The position numbers and the translations under genes are program-made. From Balneola sp. (GTDB lineage: Bacteria; Bacteroidota; Rhodothermia; Balneolales; Balneolaceae), in NCBI GenBank assembly GCA_965284405.1, contig OZ260081.1, positions 2,209,732 to 2,273,731 on the forward strand: a stretch of 64,000 bases of DNA, written 5' to 3'. This document shows, piece by piece, positions 1 through 64,000 of the stretch (the stretch's first letter is position 1; each line of letters begins with the position of its first letter). The notes beneath the pieces are model-generated. The model was not told the origin of the DNA. It worked only from the letters and a program-made list of their open reading frames with translations, and did not search any database.

Positions 1-1876
1 CGACTCAACCATATATCCTGAATATTTTCAAAGAAATGACAGAGAAGGTCAAAATCTGGAATTTTCGGGCTATGTATTAGCTCCTGTAAATGGTGAATTT
101 CCTAAAGTCGATTCACTGTATAGTTTTGACTTGGACTTCAATACCGTAGATCTTTGGATTGTTCCTTTCCTGATACCAAAAGTATTTACAGAAATGGCCG
201 GAGTAGCAACAGGATCGGGTAAAGTGTGGGGCAACTTAGATGACTATGATTTTAAGGTTGATTATGATATTGGTGCGAACGATGCGGTTTACATGAAGCC
301 AAGGTTTTTAGATACTTATTATTATGGTCAGGGTCCGATTACTTTTACCCGAAAAGATGGCTTAGTTTTTGAAGACATATTTTTGATAGATCCTTCCGGA
401 GGTATGGCAGTTTTAGACGGTTGGTATAATTTTAATGACTTTCAGCCCGTACACAGTATGGATATCAGAATTGATACGGATGAATTTCAATTCCTGAATA
501 ACAACTTTGATCCCAACGCACCTTTCTTTGGGAAAGCATACGGAACGGGAGTTGTTAATATTTCAGGTACCAATCTTAATCCGGTTCTAACTACTCCTGA
601 ACCAATGTTAATTTCAGATTTTTCTCAAATTGAGTTGCCACTGCTTGAGGAAACGGAATTTGATGAAGACAATAAATTTATTCGTTTTGTAGATACTTTT
701 GATGGATACGGAGTAGATTCAACATCACTGAATGATGGGGGTACGTTTTCCATCAATGACCAAATCGACCTTTCAGAACTTACTTTTGCTGAAAGATTCA
801 CTTTAGATCTTCAGTTTATTGCTAACAATCCAATGACGGTCCGCTTAATTTTCGATCAAATTACGGGAGATATTATAACCGCAAATGGTACTGGTCGTTT
901 AAGGATCAGACTAGAAGATGAAGATCTCAGTATTTTTGGCCGGTTTGATATAAGTGATGGAAATTATCAGTTGGTAAGTGGGGATATATTCACAAGACGA
1001 TTTAATCTTGAACCGGGTGGAAATATTGTCTGGGAAGGAGAGCCTGATAACGCACGTATAAATATTAATGCGGTGTATTCTGCAAGGCCGAATATCAGAA
1101 CCTTAACCACTTCAAGATCTGAGCTGGATTTAACTGATCCAAGTAACATTCAACGTACACCTGTTGATCTTGTACTTAATATTAGTGGGTCTCTATCAAG
1201 TATCGAAAACAATTTCTATTTCCGTTTGCCAAATACATTTGAAGCAAGACAAAGTTCTACTTTATCAACTCAGATTGCATCCCTAAATAGAAATGAAGAC
1301 GAAAAATTATTACAAGCCACAAGCTTCCTTTTAATGGGTGATTTTATCCCTGCAACTTCTGTAAATGGAGCTTCTTCATTAACAGAGAACTTTACGGGCA
1401 GCGGCGCTGTTTTAAACCCATTGATATCAAACCAATTAATAAGCCCTTTGCTTTCTAATCAAATTAACTCTTTATTGAGCAGTGATATAAGCAGTTTTGA
1501 TGTAGATTTTAATCTAAATACCTATAATCAGGTTGATTTAGGTCTGGCACTCAGGCTTTATAATGACAGAATTATTATTCGAAGAGACGGACAACTTACT
1601 GGGGCGCAATCTAATATTGGAGATTTGGGAGCTACGTATAAAATAAACCGAACATTTTCAGTTACTGCTTTTCACAGGCAAGACCCCACGTTTAGTAACC
1701 TCTCAAATGGACAAGAAACCCAACAAGGACAAGATATTAACGGAGTTGGCGTAGAAGCGGAAGTTAGTTTTAACACCTGGCAAGATTTTTTCAGGAGATT
1801 GGGTAGCCCATTCAGAAAGCTGTTTGGTAAAAATGAAAACAAAGAAGAAAATAATGGGAATGAAAATCCCAGTTAA
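1..1876 (+). CDS. tamB: Translocation/assembly module TamB (DUF490) protein, 5'-truncated by window edge
   Basis: Frame is open from position 2 to the stop at 1876. Beta-taco-like repeats and a C-terminal DUF490-type region (G.F.I..G.Y...F.L..GG.I.W.G.P.NA.INI.AVY). Confidence 0.8.
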   Translation, partial: DSTIYPEYFQRNDREGQNLEFSGYVLAPVNGEFPKVDSLYSFDLDFNTVDLWIVPFLIPKVFTEMAGVATGSGKVWGNLDDYDFKVDYDIGANDAVYMKPRFLDTYYYGQGPITFTRKDGLVFEDIFLIDPSGGMAVLDGWYNFNDFQPVHSMDIRIDTDEFQFLNNNFDPNAPFFGKAYGTGVVNISGTNLNPVLTTPEPMLISDFSQIELPLLEETEFDEDNKFIRFVDTFDGYGVDSTSLNDGGTFSINDQIDLSELTFAERFTLDLQFIANNPMTVRLIFDQITGDIITANGTGRLRIRLEDEDLSIFGRFDISDGNYQLVSGDIFTRRFNLEPGGNIVWEGEPDNARININAVYSARPNIRTLTTSRSELDLTDPSNIQRTPVDLVLNISGSLSSIENNFYFRLPNTFEARQSSTLSTQIASLNRNEDEKLLQATSFLLMGDFIPATSVNGASSLTENFTGSGAVLNPLISNQLISPLLSNQINSLLSSDISSFDVDFNLNTYNQVDLGLALRLYNDRIIIRRDGQLTGAQSNIGDLGATYKINRTFSVTAFHRQDPTFSNLSNGQETQQGQDINGVGVEAEVSFNTWQDFFRRLGSPFRKLFGKNENKEENNGNENPS

Positions 1877-1888
1877 CAAAAGGATTTA

Positions 1889-4045
1889 ATGAGTAGAAAC
1901 TCACGAGAAAGTAGTTTAGAACAAATAATAATAGATCTTGTAAAAAGCAGTCCTAATAATTCATTACAGAGAGATGTGATTGCGAATGCATTAGCAGTAA
2001 ATAGTAAAAAAGAGCATCGCAAACTGGATAAAGCAATAGACAGGCTTGATAAAAAAGGGATCTTAAGCAAAAATGGACCACAAATTCAGCTAAGAACATC
2101 TCACAAAAAAATAAAGAAACAAGATTCTAATTTAGTTGAAGGATACATTCAGCTGACCCCACGAGGAACCGGTTATGTAATTGTAGAAGGGATGGAAGAA
2201 GATGTAATGATTCCCGGAAATGATACAGGTCTATGTTTGCCAAATGACATAGTCTCAGTTAAAATAACAGGCAAAAGAAACAGCGGCCAACCTAAAGGCA
2301 AAGTTGTTGAGATTCTAAAACGAGGGAAAGAATTTTACGTTGGTACATTCAAAAGAACAGGCGACAGAACTTATTTAATAGAACCCGACCAAAAGTCTGC
2401 TCATGTAAACTTTTTTGTTTTAAAAGACAATGTTAATGGTGCTCATAATGATGACAAAGTCCTGTTCAAGCTGAAAAACTGGACACATCCAAAAGCATTA
2501 CCGGAAGCAGAAGTGACTTCCATATTGGGTAAATCCGGGACCAATGACGCAAATATCCTGTCAATTTTAGCGGAAAATGAGCTCAGGTCAGATTTTGATC
2601 AGGAAGTAGAAACCTTTGCAGAAAGAATTCCGGTAGAAATTCCCGAAGAAGAATTTAAGCGTCGTAAAGATATGCGGGAAGATTTTGTGTTTACCATTGA
2701 TCCTGCGGATGCTAAAGATTTTGATGACGCGTTGAGCATTGAATTACTTGAGAATGGAAACTTTTATTTAGGTGTACATATTGCAGATGTAAGTCATTAT
2801 GTAACTCCTGATACTATTCTTGATAAAGAAGCATATAGCCGTGGAACCAGCGTTTATCTTGTTGACAGAGTAATTCCGATGTTACCTGAAAAACTAAGTA
2901 ATGGTGTATGTAGTCTTCGCCCAAATGAGGACAAACTAACCTATAGTTGCTTTATGGAAATCGATCAAAATGGTAAGTTAATTGATTATTCAGTTGAAGA
3001 AACGGCCATTCATTCAAAGCAAAGATTTACTTATGAACAGGCTCAGGAAGTACTGGATGGAAAAGATCATAAGTACAAAAAAGAATTAAAGATAGCTGAG
3101 AAATTAGCAAAAACTCTTTTAGAAAAAAGGTTCAAAGAAGGTGCTATTGATTTTGATAATCCGGAACCAAAGTTTGTTCTGGATGAGAAGGGTACACCTA
3201 TAGAAGTGATCATTAAAAAGAGAATTTTTGCTCATCGACTTATTGAAGAATGTATGTTGATGGCAAATAAGACGGTTGCATTACATGTCGAAAATCTCAG
3301 AAAGGAGTCGGGAAAGAAGAAATCCAAAAATCTGTTTCCATTTTTCTATCGTATTCATGATAAACCTGATCAGGAAAAATTAGCAGGTGTAGCTGAGCAG
3401 GTGGCCCCTTTAGATATTAAGTTTGAAGTGATAGATAATATGACTCCCAAAAAGATTAATGAGCTTCTGCAAAAAGTAAAAAACACATCTGTAGAATCTA
3501 TAGTTAATGGATTGATGTTGCGCTCAATGGCAAAAGCAGAGTATTCTCCGGCTAATATTGGACACTTCGGATTAGGCTTTCCACATTATGCACACTTTAC
3601 AAGCCCTATCCGTCGTTACCCTGATGTGATAGTTCATAGATTATTGAAAAAATATTCTTCGGGTACAACCGGTTATAACTTTGAGGCTCTCATAAAGCAT
3701 GGCGAACATTGCAGCAGTCGCGAAAGAGTTGCAGTGGACGCAGAAAGAGATTCTATAAAACTTAAGCAAGTGGAATTTTTAAGTACAAAAATAGGTGAAT
3801 CGTTCAACGGTACTATTACCGGGGTTACTGAAAGAGGTATTTTTGTAAATTTAAACGACATTTTTTGTGAAGGTATGGTTAGAGTTTCTGATCTGAAAGG
3901 TGATTATTATGTTTTCAATCCAAAAACACACGCACTGGTAGGGCGGTCATCAGGTAAAGCATATAAACTTGGCGATGATATTAAGGTAAAAGTTGAAAGC
4001 ACTAATACACAAAAGCGACAAATTGATTTTACATTAGCAAAATAA
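1889..4045 (+). CDS. rnr: Ribonuclease R
   Basis: N-terminal HTH/CSD region, RNB motifs IDPADAKDFDDA and HFTSPIRRYPD, C-terminal S1 domain. Confidence 0.95.
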   Translation: MSRNSRESSLEQIIIDLVKSSPNNSLQRDVIANALAVNSKKEHRKLDKAIDRLDKKGILSKNGPQIQLRTSHKKIKKQDSNLVEGYIQLTPRGTGYVIVEGMEEDVMIPGNDTGLCLPNDIVSVKITGKRNSGQPKGKVVEILKRGKEFYVGTFKRTGDRTYLIEPDQKSAHVNFFVLKDNVNGAHNDDKVLFKLKNWTHPKALPEAEVTSILGKSGTNDANILSILAENELRSDFDQEVETFAERIPVEIPEEEFKRRKDMREDFVFTIDPADAKDFDDALSIELLENGNFYLGVHIADVSHYVTPDTILDKEAYSRGTSVYLVDRVIPMLPEKLSNGVCSLRPNEDKLTYSCFMEIDQNGKLIDYSVEETAIHSKQRFTYEQAQEVLDGKDHKYKKELKIAEKLAKTLLEKRFKEGAIDFDNPEPKFVLDEKGTPIEVIIKKRIFAHRLIEECMLMANKTVALHVENLRKESGKKKSKNLFPFFYRIHDKPDQEKLAGVAEQVAPLDIKFEVIDNMTPKKINELLQKVKNTSVESIVNGLMLRSMAKAEYSPANIGHFGLGFPHYAHFTSPIRRYPDVIVHRLLKKYSSGTTGYNFEALIKHGEHCSSRERVAVDAERDSIKLKQVEFLSTKIGESFNGTITGVTERGIFVNLNDIFCEGMVRVSDLKGDYYVFNPKTHALVGRSSGKAYKLGDDIKVKVESTNTQKRQIDFTLAK

Positions 4046-4057
4046 ACTGATATTGAT

Positions 4058-7000
4058 ATGAAGGCACGAATTTTCTTACCCATTCTAATAGGCCTGCTGG
4101 CTTCTAGCTTAAGCTATTCTCAATATTTCTCTTATGGGAAAAACAGAGTTCAATATGAAAATTTTGAGTGGAGATATTTACAGTCGAAGCACTTCGATGT
4201 GTATTACTATGGTGAAAAAAATTATAAGCTCGCAGAATTTGCATCCATGAGTGTGGAAAGTGCCTACAAGCAGCTAAAAGATGATTTTGATCATGAACTA
4301 TCAGATCGTATTTCAGTTATTATATATGATTCTCATAATGATTTTTCTCAAACGAATGTAGTAAACCTTCCCACAAGTGCAGAGGGAATAGGTGGCGTAA
4401 CTGACAAGTATAAAAACAGAATGACTATTCCCTTTGATGGAGAATACAGTGATTTCAGACGTACAATACACCATGAGTTAGTGCACGCAGTGTTCAATGA
4501 TATGTTTTACGGAGGGTCGGTTAATTCTATAATTCAAAACAATATTCAGTTAGTATTTCCACTTTGGTTTGAGGAAGGTTTGGCTGAGTACACTGCTTTA
4601 GGTTGGGATACCAATACCGATATGTTTATCAGAGATGCGGTAATTAATAATTATTTACCTCCGATAAGATACCTGAATGGCTATTACGCATATAGAGGAG
4701 GGCAGTCGTTTTGGAATTATATCGTTGAAGAATACGGAAGAGAGAAGATCGCAGAAATTCTTCAAAGCATTAAGACAAGCAGAAGTGTTGAGTATGGATT
4801 AATTACTTCAGTCGGTATGAATGTCGATGAAATCTCGAAAGCATGGACAGAAGCGTTGAAGAAAAGGTACTATCCGGAAGTTGCAGAGAGAGAAAGAGCT
4901 GATGCATTGGCTACGCTTCTCACTGAAAGAGGAGAGTTTGGTTCATACAATACAAGTGCTGCAATTTCTCCACAAGGGGATAAGGTGGCGTTTATTACCA
5001 ACAGCAGAGGATATTTTGATGTAGTGGTAATTAGTACGATCAATGGTAATAAACTAAAAACACTGATCAGAGGTGAAGATAACCCGGATTTCGAAGAACT
5101 GAATATCCTTAATCCGAACCTTACCTGGTCGCCTGACGGCTCTAAAGTTGCTTTATCTACAAAAACAAAAGGCAGGGATGATATTGCAATAATAGATTAT
5201 AACACCAAGGAAATAGAAAAGATCAAATTCCCGAATATAGATGCAATCGGATCAGTTTCTTGGTCACCTGATGGGGCAAAAATAGCATTTGACGGAAATA
5301 TCGGTCCTTTTCAAGATATATTCGTTTTTAATTTGAATACAAAAGAACTGGAAAATCTTACCAGAGATATTTACTCAGATCGAGAACCGGCTTGGTCATC
5401 AGATTCAGAATCGGTGTATTTTGTATCTGATAGAGGAGAGAGCTTAGCATTGGGAGAAACACTTACCAGTTACAGTTTATTCAAGAACAATGGTATGTAT
5501 CAGACAGATATTTACGAAGTGAAAATAGGCACTGACAGGGCTATTCAAATTACAAATAGTCCGTTGTGGAATGAATTCCAACCTATAACTACTCAAAACG
5601 GGAAACTTCTTTTTATTTCAGATGAAAACGGGATTCAAAATCTTAAAGAACTGAACTTAAAAACAAGGACTGCAGTATCAATTACTGATTTACAGACGGG
5701 TATATCTCAGATATCAATAAGTGCTGATGGAAGTAAATTGGCTTTCAATTCAATTAACAATGGGTACTTAGATATTTTCTTGATCAAATCACCTTTAAAT
5801 AAAGAGATCAAAAAACCTATTACAGAAAACTATTGGGCTAAAAGACGCTCTTCAGAATCAGAAGCTCAGAGAGTTCCCGCTACAAAATTTGCTCAGGAAT
5901 TTTTTAAAGAAGGGGTTGTTTCAATCACGGATATAGAAGAAAAAGAGAAAGTTGAAGCAGATTCTATCTTATCTAATAACGAAGAAGATGGCATAGACTT
6001 CAGAAATTATGTGTTTACAGACGATGTACTTCAGGATTCAACGATCTACCTTCAGGATATCGAAGCCTTTACAGTAAGTGACAATTTAACGGAAGATGGC
6101 AGATACGTTCCGCAAGAGTACAGACTTAAATTTGATGTCGATATTGCATACAGCCCATCCTTTGTAGCTTCAACTTATGGTTCCTATGCTCTTACTCAGT
6201 TTATAATCAGCGACTTGCTTGGTGATTATCAATTGTCGCTAGGTACAAATTTTGTTTTCGATTTAAGAGAAAGTGATTATAGTTTCAGGTTTGGAAATCT
6301 AAAGAACAGAACTAATTACTTTATAAGTTACTTTCATACATCAAGAAAGTATCAAAGCTTTTTTGGAGATTTAATACGCTATAGAACCTATGGTTTGGGT
6401 GGCACAGTTCAATATCCATTCGATAAATTCAGCAGGCTTGATTTTAATGTAACCCTGCTAAATGTAGATTTGGATTTTAACTCTGTGATTGATCGTCCTA
6501 ACGGAACCGGAAACTCTTCCTCCGACAGAAGTCAACAAAGTCAATTTTTATATCCTGAACTGGTTTATACCGATGATAAAACGAAACCCGGTTTTATTAC
6601 TCCAAGTGGAGGTTACCGATATTCTGTTGGTTTAAGTGGTAGTCCTGTAATTGGAAAGACAGCACCCGAATTTGCATCAGTTTTGGGAGACTTTAGAAAG
6701 TATTTTGATATGGGATATCAATACACATTTGCTTTAAGATATTCCGGAGCAGCCTCTATAGGTAAAGATTCACAAAACTATTTCTTGGGTGGTAAACTGG
6801 GTTGGCTAAATCAACAATATTCAAATAATGGTTTCTCCAACGACAGAATAACCGATAACTTTTTTACGGTACCAGCCCTTCCATTGAGAGGCTTTGAATA
6901 CAATTCTATCAATGGTAATAAGTTTAGTCTTGTAAATGCAGAATTCAGATTTCCATTGTTTGCAGCACTTGTACCGGGAGCTGTTCCTATTCTGCCTCTA

Positions 7001-7342
7001 TATAATGTTACCGGTCTTGCATTTGTTGATGCAGGAGCCGCTTGGGGACAGACGATAAATTACGGACTTCTTAAAAACCCTGATTTAAATTCTGAATTCG
7101 CAGTAAATGATAAAAAACTGGATTTTACGGTAGCAAAAGAGACTACAGGGTATATACCAAATGGTGATGGTACATTCTCTGAATTCAAATACTTAGACGG
7201 CGATGTGTTAATTGGCGCAGGATTTGGTTTAAGATCAATACTGTTTGGCTTGCCGTTTGGATATGATATTGGTTGGGCTTACGACAGAACCGGTTTTAAA
7301 TCTGATGCCGTTCATTATTTCTCTATAGGAATTGATTTCTAA
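4058..7342 (+). CDS. Omp85/BamA-TamA-family outer membrane protein with N-terminal gluzincin (MA-like) peptidase and PD40/TolB-like beta-propeller
   Basis: Signal peptide. HELVH...EEGLAEY zinc motif. Repeated (W/I)SPDG/WSSD propeller motifs. Omp85 signatures LRGF and FVDAG, terminal Phe (GIDF). Confidence 0.8.
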   Translation: MKARIFLPILIGLLASSLSYSQYFSYGKNRVQYENFEWRYLQSKHFDVYYYGEKNYKLAEFASMSVESAYKQLKDDFDHELSDRISVIIYDSHNDFSQTNVVNLPTSAEGIGGVTDKYKNRMTIPFDGEYSDFRRTIHHELVHAVFNDMFYGGSVNSIIQNNIQLVFPLWFEEGLAEYTALGWDTNTDMFIRDAVINNYLPPIRYLNGYYAYRGGQSFWNYIVEEYGREKIAEILQSIKTSRSVEYGLITSVGMNVDEISKAWTEALKKRYYPEVAERERADALATLLTERGEFGSYNTSAAISPQGDKVAFITNSRGYFDVVVISTINGNKLKTLIRGEDNPDFEELNILNPNLTWSPDGSKVALSTKTKGRDDIAIIDYNTKEIEKIKFPNIDAIGSVSWSPDGAKIAFDGNIGPFQDIFVFNLNTKELENLTRDIYSDREPAWSSDSESVYFVSDRGESLALGETLTSYSLFKNNGMYQTDIYEVKIGTDRAIQITNSPLWNEFQPITTQNGKLLFISDENGIQNLKELNLKTRTAVSITDLQTGISQISISADGSKLAFNSINNGYLDIFLIKSPLNKEIKKPITENYWAKRRSSESEAQRVPATKFAQEFFKEGVVSITDIEEKEKVEADSILSNNEEDGIDFRNYVFTDDVLQDSTIYLQDIEAFTVSDNLTEDGRYVPQEYRLKFDVDIAYSPSFVASTYGSYALTQFIISDLLGDYQLSLGTNFVFDLRESDYSFRFGNLKNRTNYFISYFHTSRKYQSFFGDLIRYRTYGLGGTVQYPFDKFSRLDFNVTLLNVDLDFNSVIDRPNGTGNSSSDRSQQSQFLYPELVYTDDKTKPGFITPSGGYRYSVGLSGSPVIGKTAPEFASVLGDFRKYFDMGYQYTFALRYSGAASIGKDSQNYFLGGKLGWLNQQYSNNGFSNDRITDNFFTVPALPLRGFEYNSINGNKFSLVNAEFRFPLFAALVPGAVPILPLYNVTGLAFVDAGAAWGQTINYGLLKNPDLNSEFAVNDKKLDFTVAKETTGYIPNGDGTFSEFKYLDGDVLIGAGFGLRSILFGLPFGYDIGWAYDRTGFKSDAVHYFSIGIDF

Positions 7343-7346
7343 TAGA

Positions 7347-8639
7347 TCAATTACCGGAGTTAAAACTACCTATGATTAAAAGTCTTTGGTAGTTTTTTTC
7401 AGGATCCAGGTAATAGACAAAAGAATGGTATGACTGCCTGCGATTTGTAATCGAATCATTGATGGGAATGGCAGTGGAATTCGCTGAATTTTCGTACTTC
7501 TGAAAATATTTATATCGATAATTCCCTTCCTTAATTAATACATCAGCCGACCATAAACCGGTATTGGAGTTATAATTCAATTCTGAATCTTTGTCTAATG
7601 TCCAGGAGTTAAAATCTCCTGCTACATATAATTCTGTATTTTCAGTGTTCAACGTTCCTGATTTGAATCTGAATTGAACCTCTGCATATCTGGAATCTCT
7701 GTTCTTTTCAGGTTTACCAAAGTTGGATGAATAGCTTACAGAAGGAGAGGCCGTAAAATTTAATATGTCTCTCTTTAAAATAACTCTGGGAGGGATAAAC
7801 TCAGGCTGCCAATCTTCTATCTTATCTAAATTGATATTTAGATCCGTGAGATCTAAAGGGATAAAATCAAAACCCGATGTAAATAAATTGCTTCTTGGTG
7901 TATAAAATCGAACTTTACCCGGAGATGTGATGTCAAAGGTTTCCGTAGATTTTGCACTTCCCCAAAACCGGTTTTGTACAAATCTAAAAGCCAGATCAAA
8001 TTGCGGAAACTCCACTTCTTCAGGATATTCGTAAATTGAAAAAAGCTGATCTGAAGCTGAAAAATTATTTCCTGAATTATAAAGTGTTTCAACTCTCGAG
8101 GTTATTTTTCCTGCCTGCTCTGTTACAAAAAAGGGGATACTGAAAAGTTTAGTATTTGATGAATAATCAAAAACATTGAGCAAGTAATTACCACTGGATA
8201 TGAATTTCACATTATTATTAGGAAATTCAGCTTTATAGTGAAAATAGTTGGGTTTTGACAGGGAGTTTATTTCTCCTCCAGTAATAATAAGCTCATTAAA
8301 ACCATCTAAATACCAAGCTTCCGGTATATTACTTGGGTTCCAGTTTTGGTCGAAATGTTCAAAGGTAACTCTGAATTGTCCCGAGAGAGAAGTAAGCTCA
8401 TCAAATTCTAAAACAAGCTTTTCTCTATTGTTAAGAGTTATGATAGGAGGATTATTTTGATTCCCTTTTCTGTAAAGTTGAATGCTTTTAAAAGAAGCGG
8501 GCGCGCTCAGCTGATTAGGCACTAAGAGCAACCCTTGATCCTGGTTTTCATCCCGATTCGAATATCTTGTAGAAATTTCGGACGTTCCTGAACACGATAA
8601 AAGAACTACCAAAAAAGAAATAAAGAAATTTCTAAACAT
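7347..8639 (-). CDS. DUF5103 / type IX secretion plug-like lipoprotein with C-terminal CBM48-like domain
   Basis: Lipobox-like LLSC after ATG 8639. N-terminal PII.L..E.L.LEFDEL...F..T.EH.D.NW pattern typical of DUF5103. LYVAGDFNSW...GNYRYKY is CBM48-like. Confidence 0.65.
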   Translation of the reverse strand: MFRNFFISFLVVLLSCSGTSEISTRYSNRDENQDQGLLLVPNQLSAPASFKSIQLYRKGNQNNPPIITLNNREKLVLEFDELTSLSGQFRVTFEHFDQNWNPSNIPEAWYLDGFNELIITGGEINSLSKPNYFHYKAEFPNNNVKFISSGNYLLNVFDYSSNTKLFSIPFFVTEQAGKITSRVETLYNSGNNFSASDQLFSIYEYPEEVEFPQFDLAFRFVQNRFWGSAKSTETFDITSPGKVRFYTPRSNLFTSGFDFIPLDLTDLNINLDKIEDWQPEFIPPRVILKRDILNFTASPSVSYSSNFGKPEKNRDSRYAEVQFRFKSGTLNTENTELYVAGDFNSWTLDKDSELNYNSNTGLWSADVLIKEGNYRYKYFQKYENSANSTAIPINDSITNRRQSYHSFVYYLDPEKNYQRLLIIGSFNSGN

Positions 8640-9462
8640 TAATTTTCCCTTCAAAAACGAAGTTGGCCGGTCCTGCCAGTCTTATATTTGTATACGTTTT
8701 GTTCTCAGTATCATAATTGAAAGAGACACTAAGCGTTCCTCCCTTTACTGAGATCATGTAATCGAAATTCTTACTCTCTTTTTCATTACTGGAATAATGT
8801 GTTGCAATAGCAGATGCAATAGCTCCGGTACCGCAAGCTAATGTCAAACCTTCCACTCCGCGTTCGTAAGTTTGCAGTTCTATTTTCGTTTCTTCCTTTT
8901 TACAAACAAAATTAACGTTTGAACCCGGTGGATTTAAACTGTCGTGATTTCTAAGCATTGAACCAACAGTAATTAGCTCGGATTCAATTTTAAGCTGATC
9001 ATCATCTACAAAGTCGACAACATGTTCGGTTCCTGTATAAACCTGAATAAGTTGATAGTTCTCAATTTGAATGTTTCCCGGCTCCGATACATCAGGAAAA
9101 CCTACTGAGACTGAATTATTCTGCAGGTTTACTTCAGCATTGTATATAGCTTTGTGAACATTGAAGGTTTGATCTACTCCGAAACCATGATGTGCTGCAA
9201 ACAAAGCCAGACATCGGCTCCCGTTTCCGCACATGCCTGCATCGCTTCCATCTGCATTTCTGTAGATCATGGTATAATCAACTCCATCGACTTGAGGGCT
9301 TTCCAGTGCCATTAATCCGTCTGCTCCAATGCCAAACCGACGATCACATAATTCAGGAGTAAAATCAATGATCTCTTTCATTGTAAACTGAAGGTGCCTG
9401 TTGTCGATAACCACAAAATCATTACCTGCACCTTCCATTTTATAAAACGTAATTTCTCTCAT
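8632..9462 (-). CDS. dapF: Diaminopimelate epimerase
   Basis: FYKMEGAGNDF, MCGNGSRC and TLACGTGA catalytic Cys motifs. Confidence 0.96.
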   Translation of the reverse strand: MREITFYKMEGAGNDFVVIDNRHLQFTMKEIIDFTPELCDRRFGIGADGLMALESPQVDGVDYTMIYRNADGSDAGMCGNGSRCLALFAAHHGFGVDQTFNVHKAIYNAEVNLQNNSVSVGFPDVSEPGNIQIENYQLIQVYTGTEHVVDFVDDDQLKIESELITVGSMLRNHDSLNPPGSNVNFVCKKEETKIELQTYERGVEGLTLACGTGAIASAIATHYSSNEKESKNFDYMISVKGGTLSVSFNYDTENKTYTNIRLAGPANFVFEGKINV

Positions 9463-10646
9463 TATTCTACAAAAGCCGGTAAATGTTTCCAGTTTTCATT
9501 TTCCGAGATATAAGGATCAAGGCCTCTCATTAGTGCAGAAAACCTGAATGAGAGTACAACAAATATCAATTTCGGGGATACATTTTGTCGGAGCATTGGT
9601 CGGCATTCATCAATATGGGAAAGCATATTTTCAAGTTTAGCTTCATTTAAAGCTTTCACGAATTTTTTTATGGAATCTATTTGATCAACGTTAGTAACCA
9701 GTTTTTCATTCTCTGTTTCTTTATAGACGATAAGATCTCGAATATACATTTCCAATAAATTGGTAATAGCGATCAGACCTTCAATATTATTTGAGCTTTG
9801 CCAATCCTGAGAAAGTTTTGAAAGTGCAGAAGCATCCTGGCTGAATGAATGCCTTAAAAATTCTACAATTTCTTCTCGATTCTGCTTTAATTTTTTTACG
9901 TCAAAAAATCGCGTTGCGGCGTAATTGCCGTTTGCTACTCTGGCCAGATACTTGGCATCATCCGGATCAATGTTATCTATGTCAACTAATCCCTGTTCAA
10001 CCTCAGCTTGTGTAAGTGTACCAAGAGGAATATGTTGACAACGGGATGTGATAGTAGGAAGGAGGCTTTCATAACTTTCTGTGGTCAGAATAAACATCAG
10101 TCGATCAGAAGGTTCTTCCAATAATTTTAAAAAAGCATTGGCAGTTTCCTTTCTCATTGTTTCAACTTGTGTCATAATTACTACAACACGATCCCCTTCG
10201 TTAGGACGGAGCTTTGCAACAGGTCTGATCTCATCTCTGAAATAATCGATAGGATAAAATGCCTGTAAGTTTTTGGAGGAGCTTTCATCATGAAGAGAGG
10301 GTCTTTGAGAAAAATTTATGATCTCGTAAGGGTCCTTAGCCAATAATTCCAAACGCTCCCTGAGGTCTTCAGTATTTGCTGATGTCGGCTTTGGAATAAA
10401 AACATGAATATCGGGGTGAGAAAACCATGATGACTTCTTAGAACTGGTTTCTGTGCCCAGATCAGAGATATTGCTGATACCATTCATAGCTTCCGCAAAA
10501 GCAAGAGCAAAAGCCGTTTTACCAACACCTGCTGCGCCTGATATTAAATAAGCATGGCCAATTCTTCCGGAGCCGATCATTCGCTCAATTTGATCCTTCG
10601 CTCTTTTTTGTCCGATCAAGCGGTTATTTCCAAATGAAATATTCAA
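9462..10646 (-). CDS. holB: DNA polymerase III subunit delta'
   Basis: Walker A GAAGVGKT, HPD motif, ANAFLKLLEEP, TITSRCQ. Confidence 0.9.
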   Translation of the reverse strand: MNISFGNNRLIGQKRAKDQIERMIGSGRIGHAYLISGAAGVGKTAFALAFAEAMNGISNISDLGTETSSKKSSWFSHPDIHVFIPKPTSANTEDLRERLELLAKDPYEIINFSQRPSLHDESSSKNLQAFYPIDYFRDEIRPVAKLRPNEGDRVVVIMTQVETMRKETANAFLKLLEEPSDRLMFILTTESYESLLPTITSRCQHIPLGTLTQAEVEQGLVDIDNIDPDDAKYLARVANGNYAATRFFDVKKLKQNREEIVEFLRHSFSQDASALSKLSQDWQSSNNIEGLIAITNLLEMYIRDLIVYKETENEKLVTNVDQIDSIKKFVKALNEAKLENMLSHIDECRPMLRQNVSPKLIFVVLSFRFSALMRGLDPYISENENWKHLPAFVE

Positions 10647-11315
10647 TCATTCCTCCCATATATATTCGAAAAGTAAAATTCCTGCTGTTATAGTAACCCC
10701 GATAAATCCAATTAATGCAGAAAAATCGTTTGTAAAACCTTCTGAAGATCCGTCTATAAATGCACTTTTTGTGATGCTTGTAAGTAACAGAATAAATGGT
10801 ATAAAAAGCGGAATGGTCAGTACTGAAAAAATTGCTCCCTTTCTGTCAGCTTGAGAAACGATGGCAGCGATCATTGTAGAAACACCTGATAAACCAATGG
10901 TGCCAAAAATCAGGATTGTGAAAAAAGAACTCCAGGAGACAATTGTAAGATCAACCAGAAAAATATAAATACCGAATGTGAAGACATTGATAACAAAACT
11001 AAAAGCGATGTTATAAAGTAGTTTTCCTGAAAACACAGATGTTCCTGATCCATAAATTCGCAAAAGGTTGTAGGTATTTTTATCCGTCTCAGAAATAAAA
11101 CTTCTTCCCAACGAAGAAAGAGCAGCAAATAGAACGATGATCCAAATCAAACCGCTTTTTGGAGTTGGGTTAAGTTCCTGGGCTTTTAGGGTAAACATAA
11201 TTAGTAAAAGTGCAGATATTACAAAAGCGATCACCATATTGAATGCAAACCGGGTTCTGAACTCTGTCTTTAGATCCTTTTTAAAAATAGTAATTGTGCC
11301 TTGTAACCAATCCAT
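10647..11315 (-). CDS. ccmB: Heme exporter protein CcmB
   Basis: Six hydrophobic segments, N-terminal IFKKDLKTEFR. Likely start is ATG 11315; the ORF-track extension overlaps the divergent gene. Confidence 0.85.
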   Translation of the reverse strand: MDWLQGTITIFKKDLKTEFRTRFAFNMVIAFVISALLLIMFTLKAQELNPTPKSGLIWIIVLFAALSSLGRSFISETDKNTYNLLRIYGSGTSVFSGKLLYNIAFSFVINVFTFGIYIFLVDLTIVSWSSFFTILIFGTIGLSGVSTMIAAIVSQADRKGAIFSVLTIPLFIPFILLLTSITKSAFIDGSSEGFTNDFSALIGFIGVTITAGILLFEYIWEE

Positions 11316-11434
11316 ACCCAAGTTTAAGGATTTAGTATCGGAGTTGCCCAAAATCAAACAAATAATCTTTGATTGATTCCCGTTCAACTGGCTATATTCC
11401 AAGACTTGAAACCCCAATATTTAACAAGCTACAG

Positions 11435-11905
11435 ATGAACCTATTCTCATTATTGAAACCCGAAACTATTCTTTCTGAGCTTGAAGTAAGTAATAAACAG
11501 GAATTGATTTCAGTTTTGGTAGATTCTTTAAGCGATAAGATAGGCGCTGAGCATTTACAGGAAATTAAAGAAGCTGTGTGGGAGAGAGAGCAGGTGATGT
11601 CAACAGGTGTGGGAAAAGGCTTGGCAATCCCGCATTGTAAGACAGAACTAGTTGATGAAAATCATGGTGCTTTTGCCGTTCTTAAAGAACCATTGGAATT
11701 TAATTCTGTAGACGACACTCCGGTTCGACTGGTATTTCTATTGGTAGGACCGAATGAAAAGAACAGCATTCATATTAAATTATTGAGCAGGATTTCGAGA
11801 TTGATGAATAGTGGAACATTCAGGGAGCAGGTATTTAGTTGCGAAAGCTCTCAACAAATACTCGAGGCTTTTCAGGAAGAAGAAGAAAAATATTTCCCGG
11901 GTTAA
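11435..11905 (+). CDS. PTS EIIA (fructose/nitrogen-regulatory, PtsN-like) domain protein
   Basis: REQVMSTGVGKGLAIPH phospho-His motif and HIKLLSRISRL. Likely start ATG 11435. Confidence 0.88.
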   Translation: MNLFSLLKPETILSELEVSNKQELISVLVDSLSDKIGAEHLQEIKEAVWEREQVMSTGVGKGLAIPHCKTELVDENHGAFAVLKEPLEFNSVDDTPVRLVFLLVGPNEKNSIHIKLLSRISRLMNSGTFREQVFSCESSQQILEAFQEEEEKYFPG

Positions 11906-11906
11906 A

Positions 11907-13346
11907 ATGAGATTTTTAAGAACCTTAGTGCTCATAGTTCTCTCGTTTAGTGTATCTGTTTCATTATCGGCACAGGATATTGAGCAGCTATTGGAAACCC
12001 TGCCCAATCAGGAAGCATTTTGGTCATTAACTGTTTTGGATGAATCCGGTAATAAACTGGAAAACTTCAATTCTGATAAACTTATCATCCCTGCATCCAA
12101 TCAGAAATTATATACACTGGCAGCAGTTTTGGATCGGTTGGGAGGTGATTACACCTATTACACAAATATATATGGAAATGGTCAAATCACGGATTCGGTC
12201 TATTTCGGGGATTTGATTATTAGGGGAGTAGGCGACCCAAGTATTAGTGGGTTTCTTTATGATGACGATCGATATCATGTGTTTAGTGAATTTGAAAGCC
12301 AAATTAATAGCAACGGAATTAAAAATATTGCAGGTGATTTAGTTGCAAATATTGGTTTCTTCGATGAGGACGACTTTCCGATTGGGTGGGACTGGTATGA
12401 TATGTCGTTTTATTACGGAGTTGAGGTCGCACCATTATCGTTCAATAACAATGCGGTTGATTTAGTAGTAAATGCAGATGGAAAAATAGGGAATACCCCC
12501 GAAATAAATTGGTTTCCCGAAAATACAGAATACGTTGAGTTTATTAATGAACAAGAGATCGTAGAGGAAAACAGAAAATACGATGAAGATTACAAAAAAG
12601 GATTAGGATCAAACTTAATCTATCTTGGAAGCAAACTCCCAAAAGGATATTTGGAAAAAGAATCACTGGCTATATCAGAAGCGGAGAATTATTTCCTTCA
12701 TAGTTTTGATGCTTACTTAAACTTGAAAGGAATTGAAACCAATTCGACATTTGAAGTTAATAGAGATAATATTCCTGATCTTTGGATTAATTATAAAGTT
12801 ATTGCTTCCCACTCTTCTAAACCACTTTCCGAATTAATTAAATGGGCGAATAAGGAAAGCGATAACTTTTATACTGAAATGATGCTGAAAACCTTGGCAG
12901 CGGAAGAACAAGGAATTCCGGGTACCTTCGAAAACGGTATTAAAGAAGTACGAAATTTTCTGGCAGAACAAGGAGTGGATACCAATTTGGTGAAAATGAA
13001 CGATGGTTCCGGTTTAGCAATGGGGAATTATACCACAACGGGAAACATCAGCAAGTTGCTGTATTCGATGAAATCCCATAATGAATGGGATGTGTTTTAT
13101 AACAGTTTCCCGGTTGCAGGAATTGATGGTTCCATTGCTCATCGGTTTAAAGGAACCGAATTGTATAATAATATTCGTGCAAAAACAGGGTATGTAAGTG
13201 GAGTGAGGACACTAAGTGGTTACATGACTACCCGATCTGGAAAACAAATCATTTTTAGTTTAGCCACTAATCATTTTGCAGGAAAAGTACGTCCCGTAGA
13301 TAATTCTCATCATCAGATTTTGCAATATCTGTATGAAAAATATTGA
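11907..13346 (+). CDS. dacB: D-alanyl-D-alanine carboxypeptidase/endopeptidase (peptidase S13, PBP4)
   Basis: Signal peptide after ATG 11907. SxxK (PASNQK), SxN (ESDN) and KTG (AKTG) motifs, plus DGSGL. Confidence 0.93.
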   Translation: MRFLRTLVLIVLSFSVSVSLSAQDIEQLLETLPNQEAFWSLTVLDESGNKLENFNSDKLIIPASNQKLYTLAAVLDRLGGDYTYYTNIYGNGQITDSVYFGDLIIRGVGDPSISGFLYDDDRYHVFSEFESQINSNGIKNIAGDLVANIGFFDEDDFPIGWDWYDMSFYYGVEVAPLSFNNNAVDLVVNADGKIGNTPEINWFPENTEYVEFINEQEIVEENRKYDEDYKKGLGSNLIYLGSKLPKGYLEKESLAISEAENYFLHSFDAYLNLKGIETNSTFEVNRDNIPDLWINYKVIASHSSKPLSELIKWANKESDNFYTEMMLKTLAAEEQGIPGTFENGIKEVRNFLAEQGVDTNLVKMNDGSGLAMGNYTTTGNISKLLYSMKSHNEWDVFYNSFPVAGIDGSIAHRFKGTELYNNIRAKTGYVSGVRTLSGYMTTRSGKQIIFSLATNHFAGKVRPVDNSHHQILQYLYEKY

Positions 13347-13358
13347 TTAGATTCAGCC

Positions 13359-14732
13359 ATGCCGAAATCTAAACCACATATCTTAGTTACAGATGATGAA
13401 CGAGGTATTCGTAACACTCTGAAGGAAATTCTTGAATTCGAAGATTATGAAGTTTCTCTGGCGGAAAGTGGTACAGAAACTTTAGAAATGATCTCCAAAA
13501 ATGAATTCGATTTGTTGTTTTTGGATATCAAGATGAAAGGAATCGACGGCATCGAAACGCTCCGACAAATAAGAACAGCCGGTTTTGAATTTCCGGTAAT
13601 TATGATCTCAGGTCATGGCACCATTGATATTGCCGTGGAAGCAACGAAAATGGGAGCCTTCGATTTTCTTGAAAAACCACCTGACCTGAACAGATTACTT
13701 CTCACAGTCAGAAACGCACTTTCTCAACAGGATCTGGCTAAAGAAGTAAAACAGATCAGAAAAAAGCTTCCTAAGATCCAGGAGATAGTTGGAGAAAGCA
13801 AAGCTATTACTAAGATCAAGGAAATGATCGACAAAGTAGCACCGACACAATCCAGAGTTTTGATCACAGGCGAAAACGGAACCGGTAAAGAGTTGGTAGC
13901 TAAATGGATCCATGAGAAAAGCACGAGAAGTGGAGATGTATTTGTAGAAGTAAACTGTGCTGCAATTCCCTCTGAATTATTAGAAAGTGAGCTTTTTGGT
14001 CATGAGAAAGGAGCTTTTACCGGCGCCAATGAGCAAAGAATTGGTAAGTTTGAGCAAGCTGATGGAGGTACACTCTTTCTGGATGAGATCGGGGATATGA
14101 GTTTAGAAGCACAAGCAAAAGTACTTCGTGCTCTTCAGGAAAATACCATTACGCGGGTTGGAGGAAATGAATCTATCAAAGTTGATGTGAGGATTCTGGC
14201 AGCTACCAATAAAGATCTGCAATCAGAAATTAAAGAAGGAAACTTCAGAGAAGATCTTTTTCACAGAATTAGCGTAATACCGATAGAGGTGCCTAGTTTA
14301 AATGAAAGAGCAGGAGATATTCCGTTAATTGCCAGATCCTGTCTCGAAAAATTAAAGGCAACTGATATAAGCTTTTCATCAGTAGAATTTGATGATTCAG
14401 GATTGAAAGCCCTCAAGAAAAGAAACTGGACAGGAAATGTTCGTGAACTATATAACGCTGTAGAAAGATTAGGTATCTTATCAGCTGACGGTTTAATAGA
14501 TAAGGAGTCTGTAGAAAGTGTATTATCGTCGAAAAAAATAGATGGAAAAGATCTTGGCGGACTTGCAGATGAGACAGATAACTTCCAGGATTTTAAAGAG
14601 ACAGCAGAGCGAATATTTTTGGTTAAACAACTCGAAAAGAACGATTGGAATATTTCTCAAACTGCAGATGCGGTGGGCTTACAGCGCAGTCATATCTACA
14701 ACAAAATGAAAAAATATAATATAGAGCGATAG
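13359..14732 (+). CDS. Sigma-54-dependent response regulator, NtrC/NtrX family
   Basis: REC domain (DDE, LDIKM), Walker A GENGTGKE, ESELFGHEKGAFTGA, FLDEIG, Fis-type HTH. Confidence 0.93.
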   Translation: MPKSKPHILVTDDERGIRNTLKEILEFEDYEVSLAESGTETLEMISKNEFDLLFLDIKMKGIDGIETLRQIRTAGFEFPVIMISGHGTIDIAVEATKMGAFDFLEKPPDLNRLLLTVRNALSQQDLAKEVKQIRKKLPKIQEIVGESKAITKIKEMIDKVAPTQSRVLITGENGTGKELVAKWIHEKSTRSGDVFVEVNCAAIPSELLESELFGHEKGAFTGANEQRIGKFEQADGGTLFLDEIGDMSLEAQAKVLRALQENTITRVGGNESIKVDVRILAATNKDLQSEIKEGNFREDLFHRISVIPIEVPSLNERAGDIPLIARSCLEKLKATDISFSSVEFDDSGLKALKKRNWTGNVRELYNAVERLGILSADGLIDKESVESVLSSKKIDGKDLGGLADETDNFQDFKETAERIFLVKQLEKNDWNISQTADAVGLQRSHIYNKMKKYNIER

Positions 14733-14733
14733 C

Positions 14734-15627
14734 ATGAGTGCAGAAATCATTGATGGTAAAAAAGTAGCAGGACTGGTCAGAGATCGTGTGAGAGAAGATG
14801 TTTCTGACTGGAAAGCAAAAGGTAACAGAGCTCCTTTTCTGCAAGTAGTGTTGGTTGGTGATGATCCTGCGTCAAGAGTGTATACCGGTGCTAAAACAAA
14901 AGCCTGTGAAGATGTAGGTATTGAAACCAAAACAGAGATATTACAAGATACCATCTCGGCTAAGGAATTAAAGGCTTTAATACGAGAGTACAATACTGAC
15001 GACTCTATCGATGGGATTTTAGTTCAGCTTCCCTTACCGTCTCATTTAAGTTCTCATGATGTGATCGAAACTATAGATCACCGAAAAGATGTGGACGGTT
15101 TCCATCCTATGAATGTGGGGAGATTATCTCTGGATCAGCCTTGTTTTAAAAGTTGTACTCCCGCAGGTGTGATGGAATTATTCAAACATTACAGCATTGG
15201 AGTGAAAGCAAAACATGCAGTTGTTGTTGGTGCAAGTAATATAGTCGGCTCGCCAATGGCAACGATGCTTTCCAGAGAGAATTCGTCAGGAAAAGCGACT
15301 ACTACTATTTGTCATAAATACACCAAAGATCTTACTCTGCATACCATTAATGCTGATATTTTGATCGTAGCAGCCGGACAACCACATCTGGTAAAGGCTG
15401 AAATGGTAAAAGAAGGAGCTGTTATTGTGGATGTGGGCATCAACAGAGTAGCTGATGAAACTTCCGAAAAAGGGTACAAGTTAGTTGGGGATGTAGACTT
15501 TGAATCCGTAAAGAAAAAAGCCAGCTGGATCACACCTGTTCCTGGTGGGGTTGGCCCAATGACAGTAGCAATGCTGATGAAAAATACTCTCCTTGCTGCC
15601 AAGAAGAGTATTTATCCGGTTGATTAG
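14734..15627 (+). CDS. folD: Bifunctional methylenetetrahydrofolate dehydrogenase/cyclohydrolase
   Basis: [34 protein letters not shown] motifs. Confidence 0.97.
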   Translation: MSAEIIDGKKVAGLVRDRVREDVSDWKAKGNRAPFLQVVLVGDDPASRVYTGAKTKACEDVGIETKTEILQDTISAKELKALIREYNTDDSIDGILVQLPLPSHLSSHDVIETIDHRKDVDGFHPMNVGRLSLDQPCFKSCTPAGVMELFKHYSIGVKAKHAVVVGASNIVGSPMATMLSRENSSGKATTTICHKYTKDLTLHTINADILIVAAGQPHLVKAEMVKEGAVIVDVGINRVADETSEKGYKLVGDVDFESVKKKASWITPVPGGVGPMTVAMLMKNTLLAAKKSIYPVD

Positions 15628-15629
15628 TC
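15453..15629 (+). repeat. Direct repeat copy 1 (177 bp): folD 3' end plus 2 nt
   Basis: Aligns without gaps to 16614-16790 with 6 mismatches. Confidence 0.95.
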
Positions 15630-16559
15630 AATTCTTTTATAAATGATAGAACTGGAAGAAAGGTTACCACTTGTAAATATTTCATATTTTTGTAAACCTT
15701 CATTAGGTATAAATACTACTTCTCCTCCCCAACTGCCTTCGGATGGACAAATTAAACTGTCAACTTTAAAGCCACATCCAGAGTATAATCTTTTTAGCTC
15801 CGAATCTGACCAATTATAGGGTGGAACATCTAAATTCGGAAGGTATAAAAACATACGTTTAAAGAAAGACTGATCTGTAGATTTTAAAATGCCATTTTCT
15901 AGGCTTGTAGTAAATTTTTCAGTAGTTATTGTGTTTGGGAAAGTTTCAGTTACTAAAGTATCATTTCCATTCGCTACTCTTTTATAGTAGTAATGTAAAA
16001 TTTTCTCTTTGGTATACTCAAAACTATATCCATTTTTAGATTCTCTTTCAGTTTTTAACTCTTTGTCAAATTTTAAAGTTATAGTGCTTTCTGAATAAAT
16101 TTCCTCCAAACCATGAGCTGGAGCTAAACTATAATTAAAAATTAAACTAAATTTCCATATTGCACCCTCTTCTATAAGAATTAAAGAGTTGTCAATATTG
16201 TCCATAATGATTGGTTCAATAGCTAAACTGTCAACTTCTCCATCAAACGTTATTTTCTTTATATCTGAGTAAATAACTATGTTGTTTTCAAGAGGGAGTT
16301 TGCTTTGAATTTCGATTGTATCATTTATACTTACTAGATCATCAAATTCGAATTCGTATTTACCGTAACCATATGTTAGGGTTTTGTATTCACTGGTTCC
16401 TATTTTTAAAAATACTTCAGCACTATCTACACCATAATTGGGATAAATCCCTCCATCACCAACGACTATTCCAGAAATAATGTACTTACTAGTACTTTTA
16501 GAATTATTAACCGAACACCCTAGAATAGGTAATAAAAAGAGAAATACAATTTTTTTCAT
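15624..16559 (-). CDS. Hypothetical lipoprotein (cargo between the folD repeats)
   Basis: MKK + hydrophobic stretch + lipobox ILGC. Very AT-rich, no recognised domain. Confidence 0.7.
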   Translation of the reverse strand: MKKIVFLFLLPILGCSVNNSKSTSKYIISGIVVGDGGIYPNYGVDSAEVFLKIGTSEYKTLTYGYGKYEFEFDDLVSINDTIEIQSKLPLENNIVIYSDIKKITFDGEVDSLAIEPIIMDNIDNSLILIEEGAIWKFSLIFNYSLAPAHGLEEIYSESTITLKFDKELKTERESKNGYSFEYTKEKILHYYYKRVANGNDTLVTETFPNTITTEKFTTSLENGILKSTDQSFFKRMFLYLPNLDVPPYNWSDSELKRLYSGCGFKVDSLICPSEGSWGGEVVFIPNEGLQKYEIFTSGNLSSSSIIYKRID

Positions 16560-16613
16560 TGTATAACTTATTATTTAATGATCAGTTAATCAATTTATAA
16601 GAGTGGTTAATAT

Positions 16614-16790
16614 TGATGAAACTTCTGAAAAAGGGTACAAGTTAGTTGGGGATGTAGACTTTGAATCCGTAAAGAAAAAAGCCAGCTGGATCACACCTGT
16701 TCCTGGTGGGGTTGGTCCAATGACAGTAGGTATGCTGATGAAAAATACTCTCCTTGCTGCTAAGAAGAGTATTTATCCTGTTGATTAGTC
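16614..16790 (+). pseudogene. folD: Displaced/duplicated folD 3' fragment (direct repeat copy 2)
   Basis: Encodes [16 protein letters not shown]...SIYPVD*, identical to the FolD C-terminus except one Ala->Gly. No upstream folD sequence. Confidence 0.93.
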
Positions 16791-17201
16791 TAAAGTTCCT
16801 ATTTGAAGTTCCTTTGCTGCTTTTATAAGTGTTTTATCGAAAGTAAATATTTTAAGATTATTTTCAGAAGCAGCTGCTAGATGTAAAGCATCTAAAGTTC
16901 GAAGAGGGGTTGAGGTGGAAGAAAGCAAAATCTCAGCGTTTGAAAATACTAAGCTATCTAAATCCAAAACCTTGAAAATACCAATGCTTATATGATCTTT
17001 AAACAAAGCATATATTTTCTTTACTGAGGAATTAGATAGTTCATTCATTCTGGCTCTCTTTTTTAAGGAAGAAAGCATTTCTATTATGGTGAGTCTGCTT
17101 ATAAAGACATCAGGACTTTTATTGATCAGCTGATCTACATGGTTAGAATTTGTTTCATCAATGTAAAAAGCGAAAAGACAACTTGTATCTATATACATCA
17201 A
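16785..17201 (-). CDS. vapC: Type II TA toxin, VapC/PIN domain
   Basis: PIN acidic residues in [19 protein letters not shown] and TFD. 138 aa, overlaps the antitoxin stop. Confidence 0.9.
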
Positions 17202-17440
17202 TACTTGTCTTCCTTTCTCATGTCAATTACAAACTCTGACATAGGTTTTCCCTTTACTTTAAATTGCTTTCTGAATTCCGTCATATTGGGAAGTTTATTT
17301 TTCCTGGGTTCGTTATAGTTCACCAGCTTGGCAATTGGTTTGTTGTGTTTAGTGATTATGATTTCTTCACCATTTTCAGCTGCCGCCAAATATTTTGCTA
17401 ACTCTTCTCTAACTTGATTTACAGGGACTTTTTTCATCAC
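17198..17440 (-). CDS. Type II TA antitoxin, Phd/YefM family
   Basis: VNQVREELAKYLAAAENGEEIIITKHNKPIAKLV is a classic Phd N-terminal fold. Lies upstream of vapC. Confidence 0.9.
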   Translation of the reverse strand: MMKKVPVNQVREELAKYLAAAENGEEIIITKHNKPIAKLVNYNEPRKNKLPNMTEFRKQFKVKGKPMSEFVIDMRKEDKY

Positions 17441-17446
17441 AATTTA

Positions 17447-17470
17447 TTTATGTACATAAATAATGTACAT
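17447..17470. promoter_or_regulatory. Putative antitoxin operator: two TGTACA palindromes
   Basis: Perfect 14-bp palindrome TTTATGTACATAAA (17447-17460) and ATGTACAT (17463-17470) immediately 5' of the phd/yefM start. TGTACA is the YefM operator core. Confidence 0.7.
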
Positions 17471-17490
17471 AAATCTCATTGATATTCAAA

Positions 17491-18030
17491 TCAGTTCTCA
17501 CTCGATTCAGCAACTGAAATATTTTTGGGATACATCTTTATTATCAGTTGTTTTTGCGAGCTATTGTTTACAAGCGATTTGAATTCAATTCCAAATTCTG
17601 AAATAGAAGCCTCGTTCCTAAGCTGTTTATAGGTTCCCATCACTTCATCAAGCATATCGATATAAACCTTATATGGTGTTTCTCGCTGAGTTTTTAAAGA
17701 TATAATGGCTTTTTGAGGAGAGTCTGATAGTTCAGGATCTTTTCCTCTGTTATTTATGAACTCCCTGAGGATTGGTTTTACTTCTTCGATCAATACAGGT
17801 TTATCATCCATCCTGATCAACCCATCAGCATTGACAAGAATATTCATGAGATTTCTTTCGTGTATTTGAGGTCTGTCGTCTTGAATGGGGGGAGGCAGTA
17901 CTAAAGATATCCCGGTATCTACATTGATGGTTGTAGTAACCAGAAAAAAGATGAGCAGTAAAAAAGCAATATCAGCCATAGAAGAGCCATTTATAGAAGC
18001 TTTTTCACGGATTGGTTTGTTATTGAACAT
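17491..18030 (-). CDS. exbD: Biopolymer transport protein ExbD/TolR family
   Basis: MADIAFLLLIFFLVTT transmembrane motif with conserved Asp. Confidence 0.88.
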   Translation of the reverse strand: MFNNKPIREKASINGSSMADIAFLLLIFFLVTTTINVDTGISLVLPPPIQDDRPQIHERNLMNILVNADGLIRMDDKPVLIEEVKPILREFINNRGKDPELSDSPQKAIISLKTQRETPYKVYIDMLDEVMGTYKQLRNEASISEFGIEFKSLVNNSSQKQLIIKMYPKNISVAESSEN

Positions 18031-18092
18031 AGTAAACTCCTTAATTTATAAAGTTATACTATATATAAGCTCATTATTAACATGGTATTCAG

Positions 18093-18149
18093 TAGCATTT
18101 AAATGCTATTAGAATAATTTTAAAAAAGAGGGTGACACTATGCTGTCAC
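18093..18149. promoter_or_regulatory. Two inverted repeats in the divergent exbD/hypothetical promoter region
   Basis: Perfect 16-bp palindrome TAGCATTTAAATGCTA (18093-18108) and GTGACA-N6-TGTCAC (18132-18149). Confidence 0.45.
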
Positions 18150-18196
18150 TATGTATGATTAAGTTTGGGTAAACAATAAAACAAAACCCAATTATC

Positions 18197-18544
18197 ATGA
18201 CGCTTCATGCACTTACAACTCCGGCAATCTCTAAAAAATCAGAAACTAAACTTTTTGTTGCTCCACTTTTAAATCGTATCAAAAAAGAAAGCAAACAAGA
18301 GTTTGTAGAAATGCAGCAGACCTTTGATTTAATGGGTTGGGGAGAATTACCTGATGAATTGAAGATCGAGATCTATGATGACGTTCGCTTCATGGTTCAG
18401 GAATTAAAAGGCTATTATTCAAGCTGTGACCAGTTTGTTCAGCAAAGAAGAAACACAGTTCACTTTTGGGTAAGTAGCTTTCAGGATGGAATTTGCTCTC
18501 TGGAAGCCGCCATTAAAGCGTTGAAAGTGAAATCTCTTGCATGA
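18197..18544 (+). CDS. Hypothetical protein
   Basis: 115-aa ORF filling the gap with an A-rich leader. No recognised domain. Confidence 0.7.
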   Translation: MTLHALTTPAISKKSETKLFVAPLLNRIKKESKQEFVEMQQTFDLMGWGELPDELKIEIYDDVRFMVQELKGYYSSCDQFVQQRRNTVHFWVSSFQDGICSLEAAIKALKVKSLA

Positions 18545-18552
18545 AGTTTTAA

Positions 18553-18597
18553 ACCGCCGACAATTCAGTGAGTCCTGTTTCCGGATTTGTTGGCGGT
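18553..18597. terminator. Inverted repeat between convergent genes (possible bidirectional terminator)
   Basis: ACCGCCGACAA (18553-18563) pairs with TTGTTGGCGGT (18587-18597). The 23-nt loop includes the stop of the minus-strand gene. Confidence 0.4.
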
Positions 18598-19326
18598 ATT
18601 TTCATTAGAATATACATCTTCGTCTTCTATAGATATCTTCGCATTCCCGGAAGAGCTTATCTTTTTTGAGATAGTTCGGATCATATTCTTAAGCCGTCGT
18701 TTTTCTCTGGAGTAATAGTATTTCATGTACATTAGGCCGCCTGAAAAAGCTACCAAACCACCCAATGGTGCAAACATTACAGCAGTGGATTTAGGAAGTC
18801 CTATTCCTTTTAAAGTAACTAACATAAACACAGAGCCCAAAAATGCAGGGATAAATAGAAGAGGGATCTTCATTGCAGACCAATTATGGACATACTGAAT
18901 TTTAGTTTTTCCATCTTTAGGAGTTAATGAGATATGCTTGTAGCCAAATTCGCCTCTTCTTTGCTCCCATTCAAACGACTTTCCGGTTTTTGCTGACTTA
19001 CCGATTCCTCCGGTCACTTTTCTGATTTCCTGAACAACTTCTTCCCATTGCTCTGAAGACATTTCCTTATCAACATAGGTTACCTCTTGTAATTTAGAGG
19101 TCACCTTACTCCACTTAAATTCCTGATCGAAATCAGGTTTATCATGGATATGTATGGCTTCTAAAAGAGATGCTCTATCAATGCCGACTTCATTGGCAAG
19201 TTCCAGAATTTCCTGCTCTGAGAGTCCATCTTTATCACCGTAAAGATCTTTTTGCGTCTGAATTTCAGAAGCTCTTTTGAGTATTTTACTGATCTCTTTT
19301 TTTGTATAAATATGATCGTTGCCCAT
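18565..19326 (-). CDS. Hypothetical membrane protein (two C-terminal TM helices)
   Basis: N-terminal Y..KEI..IL.RA...LSEQEILELANEVGID helical motif. Two hydrophobic segments near the C-terminus. Confidence 0.75.
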   Translation of the reverse strand: MGNDHIYTKKEISKILKRASEIQTQKDLYGDKDGLSEQEILELANEVGIDRASLLEAIHIHDKPDFDQEFKWSKVTSKLQEVTYVDKEMSSEQWEEVVQEIRKVTGGIGKSAKTGKSFEWEQRRGEFGYKHISLTPKDGKTKIQYVHNWSAMKIPLLFIPAFLGSVFMLVTLKGIGLPKSTAVMFAPLGGLVAFSGGLMYMKYYYSREKRRLKNMIRTISKKISSSGNAKISIEDEDVYSNENTANKSGNRTH

Positions 19327-19406
19327 AAAGTTGTATTAAATTCTATCGAATCTACCGAAAGCTTAAAAAATAGTTTAAACTACAAGCACTTCCATACAGA
19401 TATCCT

Positions 19407-19414
19407 TATCTTTG
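19407..19414 (+). promoter_or_regulatory. Bacteroidota-type -7 promoter element for guaB
   Basis: TATCTTTG matches TAnnTTTG, about 37 nt before ATG 19452. Confidence 0.5.
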
Positions 19415-19451
19415 AAAAACTGCAAGCCAAATTTTTTGTTTCATGTATAAA

Positions 19452-20927
19452 ATGAACGATTCTTCTCCTTTTGAACGCATCACCCGACAAGGGCTTACTT
19501 ATGATGACGTCTTATTAGTACCCAATTATTCAAAAATATTACCAAGAGATGTGGATTTAAGTGTTCAGCTTACGCCAACTCTTAAATTGAACATTCCCAT
19601 TGTTAGTGCAGCCATGGATACAGTTTCTGAATACCGATTAGCAATTGCTCTTGCTCGGGAAGGTGGAATTGCGATGCTTCACAAAAACATGACCATTGAA
19701 GAGCAAGCTGAACAAGTTCGTTTGGTAAAAAGAAGCGAAAGTGGAATGATTGTCGATCCGGTTACTCTGGATGAAAACTCTACGGTAAAGGATGCACGCT
19801 CTTTAATGCGTATGCACAAAATTGGTGGGATACCCATTGTAGATGATAAAGGGATTTTAATCGGTATCGTTACAAATCGTGATCTTCGTTTTGAGTCTGA
19901 TATGACGAAAAAGCTGGGAGAGATCATGACTAAAGAAGATCTTTACACTGCAAAAGAAGGAACTACTCTTAAACAAGCAGAGAAGATCCTTCAACACTTT
20001 AAAGTGGAAAAATTGCCAATCGTAGATTCGAAGAACAAATTGGTTGGATTGATCACTTTCAAGGATATTGAAAAGAAAATGAATTTTCCGAATGCTTGTA
20101 AAGATAATTTGGGCAGACTGAGAGTTGGAGCAGCCGTTGGTGTTACAGCAGATACAATGGAAAGGGTAGAGGCTTTAGTGAATGCCGGAGTGGATGTAAT
20201 TACAGTAGACACAGCACACGGACATTCTGATGGGGTACTTCAAACCGTTTCAAGAATAAAAGCTGAATATCCACATTTAAATGTTATTGGTGGTAACATC
20301 GCCACCAGAGCAGCTGCAGAAGCATTAGTTCAAGCAGGTGCAGATGTTGTAAAAGTTGGTGTTGGTCCAGGGTCTATTTGTACCACCAGAGTGGTTACAG
20401 GAGTTGGAGTTCCACAACTTAGCGCAGTAATGGAAGTGGCAGAATTTTGTAGAGAACAAGGAGTGGGGTTAATTGCTGATGGCGGAATCAAACAAACCGG
20501 AGATATCCCAAAAGCGATAGCCGGGGGAGCTGATGTTGTAATGATGGGTTCTATGTTTGCCGGCGTGGATGAAAGTCCGGGAGAGACTATTATATATGAA
20601 TCCCGTAAGTATAAATCATACCGTGGTATGGGAAGTATCGGAGCAATGAAGAAAGGCTCCAAAGACAGATATTTTCAGGACGTGGAAGATGATATCAATA
20701 AACTAGTTCCTGAAGGGATTGAAGGCCGCGTTCCGTTTAAAGGCTATCTAGGTGAAGTAGTTCACCAAATGACAGGTGGTTTACGAGCTGCAATGGGGTA
20801 TTGCGGTGCAGAAAATATTGAAGGAATGAAAACGGCAGAATTTGTTCAAATTTCAGCGGCTTCATATAAAGAAAGTCATCCTCATTCAGTTCAAATAACA
20901 AAAGAAGCACCGAATTACTCGGTGTAA
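19452..20927 (+). CDS. guaB: Inosine-5'-monophosphate dehydrogenase
   Basis: [10 protein letters not shown], tandem CBS domains, catalytic [14 protein letters not shown]. Confidence 0.98.
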
Positions 20928-20930
20928 TTT

Positions 20931-22232
20931 TTGAGCTTGATGAAAAATGTACTCTTTATTGTCTACTACTTTCCGCCGATGGGAGGTAGTGGAGTTCAGA
21001 GGCCATTAAAATTCGCCAAGTACTTAAAAGAGTTCGGATGGAATCCGATTATTCTGTGCCCTGAGCCTGGTGTTTACCAATTATTTGACCATTCCTTAGA
21101 GCAAGAGCTTGAAAGCTTAGACTTGGAAATTCATAGAGTCAAAGCAAATACACCCTTCCACAAATTCGGTGGTGTTAAGAAACAAACCGGCTTGGTTACC
21201 GGGGTGATTTCTAAAGTCTTAAGGCTTATTTCAAGAAAGATCTATTTCCCCGATAACAAAAAAGCTTGGATCGAACCGGCAGTCCAAAAGGGGAAAGAAT
21301 TAATAGATGATAAAAAGATTGATCTGATCTTTAGTACTGCCCCGCCTTTCAGTAATCATATTATTGCTCAACAATTAAATGAGTTGACAGATATTCCTTA
21401 TGTTTTAGATTATCGGGATCTTTTTACGGGAAATCATTTTGAAGAAAATGAATCTGAATCCAGAAAATTGAAGAAGAAAGCGGCAGAAAGTGAATGGCTG
21501 AGACATTCTTCAGGGATAGTTGCGCTGGATCGATTTGCCGGAGACCGTATACTAGAAGTATTGACCTCCAAAACTCTGAATATGGAGATCGTATCCCACG
21601 GATTTGATCAGGAGGATTTTGATTCCCATAGAAATACTTCACTAGAGTATAAAAAAGGAAAACTCAATTGGTTATACAGCGGGCTTTTTTATGAGGCAAA
21701 CCAACCTGATATATTTTTAAATGGACTGAAAGAACTTTTCACTAAAAAGCCTGAACTAAAAGAGAAGACACATCTTCATTTTCAAGGAGGATTGGATTCC
21801 AGGATCAAAAAGCTAATCAGCAATCTGGAATTTGAAGATATCGTATCAAACTATGGATATCTTTCTCATGATATTTCAGCTGCTAATTTATTAAAAGCAG
21901 ATATTTTGTGGATGGTTTCAAATTTTTCTGAAAATCTGAAACAGATCAAATCCGGAAAACTCTTTGAATATATAGGAACAAAAAAGCCAATTTTAGGTTT
22001 GGTTCATCCCGGTGAAGCTTCAAAGTTACTCGATGATTATAAAGCTGGTTTCCATGCAGCTCCGGATAACATTTATGACGTAACTAATACTTTAGAAGAA
22101 GTGTATGAGTTGTGGGCGAAGGCTAAAATCCCTGAAGCTTCTAAGAAGTTTGCCGAGATGTATGAAAGAAAAAGTTTAACTAATAAATTGTCTTTATTTT
22201 TTGATAAAGTAGTGGAGAATGCGCAAGTTTAA
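20931..22232 (+). CDS. Glycosyltransferase family 4 (GT-B)
   Basis: VLFIVYYFPPMGGSGVQR N-terminus, STAPP, SGKLFEYIG C-terminal motif. Confidence 0.85.
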   Translation: MSLMKNVLFIVYYFPPMGGSGVQRPLKFAKYLKEFGWNPIILCPEPGVYQLFDHSLEQELESLDLEIHRVKANTPFHKFGGVKKQTGLVTGVISKVLRLISRKIYFPDNKKAWIEPAVQKGKELIDDKKIDLIFSTAPPFSNHIIAQQLNELTDIPYVLDYRDLFTGNHFEENESESRKLKKKAAESEWLRHSSGIVALDRFAGDRILEVLTSKTLNMEIVSHGFDQEDFDSHRNTSLEYKKGKLNWLYSGLFYEANQPDIFLNGLKELFTKKPELKEKTHLHFQGGLDSRIKKLISNLEFEDIVSNYGYLSHDISAANLLKADILWMVSNFSENLKQIKSGKLFEYIGTKKPILGLVHPGEASKLLDDYKAGFHAAPDNIYDVTNTLEEVYELWAKAKIPEASKKFAEMYERKSLTNKLSLFFDKVVENAQV

Positions 22233-22235
22233 AAT

Positions 22236-23096
22236 ATGAGAGCATTTATAAAGAGACTTTTTAAAGATCGTCATAAATCCGTTGAAATTATTTTACTTGA
22301 CGACAGTAAACCCGGTCAGGACGATTCTTATAAAATTAAGCCTAATAACCTGTTTATGAGCTTCACGGTGTTATCCGTGATCTTTTCTGTATTAGTTGCT
22401 ATGATATTTATGCTTACTCCACTAGGTGGTTTGTTATATAATACTGATGAAATAGAAATAAGAAGAGAGATTCAAGGTATTTCTGAAAGATTAATATCAC
22501 TTCAGGATTCTTTGGATGTTAGGGATCAGCAGCTCAGAGAGATAAAAGAAGTTATAAGATTAAATAAAGATACTACATTGACCTTGGATGAGAGATTGAG
22601 CTCCATTTCTTCAATTGAAAACTCTAATAATTCATCCTCCTCCATATCTTCATTTTCAAATTTAAGTGTTTCAGATATGTTTGAAAGTGGAAGCTTGGTT
22701 TTAGCAAATGTAATAGAAAATGCTCCTGATTTTCCAACTCAGGCTCCGGCTAAAGGAACTCGTACGAGAGGTTATGAACCACTTGAGGGTCATTTCGGTT
22801 TAGATATTGCTACCAAGGAAAATGATATTTTTATGAATATTGCAGACGGTACGGTAATATCCAGTAGCTGGACAATAGATTTCGGTTATGTGATCTCAGT
22901 TCAACATAAAGACGGACTGGTAAGTACATATAAGCACTGTTCAAAATTATATAAAACAAAAGGAGAGAAAGTTTTCAAGGGAGATGTACTTGGTCTTATA
23001 GGGAATACCGGAATTTCAAGTTCAGGACCACATCTTCATTTTGAGATTTGGAAAAATGGGGTTTCACAAAATCCATTAGCCTATTTAATTTTTTAA
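22236..23096 (+). CDS. M23 family metallopeptidase
   Basis: TM helix and coiled coil, then HFGLD, YKHC and HLHFE zinc motifs. Confidence 0.9.
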   Translation: MRAFIKRLFKDRHKSVEIILLDDSKPGQDDSYKIKPNNLFMSFTVLSVIFSVLVAMIFMLTPLGGLLYNTDEIEIRREIQGISERLISLQDSLDVRDQQLREIKEVIRLNKDTTLTLDERLSSISSIENSNNSSSSISSFSNLSVSDMFESGSLVLANVIENAPDFPTQAPAKGTRTRGYEPLEGHFGLDIATKENDIFMNIADGTVISSSWTIDFGYVISVQHKDGLVSTYKHCSKLYKTKGEKVFKGDVLGLIGNTGISSSGPHLHFEIWKNGVSQNPLAYLIF

Positions 23097-23542
23097 TGAG
23101 TATGTTTAACAAAAATAAAAAGAGTAAAACCGTGAGTAATTCTACAAATCAGTCACCTTCAGTAAATATTATTAATGAGGGTACCAAAATAAAAGGAAAC
23201 CTACAGGCTAACTCGGATATCCGTGTAAGTGGTACTATTGTAGGTGAGGCCATTTCTAAAGGCAAGATCATACTTACTAATAATGGTTTGGTGAAGGGCA
23301 ATGTTTCGTCATCTGATGCAGATATAGCTGGTAAAGTTGAAGGAGATGTGAAAGTAAATAGCCGTCTTATCCTGAGGAAGGAAGCAATTATCGACGGAAA
23401 TATTTTTACAAAAACATTGGTAGTAGAGGAAGGTGCTCAAATAAACGGAACTTGCAAGATGGGTTCTGATGTAAAAAATCTATCTCAAACTAATGATTCT
23501 GAATATGCTGAAGAGACTCAGCTAAAAGGGGTTAAGGCGTAA
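23096..23542 (+). CDS. Bactofilin (polymer-forming cytoskeletal protein)
   Basis: IINEGTKIKGNL...IRVSGTIVG...VKGNV...I.G.V.G beta-helix repeats. TAATG overlap with the M23 stop. Confidence 0.9.
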   Translation: MSMFNKNKKSKTVSNSTNQSPSVNIINEGTKIKGNLQANSDIRVSGTIVGEAISKGKIILTNNGLVKGNVSSSDADIAGKVEGDVKVNSRLILRKEAIIDGNIFTKTLVVEEGAQINGTCKMGSDVKNLSQTNDSEYAEETQLKGVKA

Positions 23543-23545
23543 CGA

Positions 23546-23761
23546 ATGCAGTTGCCTGAAGAATACAGGGAGCACCTGAATCTTGGCGCTGAAATTGCAT
23601 TCACTCTTTTAATACCAATAGGAGTAGGATACGTTCTGGATAAATACCTGGAAACTTCTCCTTATGGTATGTTAATCGGAGCCGGATTGGGGATAATTTT
23701 ATTCTTTAATTTGGTTTTTAAACTCGCAAAAAATGAGGGAGGTAATAATCAGAATAAGTGA
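23546..23761 (+). CDS. AtpZ/AtpI family protein
   Basis: Two TM helices, GYVLDKYLETSPYGMLIG motif, first gene of the atp operon. Confidence 0.85.
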   Translation: MQLPEEYREHLNLGAEIAFTLLIPIGVGYVLDKYLETSPYGMLIGAGLGIILFFNLVFKLAKNEGGNNQNK

Positions 23762-24123
23762 TAAAAAAACTCATAAAATTTAATGTGATCCCGCTCATAC
23801 TCGCGCTGATCTCTCCGTTTTTTTTACCCGTTGATCCCGCTGTAGCGGTAATTTGTGGCTTTGTTTTAAGTCTTATTTTTATTTTAAGCAGTGCCTGGGT
23901 GCTTGATAATTTCTGGAATGCTGACTCTAAGTTATTTATACAGGTTTTTTTCTTCTCTATGGCTATTCGATTCTTGCTAGTTTTGGCAGCTCTGGGAATT
24001 TTACTCGGAATCACAAAAATTGATAATATCTACTTTACAGTTAGTTTCATAATTTCCTATCTTTATCATTCTGTAATGGAAATGATTTTTATCAATCAAA
24101 TACTTCTCAAAAAGAAGCAATAA
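23758..24123 (+). CDS. atpI: ATP synthase protein I-like membrane protein
   Basis: Four TM helices, located between atpZ and atpB. Confidence 0.65.
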   Translation: MIKKLIKFNVIPLILALISPFFLPVDPAVAVICGFVLSLIFILSSAWVLDNFWNADSKLFIQVFFFSMAIRFLLVLAALGILLGITKIDNIYFTVSFIISYLYHSVMEMIFINQILLKKKQ

Positions 24124-24130
24124 TTTAGAA

Positions 24131-25183
24131 ATGATCCAGACTTTTCGTCGTCTATTTTTGACTATCTTGTTTTTATCGGTGAGTACACCAAATCTCTTAG
24201 CTGCTGATGATGCTGAGGAGAAAAGCGAATCCCCAATTGATATAATGGGAACTGTCGCTGACCATGATTATTTTAAATTCTTTGGTAAAAAATTGTATTT
24301 ACCAAGAATTATTTATTGGGCTGATGAAGAAGGTAATTCTCGGTTCGATACTTTTGCAAGCACAGAGAAAGCTATTGAGTCTGGCTTATTTGAAGATGTG
24401 GATCATGCGCTTGTGGCTACAAACGGTGCAATAAAAGTAGACTTCTCAATTACTTCTCATTTGATTTATTTTTGGTTTGGTCTTGGGGCGGTAGCTTTAT
24501 TCACAATGTTTGCAGGAAGTAGGTATAGAAAGGGAGTTGGTAAAGAAGTTGAGCCTAAAGGTGCTCTTCAGAATTTGTTTGAGGTTTTCTTTGTTTTTAT
24601 TCGTGATGAAGTAGCAAGGCCAAATATAGATGATAAAAAAGCTGACAAATATGTTCCTTATTTGTTTACCGTATTTATGGCTATTGCATTTATGAATACC
24701 TTTGGTTTGTTGCCATGGGCTGCAACGGCAACAGCAGATATAACTGTTACAGCTGTATTAGCATTTTTTACTTTTGTGATTACTCAATTTAGTGGAACTA
24801 AAGATCACTGGACGCATGTTTTTTGGTTTCCGGGAGTTCCTTTGGGAGTCAAGTTTTTAATGATCCCGGTTGAGCTGATTGGTTTAATTACAAAACCATT
24901 TGCGCTTGCAATTCGACTTTTTGCAAATATGATGTCCGGTAAAATAATGATCATAGCGATCTTAGGACTTATATTTATTTTCAATGATATGTATGGAAGC
25001 GTTGCGGCTTATGGAGTGAGTGTATTTAGTGTATCCATGACTGCTATACTATACATATTAAAACTCTTTGTATCGCTTTTGCAGGCTTATATTTTCACAT
25101 TACTTTCTGCGGTATTTATCGGAATGGCAGCAGAAAGTCATGATCATGATGAAGAACATTATCATGCTGAACACGCAGCATAA
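24131..25183 (+). CDS. atpB: F0 subunit a
   Basis: KPFALAIRLFANM (conserved Arg) and LQAYIF. N-terminal signal-like extension typical of FCB-group AtpB. Confidence 0.96.
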   Translation: MIQTFRRLFLTILFLSVSTPNLLAADDAEEKSESPIDIMGTVADHDYFKFFGKKLYLPRIIYWADEEGNSRFDTFASTEKAIESGLFEDVDHALVATNGAIKVDFSITSHLIYFWFGLGAVALFTMFAGSRYRKGVGKEVEPKGALQNLFEVFFVFIRDEVARPNIDDKKADKYVPYLFTVFMAIAFMNTFGLLPWAATATADITVTAVLAFFTFVITQFSGTKDHWTHVFWFPGVPLGVKFLMIPVELIGLITKPFALAIRLFANMMSGKIMIIAILGLIFIFNDMYGSVAAYGVSVFSVSMTAILYILKLFVSLLQAYIFTLLSAVFIGMAAESHDHDEEHYHAEHAA

Positions 25184-25210
25184 TTAATTAATAAAACCCC
25201 TAACTAATAA

Positions 25211-25438
<228 letters not shown>

Positions 25439-25447
25439 TAGGAAGCA

Positions 25448-25960
25448 ATGACTTATCTATTAGCGGGCGGAGGACTTTTATCATTTAACACCGGATTTGC
25501 AATTTGGATAGCGATATCTCTGATCGTATTTCTGTTTATAATGATAAAATTTGCTCTTCCTCCTATCATGAAGGCGCTCAATGAGCGTGAAGCAAAGATC
25601 AAAAATTCGTTAGAATCAGCTGAAAAAGCTTTAGCAAAAGCTGAGCAGATTTCTAAGGATAACGATATTGCTCTTCGTGAGGCAGAGGCTAAAGCGCAAA
25701 AAATCCGTAAGGAAGCTTTAGAAGAAGCAGATATTCTTCGTTCAGAGCGAATTTCAAAAGCAAAAGATGAGGCTACTCAAATAATAGAGCAGGCTAAAGC
25801 CGCTATTGAGCAAGAAAAGAAGCAGGCGTTATTGGAACTTCGAAATGAAGTTGCTCAATTAGCTATCAAATCTGCTTCTGTGATCATCGATGCGGAACTA
25901 GATAACGATAAGAACAACAAGCTGGTCGATAATTTTATTACCGACCTGTCAAAAAACTAA
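25448..25960 (+). CDS. atpF: F0 subunit b
   Basis: N-terminal TM, PPIMKALNERE, long Ala/Glu/Lys coiled coil. Confidence 0.95.
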   Translation: MTYLLAGGGLLSFNTGFAIWIAISLIVFLFIMIKFALPPIMKALNEREAKIKNSLESAEKALAKAEQISKDNDIALREAEAKAQKIRKEALEEADILRSERISKAKDEATQIIEQAKAAIEQEKKQALLELRNEVAQLAIKSASVIIDAELDNDKNNKLVDNFITDLSKN

Positions 25961-25969
25961 GCTTAGCTG

Positions 25970-26518
25970 ATGTTGGTATCAAAAGCAGCAAAACGTTACG
26001 CAACAGCACTTCTTGAAAGTGCTGTTGAGCAGAATTCGATTGAGAATACTTTGAAGGATATTCATTTCATCAAAGCAACTATCGAAGGCTCTAAGGAATT
26101 AAGAATGTTTCTTAAAAGCCCTGTTGTAAAACCGGCTGATAAGCGAAATGCTTTATCCTCAATTTTTGATGATAAAGTATCAAAAGAAGTTTCTCGGTTT
26201 ATTGGTTTGCTTACCAATAAGGGTAGAGAAAATATTCTTGATGAAGTAGCTACTGCGTTTATAGATGTTTACAATGTTCATGCTGGAATCATAACAGTTG
26301 AAGTAAAAACTGCAAAAGCATTAGAAGCAGGACAGATTACTGAACTGACAAAAATGCTTGAAAGAACTACTTCAAAAACAGTAAATCTTGATCTTAAAGA
26401 GCAAGAAGAGCTGAGAGGTGGGATTTCAGTTAAAATTGATGACACTGTAATTGATGCTACAGTTAAGCATAAGCTAGAACAGCTTGAAACAAGATTCCTC
26501 GCATCATCGATGGAATAA
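25970..26518 (+). CDS. atpH: F1 subunit delta
   Basis: AAKRYATALL and LRGG...IDDTVIDATV motifs. Confidence 0.95.
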   Translation: MLVSKAAKRYATALLESAVEQNSIENTLKDIHFIKATIEGSKELRMFLKSPVVKPADKRNALSSIFDDKVSKEVSRFIGLLTNKGRENILDEVATAFIDVYNVHAGIITVEVKTAKALEAGQITELTKMLERTTSKTVNLDLKEQEELRGGISVKIDDTVIDATVKHKLEQLETRFLASSME

Positions 26519-26553
26519 CAAGAATTTGAAAAGATTTAGAAATTAATAATACA

Positions 26554-28170
26554 ATGAGCCAAGTCAGACCAGACGAAGTTTCAGCCATATTACGTAAACA
26601 ATTAAGCGGTTTCGACAACGAAGCTGATGTTTATGATGTAGGTACCGTACTTGAAGTAGGTGACGGTATTGCACGTGTTTATGGCCTCTCTAAAGTGCAA
26701 GCGGGTGAGCTTGTGGAATTACCGGATTCTAAAGATGAAAATGGTAATAACATAACAGGAATGGTACTAAACCTTGAAGAAGACAACGTGGGTATTGTGT
26801 TGTTCGGTTCCTCAAGTTCTGTAAAAGAAGGCCATACTGTTAAAAGAACTCAAGACATTGCATCTATTAATGTAGGTGAAGGTGTTTTAGGTCGTGTTAT
26901 TGATCCACTTGGAAACCCAATTGATGGTAAAGGTCCAATAACAGGAGATACTATTAAGTTGCCTCTAGAGCGTAAAGCTCCTGGTGTAATTTACCGTGAG
27001 CCGGTAGCCGAGCCATTACAAACAGGTATCAAAGCAATTGATTCTTTGATCCCAATTGGTAGAGGACAGCGTGAGCTTATTATTGGTGACCGTCAGACAG
27101 GTAAAACTTCTGTTGCAATTGACACTATTCTAAATCAGAAAGCAACTCAGGATTCTGATAAGCCTGTTTTCTGTATTTATGTAGCAATTGGTCAGAAAGG
27201 TTCAACAGTTGCAGGTATTAAGCAAGTTCTTGAAGAAAATGGGGCAATGGATTACACTGTAGTTGTATCTGCTCCTGCAAGTTCATCTGCTCCAATGCAG
27301 TATATCGCGCCATTTGCCGGTGCAGCTGTTGGAGAGTACATTCGTGATACTGGTCGTCACGCATTGGTAATTTATGATGATCTTTCTAAGCAAGCTGTTG
27401 CATACCGTGAGATGTCTCTACTATTGAAAAGACCTCCGGGACGTGAAGCTTATCCGGGTGATGTATTCTATCTTCACAGTCGTTTACTTGAGCGTTCTGC
27501 TAAGATCATTAATGATAATAAAGTAGCTCAGGCAATGAACAACATACCTGAAGGCTTAAGGCCAATGGTAAAAGGTGGTGGATCACTAACAGCACTTCCT
27601 GTTATTGAAACACAAGCGGGTGACGTTTCTGCTTACATCCCGACAAACGTAATTTCTATTACTGATGGTCAGATCTTTTTGGATACTGACTTATTTAACT
27701 CTGGTATTCGTCCTGCAATCGATGTTGGTACTTCAGTATCTCGTGTGGGTGGATCTGCTCAGGTTAAATCGATGAAGAAACTATCAGGTACATTGAAGCT
27801 TGATTTAGCTCAGTATCGTGAATTAGAAGCTTTTGCTAAGTTCGGATCTGATCTTGATGCTGCTACTCAAGCTCAATTGAGAAAAGGTGAAAGAACGGTA
27901 GAGCTATTGAAGCAAGATGTTTATCAACCACTTCAGGTTGAAAGACAGATCGTTCTGCTGAAAGTTAATGATGCAGGACTTCTTGACAAGTTACCTGTTG
28001 ATCTAATTAGCGAATTTGAAACACAATTCCTTGAGACTGTTTTGTCAAAGTACAGCACAGAAATGGAAGATTTAGCGAAATCCGGTATACTAACTGATGA
28101 ATTTGGAACTAAGGTTCTTGATTCAGCAAATACGGTTATCGATCAAATTTTAGCTGGACAAGAAGCTTAA
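26554..28170 (+). CDS. atpA: F1 subunit alpha
   Basis: [31 protein letters not shown]-type motif, and the FCB-type insertion before GGGSLTALP. Confidence 0.99.
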
Positions 28171-28173
28171 TCT

Positions 28174-29064
28174 ATGGCTAATTTACGCGACATAAGAAAC
28201 AGAATTAGTTCTGTAAACAGCACACAGCAAATAACCAAAGCAATGAAAATGGTTGCTGCTGCTAAACTTAGGAAAGCTCAGGAACGGATGACAAAGACCC
28301 GTCCTTATGCTGCTAAGATACAGAATGTTGTTGGTCGTTTAGCTGATAGTGGAAGTATTACCAGCCCTCTTGTTGAGAAATCTGAGACCAACCAAAATCT
28401 GCTATTTATTGTAGTAGGTTCTGACAGAGGACTTTGTGGTGGATTCAACAACAATCTTTTTAAAGAGCTTGAAAAAAGTTTAGTAAAGAACTTTTCTAGT
28501 CAACTAGAAGCAGGAACTGTTTCTCTTATAACGATTGGAAAGAAAGCTACAGCTTACTTTAAGAAGAGAAGTTATAATGTAGTTGAATCTTTTCCGGGTT
28601 TCTTTGATACTATTGAATATGATCCAACTTCAGCGATCATGGAATCTGCTACTAACGATTTTGTTAAAGGTAGCTATGATGAAGTTTATATTGTATTTAA
28701 TGAGTTTAGATCTGTGATAGCTCAGAACAGAAAGATCGATAAAGTATTACCTATCGATCCGGATAGTTTTGAAGTTAAATCAGGGGGTGATTCTAAAACT
28801 TCAATTGACTATATTTACGAGCCAAATTCTGAAGCAATTTTAGATAAGTTATTGCCACTTCATTTGAACACTCAATTGTGGAAAGCGGTACTAGAATCTA
28901 ATGCTTCTGAGCAAGGTGCAAGAATGTCTGCAATGGATAGTGCTACAGAAAACGCAAAAGAATTAGAGCGTAATCTTAAGCTTAAATATAACCAAGCAAG
29001 ACAAAGTGCTATTACAACTGAAATCTCTGAGATCGTTTCCGGTGCACAAGCACTTAGTGAATAA
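28174..29064 (+). CDS. atpG: F1 subunit gamma
   Basis: QITKAMKMVAAAKL, SDRGLCGGFN, RQSAITTEISEIVSGA. Confidence 0.98.
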   Translation: MANLRDIRNRISSVNSTQQITKAMKMVAAAKLRKAQERMTKTRPYAAKIQNVVGRLADSGSITSPLVEKSETNQNLLFIVVGSDRGLCGGFNNNLFKELEKSLVKNFSSQLEAGTVSLITIGKKATAYFKKRSYNVVESFPGFFDTIEYDPTSAIMESATNDFVKGSYDEVYIVFNEFRSVIAQNRKIDKVLPIDPDSFEVKSGGDSKTSIDYIYEPNSEAILDKLLPLHLNTQLWKAVLESNASEQGARMSAMDSATENAKELERNLKLKYNQARQSAITTEISEIVSGAQALSE

Positions 29065-29096
29065 TTAGATTCAGTTTTATTTATTGATATTTCGAC

Positions 29097-29181
29097 GGAG
29101 AGTTGGCAGAGTGGTCGAATGCGGCGGTCTTGAAAACCGTTGTGCCGCAAGGTACCGGGGGTTCGAATCCCTCACTCTCCG
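29097..29181 (+). tRNA. tRNA-Ser (anticodon TGA), CCA not encoded
   Basis: Acceptor stem GGAGAGT/ACTCTCC + G discriminator, anticodon loop CTTGAAA, long variable arm, T-loop GGTTCGAATCC. Confidence 0.97.
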
Positions 29182-29189
29182 CATTTTTT

Positions 29190-29217
29190 AAATAGCCCGT
29201 TAAGGGCTATTTTTGTT
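29190..29217 (+). terminator. Rho-independent terminator after atp operon/tRNA-Ser
   Basis: AAATAGCCC-GTTAA-GGGCTATTT followed by a T tract. Confidence 0.8.
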
Positions 29218-29261
29218 TAAATAATTGATACTTTGTTGCGTTACAAGCACAAAATAATTCT

Positions 29262-30641
29262 ATGAAAAAAATCTTTTCTATTTTCTTCTTTTTCATTTTA
29301 GTATCGGTGCAGGCAGTTTATGCTCAGGATACTTTGGAAATTTCACTCCGCGATTTTATTGATCTTGGTTTAAGCAATTCAGGACAAATAAAATATGACA
29401 AAACAAGTGTCGATCTAGCGGAGAACAGAGTAAGCTCAGCTAAGGATCAGCGATTTTTACCTAGTCTTAATTTCAGATCCGAGCATGCACTAGTTCCAGG
29501 TGTATCATCACCCGGTAATTTTCCGGAAGAAGAGATCTATTTGGATCCAAACGCAAAAAATGACTGGGACAAAGTTGGCGTATTCAATCGCCTTAGAATT
29601 ACGGGAGTTCAGCCGGTATTTACATGGGGCTCAATAAATAAAGCAATATCAGCAGCTGAAGAAGCAGTGAAGGCAACTGAGTTCGAATTTCAGGCCAAGA
29701 AAGAAGATATGGAGGTGCGTTTATTTGAGTTGTACTATAGCTATGTACTCGCTTTGGAAATTGAACGCTTGCTTAAGGATGCAGAAGATAAGATCAATCA
29801 GATTGAAAATTCTTTAGATGATGCTCAGGAAGAAGGAGATGATATTGATGAGACTGATGTCTATAAATTCAAAGTTTTTAAAGCACAATTTGGTATTCAA
29901 AAAGCTGAAGTAGATGAAAGTTTAGTTTTCGTAAAACAAACCTGGGAGTATATTCTGAGGAATGAAAACGGTACTATATATATACCTTCAATAAGATATT
30001 TAGATCCTTTAGCCGTAAAGCTTTCCGGATTAGATCACTACCAAAACAGTGCATTTTTAAATAGAAACGAATTACGTGGTATATCAACAGGAAAAGAAGC
30101 TTTGATGAAATATATTGACTATCAAAAAGCTAGTAATTTACCCGGCCTTTATTTAGGATTTACCACCACATTTGCATCAACACCAATTCGTCCAAGACAG
30201 CCAAATCCCTTTATAAGTACACCTGAGAATACTTTTAATACTGCTTTCGGGATTACAATAAGACAAAATTTAAATTTCTTTCAAGCCAAAACTCAACTAG
30301 ACAGAGTAAAGATAGAATTAAGAAAGATGGATTACTTATCCGAAGCTGCAAAAGATGGTATCCTCCTGGAAGTAAACCAAGCATACCAGAAAGCAGCTGT
30401 AGCTGAAGTTAAGGTTGAGAGAACAGATGAAGCTTTGCTTACCACAAAACAATGGTTGCGAATGGAACAACAGGACTATGATTTTGGTATAGGAGAAGTT
30501 AAAGACCTTATTGACGCCATGAAAATGGAACTTGAATTAAGACTTAAAGAGAAAGAAAGTATATTTGAATTCAATACATCCATGGCCAAACTAAATAATG
30601 CAGCGGGAATTCCGTTAGAATTACTACAAAAGAATAATTAA
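29262..30641 (+). CDS. TolC family outer membrane efflux protein
   Basis: Signal peptide, two OEP helical repeats (ISLRDFIDLGL...; YQKASNLPGLYL...; Y..G....DLIDA). Confidence 0.85.
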   Translation: MKKIFSIFFFFILVSVQAVYAQDTLEISLRDFIDLGLSNSGQIKYDKTSVDLAENRVSSAKDQRFLPSLNFRSEHALVPGVSSPGNFPEEEIYLDPNAKNDWDKVGVFNRLRITGVQPVFTWGSINKAISAAEEAVKATEFEFQAKKEDMEVRLFELYYSYVLALEIERLLKDAEDKINQIENSLDDAQEEGDDIDETDVYKFKVFKAQFGIQKAEVDESLVFVKQTWEYILRNENGTIYIPSIRYLDPLAVKLSGLDHYQNSAFLNRNELRGISTGKEALMKYIDYQKASNLPGLYLGFTTTFASTPIRPRQPNPFISTPENTFNTAFGITIRQNLNFFQAKTQLDRVKIELRKMDYLSEAAKDGILLEVNQAYQKAAVAEVKVERTDEALLTTKQWLRMEQQDYDFGIGEVKDLIDAMKMELELRLKEKESIFEFNTSMAKLNNAAGIPLELLQKNN

Positions 30642-30649
30642 TAGATAGA

Positions 30650-31237
30650 ATGAAAAGAAGAATATTTCCAATGTTGTTGTTTGTTTTTGGACTAGTAACA
30701 ATACTTCAGGCACAAACACCAAAAGAAGAGATCAAAACATTATTAGAACAAAGAGATCAACAAGTGAAGACTTTGCTCGGCCCAAAAGGTTCTGAATATA
30801 GTGACGAACAAAGAGCTGAAATAAAAGATATCATTAACGGAGTTATTGATTTTGAATCTATGGCTAAATACGCTCTTGAAGATACTTATGATACTTTGAG
30901 TACTGAGATTCAAACTGAATTCGTTGAACTATTTGCTACAATAGTAAGAGATCAATCGTTAAATAAATTAGATATATATCGTGCAGAGGTTACCTATAAT
31001 TCTATTACAGTTGATGGAAGTGAGGCGATGGTAAAAACTTTTGCAGAGCTGGATGACATCAGAACACCTGTGGATTATACAATGGTAATGAAAGGGGATG
31101 AGTGGGTAATTACAGACCTTATTCTGGATGAGGTTTCTACGGCCGAATCTTATAATCGTCAGTTCCAGCGTATTATTAAAAGGAAGGGCTTTGAATCATT
31201 ATTAAGTACATTGAGAAAAAGAGCAGCCAGAAGTTAG
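30650..31237 (+). CDS. MlaC/ttg2D/HpnM-like periplasmic lipid-binding protein
   Basis: Signal peptide, IDFESMAKYALE, F.ELF, VDY...W.ITDLILDEVS...SYNRQF..II pattern of the MlaC family. Confidence 0.85.
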   Translation: MKRRIFPMLLFVFGLVTILQAQTPKEEIKTLLEQRDQQVKTLLGPKGSEYSDEQRAEIKDIINGVIDFESMAKYALEDTYDTLSTEIQTEFVELFATIVRDQSLNKLDIYRAEVTYNSITVDGSEAMVKTFAELDDIRTPVDYTMVMKGDEWVITDLILDEVSTAESYNRQFQRIIKRKGFESLLSTLRKRAARS

Positions 31238-32085
31238 TGGATACAAAAGCCTCTTTAATAGTCCGGTCATTTAACAGACTTCCTGCATTACTAGAGTTGC
31301 TTGACGTTTTAAGAACTCAGAAATACAAGAACTTTGAAATTATAATTGTTGAACAATCAACCAATTATGAGGGTAAAGATTGGGAGAAACTCAATGAGAT
31401 CGAAGCTGAAGATCATAGAATAAAGCTCCTAAAATATACACCACTCGGAGGGCCTAAAGCTCGAAATGAAGGGGTAAAAAATGCTACGGGTGAAATTTTA
31501 ATTTTTATTGATGATGACGATCTTCCTTTTTCAGATCAATGGGTTGCAGAGCATGTAGAAGCTTACAAAGACCCTATGCTAATAGGTTTTACCGGTAGAC
31601 ATGTACTAAACGATAAAACCGGAGATCCATATAAGGATTGGGTAAAACCCTTTTTTAAGAAAAAGTGTATGAGATATAGCTATTTAAAATTCCCATATAC
31701 ATATGCACAACTTAAAGTAAATATAAAGGGTGTTGAATGGTTACATGGTACTAATTCATCAGTGCGTAGAAAATGGGCAATCAAAGCCGGGCTTTGGGAC
31801 GAAGATATAAGACACCAGGATGAGCACTCTTTCGCTTTTAAACTAAATCGTATCTTAGATGAAAATCATCATATTGATTTCAGACAAAAACCCGAGTTAA
31901 TCAGGAGGACCGATATAAGCGGTGGAATGAATAAAAGAAACTTTAATATGATCGATGAATTTAAGAATCAACTTAATTTCTGCTTTAAAGTAATTTATAG
32001 ATATCATAAGCATCTGATAATCCTATTCCCATTTCATATTGCATCGGTGGTCATAAAGACGGTTAAGTTTAAAATAATGAATTAG
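31237..32085 (+). CDS. Glycosyltransferase family 2
   Basis: LIVRSFNR...EIIIVEQ, ARNEGVKNATGEILIFIDDDD (DxD). Confidence 0.9.
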   Translation: MDTKASLIVRSFNRLPALLELLDVLRTQKYKNFEIIIVEQSTNYEGKDWEKLNEIEAEDHRIKLLKYTPLGGPKARNEGVKNATGEILIFIDDDDLPFSDQWVAEHVEAYKDPMLIGFTGRHVLNDKTGDPYKDWVKPFFKKKCMRYSYLKFPYTYAQLKVNIKGVEWLHGTNSSVRRKWAIKAGLWDEDIRHQDEHSFAFKLNRILDENHHIDFRQKPELIRRTDISGGMNKRNFNMIDEFKNQLNFCFKVIYRYHKHLIILFPFHIASVVIKTVKFKIMN

Positions 32086-32138
32086 AAATGCTGATAATTT
32101 ATAGTAATTCTTACATAGGTTAATCAGAATACTATTCC

Positions 32139-33275
32139 ATGAAAATAGCATTTGTCTCTGATCAAATATATCCAAGAACATCCGCTGATGCAGAGCAGAT
32201 TGTGTCTTCCTTATCTGCACTAGGTAAGACTTCTGAAGTTACACTTATTAGTTTTTGTTACAGTTATTCAAAGAAAGCCGATAAAACTGATATAGAAAGT
32301 TACTTTGGGAAAGAATGTACTTTCGAGTTAAGGTTTGTATCAACTTTATTTAGAAATATCAGAAGTTTTGAAAAAGTGTATTTCGCGCTAAAATCAGTCT
32401 TTCTCTTTGGGACAAAAGATTTCGACGTATTCTATACTAGAAATATCCCTGTTTTAATTGCATTTATGCTATTTACAAAGAAGCGTTTGGTTTTCGAATC
32501 TTACAGACCATGGCCTGATAGAAATTTCCAATCCAGATTATTATTCAAGAAGCTTTCTAAAAACCAGAGATTACTTGGTATCATAACACATTCAGATTTT
32601 GCAAAGCAGAGTTTTCTTGATGCAGGATTTGGTAATGAAGATCTATTAGTTGCTCACAATGCATTTGATATTGATGAGTACAACCCTGATACAGAAGAGG
32701 AAATAAGAAAGGAGCTACAGATACCTCTGAATAAGTTATTAGTTACTTATTCAGGACGAATTTCAGCAAAAAAAGGATTAGACAGGTTTATAAGATTAGC
32801 GGAAAGGAATCCTGAGGTACAGTTTCTATTGGTAGGATCAGAGAAGAGAGGTTCTATTGAGAAGGCTGCAGAAGAGTTGGAAAATGTAATGGTATTAGGT
32901 TGGTTAAAGAAGGACTATGTATTTTCTTTGTTGAAGGCATCGGATATTCTGTATATACCACCAACTTTAATTGCAAGAGATAAAGTAGGGAATACGGTAC
33001 TCCCGCTTAAGACATTTATTTATAAAGCTTCAGGAACTTCAATTTTTGCTCCTAACTCAGAAGATGTATCTGAAGTATTATCTCATAAGAAAACAGCTTA
33101 TTTAGTTAAGCCGGATGATTGGGAAGAAGAAGAAAAAGGATTCAGAGAATTAATTAGCGACAAGCAATTACGAATTTTGCTTGGGAAAAACGCTAAGGAA
33201 GAAATGCTAAAGAATACCTGGGAAAACAGAGCTAATGAGATTCTGAACTTTATAAAAAGATCTATCTCAGCTTAG
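32139..33275 (+). CDS. Glycosyltransferase family 4
   Basis: GT-B fold, VTYSGRISAKKG and PLKTFIYKASG variant of the ExxxxxxxE motif. Confidence 0.85.
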   Translation: MKIAFVSDQIYPRTSADAEQIVSSLSALGKTSEVTLISFCYSYSKKADKTDIESYFGKECTFELRFVSTLFRNIRSFEKVYFALKSVFLFGTKDFDVFYTRNIPVLIAFMLFTKKRLVFESYRPWPDRNFQSRLLFKKLSKNQRLLGIITHSDFAKQSFLDAGFGNEDLLVAHNAFDIDEYNPDTEEEIRKELQIPLNKLLVTYSGRISAKKGLDRFIRLAERNPEVQFLLVGSEKRGSIEKAAEELENVMVLGWLKKDYVFSLLKASDILYIPPTLIARDKVGNTVLPLKTFIYKASGTSIFAPNSEDVSEVLSHKKTAYLVKPDDWEEEEKGFRELISDKQLRILLGKNAKEEMLKNTWENRANEILNFIKRSISA

Positions 33276-34743
33276 TTCTTAACCGGTTTATCTTTTCGAG
33301 TCCTAAGATCCCACCAACAATTAAGATTATACCAATCGTTTGAACAAACGGATTTTTTATAAACTCGAAGCTGTCATAATTGTTCAGATAGCTGAATAGT
33401 AAAAAAGAAGTAGCTGCAAAGCCGGCTAAATGGGCTCTGAATACTTCTTTAAAATACATTTTAGCTTTAGCTACAAATCTAGCTTCTGCCATTTCAAAGC
33501 AAATGAGTATAAACATTGCCATTGCTGAAGCTGAAGCGGCTCCGATTATTCCAAATTCCGGTATCAAAAGTAAGTTCAATACAATGTTAGAAGAAGCTAC
33601 GATTACGCTGTTCATCAGGTTGAGCTTTGAATGTCCTGTCATAGCAACAATATTTCCTGCCAAGCTAAATGAACAATATAAGTAGGGAATAGGCAGTAGA
33701 TAGAACATAAAAGATGAATCTCCTCCATATTCGGGATGTATAAGGATCAATAAATGATCTTTAAAAACAGTGATTAAAAGAATTATTGGGAATGCAATAG
33801 TTGTGATCCAGGATGCGGTTTTTGAAAAATGATGGGAAAGCTCTTCAAATTTATTTTCTTTGTGTAGCCTAACTATAAATGGGTTAAAGGCTGTTGAAAA
33901 GATCATTTTAACCGAGCGGATCTCTCTGATAAGCATTGAACCCGCTCCATAAAATCCAACAACTGCCGGACCAAATCCAAATGCAGGCAGCATTAAAATA
34001 TCAATTCCGGTAATAAATCGGTTTAACGTCATATTTAAGCTCTGAGGAATTGCAAATTCTACGAGCTCGGAATTGATTTTAAAATTTCTGAATGTTAAAA
34101 GAAGCTTCTTCCAACTAAATAGTTTGCTATAAATAACCAGAGAGATCAAAAACAGTAAAGCCTGACAAGAGAAATAAGCCAATGCCATTCCTGTAACCGT
34201 TGGTGATACGAACCAGAAGAGAATTGAAAATATTAGTAATGCAATAGGACGTATCCATCCATTATTGATAGCATCGTATTTCATAATCTTTAATCCTTGA
34301 GTTGATGCTAAAACAATACGTTCAAATGCCATCAAAGGAATTGACAAGATCATAATTTGGAATATGGTGATCAAAGAGGAAGAGAATTCATCTTGATATA
34401 TCATTTCCAAAAGTTGGACACCAAATAGAATTGAAAATGTGAATACAAGTAGAGAAAGCCCTACGCTCCATAAGAATGCATTTGAAAGCGCAGTATATAA
34501 TTCTTGTTGATCATTTTTGCTATCCGAAAATCGGGAAACAAAAATCAATGCTCCATCTTTAAATCCGGAAGTCAAAAATGCGATGATTATTTCAATGGCT
34601 ATATTTGCAGTTATATAGATTCCGAAAACCTCAGGACCATAAAGCCGATTAACAATTATAAGGAAAGCAGGAGCAGCCATTTTTCCCACCACTCCGAAAA
34701 AGTTAACAAAAGCCCCTTTTTTAAGTTCTTTAGATACGCTCAT
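33262..34743 (-). CDS. Wzx/MOP-family oligosaccharide flippase
   Basis: About 12-14 TM helices, YGPEVFGIY, NIVLNLLLIPEFGIIGAA C-terminal motif. Confidence 0.88.
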   Translation of the reverse strand: MSVSKELKKGAFVNFFGVVGKMAAPAFLIIVNRLYGPEVFGIYITANIAIEIIIAFLTSGFKDGALIFVSRFSDSKNDQQELYTALSNAFLWSVGLSLLVFTFSILFGVQLLEMIYQDEFSSSLITIFQIMILSIPLMAFERIVLASTQGLKIMKYDAINNGWIRPIALLIFSILFWFVSPTVTGMALAYFSCQALLFLISLVIYSKLFSWKKLLLTFRNFKINSELVEFAIPQSLNMTLNRFITGIDILMLPAFGFGPAVVGFYGAGSMLIREIRSVKMIFSTAFNPFIVRLHKENKFEELSHHFSKTASWITTIAFPIILLITVFKDHLLILIHPEYGGDSSFMFYLLPIPYLYCSFSLAGNIVAMTGHSKLNLMNSVIVASSNIVLNLLLIPEFGIIGAASASAMAMFILICFEMAEARFVAKAKMYFKEVFRAHLAGFAATSFLLFSYLNNYDSFEFIKNPFVQTIGIILIVGGILGLEKINRLRTKLR

Positions 34744-35872
34744 GCTCTCTTATGGCTTCTTCGTATAATTCTTCTAGCTTCTTTACCTGATTAAAAAGGT
34801 CGTATTCTTTTTCCATTTTCAAACGTGAAGCTTTACCAAATTTCTTAATCAACTCCGGTTGTTGAATGAATAATTTCATTTTCTGAACAAGCTCAGGGAT
34901 ATTCCTTTCAGGAATTAAAAAACCTGTTTTCCCATTATCTATGATCTCATGAATTCCCCCGTGCCAGGTTCCAATGGCGGGTACACCTACGCTACCTGCT
35001 TCCTTAATTACTATTAATCCGCTTTCTCTGTCTTGATCAAAAGCTACGACGCTTGGTGCAACCAGTACATCCGAAGATTTTAAAACCTCTGAAACTTCTT
35101 CAGGTGTTAGAATTCCTTTAAATGTCACATGTGTTGAGAGATCGTTTTCCTCAACAAATTTCAGAGCTTTGGTTTTTAAATCTCCTGACCCAATAAAAGT
35201 TAAAGAAGCATTCATCCCATCTTTAATAATTTTATTAAAGGCTCTTAAAACATATAAATGAGCTTTTTTAGGGGTGAACCTGCCTATCATTACAAAATTG
35301 ACCTGTTCCGCAGGGTTAGGTTCCTGATAGCCAAATTTTGAGAGATCGATCCCAAGATGATAAACTTTCACTTTAGCCGGATCTGCCCCTAGCTCAATTA
35401 ACAATGCTCGTAATTCTTCGCTTGCTGCTAAAAGTAAAGTTGCATGGTCAAAAATCTGTTTGTGTTTTAAGTAATAACGCCATCTTTCAGATTTGTACTT
35501 CTGTAAACCCATTAATGAAGCAACATCAACTCCATGAAAAGTGACTACGAAGGGTATCTTGAATTTCTTTACATAGGGCAAAGCATAAACGGCTCCGAAT
35601 CCAAAATGAGCATGAACCAGATCAAAGTTACCATTACCTATAATTTTTTTAAATGAAGGCCAATAAGCTATGTTTTGGTATATGATCTCAAATAATTTTC
35701 CTTTGGGTTTATGAAACTGATCGTATGGAAATCGGTCTTCATTCTGCCGGTCTTTGCAAAATACAGTTATATCATAATTTTCTGAATGGGCTCTTATTTC
35801 ATCGTAAAGAAAAGTTTGAGAATAAGGCAGAAACGACGTAGAAAATAAAGCGATCTTCCTCGTTGGAGGCAT
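34730..35872 (-). CDS. Glycosyltransferase family 4 (WcaL-like)
   Basis: HAHFG, TFHGVD, GRFTPKK, ESGLIVIKEAG motifs. Confidence 0.9.
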   Translation of the reverse strand: MPPTRKIALFSTSFLPYSQTFLYDEIRAHSENYDITVFCKDRQNEDRFPYDQFHKPKGKLFEIIYQNIAYWPSFKKIIGNGNFDLVHAHFGFGAVYALPYVKKFKIPFVVTFHGVDVASLMGLQKYKSERWRYYLKHKQIFDHATLLLAASEELRALLIELGADPAKVKVYHLGIDLSKFGYQEPNPAEQVNFVMIGRFTPKKAHLYVLRAFNKIIKDGMNASLTFIGSGDLKTKALKFVEENDLSTHVTFKGILTPEEVSEVLKSSDVLVAPSVVAFDQDRESGLIVIKEAGSVGVPAIGTWHGGIHEIIDNGKTGFLIPERNIPELVQKMKLFIQQPELIKKFGKASRLKMEKEYDLFNQVKKLEELYEEAIREHERI

Positions 35873-36006
35873 GCTTGGATATATAATTCGAAATTGCTAG
35901 AAGATAATAAATTGATACTCTAAAACGATTTATATTTTAACCGTTAAATGATGTATATTTTCGACCGATTAAGCCAAATTAAATTAATTTTTTTGAACGT
36001 CTTTTA

Positions 36007-37176
36007 ATGAAAATTCTCATTTACGCTACTACTTTTGGGGCAGATCTGTTAAGCCTTACACGATACCTTTCCGAAAAGGAGAATGTCGAAATTAAGGTTT
36101 TAATGAAGGAAGTTGAGAAATTTAAAAGTGAAGGTATATATAAGTTATGGGATCTGGATCTAGATATATTTGAGTTTAATAAGATCAATATTATAAAAGG
36201 GATCAGTGGTTTCGATCCCGATGTGACTATTCTGGATAATAATATTCCGCTTAGAGCAGTAAGTCCAAAGGCATTGATTCTGTGGCATGGATACGGATGG
36301 AAAGGGCCGAATGATGAAGAAGAGTTCAAATGGATTCATAGAAACATCCGACTTAGCTGGGGAGATATGAAAATCCCTAACAACAATATTAAGTGGCTTT
36401 GTTTTGGTCCGGTTGATTTTGAACACAGAACTAAGATAAGTGGTTTCCATCCTGAAAACTGTGTAACTCTGGGGTCAGCAAGCCATGACTACCTCAGAGA
36501 AGAAGTGTCTAAAGAGAAGTTACAGCCATACTATCCATTCGATGTTATAAACAGAAAAACGGTGTTGATTGCACCTACATGGCATTATGGAGAAGTATTT
36601 TCACATTGGGGAGATGACGATACTCTTTTTAACAGAGCTTTAAAGGAATTACTAGAAAAAAATGTAAATGTAATTCTGAGACTTCATGATTCATATCGTT
36701 TTGACCATCACTATGTAGAATTTCTTCAAAATTTAGAAGTAAAGTATCCTAATGTGTTGTTGAAATTCAAAGATTCAAATCCTGACAATTTCTTAGACCT
36801 ACAGGTTGCAGATGTTATGGTAACTAATTTCAGCAGCATAGCGAATCTTTTTTACGCTACTAAAAGACCAACGGTTCATATTTATCCGGTAAAGAGCGAG
36901 CATGAATCTTTTATGTGGAGAAATAAAACCCTTTTGGGTATTCGTAAAAAAATGATTGACTCTGTTCGTTTTATCTGGAAATATCCGCCGGAAGATAATG
37001 GTGGTTTATTAGCCAGAAATTATGATGAAATGATGGAGCAGATATTCCAAGGGTTAGATGATCCTGATTGCTGCAAAGAGGCTTCTCAGAACTATTTAGA
37101 TAAACATATGCTAGGTGCAGATGGAAAGAACTGTGAGCGAATTTGGAATACCTTAACTGATCTTGTGAGTAACTAA
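36007..37176 (+). CDS. CDP-glycerol:glycerophosphotransferase (TagF/TagB, PF04464-like) family protein
   Basis: LWHGYGWK (TagF WHG), LIAPTWH (YAPTW/FR), RLHD (second catalytic His), ADVMVTNFSSI (SDxLITDYSS). Confidence 0.85.
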   Translation: MKILIYATTFGADLLSLTRYLSEKENVEIKVLMKEVEKFKSEGIYKLWDLDLDIFEFNKINIIKGISGFDPDVTILDNNIPLRAVSPKALILWHGYGWKGPNDEEEFKWIHRNIRLSWGDMKIPNNNIKWLCFGPVDFEHRTKISGFHPENCVTLGSASHDYLREEVSKEKLQPYYPFDVINRKTVLIAPTWHYGEVFSHWGDDDTLFNRALKELLEKNVNVILRLHDSYRFDHHYVEFLQNLEVKYPNVLLKFKDSNPDNFLDLQVADVMVTNFSSIANLFYATKRPTVHIYPVKSEHESFMWRNKTLLGIRKKMIDSVRFIWKYPPEDNGGLLARNYDEMMEQIFQGLDDPDCCKEASQNYLDKHMLGADGKNCERIWNTLTDLVSN

Positions 37177-37180
37177 AGTA

Positions 37181-38650
37181 CTACTCCGTATCTGACGGTA
37201 ACTTTTTGATCTTTCCTCTTAGTAATGCAATGGTTTCTTTTTCTTTTGTGTATACAATGAACAAACCCAATGCCAGCACAATTGGTACACCCAAAATTGG
37301 GACAAAAATCGACTCGCCTTCAAAAAGAAATTTAAGACCGTATTGAATACCTAATCCCGTTTGCAACAGAACAGGTAATAGCCAGAAACCTGAGAACGCT
37401 CTTCTAATAAAAGTGAAGAGTGAAAGCTCAATTTTCTTACTACCAAAATAAAATAATAAAAGAACAACGACAGGATATCCAATCACCCACGACCAGCCAA
37501 CGCCTAATAATCCGAATTGAGCACCAACTAAGAATGCGAGCGGCATTATAATAGCATTAGACAGAGAGTAGTAGAAGTTTAATTTAGCTTCTCCCACAGC
37601 ATTCAACAATTGTGGAACCAGGGGCGAAACAGTTCTGAGAACAGCAGAGGCTGCTAATAATTGAACCAGAGGTACTGCGTCAAGCCATTCATTATAGCCG
37701 GTGAACAGCAAAATATCATCTACAAAAAGAGCTATTATTATTAGGATAATGCTGTTTAATTGTAAACTTCCTCTGGCTAAAGTAAAGAAGTAAAGCTGTA
37801 AACGTTTAAGGTCATCCTGCAATCTTGAAAAAGCCGGGTATGCAACTTCATTAAGATTTGAAGTAAGAGTTTTTACGGTATCAGTGACAATTCTGTAAGC
37901 TAAAGTGTAAATACCAACTGCTTGTGTACCAAAGATCTTTCCTACAATTAAGTAATCAGCATTTGAATATAAATTATACAAAAGCCTTGAACCTGTAGCA
38001 TATAAACCAAAATAGACTCGATCTTTAACTTCTTCCCAGTTAAACTGGAATCTTGGCCAAAAGGGTTTGTAGGCATGGCTTAGAATAAGTTGACCAAGTC
38101 TGTTTCCAACTTCACCTCCAATAATGGCCCAGGCTCCGTATCCCATGTATCCCAGAGTAACCATGATCACAGTTGAAGCAAGCAGTGCAACATTGTCTAT
38201 TATTGCAAGCTCTTTAAAAAACAGTTCTCGTTTTAATAAATTTCTTGGTACAAAATAGAAAGTAAAAAATACTACAATGATACCGTGTACTCTGACTAAT
38301 GGCGTAATAAGAGGTTCTTCATAAAACTGAGCAGCAAACGGAGCTAAGAGAAAAATGACTCCATAGAGCACTCCTGTCAGCATTAATGATAACCAGAATA
38401 AACTGTCTATTTCACGTTTCTTAAGACTATTAGCCTGAACTATAGCCACGCCAAGCCCCATCTCAGTTACAGCTAATACCACAGCGAAAATGGCAAGTAC
38501 AATACTGGCAATACCAAAAGCTTCAGGGGAAATAAGTTTAAGAACTACAAAAAGCCCTATCACATTTATGATTTTGCTAAATGTGTTGCCTGCTCCCGAG
38601 TATAAAAAAGATTTTATAACCTGGGTTGAAAATGAATTAGCAGAACTCAT
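37181..38650 (-). CDS. WzxC-like polysaccharide flippase
   Basis: KLISPEAFGI, GLGVAIVQ, NADYLIVGKIFG..AVGIYTLAY motifs; multi-TM. Confidence 0.88.
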   Translation of the reverse strand: MSSANSFSTQVIKSFLYSGAGNTFSKIINVIGLFVVLKLISPEAFGIASIVLAIFAVVLAVTEMGLGVAIVQANSLKKREIDSLFWLSLMLTGVLYGVIFLLAPFAAQFYEEPLITPLVRVHGIIVVFFTFYFVPRNLLKRELFFKELAIIDNVALLASTVIMVTLGYMGYGAWAIIGGEVGNRLGQLILSHAYKPFWPRFQFNWEEVKDRVYFGLYATGSRLLYNLYSNADYLIVGKIFGTQAVGIYTLAYRIVTDTVKTLTSNLNEVAYPAFSRLQDDLKRLQLYFFTLARGSLQLNSIILIIIALFVDDILLFTGYNEWLDAVPLVQLLAASAVLRTVSPLVPQLLNAVGEAKLNFYYSLSNAIIMPLAFLVGAQFGLLGVGWSWVIGYPVVVLLLFYFGSKKIELSLFTFIRRAFSGFWLLPVLLQTGLGIQYGLKFLFEGESIFVPILGVPIVLALGLFIVYTKEKETIALLRGKIKKLPSDTE

Positions 38651-38692
38651 AAAATAACTTCTTGTTATAAAGTTTAATAAGCATTCAGTGTA

Positions 38693-40501
38693 TTACTTTT
38701 TGAATAACAGATTTAATACTTCAGTTTGAGATTGTTTTTTTACCAGAAGCCTGTAAGCCACTTCTGCGCTTAAAAAACTCATCAAAGTCCAACCTTGATA
38801 TCCCCCCATTTCATTCAAATGCCAAGATAGCTTTAATCCCATTGAATTAATATGTCCATCATTTACTAATTCACTATTTAGAATAGCGTTATGGTGAATG
38901 GTGTTCAGGTCTTCATTTTTCCGAATCCATGAGTGTTCTGATTCCGGTGCATGATCTTTCTTAAAACCGGATTTTAAAGATTTAAACAGCGATTTCAGAT
39001 TTTTAAGTATAGGCGATTCTATAATTTCTGCCCTAATCTTCATTTCTGAAAATGGGATTCCTTCAACCCCCGGAAAACTCGCTATTTCCGGAAAGTATTT
39101 TTGCAAGGAATGTAAACGAGCTTTTTTATCTCCGGCTACAGAATGGGGAGCTTTAGCGGCATATTGGTAAACAGACAAACTTGCCGCCGGTGAAAATGAG
39201 TACACCTCGTCTTCCAACATGGCATCAATATTTCCGGTGTAATGCAGGCCTCTGTTATGTATATCAAGCATTAACATTTTAAACCATCCTTCACCATTAA
39301 AAGCAGAAACCTGTTCTTTGATCAGTGCTTCGGTAGCTATTTCATGTTTCTTTGAATCTGGAATGAGCAATTTCCTTATGGTGGGGCTGGAATAGGTTCT
39401 GTTCCAGACAGCTTTATATGGATTATCAGATTTGAGCTTGTCAGTTTTAACCGACATCCCCATAAGTAAATCCATGAGATATCCATTAAAACTAATTCTG
39501 CTTTCATCTGAATTGGTATTTTTCAGATTCAGCAAGTAGTATTGATGTATATTGGAAAGCCCGCCGGTTCTGGAAGTCCACCTGCTCAATAAGTTTTTTG
39601 TATCAAGCTGGTTTAATGATTTAAAATTTAATGGAAGATCTAAAGATTCAGCTATTTTCGTAACAGGATCAAAATCTTTTTTTTGAATCAAAATATGCTG
39701 CAGTTGATCTATTTCAGCCTCTTGCTCTAATAGTTCAGCAAGAAGGTGTCTTGAATCAAGGCCTCCGGTAAGTGGAAGCTGAACTTTAAAGTCCTTCAAA
39801 AGCGGGTGATTCAGAACTCCTTTGATAACTTCAGCATTTAGATCTTTTATGTATTCTGAGCACTTATCTAGCGTAAGACTTGAATCCACTTGTTGATCAA
39901 ATGAAAAGATCCTTTCCTTTTTAAGAGGCTGATCCATTTTTATTGTGTATGAAAAACCAGGTAATACTCGCTGAATCTGTTCGATCAATGTTCTGTCGTA
40001 TCCCGTATGTAAAAGTCTTATTTGTTCATAAAGAGCTTGAGCATTAAGAGACATTTCGAGATCAAGTTCCGTAAAGTAAGTAGGAGTGGGGGCAACAGAA
40101 ATCGTATTATTTTGCTGATAAAGATACCAGGGTCTGCTGCAAAGCAGATCACTTAAAAAATGAATAGTTGTACCGTTTTCATTGATCAAGAGTACATTAA
40201 AAAAACCATTCTTGTTCTGAAGAGCTTTAATACCCTTGTCAAGAAACAGGTCTAAGGCACGTTCTGCATCACTTAACTTGTGGTCAAAACTATCAAGATA
40301 TATTCCATCGAAAAATAAAGTCCAGCCATTTTTTGATGCATATGAACTTAATCTGCCTTCGATATGGATGTTATAAGATCCAAAAGTATACCCTTTTTTT
40401 TTGCCGACTAAACTTTGGGAGAGGTAGATGCCCGGAGCAGTAAATATATCGTCAGAAGACTGATCGTTCTCCTTACTTTTTGCTTCGAAGCTATTCTGCA
40501 T
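38693..40501 (-). CDS. Asparagine synthase-like (AsnB/WbpS-type) ATP pyrophosphatase/amidotransferase
   Basis: Degenerate Ntn domain (GFFNV..., SDLLCSRPWY) without an N-terminal catalytic Cys. PP-loop LPLTGGLDSR. Confidence 0.75.
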   Translation of the reverse strand: MQNSFEAKSKENDQSSDDIFTAPGIYLSQSLVGKKKGYTFGSYNIHIEGRLSSYASKNGWTLFFDGIYLDSFDHKLSDAERALDLFLDKGIKALQNKNGFFNVLLINENGTTIHFLSDLLCSRPWYLYQQNNTISVAPTPTYFTELDLEMSLNAQALYEQIRLLHTGYDRTLIEQIQRVLPGFSYTIKMDQPLKKERIFSFDQQVDSSLTLDKCSEYIKDLNAEVIKGVLNHPLLKDFKVQLPLTGGLDSRHLLAELLEQEAEIDQLQHILIQKKDFDPVTKIAESLDLPLNFKSLNQLDTKNLLSRWTSRTGGLSNIHQYYLLNLKNTNSDESRISFNGYLMDLLMGMSVKTDKLKSDNPYKAVWNRTYSSPTIRKLLIPDSKKHEIATEALIKEQVSAFNGEGWFKMLMLDIHNRGLHYTGNIDAMLEDEVYSFSPAASLSVYQYAAKAPHSVAGDKKARLHSLQKYFPEIASFPGVEGIPFSEMKIRAEIIESPILKNLKSLFKSLKSGFKKDHAPESEHSWIRKNEDLNTIHHNAILNSELVNDGHINSMGLKLSWHLNEMGGYQGWTLMSFLSAEVAYRLLVKKQSQTEVLNLLFKK

Positions 40502-40697
40502 TTATATAAAAATTTTATCGTTCAATGAATGTGGAAATATAGGGAATTATCAGTCAAGAGAATCTTTAATATTGATACAGATCCTGCAACAGGAGAGACA
40601 GCTAAGATTATTTTATTTATAAACAGGAAACTTTTAACATCACTTTGTTTAATTGCGTATCTTTCTGAGATTAGATTTTTAAACAAAAAAAGAAATA

Positions 40698-42020
40698 ATG
40701 ACGAAGCCTGATATAGCTCCACACAAAGGAAAACTTTTAGTACTTACACCGGGAATGGGAGCAGTTGCAACTACCTTTATGGCAGGAGTTGCTTCAGCAA
40801 GAAAGAATTTAAGTAAACCATTTGGTTCTCTAACTCAATTACAAACAATCAGGCTTGGTTCACGTTCTGAGAATAGAAACCCGTTAATAAAAGATTTTTT
40901 GGATCTCGCCGGATTAGATGATATTGTTTTTGGCGGGTGGGATGTAAAAGCAGACAATGCTTTTGAAGCAGCTAAAAACGCTGATGTTTTAAAGCCTCAG
41001 GATCTGGATCCGTTAAAGGATGAACTTGAAAAAGTTACTCCAATGAAAGCGGCGTTTAACCAACGTTATGTTAAGAAACTTGACGGACCGAATGTTAAAG
41101 AGCAGACCAATAAAATGGAACTTGCCGAAGCATTAAGAGAGGATATCAGGAATAAACTTAAAGAAACCGGAGCAGACAGAGCAGTAATGGTTTGGTGTGG
41201 TTCAACTGAAGTTCATTTGCATCATTCAGATTGTCATAGATCAATTGAAGCTTTCGAAGAGGGTTTAAGAAATAACGATGATTCAATAGCACCATCTCAG
41301 TTGTATGCTTATGCAGCGATCAAGGAAGGAGTGCCATACGCAAACGGAGCTCCAAATTTATCAGCCGACTTTCCTGCACTTGAGCAATTAGCAGAGCAGG
41401 AAGGTGTACCTATTGCAGGGAAAGATTTTAAAACAGGCCAAACGTTGATGAAAACCATTCTGGCACCGGGTTTTAAAACTCGTATGCTGGGAATCAGAGG
41501 TTGGTTCTCTACAAATATACTTGGTAACAGAGATGGTGAGGTTTTGGATGATCCAGAAAGCTTCAAGTCTAAAGAAGTAAGTAAAACAGGAGTACTGGAC
41601 TCTATTCTTCAGCCTGAAATATATAAAGATCTATATGGTGATCTTTATCACAAAGTAAGAATCAACTATTACCCTCCAAGAGGAGATGAAAAAGAAGGAT
41701 GGGACAATATTGATATCTTTGGCTGGATGGGATATAACATGCAGATCAAAGTAGATTTTCTATGTAGAGATTCAATTCTAGCAGCACCTATCGTTTTGGA
41801 TCTGGCTTTATTCTTAGATTTCGCCAAAAGAGCAGGCAAAGGTGGAATTCAGGAGTGGTTGTCTTTCTACTTCAAGAGCCCTCAGGTTAAAGCAGGTCAT
41901 ATTCCAGAGCACGATATATTTATTCAGCACTTCAGGTTAAAGAATACACTTCGTGTTCTAGCGGGAGAAAAACCCGTTACACACCTCTCCGAAAATTTTG
42001 AAGAAGAGGCGCTAAGCTAA
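40698..42020 (+). CDS. ino1: myo-inositol-1(3)-phosphate synthase
   Basis: GMGAVATT, FGGWD, DFKTGQT, NILGNRDG, SKEVSK, DSILAAP motifs. Confidence 0.96.
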   Translation: MTKPDIAPHKGKLLVLTPGMGAVATTFMAGVASARKNLSKPFGSLTQLQTIRLGSRSENRNPLIKDFLDLAGLDDIVFGGWDVKADNAFEAAKNADVLKPQDLDPLKDELEKVTPMKAAFNQRYVKKLDGPNVKEQTNKMELAEALREDIRNKLKETGADRAVMVWCGSTEVHLHHSDCHRSIEAFEEGLRNNDDSIAPSQLYAYAAIKEGVPYANGAPNLSADFPALEQLAEQEGVPIAGKDFKTGQTLMKTILAPGFKTRMLGIRGWFSTNILGNRDGEVLDDPESFKSKEVSKTGVLDSILQPEIYKDLYGDLYHKVRINYYPPRGDEKEGWDNIDIFGWMGYNMQIKVDFLCRDSILAAPIVLDLALFLDFAKRAGKGGIQEWLSFYFKSPQVKAGHIPEHDIFIQHFRLKNTLRVLAGEKPVTHLSENFEEEALS

Positions 42021-42743
42021 TTGATGTCTGAAAAAGTAGGTCTTATTTTAGCTGCCGGATATGGTTCCAGACTTGAAGGGGTAAGTGCAGTAACTGAGTT
42101 TAAACCACTAACTCCGGTAGCCGGAAAGCCTCTTATATTTAGAACGATTTCCAGTTTAGAGGTCGCAGGTTGTTCAAAGATTGTAATTGTTCTGGGACAT
42201 GGACACAAAGAAATCGAAAAGGCAATTTCAGAATCCTACAAAGGTAATACGCCATTGATATTCGTTTTCAATGAGCGTTTTAACTTGAGCAATGGAGTAT
42301 CTGTATTGTCAGCTTCTGATCATCTGGGTGATTTATTCATTATGACTATGGCCGATCATGTGCTTGGCGATAAATTGATGGAAATTGCAAAGGATTATAA
42401 GCCGAAAGAAGGTGCAGCTGCTCTTCTGGTCGATTATAAGATCGATTCCATTTTTGATATGGACGATGCAACAAAAGTTCTTTCAGAAAACGATAAAATT
42501 ATATCTATCGGAAAAGAGATCGAGAACTTTAACTGTATTGATACAGGTGTATTTGTGTGTACAAGAGGAATTCTGGATTCTCTGAATCGTCATTTTGAGT
42601 CAAACGGTGATACTTCGATTTCAGAAGGAGTACAGGACCTGGCCGAAGAAGGAAACATGTTTACAGTAGATGTAGAAGAAGGATTTTGGCAGGACGTTGA
42701 TACGCCTGAAATGTTAGAGTACGTGGAAAAAATTCTTTCTTAA
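42021..42743 (+). CDS. CTP:inositol-1-phosphate cytidylyltransferase (IPCT)-like nucleotidyltransferase
   Basis: LAAGYGSRL..KPL. SNGVSVL, FIMTMADHV, DDATKV, IGKEIENFNCIDTGVFV and WQDVDT parallel the Archaeoglobus IPCT motifs as recalled. Directly follows ino1. Confidence 0.8.
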   Translation: MMSEKVGLILAAGYGSRLEGVSAVTEFKPLTPVAGKPLIFRTISSLEVAGCSKIVIVLGHGHKEIEKAISESYKGNTPLIFVFNERFNLSNGVSVLSASDHLGDLFIMTMADHVLGDKLMEIAKDYKPKEGAAALLVDYKIDSIFDMDDATKVLSENDKIISIGKEIENFNCIDTGVFVCTRGILDSLNRHFESNGDTSISEGVQDLAEEGNMFTVDVEEGFWQDVDTPEMLEYVEKILS

Positions 42744-42773
42744 GTTGAATTAAGATTCGCTTAGCTTATCTAT

Positions 42774-43820
42774 TTATCTATCAACGGCTAGGAAATTGAA
42801 GAAGGCAGGCTCATTATTTACCAATGCTGTTCCATTCATCTCTATAACCTCTCCTCCGACATATCTTTTTGCAAATATTCTTTTTAATCCGCCGAGTTCA
42901 TCCAGAATAGAATAGGAGCTGAAGTGTTCTTCTATTTTGATATCAAGAGCTTCAGTTTGGTATGTTTTCACGGTAAACTGAGTATCCAGATAAACTCCAT
43001 GAGTTTTTTTAGTTTGATCAGGAGTAATTTTTGAAGGCGTAAGCATTTGTTCAACTCCATTGGTGTATTTAATACCGTATCCGATTGGAAAAAGCAGGCC
43101 ATTTTTTTCCACAGTTACAAAATGCATGAACATACCATTGTAAGAGTCGCCTGTTTTTAAGCGGTAACTTTTTTCCATAAAATCAGTTGCAAGGCTATTC
43201 TGAAAAGTATGGTCCATTACAGCCGTTCCTTTAGCTTCTACTCTTTCACCATTTATAGAGATATAACCTTTAACCTTTGCATGAGGAATGAGAAGTGACA
43301 AGCCAAATTGAGTGTCTTTGTACTTGTAAATACCATTACCCCAAATTTTTCCTTTAGCGATATCATAAAGAACAAGATTTAAATCATAAGCTACCCCATC
43401 TTTGGTTGTTTTGAAATTTAAAACATGTTCGTTTTCAAAACTGCCTTTTGCCCAATAGTTTCGTTCAGGGTGTAATATTATGGAGTTGCTATCTGCTTCA
43501 TTGATAAACTTGTCCATGGGATATTCTTTATTTGCAACATAGTTTTTCCCATTGGTCCAATGTACGCTAAGTTTACCTCCTGTGACTCTGTCTTTAAGTG
43601 AGCCAAAATCATTAATTGAAAATATGTACACAATCTGAACACCATTATCGAGGTTTATTTGATAGGTGTATAACTCACTGTAATACTTAGAAGGGATATT
43701 TTTGGCTAAAAAATCAGTTGGCTCAATATTACGAAAAGCACCTTCGGGTCTCTCAATTCTCTGGCCGTAGGTAGATAAAGTGACTAATGAAATGATGAAT
43801 AATAAAATAGAATTCTTCAA
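42774..43820 (-). CDS. Secreted hypothetical protein, possible AttH/CrtC/Svf1-like lipocalin fold
   Basis: Signal peptide, beta-rich. YSELYTY and GTAVMDHTF resemble the EWWY and G.xDH.W motifs of AttH-like proteins. Confidence 0.5.
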   Translation of the reverse strand: MKNSILLFIISLVTLSTYGQRIERPEGAFRNIEPTDFLAKNIPSKYYSELYTYQINLDNGVQIVYIFSINDFGSLKDRVTGGKLSVHWTNGKNYVANKEYPMDKFINEADSNSIILHPERNYWAKGSFENEHVLNFKTTKDGVAYDLNLVLYDIAKGKIWGNGIYKYKDTQFGLSLLIPHAKVKGYISINGERVEAKGTAVMDHTFQNSLATDFMEKSYRLKTGDSYNGMFMHFVTVEKNGLLFPIGYGIKYTNGVEQMLTPSKITPDQTKKTHGVYLDTQFTVKTYQTEALDIKIEEHFSSYSILDELGGLKRIFAKRYVGGEVIEMNGTALVNNEPAFFNFLAVDR

Positions 43821-44034
43821 GGTCAGAACTGTGTTAGTTAGTTTAGTGGAACTGTAGATGATGATTGCTTTACTCGTAATGCTTTAATCACTTTTTCGTA
43901 AATAAAGTTTCGGGATAAAAGCTTTTATAATATAACTTAGCAATTTAAGTGATAGTATGAATAAACATATTTTTTCTAAAGTTAATTCTTATACTTAAAT
44001 GTGATTGTCAACGATTTGTAATTAAGAAAGATCT

Positions 44035-45606
44035 ATGCATCGATACATAGTAAGGACTGCAGTAGTTTTATTTCTTTTTAGTTTTTTGTGTTCTGAATTA
44101 ATAGCACAAACATCCAGAATATTAGAACTCGAAAATGAAAAAGCTTATCAATTAATTGAGAGATTTGTCAAAAAGGGTAGATTTAATTCTATAAACCCGA
44201 CTAAGCTACCCTACACACATTTTGATATATATAAAGAGCTTCAAAAGCTGGATTACGATCGTTTGTCTAACATTGAAAAAGAATGGTACGATCAGCTTAA
44301 AGAAGAAATTCGCTACTCGGAAAAGCTCGAAGCCAAAGATTATGTTATTGAGCCTTATGTGATTTCAGGAAGTGTATTCAATAATTCCGAGATCAAAAAT
44401 AGCTACCGACCCACATCAGATTCCAAATATGTTTGGCCATTCACGGATCTGGGACTTTTCGCAGATTATAAAAACTTTACGATCAATACGAATATAAGAT
44501 TTGATCTGTATTATGAATTTGGCCCTTTTGAATTAGATCCGACAAACAGATTATATATGCGAAATGAAGATTCGTATGTAGGATATAGCTCAGAATATTT
44601 TCAGGGATACTTAGGCAGGTTTGAGAATAACTGGGGTATTTATGATCAGAAATCAACTTTTATGTCTGATAATGCTCCAACATTTGACCAGTTCAACTAT
44701 ACTATTGGCACCAGAAAATTTTCATTTACAACACTTCACGCTTTTTTAGATAACATTAGCGGGAATGATGAATTTGAAGGTAATACCATTAATGATCCAA
44801 TGTCTAAGAGGAGGTATTTAAGTGTAAAAAGAATAGACTGGAGAGTTTCAGATCATTTAGCATTAAGCATGAAAGAAGGGATCTTATATTCAGGTATGAA
44901 TGTAAATCCTGAGCCTAAATATATGATTCCAGGATTTTTATATTTTTTGCTGGAAGCGTCTAATCCCAGAGATCAGGTTGAAAACCTCTTTATAGGCGGG
45001 AATCTGTGGTTTAATAAGAGTGGGTTTTCCGTAAATCTTGATATGATGATTGACGATCTAATTGGCAACAGAAAGGAACGTGGGATCAGCGAAAAGAATA
45101 ACTTTAGTTTAATTGTGAATTCCAGTTATTCATTTCGGAACAGACCTATAGCTGTAAATTGGGATCTGGAATTCATTACTTATCAAACATATAATACAGA
45201 TCAGGCAGAGGGTAGATACCTTTATTTAGGCAAAGGAATTGCTACAGAATTCAATGATTATGTTTTCAATGAATTAAGTCTGGAATATTATGCTGATTTA
45301 AAGGTTAAAGGATTAACGATTCAACCTTATGTTGGTATATTGAAGCAAGGCGAACAAATTATCAATCAAACATTTCAAAGCAGTTATCCTAATGGCGATG
45401 AATTCGAGATCGTTTTAACTGGAACTGTAGAGTCAACTACAAGATTTGCTTTCAAAACTTATTACAGTCCTGTTAATTATTTTTATGCCAAATTAGATAT
45501 GGGATATAATATGGTTAATAACTTCAGAAATATAGAAGGGATGAAATCGAACAGGTTTGTAGGAATGTTCGAATTTGGCTTCAAGTTCAATTTTAAAAAC
45601 CTATGA
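44035..45606 (+). CDS. Capsule assembly Wzi-family outer membrane beta-barrel
   Basis: Signal peptide, N-terminal helical bundle (I.PTKLPYTH), GRFENNWG, NAPTFDQ and KRIDWR...KEGILYSG patterns; aromatic C-terminus. Confidence 0.65.
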   Translation: MHRYIVRTAVVLFLFSFLCSELIAQTSRILELENEKAYQLIERFVKKGRFNSINPTKLPYTHFDIYKELQKLDYDRLSNIEKEWYDQLKEEIRYSEKLEAKDYVIEPYVISGSVFNNSEIKNSYRPTSDSKYVWPFTDLGLFADYKNFTINTNIRFDLYYEFGPFELDPTNRLYMRNEDSYVGYSSEYFQGYLGRFENNWGIYDQKSTFMSDNAPTFDQFNYTIGTRKFSFTTLHAFLDNISGNDEFEGNTINDPMSKRRYLSVKRIDWRVSDHLALSMKEGILYSGMNVNPEPKYMIPGFLYFLLEASNPRDQVENLFIGGNLWFNKSGFSVNLDMMIDDLIGNRKERGISEKNNFSLIVNSSYSFRNRPIAVNWDLEFITYQTYNTDQAEGRYLYLGKGIATEFNDYVFNELSLEYYADLKVKGLTIQPYVGILKQGEQIINQTFQSSYPNGDEFEIVLTGTVESTTRFAFKTYYSPVNYFYAKLDMGYNMVNNFRNIEGMKSNRFVGMFEFGFKFNFKNL

Positions 45607-45704
45607 TATCATCTTGCTCTATGAACTTGTAATACAATTTCGATTCAATATTGAGCGATCTTTTCGGTAAATTCAATGCTTAAAGAAATTCCGGCTTTTA
45701 CTAA

Positions 45705-48212
45705 ATGAAAAAAATTCTAAGGCTGTTTCAGCCATTGTTAAAATTAAATATTAAACATCCATTTTTAGTTCTGGGTGTTTGCCTGTTATTAGCTGTAGTT
45801 GGCGGATATTACTCTATTCAGCTAAAGATAGACACAGACATTGCAAATCTGTTACCTAAGAACCACCCTAATGTATTGGCTCTTGAGAAGTTAAAGAATA
45901 CGGTTGGTGGTGAAACAGAAATGCAGGTGGCGATCAAATCACCTAGTTTTGAAGCAAATAAGAAGTTCGCTGAAGATCTGATCCCAAAAACTCTGGAACT
46001 ATTTTACCCGCGGTATAACGACAAATATTTCAAAAGAGCCGAGTTTCGAAAAGATACCGATATCATTAAGGATAATGCGCTTTATCTGGCCAGTGATGAA
46101 GAGTTGGAAGAGATCACAGATTGGCTTCAGGAAGAAATTGATAATGCCCGCGAAGAAGCAAATCCATTTTTCATCGATTTTGAAGAAGACGAGGAGGAAA
46201 CTTCTGACAACGAGGAGAACAAAGCAGATAGCTTTAAAGAAAGTTACGATGTGCTGGTTCCTTCTGAGTATCCGATAAATGAAGACAGTACTATAATGGT
46301 ATTGAAGTTCTTTCCAACCGGCTCTAAAAGTGATATCCGGTATCTAGAAGACATGTTCGTAAAGTATGATTCACTTCTTACCGCAATGAACCCGGGTTCT
46401 TATCATCCTGATATGGAAGTTCAGTTTGGAGGTCGGTTAAAAAGGCATCTTGAGGAACTTACATCAATCATGAGCGATGTTCTGGGAAGCTTTGCGACAG
46501 GTATTTCAAGTGTAGTGCTCCTTGTTATGATGTACTTCTTTATAAAGAAATATATTCACTATCGAAGAGGGAGAGATGAAGACCTGAATCACAGCATTTG
46601 GAGCCATGTAATCAGAATGCCGGTTCCGGTGTTGATCATTGGCTTACCTCTTATCATGAGTTTGGTATGGACTTTTGGGATAACTTATTTCTATCTGGGG
46701 ATGCTGAATACAATGACCTCGGTTTTGTTTGTTATCCTTTTTGGCTTGGGTATCGATTACGGTATTCATTATTACGCCAGATATATTGAACTTCGTTCAT
46801 CCGGACTTTCTGTTGAAGAAGCTATTCTTACAACCAATGATAAAACCGGAGAGGCAATTTTTGTAAGCGCATTTACAACGGCTTCTGCACTGTATGTATT
46901 GATGTTTGCGGATTTCAGAGGGTTCTCGGAATTCGGATTTATTTCAGGGACAGGAATTATGCTTGCACTTTTTGCAATGCTTTATGTGCTTCCTTCCTTG
47001 TTGGTAATCTTTGAGAAATTTAACTGGGTTTTATTTTCTAAAAAGGAGTCTACTTCCAATTCAATGGAAAATAAAAAATACCCATATGCAAGAACTACGG
47101 TTGTAGCAGGTTTAGTTCTTTCAGCAGTTGTAATAGGATTTAGCGGAACTCTCAGTTTCCAATACGATTTCGGAAAGCTGGAACCAACCTATCCTTCTTA
47201 TGAAAAATTCAGAGAAGTAGCCGGTCAGGTTGGAAGTTCAGATAAAAGAAATCCGGCTTACATCATTGCGGATTCTGACAGTGAAGTAGAAAATTTGGTT
47301 GAAGTGTTAAACCAAAAAATGCAAGCGGACACAAGTTCTCCAACCATATTAAGTATCGAAGCACTTCAGGATCGTTTTCCTGCCACAGAAGAAGAGGAAG
47401 AAGGAAAACTACAGAAAATTGCCCGAGTCAGGGAATTATTAGACAATACATTCATCAGAAATAAGGAAGATGAAGATCTGGATAAACTACGCAGAGCAGC
47501 TCAGACCAGAGAGCCGTTAACGATCGATCAGATTCCTCCGTACCTCAAGTCAAAATTTATAACCAAAGACGGAGAAGTAGGAAGATTCGTGATCATTTAT
47601 CCGTCGGTTGGACTTTCTGACGGAAAGAAATCCATAGCTTTTAAGGACGACATCGGATCAGTAACTCTGGACAATGGGAAAACTTATTATGCAGCCAGTA
47701 CATCTATAGTTGCAGCTTCCATGCTCGATCTAATGCGAACTGAAAGTCCGTATATGGTTGGAGCGACATTCATTATTATTTACCTGTTCATGATCTTTAC
47801 TTTCCGTTCGTTCAGATGGTCTGTTATCTCCATGTTACCTCTTGTAGTAGGTTTACTTTGGCTATTCGGAATTATGATGATATTCGATCTTCAATTTAAT
47901 TTTTATAATCTGGTGGTTCTCCCCGCCATTTTGGGAATTGGTGAAGACAGCGGAGTTCATCTGGCTCACAGATATCGGGATGAAGGTAAAAATTCCATGT
48001 GGGCAGTCCTTTCCAGTACAGGTCAACATATTTCGATGGGATCTATAACAACTATGCTTGGTTTTGCGGGACTTTTATTTACGAGTCATCCGGGATTGCA
48101 ATCATTGGGCGTAATGGCAGTGATCGGAATTGGAATGACATTATTGACTTCTTTAACTTTCTTGCCGGCTCTCATTCAATGGTTGGAAGATAAAGACTGG
48201 ATCAGATACTGA
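45705..48212 (+). CDS. MMPL/HpnN-type RND family lipid transporter
   Basis: Two RND halves (1+5 TM each) with GLGIDYGIH and GIGEDSGVH proton-relay motifs. Confidence 0.92.
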   Translation: MKKILRLFQPLLKLNIKHPFLVLGVCLLLAVVGGYYSIQLKIDTDIANLLPKNHPNVLALEKLKNTVGGETEMQVAIKSPSFEANKKFAEDLIPKTLELFYPRYNDKYFKRAEFRKDTDIIKDNALYLASDEELEEITDWLQEEIDNAREEANPFFIDFEEDEEETSDNEENKADSFKESYDVLVPSEYPINEDSTIMVLKFFPTGSKSDIRYLEDMFVKYDSLLTAMNPGSYHPDMEVQFGGRLKRHLEELTSIMSDVLGSFATGISSVVLLVMMYFFIKKYIHYRRGRDEDLNHSIWSHVIRMPVPVLIIGLPLIMSLVWTFGITYFYLGMLNTMTSVLFVILFGLGIDYGIHYYARYIELRSSGLSVEEAILTTNDKTGEAIFVSAFTTASALYVLMFADFRGFSEFGFISGTGIMLALFAMLYVLPSLLVIFEKFNWVLFSKKESTSNSMENKKYPYARTTVVAGLVLSAVVIGFSGTLSFQYDFGKLEPTYPSYEKFREVAGQVGSSDKRNPAYIIADSDSEVENLVEVLNQKMQADTSSPTILSIEALQDRFPATEEEEEGKLQKIARVRELLDNTFIRNKEDEDLDKLRRAAQTREPLTIDQIPPYLKSKFITKDGEVGRFVIIYPSVGLSDGKKSIAFKDDIGSVTLDNGKTYYAASTSIVAASMLDLMRTESPYMVGATFIIIYLFMIFTFRSFRWSVISMLPLVVGLLWLFGIMMIFDLQFNFYNLVVLPAILGIGEDSGVHLAHRYRDEGKNSMWAVLSSTGQHISMGSITTMLGFAGLLFTSHPGLQSLGVMAVIGIGMTLLTSLTFLPALIQWLEDKDWIRY

Positions 48213-48230
48213 TTTTGAGAATACTTTGAT

Positions 48231-48572
48231 ATGAAGATCGTCAAAATTAATACTGATGATATTCTTGATTGGAACTCATTTCATGAAGTCTTCTCGAGTA
48301 AGTTTGGATTCCCAAGTTTTTACGGTAGAAATATGGATGCGTGGATAGACTGTATGGAATCATTGGATTCTCCTGAAGATGGAATGACAACAATTCATGT
48401 TAAGCCCGGAGAAACTTTGATACTGGAATTGAATAATGTTACATCATTTGCCAAAAGAAATAAAGAGATTTATGAAGCTATTGTCGAGTGTTCTGCCTTT
48501 GTTAATCACAGAAGAATCGAAGTTGGAGAGCCTCCGGTTCTTACTTTATCTTTTCATAAAAAAAATGTCTAA
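48231..48572 (+). CDS. Barstar family protein
   Basis: I.DWNSFH..F...FGFPSFYGRNMDAWIDCM motif. Confidence 0.85.
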   Translation: MKIVKINTDDILDWNSFHEVFSSKFGFPSFYGRNMDAWIDCMESLDSPEDGMTTIHVKPGETLILELNNVTSFAKRNKEIYEAIVECSAFVNHRRIEVGEPPVLTLSFHKKNV

Positions 48573-48607
48573 AAATCTACTTTGAGTTTTAAATTAGTTT
48601 CAGCAAA

Positions 48608-49372
48608 ATGATCGATACTCATTCACATATCTATTTGAAAGACTTTGATGAGGATAGAGAGGCAGTTTATAAAAGAGCGGTTGAAGCTGGAATTAAAACT
48701 ATTCTGATGCCTGCCATAGATTTCGATTCTTTGAAACAAATGGATTCGCTGAGTTTTGACGGAATCGAATTTCATAAAATGGCCGGACTTCATCCCTGTG
48801 ATGTTGAAGAGCTGGAGGATGGTTTCGAAAAGAAGTTATTAGAGCTTTGCTCCGATGAAGATATAATCGGCGTAGGCGAAACAGGTCTGGATTACTATTG
48901 GAGTAAGGATCATATCACAGAGCAGAAGTTAAGCCTGCATGCTCATTGCAGAGTTGCCAAGAAAGTTAATAAGCCGATCATACTTCACAACCGGGAAAGC
49001 ACAGAAGACCTTTTGCATATCATTGAACAGGAGCAGGATGGTTCTCTAAAAGGAATCTGGCATTGTTTTAACGGAACGGTAGAAGAAGGTAAGCGCGCAA
49101 TCGATATGGGATTTCATCTGGGAATAGGAGGTGTGGTTACCTTTAAAAATGGAGGCGTAGATAAAACAGTAGCAGAACTTCCTTTAGAGAAAATGGTTCT
49201 TGAAACTGATGCTCCCTATTTATCGCCGACTCCGAAAAGGGGAAAACGAAATGAACCTGCTTTTATGAAATACACAGCTGAGAAATTAGCTGATATTTTT
49301 GAGCTCAGCGTTAAAGAAGTTGTTGCTCAGACTTCCCAAACTGCTAAAGCATTATTCAAGCTGGATCAATGA
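48608..49372 (+). CDS. tatD: TatD family hydrolase/DNase
   Basis: IDTHSH, GETGLDY, ILHNR, WHCF, ETDAPY. Confidence 0.95.
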   Translation: MIDTHSHIYLKDFDEDREAVYKRAVEAGIKTILMPAIDFDSLKQMDSLSFDGIEFHKMAGLHPCDVEELEDGFEKKLLELCSDEDIIGVGETGLDYYWSKDHITEQKLSLHAHCRVAKKVNKPIILHNRESTEDLLHIIEQEQDGSLKGIWHCFNGTVEEGKRAIDMGFHLGIGGVVTFKNGGVDKTVAELPLEKMVLETDAPYLSPTPKRGKRNEPAFMKYTAEKLADIFELSVKEVVAQTSQTAKALFKLDQ

Positions 49373-49707
49373 AACCATCCACTAAAGACTTTTATCAGCG
49401 GGTTTATGAGGTTGTAGCAAAAATACCGGAGGGCAGAGTTACTTCTTACGGTGTGATTGCAGGATATCTCGGAGTTGAGTCCGGAGCTAGAATGGTTGGA
49501 TATGCACTTAATAATTATGATCCTGAACAACTTGGCTATCACATTCCTGCACACAGAGTTTTAAACCGTCTCGGACAACTTACCGGCAGAGCTTTTTTTG
49601 AAGATGACTCAATGCGTGAGAGATTGGAACAAGAAGGGGTGGAATTCACTTCAGAATATACCGTTAACTTCAATAAACATTTTTGGAATCCGTTTGATGA
49701 GTTATAA
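49369..49707 (+). CDS. Alkyltransferase-like (ATL, MGMT-family) protein
   Basis: IPEGRVTSYG...ARMVGYAL. PAHRV replaces catalytic PCHRV. Confidence 0.9.
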   Translation: MKPSTKDFYQRVYEVVAKIPEGRVTSYGVIAGYLGVESGARMVGYALNNYDPEQLGYHIPAHRVLNRLGQLTGRAFFEDDSMRERLEQEGVEFTSEYTVNFNKHFWNPFDEL

Positions 49708-49741
49708 CTTGTTGTCATATGATCATGAAATCATTAGAAAA

Positions 49742-50350
49742 ATGAAATCGCTGAAATTTATATCGCTGTTTATACTTTTAGTTGTTGCCTCAATGGAGGT
49801 AAATGCACAAAGATCATTGAGTATTGGAGATGAAGCTCCAATGCTTGATCACAGTGTTGAAGATATAAACGGACGATCAATTACTCTTTCACAAACAGCA
49901 CAACAGAACGGAATATTAGTTGTGTTCTCATGCAATACCTGTCCGATGGTTTCAAGATGGGAAGACAGGATAAAGGCAGCTGCAAATACTGCACGACTCA
50001 ATAATATTGGAATGCTTGTACTCAATCCTAATGAAAGGATCAGAGAGCGTGGTGAATCATTGAGTGACATGAAACGCAGAGCAACCAAACAAACCTATAA
50101 TTTTTTGTATGCATCAGATAAAGACCATGTAATTGCGGATGCATTCGGCGCTACCAGAACTCCCGAGGTATTTTTATTTGATGGATCTTTGAAGTTGGTT
50201 TATAAAGGAAGCATAGATGATAATGCAAACAATGCTTCAGCTGTTAAAAATCAATATCTGGAAGATGCTATTCAGGCTTTAGCCTCAGGTACAGAAATTG
50301 AAGTTAAAAGAAGTGCTCCAAAAGGTTGTCCGATAAAGCGAAACGAGTAA
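49742..50350 (+). CDS. Thioredoxin-fold (AhpC/TSA/redoxin) secreted protein
   Basis: Signal peptide from ATG 49742, IGDEAP, FSCNTCP (CxxC), GATRTPEVF, YKGSIDD, GC.IK. Confidence 0.88.
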   Translation: MKSLKFISLFILLVVASMEVNAQRSLSIGDEAPMLDHSVEDINGRSITLSQTAQQNGILVVFSCNTCPMVSRWEDRIKAAANTARLNNIGMLVLNPNERIRERGESLSDMKRRATKQTYNFLYASDKDHVIADAFGATRTPEVFLFDGSLKLVYKGSIDDNANNASAVKNQYLEDAIQALASGTEIEVKRSAPKGCPIKRNE

Positions 50351-50367
50351 TTCTTATAAAAATCTCT

Positions 50368-50375
50368 TATTTTTG
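50368..50375 (+). promoter_or_regulatory. Possible -7 promoter element upstream of queD
   Basis: TATTTTTG matches TAnnTTTG, about 62 nt before the queD ATG. Confidence 0.3.
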
Positions 50376-50377
50376 AA

Positions 50378-50405
50378 GGGCTCATCTGATGATGAGCTTT
50401 TTTTA
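50378..50405 (+). terminator. Rho-independent terminator-like hairpin
   Basis: GGGCTCATC-TGAT-GATGAGCTT followed by a T run. Confidence 0.7.
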
Positions 50406-50437
50406 TGCTAATATTTTAAAACAGTTGCCGGAATTAC

Positions 50438-50827
50438 ATGCCAACGTGGACACTACATACCGAATTTAAATTTGATGCCGCACACTTCATTGAAGGATAT
50501 GACGGGAAATGCGGAAGAATGCACGGGCATTCCTATAAAGTTAAGATCTCTGCGAAATCCAATAAACTGAATCCATCGGCTTATTTGAACACAGATGATA
50601 TGGTCTGCGATTTTAAAGAACTTAAATGGGCAGCAAAAGATGCGGATAAAGGTGGGCTTGATCATGGTTTCCTTAACGATCTGATCGAAGCGAATACAAC
50701 AGCAGAACGTATTGCAGAGTTTATCCATACAGAAACCACGAAAAGAATTCCGGCAGGAATTGATCTTAAAGTGATCGTGTGGGAAACAGACACCTGCTGG
50801 GTAGAATACACGGATAAAGACGAGTAG
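50438..50827 (+). CDS. queD: 6-carboxy-5,6,7,8-tetrahydropterin synthase
   Basis: FDAAH, CGRMHGHSY, DHGFLND, TAERIA. Confidence 0.92.
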   Translation: MPTWTLHTEFKFDAAHFIEGYDGKCGRMHGHSYKVKISAKSNKLNPSAYLNTDDMVCDFKELKWAAKDADKGGLDHGFLNDLIEANTTAERIAEFIHTETTKRIPAGIDLKVIVWETDTCWVEYTDKDE

Positions 50828-50844
50828 CTCGCATTTTTCTTTCC

Positions 50845-50877
50845 CATCCATCTGACGGATAGCCCGTCTGATGGATG
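50845..50877. repeat. Palindrome family X (CATCTGACGG-N5-CCGTCTGATG), copy 1
   Basis: CATCCATCTGACGG-ATAGC-CCGTCTGATGGATG. Other copies at 51517-51541, 52261-52285 and 62926-62950. Confidence 0.85.
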
Positions 50878-50880
50878 ATA

Positions 50881-50975
50881 ACGACATTCACGAGCGTATG
50901 CGAAATGATCTCCGTAAAAAGCTAAAGCATATCGAATTCAAGAGATTGCGTCGTCACATCCGTTCCTCGCAAATG
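50881..50975. repeat. Degenerate GTCATTGCGAG.../GAGATTGC...CCTCGCAATGAC-type REP doublet
   Basis: ACATTCACGAGCGTATGCGAAATGATCTC ... GAGATTGCGTCGTC...CCTCGCAAATG. Confidence 0.5.
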
Positions 50976-50992
50976 GAATTCCATACAAACAC

Positions 50993-51006
50993 AGGGCTGA
51001 AGCCCT
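50993..51006. repeat. GGGCTGAAGCCC-type REP hairpin
   Basis: AGGGCTGAAGCCCT; related copy at 63455-63473. Confidence 0.6.
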
Positions 51007-51051
51007 TGCTAGCATATGTACGAGCCCATTTCTAAACATTTTTAATCTAGG

Positions 51052-51479
51052 GTCATCCTGAACTTGTTTCAGGATCTTTGCGGGGTTTATTGCTAGTTGT
51101 TCTATCCGAAACACCAATCAATGTTTAATAACCTCCATCACCCCGCTTTCAGCGAAATGATGGATAGCTACTTCTCCGTCTGTCGGGCTTTGCACGGCTG
51201 ACGGATTTTGATTGTAGTGGAAGGAACGGACCTCCCCGGTTCCGAAATACATTCGTGGGTTCTGAGTAGTTCGCCCCTCCTTAGATAAGGAGGGGAATTC
51301 CCGAGTTGATTCTAAATATTATCAACGACTCCTCCTCCTGTTGCAGGAGGAGACAGAGGAGGTCTTTAACTTTAGAAATCACAATCAAAGTCATTCCTGC
51401 GAAGGCAGGAATCTGGATTGTTATCAAAGAGTGTGATCTTCAAAAAGATCCAGATCTCGGGCATACGCCGCGAGATGAC
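51052..51479 (+). repeat. Composite palindromic element, long form, copy A1
   Basis: Starts GTCATC, ends GATGAC. Ordered hairpins; near-identical to 51788-52222. Confidence 0.9.
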
Positions 51480-51576
51480 CCGTTTTATTATTTTTTTAGC
51501 AGAATTTCCAAAAATTCATCTGATATGTAGCCCGTCTGAAGAATCTTCGTAACAATAGGTCTGAGAAATTACTCAC

Positions 51577-51772
51577 TTACTTTTGTCTTGATACAAAAGT
51601 AACAAAAGATCAAGGCGAAGTATTTAAACCGGGCTCGTTTAATTGTCGCTGAATAATTCCAAAGGTCTTCGTTCTTTTAGAGAAAATTTCTACACTTTTC
51701 ACCTGAAGGAATTATTCCCACTTCGCGGACGCTTACAATTCTTGCTCACTAACCGGTTTTAATACTAAGGCC
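51577..51772. repeat. Structured element B: short perfect hairpin plus long imperfect hairpin
   Basis: TTACTTTTGT-CTTGAT-ACAAAAGTAA. GTATTTAAACCGG(51620)/CCGGTTTTAATAC(51753). GAATAATTCC(51651)/GGAATTATTC(51708). Confidence 0.65.
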
Positions 51773-51787
51773 GATAAAAGTATAACC

Positions 51788-52222
51788 GTCATCCAGTCCG
51801 CCAGCTGGCGGATCAGGATCTTTGCGGGGTTTATTGCTAGTTGTTATATCCGAAACACCAATCAATGTTTAATAACCTCCATCACCCCGCTTTCAGCGAA
51901 ATGATGGATAGCTACTTCTCCGTCTGTCGGGCTTTGCACGGCTGACGGATTTTGATTGTAGTGGAAGGAACGGACCTCCCCGGTTCCGAAATACATTCGT
52001 GGGTTCTGAGTAGTTCGCCCCTCCTTAACCAAGGAGGGGAATTCCCGAGTTGATTATAAATTTTATCAACGAGTCCTCCTCCTGTTGCAGGAGGAGACAG
52101 AGGAGGTCTTTAACTTTAGAAATCACAATCAAAGTCATTCCTGCGAAGGCAGGAATCCGGATCGTAATCAAAGAATGAGTTCTTCAAAAAGATCCGGATC
52201 TCGGGCATACGCCGCGAGATGG
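51788..52222 (+). repeat. Composite palindromic element, long form, copy A2
   Basis: Same module order as A1. First hairpin variant is GTCATCCAGTCCGCCAGCTGGCGGATCAGGATCT. Confidence 0.9.
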
Positions 52223-52260
52223 CCTGTTTTATTATTTTCCCTGCAGAACTTCCCTAGATT

Positions 52261-52285
52261 CATCTGACGGATTACCCGTCTGATG
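52261..52285. repeat. Palindrome family X copy
   Basis: CATCTGACGGATTACCCGTCTGATG, the exact reverse complement of 62926-62950. Confidence 0.9.
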
Positions 52286-52400
52286 TATCTTCGTAGAGAC
52301 AACCTCAACAAGTCCCATCCTCAGGTTTCTTCTGGTTAGTATTAGCCGTATTTTGTGAGATCAATAAAATCCCGTTTTTATAAACAGTTCCTCCAATACT

Positions 52401-53045
52401 ATGAACAAGCAACCGGTTGCTTTAATGAACGATGAAAAAGAGATACTCGACGTCGAATATCCGATCGTGGAGCATTTTTACACGATACAGGGCGAAGGTG
52501 CGCATTCGGGAAGAGCTTCCTATTTCATCAGAACGGCGGGTTGTGACGTAAACTGCTGGTGGTGCGATGTAAAGGAAAGCTGGGAAGAAGAAGGTCACCC
52601 GGTGATGAAAGTTTCTGAGCTGGTGGAAGTCGTAAAAGAAAGTGGCGCTCCGTTTGTAGTGATCACCGGTGGGGAACCATTGATGCACGATCTATTCCCG
52701 CTTACAAAAGCATTGCATTCGCTTGGTGTTCAGATCCATATTGAAACCAGTGGCTCATCTCCGTTGACCGGAGAATTAGACTGGATCACACTTTCACCCA
52801 AGAGATTCAAAAAACCAACCGAAGAGATCTTTGAATTTGTGGATGAACTGAAAGTGGTCGTTCTTACCAACAAAGATCTGGTTTGGGCAGAAGAAAACGC
52901 AGCTAAATGTCCCGAAGGAACGACTTTATTACTACAACCGGAATGGGACACTCCGAAATCCATTCCGCTAATTGTGGAATATGTGAAAGAACATCCTGAG
53001 TGGGGAATCAGCCTGCAGACGCACAAGTTTTTGAAGGTTCCGTAA
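52401..53045 (+). CDS. queE: 7-carboxy-7-deazaguanine synthase (radical SAM)
   Basis: EHFYTIQGEG, CxxxCxxC (CDVNCWWC), ITGGEP, ETSG, TLSPK, LQTHK. Confidence 0.95.
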   Translation: MNKQPVALMNDEKEILDVEYPIVEHFYTIQGEGAHSGRASYFIRTAGCDVNCWWCDVKESWEEEGHPVMKVSELVEVVKESGAPFVVITGGEPLMHDLFPLTKALHSLGVQIHIETSGSSPLTGELDWITLSPKRFKKPTEEIFEFVDELKVVVLTNKDLVWAEENAAKCPEGTTLLLQPEWDTPKSIPLIVEYVKEHPEWGISLQTHKFLKVP

Positions 53046-53761
53046 TGAGTTTCAAAAAATCATCTGTTTTGATAACAGGAGGGAGCAAGGGAATCGGTCT
53101 TTCCATAGCAAAGATGTTTGCTGAAAAGACTGATCATCCTTTAGTGCTGATTGCACGCAACACTTCCGATCTGGAAAAAGCGAAACAGCAATGTCTGGAT
53201 TGGGGCGCACCAAAAGTAGAAACCATTTCTGCAGACCTGACCTCAGAAAAAGAAATTGCCGCTATTGATTTCAGATTGTTGAAGCCGGGAATTTTAGTAA
53301 ACAATGCCGGCGTATTTTTATTTAAGCAGTTAGCAGATACGACCGCCGAAGAATTTGACCGACAATATCGACTCAATACATTTTCCACTTTCAATATCAC
53401 AAAACAAGTGCTCCCGGTGTTGAAAGAACAGGAGCGAGGCTTGATAGTGAATATTTGCTCACAGGCTTCCAAAAAAGGCTATAGAGACAGCGGCGCGTAC
53501 ACGATGAGCAAGCATGCGCTTTTGGGTTACACGCGCTCTCTGCGGAAAGAATTAGCCAAAAAGACCAACATTGCGGTTTCGGCTGTTAATCTGGGACAAA
53601 CTTACTCCACTTCCTGGGAAGATGTGGATATTGAAACTGACAAGCTGATCGATCCGGAAGATGTGGGAAGAGTGATCGTTTCCCTTTCTGAACTCAGCCC
53701 CAGAAGCGTGGTGGAAGAAATCGATATTATGCCACAGGGCGGAGAAGTAAAGCCGATGTAG
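53045..53761 (+). CDS. SDR family oxidoreductase
   Basis: TGGSKGIG, NNAG, YTMSK (YxxxK). TAATG coupling to queE. Confidence 0.93.
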   Translation: MSFKKSSVLITGGSKGIGLSIAKMFAEKTDHPLVLIARNTSDLEKAKQQCLDWGAPKVETISADLTSEKEIAAIDFRLLKPGILVNNAGVFLFKQLADTTAEEFDRQYRLNTFSTFNITKQVLPVLKEQERGLIVNICSQASKKGYRDSGAYTMSKHALLGYTRSLRKELAKKTNIAVSAVNLGQTYSTSWEDVDIETDKLIDPEDVGRVIVSLSELSPRSVVEEIDIMPQGGEVKPM

Positions 53762-53765
53762 GCTT
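53716..53765 (+). repeat. Direct repeat copy 1 (50 bp): SDR 3' end plus 4 nt
   Basis: Matches 54354-54403 with a single mismatch (CAG/CAA). Confidence 0.95.
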
Positions 53766-53782
53766 ATATTTATCGAATCCGG

Positions 53783-54070
53783 TTACAAAATGCTTGACAA
53801 ATCCTGCTTTCCAATAACTGCCATTATTTCTACTATCTCATTATTAATTTTGAAATAAATACTATCTGAACCACAAACACATCGTCGGTATCCTGATTTG
53901 ATGTAATCAACAGATTCAAAAGAGAATGGTCTTTCAGAAATATTATCAAAGCAATCAAATAGAGCTTTAAAATACAGATCGGCTTGTTGTACACCGAACT
54001 GTTTGATACCGTACTGATGAATTCTTATTAAATCTATTTTAGCTTCATTGCTTAACCGATAATCAGCCAT
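53783..54070 (-). CDS. parE: Type II TA toxin, ParE/RelE family
   Basis: YRLSNEAKIDL..I..YG...FG..QAD.Y, YRR..CGS..IYF, IMAVI pattern. Confidence 0.9.
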   Translation of the reverse strand: MADYRLSNEAKIDLIRIHQYGIKQFGVQQADLYFKALFDCFDNISERPFSFESVDYIKSGYRRCVCGSDSIYFKINNEIVEIMAVIGKQDLSSIL

Positions 54071-54305
54071 TTTTCAGCTGAGATTTTGATTGGTTTAGTA
54101 TCTCTTCTTTAGTGTCGGTGGTAAAACCACTTTTTTCAGCTCTTTCCAGTTTTGCTCTGATCCAATTTATCTCAGCATTCTGATTTCTTGCCTGCCGCAC
54201 TAGATCGTTAACTAATTCACTCTTACTGGAATATTCTTCGTTCTCAACCTGAGATTTCAACCATTCATCATTTGGTCTTGTAAATGTAATGCTCTGACGC
54301 GCCAT
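54063..54305 (-). CDS. parD: Type II TA antitoxin, ParD/CopG RHH family
   Basis: RQSITFT...WL..QV...EYSSKSELVNDLVR. Overlaps the parE start. Confidence 0.88.
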   Translation of the reverse strand: MARQSITFTRPNDEWLKSQVENEEYSSKSELVNDLVRQARNQNAEINWIRAKLERAEKSGFTTDTKEEILNQSKSQLKNG

Positions 54306-54353
54306 GTTTTTGATGCAAAATTACACCAATACTGTATCTGAAGCAAATCTTGT

Positions 54354-54403
54354 AGAAATCGATATTATGCCACAAGGCGGAGAAGTAAAGCCGATGTAGG
54401 CTT
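54354..54403 (+). repeat. Direct repeat copy 2 (displaced SDR 3' end)
   Basis: AGAAATCGATATTATGCCACAAGGCGGAGAAGTAAAGCCGATGTAGGCTT; abuts the crotonase stop codon. Confidence 0.95.
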
Positions 54404-55215
54404 CAATCCTTAAAATCAGGTTTCCGCTTTTCCTTCATGGCTTCAAATACTTCAGCCATATCATCAGAAAATAACATAGTGGAATTCCAGCCTGCAATAT
54501 ATTCAAGGCCGTCTTCGACGGAATGATCTCTTGAATGTCGTAATACGTTTTTAGTGCCCCGAATGGAAATGGGTGATTTTTCCGCAATAGTTTTGGCAAT
54601 TTTCGTAACCCCTTCGTGCAATAATTCTTCCGTGTCAAAACATTCATTTACTAAATGAATTTCTTTTGCTTCAGGACCGAATACATTCTTTCCGGTGTAG
54701 GCCATTTCTGCCACGATGGAAGGGGAGATGATCTTTGGTAAGCGTTGAAGCGTGCCCAGATCGGCAACCATAGCCAGATCAATTTCTTTGATACAGAAGT
54801 AAGCGTCTTTAGTGCAATATCTCAGATCACAAGCGGCAACAATATCTACTCCACCACCGATACATCCGTTGTGGACGGCAGCGATCACCGGTTTGGAACA
54901 TTTTTCTATGGATGTAACTGCCTGCTGAAGGATTACAATGAATTCTTTGGCTTTCTCCCTTCGTTGATCTTGATCGGAAATAGCTCGCAATTGATCGATC
55001 GACATTAACAACTCCAGATCTATTCCGGCACAGAAATGCTTTCCTTCTCCGGAGAGAACGATGACTCTGACTTCAGCGGTTTCTGACAGCATTTCAAAGA
55101 TGGATCGCATTTCAAGCCAGGCGTCCATGTTAAGTGCATTCGACTTTTCCGGCCGATTGAAAGCAACCCGCGCTATTTTATGTTCTATGTCAACCTTGAA
55201 GTGATCGTATTCCAT
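54403..55215 (-). CDS. Enoyl-CoA hydratase/isomerase (crotonase; dienoyl-CoA isomerase-like)
   Basis: RPEKSNAL, FCAGIDL, CIGGG, DLGTLQRLP, KRKPDFK. Confidence 0.93.
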   Translation of the reverse strand: MEYDHFKVDIEHKIARVAFNRPEKSNALNMDAWLEMRSIFEMLSETAEVRVIVLSGEGKHFCAGIDLELLMSIDQLRAISDQDQRREKAKEFIVILQQAVTSIEKCSKPVIAAVHNGCIGGGVDIVAACDLRYCTKDAYFCIKEIDLAMVADLGTLQRLPKIISPSIVAEMAYTGKNVFGPEAKEIHLVNECFDTEELLHEGVTKIAKTIAEKSPISIRGTKNVLRHSRDHSVEDGLEYIAGWNSTMLFSDDMAEVFEAMKEKRKPDFKD

Positions 55216-55407
55216 TGTATTGAATTTGGTGGATGGCTGAGGGTGGAATGCTCTTTAATATCAATACTCACAAGTTTATATCAAAGTGAGCATCCGTTGA
55301 ATGACTGAACAAAAAGGATAAGATTTTACTGATGGATGAGATGGAATAGTAGTCAATGACTTCCTAAATTAAAACGACGAAGTTACCACTTTGCTTAAGA
55401 CTACAGA

Positions 55408-57287
55408 GTTGTGCTTCCATATTTTTATTCCATTAATTCATTTATCTTTTCAAACCAACCTTTAACTTCTCCAATTGGATCTCTTTCTTCAATCATTTCA
55501 GCATTCATGTTAGGAAATGCTTTTTCCGATAAGAACTTCTTGGCGTTTGAGTCTCTTATCGGATTTGGAAATCCAACTTTCATAGAGTAGGCTTCAGCAA
55601 ATATTCTTGGTGTTGCCTTATTGTCTTGATTAAGTTGATCTGGGATTTCTATTTCTATATCAAAAGCTAGCTTAATTGCATCCTTATGTAAATAGCTTTC
55701 AATTTCGAGTTTCTTTGTTAGCTGACCACAAGAAATATCAGGTCTAGCATTAATTTCATCAATCGACTCTTGATACTTAGCAACATCGCTGTCATATAAA
55801 TGAAATTCTGGTTTACCTAATTCCTTTAAGTAGTTTTGATTAACCCAATGTTTCAAGGTTGAACCACCCATTAATATAAAGGCCACTCGTTCATCATTTG
55901 ATAGGTCTGGTAATTCAGGATACTTCGTTTTCATAGCTCTACTAAGACATCCTAATGCTATAACGTCAGTTGGGCCTTCAACACAAAACAGAACTTTTAC
56001 TCTACTATCAGGAGTAACACCCAATGTCTCTGCAATTTTTGGAAAAACATTGTCTCCAGCCTCAATTGTCAACTTATCGTTTTCATCTGTGTGTACAAAC
56101 CTTAAGCTATCAACAGGTAATTCAGAAGCTAGACCTGGACTGTGAGTAGTTAGAATAATTTGGCAACTACTTTCATTTGCAAGTGATTTAAATGATTCTA
56201 TTAGAACTTTTTGATTGTTAGGGTGTTGGGCAGTTTCAGGTTCTTCAATTGCATATATAATATTTTGTTTAGCAGAAGATTTTAGTCTTCTCTCTGCTTC
56301 TGCTTTGAAGAAGCTCACAAGTATCATTCGTCTGACACCGCTTCCTCTCTTATTTAGTGGAATACCATCGTCTGTGTCTAATTGAATTGAAAATAGACCA
56401 TTCCATCTAGCTGGAGTTGGAGGATTAAATTTTGGTTCGAGTTTACTTGCTAAATTTTCATCTATTTCAGCTAAGGCCTTATGAGTATTAGTTGCTATTT
56501 CCTCAGCCTTTTCCCTAACTTTTTGCTGTATTTCGTTTATCTCCTTCTGAACTTCTGAAATTGCAGTTGCTATAGCAGCTTTCATTGGATTTTGAACTTC
56601 ATTATCGGAATCACTACTGCTCCTATCACTTTGAAATAAAGCGAAAATTGGTAGGAAAGCATCGATTTGTTCCCAAATTCGTTTTGCATCCTCTTTAGGC
56701 TTGGATACAGGAATTTCCACTATATCTAGTTTTAGGTCACTAACTGAATCCCAAATTGCCTTTCGCATAGTAGGATTACCTTTTAGTTTGGAATCTAAAG
56801 ATTTTGATTTGATTATCGATTGCAATTCCTTCTCTTTTAACTCCAAAAGGTTCGATACTTCATTTTCGGTTGGGTGGTGTGCAACAATAAATATGTCAAT
56901 GGAAGGTGTTTTTTTTCCGCAATCAATACATTTCTTAATTACTAAAGTCTTATCTATTGAAAGCAAATACTCTTGTTTCAAACTAGTAGGAGAAGAAGTA
57001 TCTATTGAAATTTCGTCAGGATAATCCGTGAACTCGCATGTAATCTCAACAGTTTTATCTTTTGAATGTACATTAGCATCTGAAGATTCAATCTTGACAG
57101 TGCTATTGTTAAAGAAAATCTCTAATGCTTCCAATATTGTCGATTTACCAACATCATTCTTACCGATAATGGTAGTCAATTGGTCAAAATCAATTCGAGT
57201 TTCTGATTGATAAGCTCGAAAATTCTTTATGGTCAAGGATTTTAAGTTCATTCTTATGTTTTACAGGGAGTACAACTTGGGCATAAC
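55408..57287 (-). mobile_element. Integron gene-cassette-like unit carrying the OLD nuclease
   Basis: On the minus strand, GTTATGC (57287-57281) lies 30 nt before the ATG and GCACAAC (55414-55408) lies 10 nt after the stop. No complete attC or intI seen. Confidence 0.4.
55425..57251 (-). CDS. OLD-family ATP-dependent nuclease (ABC ATPase + TOPRIM), stand-alone
   Basis: IKNFR, Walker A GKNDVGKS, signature GSG, Walker B/D-loop IEEPETAQHP, H-loop LTTHSP, TOPRIM VEGPTD and YDSD. Confidence 0.88.
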   Translation of the reverse strand: MNLKSLTIKNFRAYQSETRIDFDQLTTIIGKNDVGKSTILEALEIFFNNSTVKIESSDANVHSKDKTVEITCEFTDYPDEISIDTSSPTSLKQEYLLSIDKTLVIKKCIDCGKKTPSIDIFIVAHHPTENEVSNLLELKEKELQSIIKSKSLDSKLKGNPTMRKAIWDSVSDLKLDIVEIPVSKPKEDAKRIWEQIDAFLPIFALFQSDRSSSDSDNEVQNPMKAAIATAISEVQKEINEIQQKVREKAEEIATNTHKALAEIDENLASKLEPKFNPPTPARWNGLFSIQLDTDDGIPLNKRGSGVRRMILVSFFKAEAERRLKSSAKQNIIYAIEEPETAQHPNNQKVLIESFKSLANESSCQIILTTHSPGLASELPVDSLRFVHTDENDKLTIEAGDNVFPKIAETLGVTPDSRVKVLFCVEGPTDVIALGCLSRAMKTKYPELPDLSNDERVAFILMGGSTLKHWVNQNYLKELGKPEFHLYDSDVAKYQESIDEINARPDISCGQLTKKLEIESYLHKDAIKLAFDIEIEIPDQLNQDNKATPRIFAEAYSMKVGFPNPIRDSNAKKFLSEKAFPNMNAEMIEERDPIGEVKGWFEKINELME

Positions 57288-57583
57288 ACACATTATTCAT
57301 GTTTTCCCAGTTTGCGGTTAAAGTTTTATTCGTATTATTCTTAAAATAATTTGGATAAAGTGAACAATTCCAGCAAGTAAAGCAAAAACTTATTATTCGG
57401 GTGTTTTTGGTTTGTCGTTCAGGGGATTTGCAATTTCGGAATGGGTTCATTTGCGGTAAAACCAAATGGGGGGGATTGCGATCCGCCCGTACGGAATTTT
57501 GGTTTTTAATTCGCCGTTCCAAATGCGGTTGGACATTTCGCGTACAAAATTCGGTTTGCCAATGTGGGCGGATTTGCTCCGGT

Positions 57584-58165
57584 TCAGCGATCGTTCAGAC
57601 CTTTGCCTTCAAGGATGTCGGGAATACATTTTTCAACTCGTGAGGCCCGGGTTTTGGATTGTTTGGCTCCTGAGAAGTGGAGGAGATAGCCTCTTTGTCG
57701 GCCGGGAGTGAGTGACTCAAAAGCTTCTTTCAGTTCAGGCATGGCATCCAGTTTTTCCCGGAATTCTTCTGCCATTTCAAAGTCAGCAGTCTTCTTCATT
57801 GGGACTTCCAGTCCTGCTTTTTCAACTTCAACCGCTTCAAAGATATAAGATCGTAAGACTGCCATCATATCATTTATTTGTTCCACATCGGTGAAACGAA
57901 TTTGTCGTGCCGACTGTACATTTTTTGTCTGCTGTACTAAAATGTCTTCCGCATCATTCAGCAACACTCCTTTATGGAACAACAGCGCGCAATAGTCTTT
58001 GAATCCGTGTATCAACACCACATTGTTCCCGTTTACGGTGTAGCATGGTTTGCCCCATTTTAATTCTTCGTTCAGTCCGCAATCCAGAATAATGGTTCTC
58101 AATAATTCATATTCGTCCTGCCATTTGCTGTGTTTATTAAAAAAGAAATCAACCTTGGGATTCAT
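57584..58165 (-). CDS. YdeI/OmpD-associated family protein (DUF1801 + OmdA)
   Basis: LNEELKWGKPCY, HGFKDYCALLFHKG, QSARQIRF, AFESLTPGRQRGY. Confidence 0.9.
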   Translation of the reverse strand: MNPKVDFFFNKHSKWQDEYELLRTIILDCGLNEELKWGKPCYTVNGNNVVLIHGFKDYCALLFHKGVLLNDAEDILVQQTKNVQSARQIRFTDVEQINDMMAVLRSYIFEAVEVEKAGLEVPMKKTADFEMAEEFREKLDAMPELKEAFESLTPGRQRGYLLHFSGAKQSKTRASRVEKCIPDILEGKGLNDR

Positions 58166-58278
58166 GGTGTGCATTTACTGATTTTGCATTGGGATTTTAC
58201 GTTCCGCGGGTCTGAGAACCTGTTGTATAGTAAAAATAATCGTTGATCTTTCGAAACGGAAGTGTTTTCAATTTTGGG

Positions 58279-58470
58279 GTCATCCTGAACTCGTTTCAGG
58301 ATCTTCGCGGGGTTCGTTTCTGGTTGTTATACCCGACACTTCGATCAACGTTGTGTGAACCTGCGTTACCTCGATTTACGGTCATTCCTGCGAAGGCAGG
58401 AATCTGGATTGTTATCACAAGCATAATCCTCTAAAACTATCCAGATCTCGGGCATGCGCCGCGAGATGAC
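58279..58470 (+). repeat. Composite palindromic element, short form, copy A3
   Basis: GTCATCCTGAACTCGTTTCAGGATCT ... GTCATTCCTGCGAAGGCAGGAATC ... GATCTCGGGCATGCGCCGCGAGATGAC. Confidence 0.88.
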
Positions 58471-58557
58471 CTATCTGGGGTTTTGGATATAAAAAAGAAA
58501 TCTCAAATAGATATCTACCTTCGAAAATTTAATACCCGCTTCCTCATTAGCTCATAA

Positions 58558-59730
58558 GTGTTATCTTTCATTTATGAGATCGAATTATTTGGTGCAATTT
58601 ACATGAGTGTGATATTTTTTCTGGGAGCTGTTCACGGATTGATGCTTACTTTTCTGCTGTTTTCGAAAAAAGTGAATCAACTTTCGAACCGGATTCTGGC
58701 TGCATTAATGCTGGTTTTTACTGTTGACCTGGCTATGGCGGCTTTGCTGAGTGTTGGTTTGCATCACAACTATCCTCATGTGATCGGTCTGGATTTCTCA
58801 ATTACTTTACTGTACGGCCCGTTGCTCTATCTTTATTCCGAAACATTAATAAAAGGAAATGAGCGACTCACTCTTGCTCAGAAAAAGCATTTCATTCCAT
58901 TTATTCTTTTAACTCTGTATTTCCTTCCCTTTTATTTTAATTCAGGAGAAACCAAACTAAATCTGCTAAGCAAAACCGGTGAATTACAGTACGGGAGTGA
59001 ATGGATTACTCATTTCAAAGTAGTGTTCAGTCTTGCTTACTTACCTTTTATAATCAGGGATCTGTATCAGTACAGAAAAAAGATCAGAGCGAATTATTCC
59101 ACACTGGAAAAGCGGAATCTGGACTGGTTGCAGGGTTTTGTACTGGCAGGTACGCTGCTCGGAATTACTGCCGGAGTTCTATATACGGTAAGCTCATTCA
59201 GTGATATGCTTAGCGAATACACCGATTTTACACTTCTAGCTTCTACCATTTTTGTGTACAGCATCGGTTATATGGGATTGAAACAGGCTGAGTTCTTTAC
59301 TCCGATCGGAAGGGAAGAGAAGCAAGTTCCCAAAGAGGAGAAACCACGACAGGAGAGTTACACTCGCTCCGGATTAAATGAAAAACAAGGCAAAGAATTG
59401 CATCAGCAGCTTTGCGCATTGATGGAAAAGGAGAGACCATATTTGCGCAGCGATCTCAGCTTAGCCGAACTTGCAGGATTGATGAATATTTCCACTCACA
59501 ATTTAACGGAAGTGATCAATACATTTGCTGATGCCAGTTTCTACGATTTCGTAAACAGCTATCGGGTAGAAAACGTAAAACAAGCGATCAAAGATCCTGA
59601 ATTCCAAAATTATACGTTACTGGGAATCGGATTAGAATCGGGTTTTAATTCTAAATCATCGTTTAACTCGGTTTTCAAAAAGCATACAGGATTAACTCCG
59701 TCGCAGTTTAAAAAGTCTCTTGAGGGTTAA
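58558..59730 (+). CDS. AraC family transcriptional regulator with N-terminal membrane sensor domain
   Basis: About 7 TM helices, then YLRSDLSLAELA...FYDFVNSYRVE...GFNSKSSFNSVFKKHTGLTPSQF. Start may be ATG 58603. Confidence 0.92.
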   Translation: MLSFIYEIELFGAIYMSVIFFLGAVHGLMLTFLLFSKKVNQLSNRILAALMLVFTVDLAMAALLSVGLHHNYPHVIGLDFSITLLYGPLLYLYSETLIKGNERLTLAQKKHFIPFILLTLYFLPFYFNSGETKLNLLSKTGELQYGSEWITHFKVVFSLAYLPFIIRDLYQYRKKIRANYSTLEKRNLDWLQGFVLAGTLLGITAGVLYTVSSFSDMLSEYTDFTLLASTIFVYSIGYMGLKQAEFFTPIGREEKQVPKEEKPRQESYTRSGLNEKQGKELHQQLCALMEKERPYLRSDLSLAELAGLMNISTHNLTEVINTFADASFYDFVNSYRVENVKQAIKDPEFQNYTLLGIGLESGFNSKSSFNSVFKKHTGLTPSQFKKSLEG

Positions 59731-59745
59731 GATTCAAGAGGTAGG

Positions 59746-60155
59746 GTAATCCTGTTCGCCAGCTAGTGGATCAGGATCTTTGTGGGGTTTAATTCGGTTG
59801 TTATATCCGGCATTCCGATGAATCCTGACACAATCTCCATCACCCCGCTTTCAGCGAAATGATGGAAAGCTAATTCTCCGTCTGTCGGGCTTTGCACGGC
59901 TGACGGATTTTGGTTGCTGAGATAAGAAACGGACCTCCCCAATTTCGAAACAAATTCTCGGGTTCTGAGTAGTTCACCCCTCCTTGGATAAGGAGGGGAA
60001 TTTGTGAGTTGATTCTAATTTTATCAACGAGTCCTCCTCCTGTTGCAGGAGGAGAAAGAGGAGGTCTTTTCTACTTTGCGATCAAGAATCCGGATCGTTA
60101 TCAAGAGTCTAGTCTTCATATAAATCCGGATCTCGGGCATACGCCGCGAGATGAC
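59746..60155 (+). repeat. Composite palindromic element, long form, copy A4
   Basis: Same module order as A1/A2 with diverged spacers. Confidence 0.88.
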
Positions 60156-60182
60156 GCCCTTTTTTTATTTTGGTTTTTGAGC

Positions 60183-60414
60183 AAGAAACGGACATCCCCA
60201 ATTTCGAAACAAATTCTCGGGTTCTGAGTAGTTCACCCCTCCTTGGATAAGGAGGGGAATTTGTGAGTTGATTCTAATTTTATCAACGAGTCCTCCTCCT
60301 GTTGCAGGAGGAGAAAGAGGAGGTCTTTTCTACTTTGCGATCAAGAATCCGGATCGTTATCAAGAGTGTAGTCTTCATATAAATCCAGATCTCGGGCATA
60401 CGCCGCGAGATGAC
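60183..60414 (+). repeat. Tandem duplication of the 3' part of A4
   Basis: Matches 59924-60155 (offset 259) with 3 mismatches seen. Confidence 0.92.
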
Positions 60415-60477
60415 TTGACTCAAAGGCATCAACCAATTAATTAGCCCTTCAAAGAGAACATAATCCACGAAAAAGAA

Positions 60478-60528
60478 GTCCAGTCCCAACGGTGTGGACG
60501 CTTAAGGCTATATGTGAAGGTATTTTTG
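60478..60528 (+). promoter_or_regulatory. Putative TBDR promoter: GTCCA-N12-TGGAC inverted repeat plus -7 element
   Basis: GTCCA (60478-60482) / TGGAC (60495-60499). TATTTTTG (60521-60528) lies 31 nt before the ATG. Confidence 0.45.
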
Positions 60529-60559
60529 TACGAATCAATTAACCGCATAAAATATATTC

Positions 60560-62902
60560 ATGAAAAACATTTCACTGTTTCTGATCCTGACCGGACTTTC
60601 ATTTTCAGTATTTGCCCGACAATCGACACCACCTCAAACTCAGGAAATCACCGGGGTGGTTATAGACAGGTTGACTCAGGAAACACTTATCGGGGTTAAT
60701 GTTTTAGTTCTGGATCATGAGCCTCTTCTCGGAACATCCACGGATGAAACTGGGAATTTTGTTTTGAAGAATGTCCCGTTGGGGAGGCATGATATTAAGT
60801 TCAGTTATCTTGGATTTGAGACTGTGATATTGCGAAATATTCTGGTCAGCTCGGGTAAACAAACGGTTCTTAATGTTGAAATGGAAGAATCTGTATTTGA
60901 AGGAGAAGCTATTGAAGTCGTTGCCACTATTCAGAAAGACAAACCCATCAACGATTTTGCAAAAGTAAGTGTGAAACAATTCACGGTAGAAGAAACCCAA
61001 CGTTATGCAGGCGGATTAGACGATCCGGGTAGATTAGTGACCGTTTTTCCGGGAGTAAATTCCACCGGAGGTGTTCAGAATAATGCTATTTCGATTCGTG
61101 GAAATGCACCCAAAAGTGTGCAATGGAGATTGGAAGGAATTGAGATCCCAAACCCAAATCATTTTGCAGGACTCTCGGTAGCGGGTGGTGGTGGATTGAC
61201 ATTATTCAGTGCTCAACTACTTTCGAACTCGGACTTTTTTACCGGTGCTTTTCCTTCAGAATATGGGAATGCTCTTTCCGGTGTGTTTGATATTAACTTC
61301 AGATCAGGAAACAGAAACAAAAGAGAGCACGCTGTTCAAATCGGAATAAACGGATTAGAGGCAAGTTCCGGAGGTCCTATAAAAAAGAACGGCTCTGCAA
61401 CCTATTTGTTCAATTACCGGTTTTCAACTTTAACGCTGTTACAACCATTGCTGCCAGTTGAGGGACGAATTCAATATCAGGATCTGTCGTTCAAAATTGA
61501 TGTGCCAACTCAGAATAGTGGTCGTTTCGAGTTTTGGGGAATCGGAGGTTTGGATCTTCAAACGATGGAAGCTAAAACAGATTCAAGCAAATGGGAATAC
61601 GCATTCAGTGATTTCACAGAAAATCGAATTGATCTGGGAGTAGGAGCCGTGGGAGTTTCACATAGCATCACCGTAAACAACAAAGGATATCTGAAAAGCA
61701 CTCTGGCTTTTTCAGGTAATTCCACTCAATATTCAGAAGAACGTTTTGATGATAATTTGAATCTGAATCCTTATCTGAATATTGATGACAATACAAGTCG
61801 ATTGGCTTTTAAAACTTTTCTGAATCAAGGATTTGGTAAAAGAATAACCACACGTACAGGCGTGGAATTACAACAGCTTTATTTCAACTTTGATCTGTCA
61901 GGGAAGCCCGACAACTCATCTCCTTATCAAAGTCTGATCCGGCAAAAAGATCAGGCGCAGCTGTATCAGATATATCATCAATCAGAATTCAATGTGTTAC
62001 CGCGACTTTCGATCTTAGGTGGTTTGCACGGACAGTGGTTTTCTGTAAATGATGAATTTGTACTGGAACCCAGAGCTGCAATCAATTGGCAGGTGTTACC
62101 AGAAACCGCATTAAATATTGGCTACGGATTACACAGTCAGATCGAAGAATTGGATGTTTATTTGGTGCAACCGCAGGCGAATTTTCCGAATAAAGACCTT
62201 AAAACAAGCAAAGCGCATCATTTGGTAGCTTCTGTAGATCAGGGAATCGGAGAGTTGCATCGAATTAAGATCGAGGGATTTTGGCAAAATATGTTTGATG
62301 TTCCCGTAATCGCAGACAGTAGTTTTTCGATGCTGAATTATGTGCATGATTTCACTTTTACGGACGCTCTGGTAAATGAAGGAAAAGGAGAGAACTACGG
62401 AATAGAATTAACGGTAGAGCGATTTATGAGTGAAGGATATTATTACTTACTGACCGGTACTTTTTATTCAAACAGATACAAAGGTGGAGATGAAATTTGG
62501 AGAAATGGTCGCTTTGATCAGAAAATAGCAGCAAATGTTCTTTTCGGGAAAGAATTCAATTTAAGAGAAGGACGAAATTTACTGGGATTGAATGTTCGTG
62601 GAAGCATAACAGGAGGAGAGCGTTACAGTCCGGTGCTTCAAACTGCATCGATGAATGCCAAAGAAGTGGTATTCGATGAGACAAGTGCATTTTCGCGACA
62701 GTTTGATACACATTACATTGTTGATCTTTCAGTTACGTATCGAACGAACAAAGAAAACTACTCGACCTTATGGGCCTTGCAGATAAAAAACTTATTGGGA
62801 GCCAAGGATCCAAGATTCGATTATAACTTCAAAACGGAAAAAGTAGATCTTATTAAAGAAGGATTAGTATTGCCGTTGCTGAGCTGGAAAATTGAGTTTT
62901 GA
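60560..62902 (+). CDS. TonB-dependent receptor with N-terminal carboxypeptidase-regulatory-like domain
   Basis: Signal peptide, ITGVVID..TQETLIGVNV, plug region DPGRLV..FPGV...ISIRGN, terminal Phe (WKIEF). Confidence 0.9.
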   Translation: MKNISLFLILTGLSFSVFARQSTPPQTQEITGVVIDRLTQETLIGVNVLVLDHEPLLGTSTDETGNFVLKNVPLGRHDIKFSYLGFETVILRNILVSSGKQTVLNVEMEESVFEGEAIEVVATIQKDKPINDFAKVSVKQFTVEETQRYAGGLDDPGRLVTVFPGVNSTGGVQNNAISIRGNAPKSVQWRLEGIEIPNPNHFAGLSVAGGGGLTLFSAQLLSNSDFFTGAFPSEYGNALSGVFDINFRSGNRNKREHAVQIGINGLEASSGGPIKKNGSATYLFNYRFSTLTLLQPLLPVEGRIQYQDLSFKIDVPTQNSGRFEFWGIGGLDLQTMEAKTDSSKWEYAFSDFTENRIDLGVGAVGVSHSITVNNKGYLKSTLAFSGNSTQYSEERFDDNLNLNPYLNIDDNTSRLAFKTFLNQGFGKRITTRTGVELQQLYFNFDLSGKPDNSSPYQSLIRQKDQAQLYQIYHQSEFNVLPRLSILGGLHGQWFSVNDEFVLEPRAAINWQVLPETALNIGYGLHSQIEELDVYLVQPQANFPNKDLKTSKAHHLVASVDQGIGELHRIKIEGFWQNMFDVPVIADSSFSMLNYVHDFTFTDALVNEGKGENYGIELTVERFMSEGYYYLLTGTFYSNRYKGGDEIWRNGRFDQKIAANVLFGKEFNLREGRNLLGLNVRGSITGGERYSPVLQTASMNAKEVVFDETSAFSRQFDTHYIVDLSVTYRTNKENYSTLWALQIKNLLGAKDPRFDYNFKTEKVDLIKEGLVLPLLSWKIEF

Positions 62903-62925
62903 AAAGAGGGATTCCTATTCCTATC

Positions 62926-62950
62926 CATCAGACGGGTAATCCGTCAGATG
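62926..62950. repeat. Palindrome family X copy (inverted)
   Basis: CATCAGACGGGTAATCCGTCAGATG. Confidence 0.9.
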
Positions 62951-62971
62951 GATTTTGGTTGCTGAACAGGG

Positions 62972-63185
62972 GCATCCTGAACCATGTACTGAACTTGATT
63001 CAGTATTGCTTCAGGATCTTTGTGAGGTTTATTTCTGGTTGTTATATCCGACACTCCGATCAACGATGTTACAACCTCCATTACCCCGCTTTACGGTCAT
63101 TCCTGCGAAGGCAGGAATCCGGATCGTTATCACAAGCATAATCACCTAAAACTATCCAGATCTCGGGCATACGCCGCGAGATGAC
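62972..63185 (+). repeat. Composite palindromic element, short form, copy A5
   Basis: First hairpin has a nested insert (CATCCTGAACCATGTACTGAACTTGATTCAGTATTGCTTCAGGATCT). Ends GAGATGAC. Confidence 0.88.
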
Positions 63186-63218
63186 CAAGATCGAATGTCA
63201 TCAACCCAGGTTGTAAAT

Positions 63219-63298
63219 AACCGCCGGGCGTGAACGCCCTACTAGCTTAAGTTTTGTTATGTGATTTTTAAACTAGCAGGTCCTTCAGGGCCGGCGGT
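63219..63298. repeat. Branched hairpin (REPIN-like)
   Basis: AACCGCCGG/CCGGCGGTT outer stem, CTAGCTTAA/TTAAACTAG inner stem, side hairpins GGGCGTGAACGCCC and GTCCTTCAGGGC. Confidence 0.6.
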
Positions 63299-63538
63299 TT
63301 ATGTAATTGCCTGCCTTTACTCGCTGCGGGTTAAATCTCTGGCTGGTGTACCTGACTAAATCTGTGGCACTACTAACACTCTCAATCAAGTTTGCCAGTG
63401 AGGACTTCAGTCCGGCCGGCTTTTCTTAGTAATTAAATTCCACGTCCACAAACCGCAGGGCTGAAGCCTTTGCCTTTTTTTGAACGACTATGCTTTTGAG
63501 ATAAGACGCAAATCCTAAAAACAAGTAGGGTAAGTTTA

Positions 63539-63994
63539 TTACTCAACGATAAACTTGCCTTTCATTAAGCCGAAATGTCCGGGTACCGAACACAGAAAAT
63601 TATAGATTCCTTTTGGCGGAGCTTCAAATGTTATGGTAGTTGATTCGCCACCACCAATAACTTCGGTAAAAGCTATAATGTCTTCTTTTGATTCAGGAAC
63701 ATATCCATTTTCTTTCTCATCGAGTACACTCATGGCAAAGGGTCGGATTTCAATCTCTTTATTAAGAAGAACAAAATTGTGCCCCATTTCTTCTTTTGTT
63801 CGTTTTCCAGTATGAATCAAAGTAAGCTCAATTGTACTGCCGGATTTTACTTTTATTTCATCCAGATCAAATCTCATCCCATCATTAGAGTTGATGGTCA
63901 CTTTTTGGATCAGATCCTGCGCATGAACACTTGGTACTAATCCATAGAACAAGAAGGTGAGAACAAAAAAGTATTCGAATTTAATGAGGTTCAA
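63539..63994 (-). CDS. Azurin/plastocyanin-family blue copper protein (frame open to window end; start may lie outside)
   Basis: MGHNFVL and YNFLCSVPGHFGLM supply the His/Cys/His/Met type-1 copper ligands. Confidence 0.9.
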   Translation of the reverse strand: MNLIKFEYFFVLTFLFYGLVPSVHAQDLIQKVTINSNDGMRFDLDEIKVKSGSTIELTLIHTGKRTKEEMGHNFVLLNKEIEIRPFAMSVLDEKENGYVPESKEDIIAFTEVIGGGESTTITFEAPPKGIYNFLCSVPGHFGLMKGKFIVE

Positions 63995-64000
63995 TATTGA

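Follow-up and report, generated by a model that had tools for sequence, protein, structure and literature searches.

The window, the whole 64-kb stretch of DNA analysed here from a marine Balneola-type bacterium, raises the question whether a TagF-type phosphotransferase can be fed with CDP-inositol and what such an enzyme would build. The original prediction, read from the sequence alone, had proposed that a TagF homologue with two His motifs takes CDP-inositol supplied by ino1 and an IPCT-like gene, and makes a teichoic-acid-like polymer or a glycolipid cap. The three genes are as follows.

36007-37176, + strand: TagF/TagB-type (PF04464-related, GT-B) phosphotransferase, 389 aa
40698-42020, + strand: ino1, myo-inositol-1-phosphate synthase (MIPS), 440 aa (PF07994 310 bits, PF01658 117 bits)
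42021-42743, + strand: IPCT-type CTP:inositol-1-phosphate cytidylyltransferase, 240 aa (NCBIfam and PDB matches)

The PF04464 profile matches the TagF-like protein with 39.9 bits, against a cut-off of 22.1, and covers only residues 153-291, a weak, partial match of a divergent member. No signal peptide or TM segment was found in it, and it is predicted to be cytoplasmic. Its AlphaFold (AF2) model (pLDDT 89) was best matched in Foldseek by the TagF-like domain of Bcs3 (8a0c), TagF (3l7j), Cps3D and TarL, with TMq of 0.66-0.69 and E values down to 3.5e-14. The motifs WHG (His94) and RLH (His227) are invariant in all 45 aligned homologues and align with QLWHG and (K/R)xHP of full-length canonical PF04464 proteins, the second also with 'KMHP' of TarL. 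Profile, structure and motif alignment thus confirmed the predicted TagF-family enzyme with both motifs. The clade is small and distinct: of 1.84 billion representative clusters, 53 match at E<=1e-30, and canonical PF04464 members match it at only ~45-65 bits. It has 'HD' after the second His where canonical members have 'HP', and 'TNFSS' in place of 'TD(Y/W)SS', while G11, a GPND insertion at 100-103, H160, P190, A279 and L281 are invariants that set it apart from its sister clades. The enzyme is fused in frame with a six-TM domain in three Rhodothermales species, and the family member P0125 carries a fused GT8 fragment. The product of the gene is proposed to be a CDP-inositol:acceptor inositol-phosphotransferase.

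The order ino1 followed by an IPCT-like gene was also confirmed by the Pfam, NCBIfam and PDB matches. The IPCT-like ORF opens one base past the ino1 stop codon, and the ATG at 42024 is the likelier start of the gene. In NCBIfam the protein scores highest, with 128 bits, against the IPCT half of IPCT/DIPPS (runner-up family 71), and its top PDB matches include A. fulgidus IPCT 2xme (4e-21), 4mnd and T. maritima 4jd0. The alignment keeps the GxGxRL, KPL and (M/G)DH motifs, and the protein stands alone, the DIPPS/BEPIS domain being absent from it. The best structural match of CpgD from Caulobacter is IPCT 4JD0, yet this enzyme makes CDP-glycerate (10.1101/2025.01.09.632243), so an IPCT-like fold is insufficient to fix specificity for inositol-1-P. 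The specificity predicted here depends on how closely the gene is coupled to ino1. The ino1 orthologues adjoining the TagF-like gene in related loci are 67-99% identical, and IPCT lies directly 3' of ino1 in nearly all of these loci.

The original prediction had pointed to co-occurrence of the three genes as a check. Conservation was analyzed in 80 species-level loci with a TagF-like protein of 48-99% identity, from Balneolales, Rhodothermales/Salinivenus, Myxococcota, Alphaproteobacteria and Desulfobacterota. Both ino1 and IPCT were found on the same strand within 10 kb of the TagF-like gene in 54/80 loci, and 29 of the 54 have the direct order tagF-like>ino1>IPCT with gaps of 90-360 nt. These loci come from Balneolales, Rhodothermales/Salinivenus, Myxococcota, Alphaproteobacteria (L051, L063) and Desulfocapsaceae (L065); dozens of species, from four phyla or more, have the linked trio. 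The linkage persists through rearrangements (L049, L077, L079) and insertions (Wzx/AsnB-like genes in the Balneola window, two sulfotransferases in Gracilimonas). Only half of the supply pair lies within 10 kb in L022 and L079 (ino1) and in L068 and L073 (IPCT). Neither gene was found within 10 kb in 17/80 loci; in 10 of the 17 the contig ends less than 2.4 kb downstream, and seven (L027, L043, L048, L052, L053, L076, L078) have adequate flanks. As the linkage recurs in 54/80 species-level loci of several phyla, it goes beyond chance.

Competing consumers and donor genes were searched for in the window and the 80 loci (1.4 Mb in total). The CDP-alcohol phosphatidyltransferase motif DGxxAR...D...D is absent from all frames of the window, as the original prediction had stated, and from 54/54 loci with both ino1 and IPCT; elsewhere in the 80 loci it occurs only in PgsA-like genes, at L076 and L078. 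The claim that the window holds no TagD or TarIJ gene also stood: the TagD-type motif GxFDxxHxGH is absent from it, and PF01467 and PF01128 gave no match among the ORFs scanned, which are nearly all of its ORFs of at least 100 aa. A single TagD-type HxGH motif was found in the 1.4 Mb of loci, at L052, where tagD adjoins a separate canonical PF04464 gene. Sister-clade proteins, which are 31-41% identical and fall outside the ino1-linked clade, are encoded beside an IspD-SDR fusion of CDP-ribitol-synthase type or next to a gene of the PF01467 cytidylyltransferase type. Donor genes are therefore candidates for having been swapped between sister clades of this TagF-like subfamily.

These results bear on a reading in which the genes are unrelated neighbours, clustered merely by a common envelope role. 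The TagF-like enzyme would then use CDP-glycerol, CDP-ribitol or UDP-hexose made elsewhere, and Ino1 and IPCT would feed a distant CDP-alcohol phosphatidyltransferase of BEPIS, DIPPS or Bacteroides-alternative type for inositol phospholipids. Such a reading gains from the fact that the described CDP-inositol consumers found are all CDP-alcohol phosphatidyltransferases (PMC9246714; PMC4587543), that CpgA, consumer of the related donor CDP-glycerate, belongs to the same family (PMC9393093), and that TagF-fold enzymes accept several donors and can also move hexose-phosphate from UDP-sugars (PMC8262930). The seven well-flanked loci lacking the supply pair and the tagD of L052 favour it too, and since the scans were confined to loci, a BEPIS/DIPPS or tagD/tarIJ gene could sit elsewhere in the genomes. 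However, the tight direct order in 29 species across phyla, the 0/54 count of the PF01066-type motif and the different candidate donor genes of the sister clades speak against it, and the loci that lack ino1 branch within the ino1-linked clade and do not form a lineage apart. Because of the conserved operon, the lack of another consumer or donor gene in the ino1-IPCT loci and the donor swapping, unrelated neighbours appear unlikely and the TagF-like enzyme probably consumes CDP-inositol, the part of the original prediction which comparative genomics supports strongly.

The acceptor and the fate of the product are suggested by the surrounding genes.

29262-30641, + strand: TolC-like outer-membrane factor (OEP) (PF02321 90 bits)
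30650-31237, + strand: MlaC/HpnM-like periplasmic lipid-binding protein (PF05494 91 bits; HpnM TIGR03481 58 bits)
31237-32085, + strand: GT2 glycosyltransferase, 282 aa (PF00535 70 bits)
32139-33275, + strand: GT4 glycosyltransferase 'GT4a', WcaI-like (PF00534, PF13692; WcaI-family 57 bits)
33262-34743, - strand: second MOP/MATE-like flippase (Polysacc_synt/MatE), 493 aa (PF01943, PF01554)
34730-35872, - strand: GT4 glycosyltransferase 'GT4b', 380 aa (PF00534 102 bits, PF13439)
37181-38650, - strand: Wzx/MOP-family flippase (Polysacc_synt_3), 489 aa (PF13440 206 bits; MOP flippase NF007773 207 bits)
38693-40501, - strand: asparagine-synthase-like amidotransferase/adenylating enzyme, 602 aa (weak TIGR01536, 34 bits)
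42774-43820, - strand: secreted AttH/CrtC-like double beta-barrel protein, 348 aa (fold match)
44035-45606, + strand: Wzi-like outer-membrane protein, 523 aa (PF14052 31.6 bits, barely above the cut-off of 30.1)
45705-48212, + strand: HpnN-like MMPL/HAE3 RND lipid transporter, 835 aa (PF03176 142 bits; HpnN TIGR03480 286 bits, BstA 186 bits)

The predicted GT2 and GT4 neighbours were borne out by profile matches. GT4a is the glycosyltransferase most widely co-conserved with the module, and its full-length homologues (32-38% identical) adjoin the trio in Rhodothermales, Salinivenus, Myxococcota and Alphaproteobacteria. GT4b, divergently oriented to the TagF-like gene, is present in ~21 loci and in the sister-clade locus L088, and GT2 co-occurs in 14. 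In the Balneola lineage the Wzx-type flippase gene is an insertion that separates the TagF-like gene from ino1; its homologues (40-54% identical) were found in ~30 loci, and in L038 (Rhodothermales) and L022 (Myxococcota) a Wzx gene on the same strand immediately precedes the TagF-like gene. L038 is a compact five-gene operon, GT4a-Wzx-TagF-like-ino1-IPCT, and L022 has the same order, but IPCT was not found within 10 kb. L088 keeps an MMPL-GT4a-MATE-GT4b-TagF-like cassette without ino1 or IPCT, the last four genes having the same order and strands as in the window. The asparagine-synthase-like protein lacks an N-terminal Cys2 and its gene is restricted to near relatives of the window and L022, L044 and L046; it is a lineage-specific accessory, with glycan amidation as a possible role.

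Genes of lipid trafficking also recur. The MlaC/HpnM-like gene adjoins the module in 42 loci, among them loci of Rhodothermales and Desulfocapsaceae (L065), and occurs together with the TolC-like gene in 41. HpnN-like homologues flank the module in ~34 loci, Myxococcota MAGs and L088 among them, and Wzi-like homologues were found in ~14. The AttH/CrtC-like gene, present in 35 loci, gave no Pfam match; its AF2 model (pLDDT 91) is best matched by AttH NE1406 (2ich, E 4e-12, TMq 0.65), followed by kievitone hydratase, and one homologue is labelled carotenoid 1,2-hydratase/CrtC by its source. This fold is typical of proteins which bind hydrophobic molecules. A cyclopropane-fatty-acid synthase gene adjoins the L063 cluster.

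A pathway can be proposed from these data. By strong family membership, Ino1 would convert glucose-6-phosphate to L-myo-inositol-1-phosphate and the stand-alone IPCT-type enzyme, with CTP, would form CDP-inositol. The soluble TagF-like enzyme would take over this donor, which elsewhere serves CDP-alcohol phosphatidyltransferases. Working on the cytoplasmic face with its His94/His227 pair, it would transfer inositol-phosphate to a hydroxyl group on a membrane-bound acceptor and release CMP. Judging from the neighbours, the enzyme most likely acts on a short lipid-linked glycan or glycolipid that GT4a, GT4b and GT2 build; the product would be flipped by the MOP/Wzx-type flippase(s), and its delivery to the outer membrane is probably aided by the HpnN-like RND, HpnM/MlaC-like, TolC-like and AttH-like proteins. 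Adding a single inositol-phosphate to a short glycan or glycolipid, the enzyme would be a TagB-like 'capper' and not a polymerase. Wzx flippases classically carry units linked to Und-PP, and this speaks for a glycan more than for a glycolipid. The explanation as a whole, from Ino1 and IPCT to a single addition on a lipid-linked acceptor for the outer membrane, is reasonably probable, and the class of product, an anionic inositol-phospho-glycolipid or short lipid-linked glycan and not a polymer, is put forward tentatively.

A processive polymerase would instead make poly(inositol-phosphate) or poly(glycosyl-inositol-phosphate) on a glycan primer, like teichoic acid or group-2 capsule. The nearest structures are indeed polymerases (TagF, TarL, Bcs3, Cps3D), a Wzi-like gene is close by and the P0125-GT8 fragment fusion resembles multidomain capsule polymerases; but fold likeness is unable to tell primase from polymerase, and the 389-aa protein has the size of TagB-type single-addition enzymes, without extra domains. 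Its conserved partners are one to three GT4s and Wzx/MOP flippases, which move short units, with lipid-trafficking genes recurring beside the module; the window showed no recognisable TagGH/KpsMT-type ABC exporter, Wzc or Wza, neither Wzy nor a priming phosphoglycosyltransferase was recognised, and no exporter/Wzc/Wza-type family is among the gene clusters common to the loci. The polymer of the original prediction is thus quite improbable, and its 'glycolipid cap' wording is closer to the evidence. A rather improbable route, too, is the direct transfer of inositol-phosphate from CDP-inositol to diacylglycerol, dialkylglycerol or ceramide, the TagF-like enzyme being a non-homologous substitute of BEPIS and the GT4s glycosylating inositol as PimA/PimB do, to give PIM-like glycolipids for flipping and export. 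The TagF-like gene has the operon position that BEPIS has in R. marinus (PMC4587543). PimA, PimB and MshA are GT4 enzymes (the MshA matches of GT4a and GT4b are generic), and the lipid-transport neighbours, the membrane-domain fusion in Rhodothermales and the cyclopropane-fatty-acid synthase beside L063 would fit. Some myxobacteria contain inositol lipids without an assigned synthesis route. Against this, we know of no TagF-family enzyme with a bare lipid alcohol as acceptor and of no Wzx-type flippase for PIM-like lipids; at sequence level this route looks the same as one with the glycolipid made first and the inositol-phosphate cap last. A compatible solute is very improbable. Joining CDP-inositol to soluble inositol-1-P, glycerol or glycerate would give a DIP- or glycerophosphoinositol-like osmolyte; the hosts are often marine or halophilic, the enzyme is soluble and CDP-inositol is the precursor of DIP in hyperthermophiles (PMC9246714; 10.1101/2025.01.09.632243). 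Yet the operon conserves flippases, GT4s and lipid-transport genes, a membrane-domain fusion exists, and the cluster is also found in MAGs of lineages without known halophily, e.g. Rhizomicrobium.

With single addition to a lipid-linked acceptor as the preferred reading, the closest known systems share parts of the pathway. The R. marinus operon of ino1, IPCT and BEPIS (Jorge et al. 2015, summarised by PMC4587543) and a putative 'alternative' inositol-lipid cluster of Bacteroides/Prevotella (PMC9246714) likewise hold MIPS and a stand-alone IPCT-type gene in one operon, in related phyla (Rhodothermota/Bacteroidota), with CDP-inositol serving an envelope product. Their third enzyme is an integral-membrane CDP-alcohol phosphatidyltransferase (BEPIS/PF01066), whereas Balneola-type loci have a soluble GT-B enzyme of TagF type with GT4s and MOP flippases. 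The enzyme shares the GT-B fold and two His motifs with TagB/TagF/TarL and with the PF04464 enzymes of Wzx/Wzy capsule loci that add single glycerol-phosphate side chains; it has the size of TagB and, by prediction, shares with them a CDP-activated alcohol donor and lipid-linked acceptors at the cytoplasmic face. Unlike them, its clade is linked to ino1/IPCT and not tagD/tarIJ, in diderm hosts. TagF-like capsule polymerases of Gram-negative pathogens transfer glycerol-, ribitol- or hexose-phosphate (PMC8262930), so TagF-type phosphotransfer is already at work in diderms. This qualifies the original prediction's remark that it knew of no cyclitol-phosphate surface polymer in a diderm; none of these polymerases is known with inositol. 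These polymerases (Bcs3, Cps3D, Cps7D), which include the best structural matches 8a0c and 8qoy, are multidomain enzymes of ABC-transporter (group 2) capsule loci; the Balneola enzyme is single-domain, sits among Wzx-type flippases and lipid-transport genes, and its predicted cyclitol donor is not reported for the PF04464 family. The ceramide diphosphoglycerate pathway of Caulobacter (CpgD/CpgA) similarly joins an IPCT-fold enzyme and an unusual CDP head-group donor to an anionic outer-membrane lipid in a diderm, but its donor is CDP-glycerate and its transferase CpgA is PgsA-like (PMC9393093). The capsule of B. thetaiotaomicron, a surface glycan of a diderm, carries MIPS-dependent inositol, up to 0.2 mol% (PMC9246714); it differs in using the PIP-synthase route, its capsule-inositol transferase and activated donor are without assignment, and nothing is known that ties it to a TagF-type enzyme. 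No paper was found in the literature on inositol-phosphate transfer by a CDP-inositol-fed TagF-type enzyme, and the Balneola locus and its relatives point to an undescribed way of attaching inositol phosphate to a cell-envelope glycolipid or glycan.

The envelope locus of the window is flanked by an ATP-synthase operon and a tRNA-Ser gene on one side (to 29182) and by housekeeping genes on the other (from 48231). The window belongs to a Balneola species that is very near to Balneola sp. EhC07; proteins encoded in locus L001 are 94-100% identical across the region. The GC content of the window is 33-43%. All the elements named in the original prediction (the TagF-like gene, ino1, the IPCT-like gene and the glycosyltransferase neighbours) were found in the window by profile, structure and motif searches.

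Genes of the envelope locus (window position, strand, product and profile score).
29262, plus: TolC-like OEP
30650, plus: MlaC/HpnM-like protein (HpnM model, 58 bits)
31237, plus: GT2 glycosyltransferase
32139, plus: GT4 glycosyltransferase, WcaI-like (GT4a)
33262-34743, minus: MATE/Polysacc_synt flippase
34730, minus: GT4 glycosyltransferase (GT4b)
36007, plus: PF04464 TagF-like protein (PF04464, 39.9 bits)
37181-38650, minus: Wzx/MOP flippase
38693-40501, minus: asparagine-synthase-like protein
40698, plus: ino1 (PF07994, 310 bits; PF01658, 117 bits)
42021, plus: IPCT-like protein (NF041135 N-terminal half, 128 bits)
42774, minus: secreted 348-aa protein (AttH/CrtC-like fold)
44035, plus: Wzi-like protein
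45705, plus: HpnN-like MMPL transporter (HpnN model, 286 bits)

Between 29 and 48.5 kb, the count of sigma-70 promoter and terminator sites was not above that of shuffled sequence, and tRNA-Ser was the sole match of the Rfam scan. The asparagine-synthase-like protein does not have the N-terminal Cys2 of class-II glutamine amidotransferases and is therefore probably not glutamine-dependent; its gene occurs only in near relatives of the window and in a few distant loci. Elsewhere in the window, a queD-like PTPS gene and a radical-SAM (queE-like) gene are separated by a stretch of about 1.5 kb (50846-52288) without any ORF of at least 100 aa. This stretch contains two tandem 300-nt units, 98% identical and with a spacing of 744 nt, flanked by three copies of the 31-nt motif ATCCATCTGACGGATAGCCCGTCTGATGGAT, and has no Rfam match. 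Possible toxin-antitoxin or defence genes are a PIN-domain ORF (16785-17201, minus strand), a barstar-like ORF (48231-48572, plus strand), beside which no barnase gene was seen, and an AAA_15/AbiEii-type ATPase (55425-57251, minus strand). A 433-aa ORF (20931-22232, plus strand), placed between IMP dehydrogenase and an M23 peptidase, has no Pfam match, and its N-terminus (…YYFPPMGGSGVQRPLKFAKYL…) resembles GT4-type glycosyltransferases.

The ino1 gene encodes a full-length myo-inositol-1-phosphate synthase (MIPS), matching positions 3-321 of 321 in PF07994 and 1-107 of 107 in PF01658. The IPCT-like gene starts one base past the ino1 stop codon, and it is placed directly behind ino1 in related loci too. 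Its product matched the N-terminal half of NF041135 (IPCT/DIPPS) while the next family reached 71 bits; the score stays under the equivalog cut-off because NF041135 spans the fused IPCT/DIPPS protein. In PDB it matched 2xme (4e-21) and 4jd0 (1.8e-15), with the GxGxRL, KPL and (M/G)DH motifs aligned. Characterised IPCTs are its best match, and inositol-1-phosphate is the predicted substrate. Caulobacter CpgD, which has the IPCT fold, takes 3-phosphoglycerate and makes CDP-glycerate for a PgsA-like transferase (10.1101/2025.01.09.632243; PMC9393093), so the IPCT fold alone does not fix the substrate.

The TagF-like protein (389 aa, 36007-37176) exceeded the PF04464 gathering cut-off of 22.1 bits in a weak and partial alignment restricted to residues 153-291. 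Single-sequence phmmer searches of PDB with the whole protein and with its N-terminal 81-residue fragment gave chance matches only, and the relationship had to be traced with a profile of the family and a search by fold. A 45-sequence profile of the family matched TarL at an E value of 1.9e-6. In the fold search, the AlphaFold (AF2) model (pLDDT 89) matched Bcs3 (TagF-like domain), TagF and Cps3D with TMq of 0.66-0.69 and TarL with 0.54-0.56, and UDP-GlcNAc 2-epimerases (0.48-0.61) stayed below the best TagF-type matches. In the model, the protein has a GT-B two-Rossmann fold nearest to TagF-type structures. His94 (WHG) and His227 (RLH) are invariant in 45 of 45 family sequences and align with LWHG (QLWHG) and RLHP (RxHP) of canonical full-length PF04464 proteins. 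The His227 motif aligns with KMHP of TarL in the profile alignment, and the two histidines are 133 residues apart, the same spacing as H300-H433 of TarL, where H300 is the position changed in the H300N variant of the 8va1 title. When 1.84 billion representative proteins were searched with a profile, there were only 253 matches; 53 of them had E<=1e-30, and canonical PF04464 proteins reached just about 45-65 bits. On this sequence evidence, the clade of the TagF-like protein is small and sharply set apart. Residues G11, H160, P190, A279 and L281, along with a GPND insertion that follows the WHG motif, are invariant in the clade and divergent in its sisters, which makes them candidate specificity determinants. 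One metagenomic member of the clade, P0125 (564 aa), is fused to a C-terminal fragment of a GT8 glycosyltransferase domain, recalling multidomain TagF-like capsule polymerases.

The grouping of ino1, IPCT and PF04464 genes, to which the original prediction had drawn attention, extends well beyond the window. It was analyzed in 80 loci, one per species, with TagF-like members 48-99% identical, using all proteins of the locus as queries. Both ino1 and IPCT were found within 10 kb of the TagF-like gene and on the same strand in 54 of the 80 loci, and 29 loci have the direct order TagF-like gene, ino1, IPCT with short gaps. The linked loci come from Balneolaceae, Fodinibius, Rhodothermales, Salinivenus-type Bacteroidota and Myxococcota/'Deltaproteobacteria' MAGs, along with two Alphaproteobacteria (L051 and L063, the latter Rhizomicrobium) and one Desulfocapsaceae MAG (L065). 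Seventeen loci have neither gene; 10 of them end just downstream of the TagF-like gene and seven are real exceptions. A rough NJ tree places the loci without ino1 inside the ino1-linked clade. In L049, L077 and L079 the gene order is permuted and the linkage is retained despite the rearrangement. In the Rhodothermales locus L038, GT4a, Wzx, TagF-like, ino1 and IPCT genes form a single overlapping same-strand unit; the Myxococcota locus L022 keeps this order but has no IPCT within 10 kb. In the lineage of the window, the TagF-like gene and ino1 have been separated by the insertion of an opposite-strand Wzx gene, sometimes along with an AsnB-like gene. Gracilimonas and its relatives (13-16 loci) have two sulfotransferase genes (PF13469) between the TagF-like and Wzx genes (L008:11209-13129), which hints that Gracilimonas makes the product in a sulfated form. 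Directly behind IPCT, about 10 loci of Fodinibius, Salinibacter-like bacteria and Rhodothermales have a gene for a secreted DUF3047 protein (for example, L030:13648-14403, L045:13746-14528 and L069:13498-14259).

Competing consumers and other donors were sought in the same loci. In six-frame scans, the CDP-alcohol phosphatidyltransferase motif D(x2)DG(x2)AR...G(x3)D(x3)D was absent from the window and from every locus carrying ino1 and IPCT; its sole occurrences are PgsA-like genes, in L076 and L078. Similarly, the window showed no TagD-type HxGH motif and no pairing with tagD or tarI/tarJ, and none of the ORFs scanned matched PF01467 or IspD. The earlier statement that the window has neither TagD/TarIJ nor a CDP-alcohol phosphatidyltransferase thus agrees with the motif and Pfam scans. 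The single TagD-type motif in 1.4 Mb (80 loci) is in L052, adjoining a separate canonical PF04464 gene (196 bits). The rough NJ tree puts relatives of 31-41% identity outside the ino1-linked clade, and their genes adjoin different candidate donor genes. In sister clades (L082/L083 and L084/L085), the neighbours are a PF01467+QueH fusion, with PF01467 of cytidylyltransferase type, or an IspD-SDR fusion of CDP-ribitol-synthase type. Another sister locus, L088, retains the same MMPL-GT4a-MATE-GT4b-TagF-like cassette as the window, without ino1 or IPCT; an NTP_transf_3+CDP-OH_P_transf fusion is situated 7 kb upstream of it. Polyprenyl synthase and geranylgeranyl-reductase-like genes are near the L082 gene. 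For the deeper relatives P0122, P0123, P0129, P0134 and P0138, contigs are too short to inform on gene context. The swapping of donor genes among clades suggests that each clade uses the adjacently encoded donor, and this is the strongest indirect argument. From such gene contexts, CDP-inositol is a well-supported and probable donor for the clade of the window.

The acceptor was approached through the neighbouring genes. Full-length GT4a homologues, 32-38% identical, travel with the TagF-like, ino1 and IPCT genes in Rhodothermales, Salinivenus, Myxococcota and Alphaproteobacteria, and two or three GT4 genes surround these three genes in the alphaproteobacterial loci. In PDB, GT4a matched Alr3699 and a sucrose-phosphate-synthase-like protein, which are uninformative for its identity. 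The Wzx/MOP flippase also travels with the three genes across phyla, with up to 54% identity. Lipid-trafficking genes recurring near the module encode HpnN-like RND, HpnM/MlaC-like and TolC-like OEP proteins; MlaC and OEP genes adjoin it in Desulfocapsaceae too, and MMPL genes in Myxococcota MAGs. Judged by their scores against the cut-offs of HpnN (286 against 752 bits) and HpnM (58 against 160 bits), the window proteins are relatives and not members of these families, and the HpnN-like transporter is also BstA-like. The secreted 348-aa protein of Balneolaceae has a model with an AttH/CrtC double-barrel fold (pLDDT 91); it was compared as a possible DUF2804/DUF3047 relative with those proteins of other loci and found to be unrelated. 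Three Rhodothermales species (L069:9029-11185, L070 and L072) have a TagF-like protein whose N-terminus carries an in-frame fusion to a six-TM domain of about 300 aa. This domain is encoded by a separate gene adjoining the enzyme in L067 and L075, and homologues are present in L040, L055, L056, L058, L063 and L074, with none in the window. As no Pfam or NCBIfam model matches this domain, its assignment as an MprF/LPG-synthase-type flippase domain was dropped. As a whole, this neighbourhood speaks for a product that is bound to the membrane and probably destined for the outer membrane, either a glycolipid or a short lipid-linked glycan.

The original prediction had the TagF-like enzyme use CDP-inositol and make a teichoic-acid-like polymer or a glycolipid cap, and its parts fared differently. 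Consumption of CDP-inositol, its core, is well supported by the linkage and the donor swapping and is probably correct. A polymeric product is quite unlikely. None of the scanned window ORFs had a Pfam match to an ABC exporter, Wzy, Wzc/Wzz, Wza or a priming phosphoglycosyltransferase, and the gene clusters common to the loci lack an ABC exporter, Wzc, Wza, Wzy and priming transferase as well; Wzy-type proteins are easily missed, several window ORFs are Pfam-less, and genes of this kind may be placed elsewhere. Two Wzx flippases are encoded in the window (37181-38650 and 33262-34743), and a Wzx-type flippase with few glycosyltransferases points to a short unit with a single inositol-phosphate, not a long polymer. 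This argues for an addition which is TagB-like or capsule side-chain-like. The best current model, with the acceptor deduced from the neighbours, is an inositol-phosphate-capped glycolipid or short glycan. The glycolipid may be built first and the inositol-phosphate cap added after; alternatively, inositol-phosphate could be placed onto the lipid first, with PIM-like glycosylation following.

All the CDP-inositol consumers which we found described are CDP-alcohol phosphatidyltransferases. In archaea and Thermotoga, DIP is synthesised via IPCT/DIPPS. The operon of R. marinus consists of ino1, IPCT and BEPIS (PMC4587543), and the alternative cluster of Bacteroides/Prevotella contains MIPS, an NTP-transferase, a CDP-alcohol phosphatidyltransferase and a HAD protein (PMC9246714). 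Novosphingobium acidiphilum has neither of the known clusters and yet makes a lipid resembling inositol-phosphoceramide (PMC9246714). In these DIPPS, BEPIS and Bacteroides pathways the phosphatidyltransferase is fused to or beside IPCT, whereas its motif is absent from the window and the loci with ino1 and IPCT. TagF-fold enzymes of Gram-negative capsule loci move glycerol-, ribitol- or hexose-phosphate (PMC8262930). The usual pairing of the PF04464 family is with tagD or tarI/tarJ, the genes for making CDP-glycerol or CDP-ribitol, while the window gene is paired with ino1 and IPCT. Enzymes of the family move an alcohol-phosphate from a CDP-alcohol and release CMP, an activity that is predicted for the window protein. 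A full-text literature search gave no paper combining TagF-like enzymes and inositol, a search for Balneolaceae and phosphatidylinositol gave nothing, and the titles and abstracts of CDP-inositol papers since 2015, among the matches listed, named no TagF-type consumer. The novelty would be twofold: the fold and chemistry are known but the donor is new to them, and the donor is known but its class of consumer is new. A TagF-type inositol-phosphotransferase, if true, would add a donor to the family and a second, non-homologous class of CDP-inositol consumers, and the enzyme could serve the chemo-enzymatic making of inositol-phosphate glycoconjugates.

The module is found in at least four phyla, including abundant marine and hypersaline Balneolales and Salinibacter relatives as well as soil and marine myxobacteria, so its product is likely a widespread and so far unseen component of the envelope. 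More tentatively, and with considerable doubt, Balneolota, Rhodothermota, many Myxococcota and some Proteobacteria might share an unrecognised class of anionic outer-membrane glycolipids, with an inositol-phosphate head group added from CDP-inositol by a TagF-type enzyme and with their own flippase and HpnN/MlaC/TolC-like export route. If true, this class would be a diderm counterpart of lipoteichoic-acid or PIM-type lipids and would add a third enzymatic way of placing inositol phosphate on lipids. The product is probably an anionic compound that lies exposed on the outer membrane, where it would bear on the stability of the envelope, on adaptation to salt and on phage or predator recognition.
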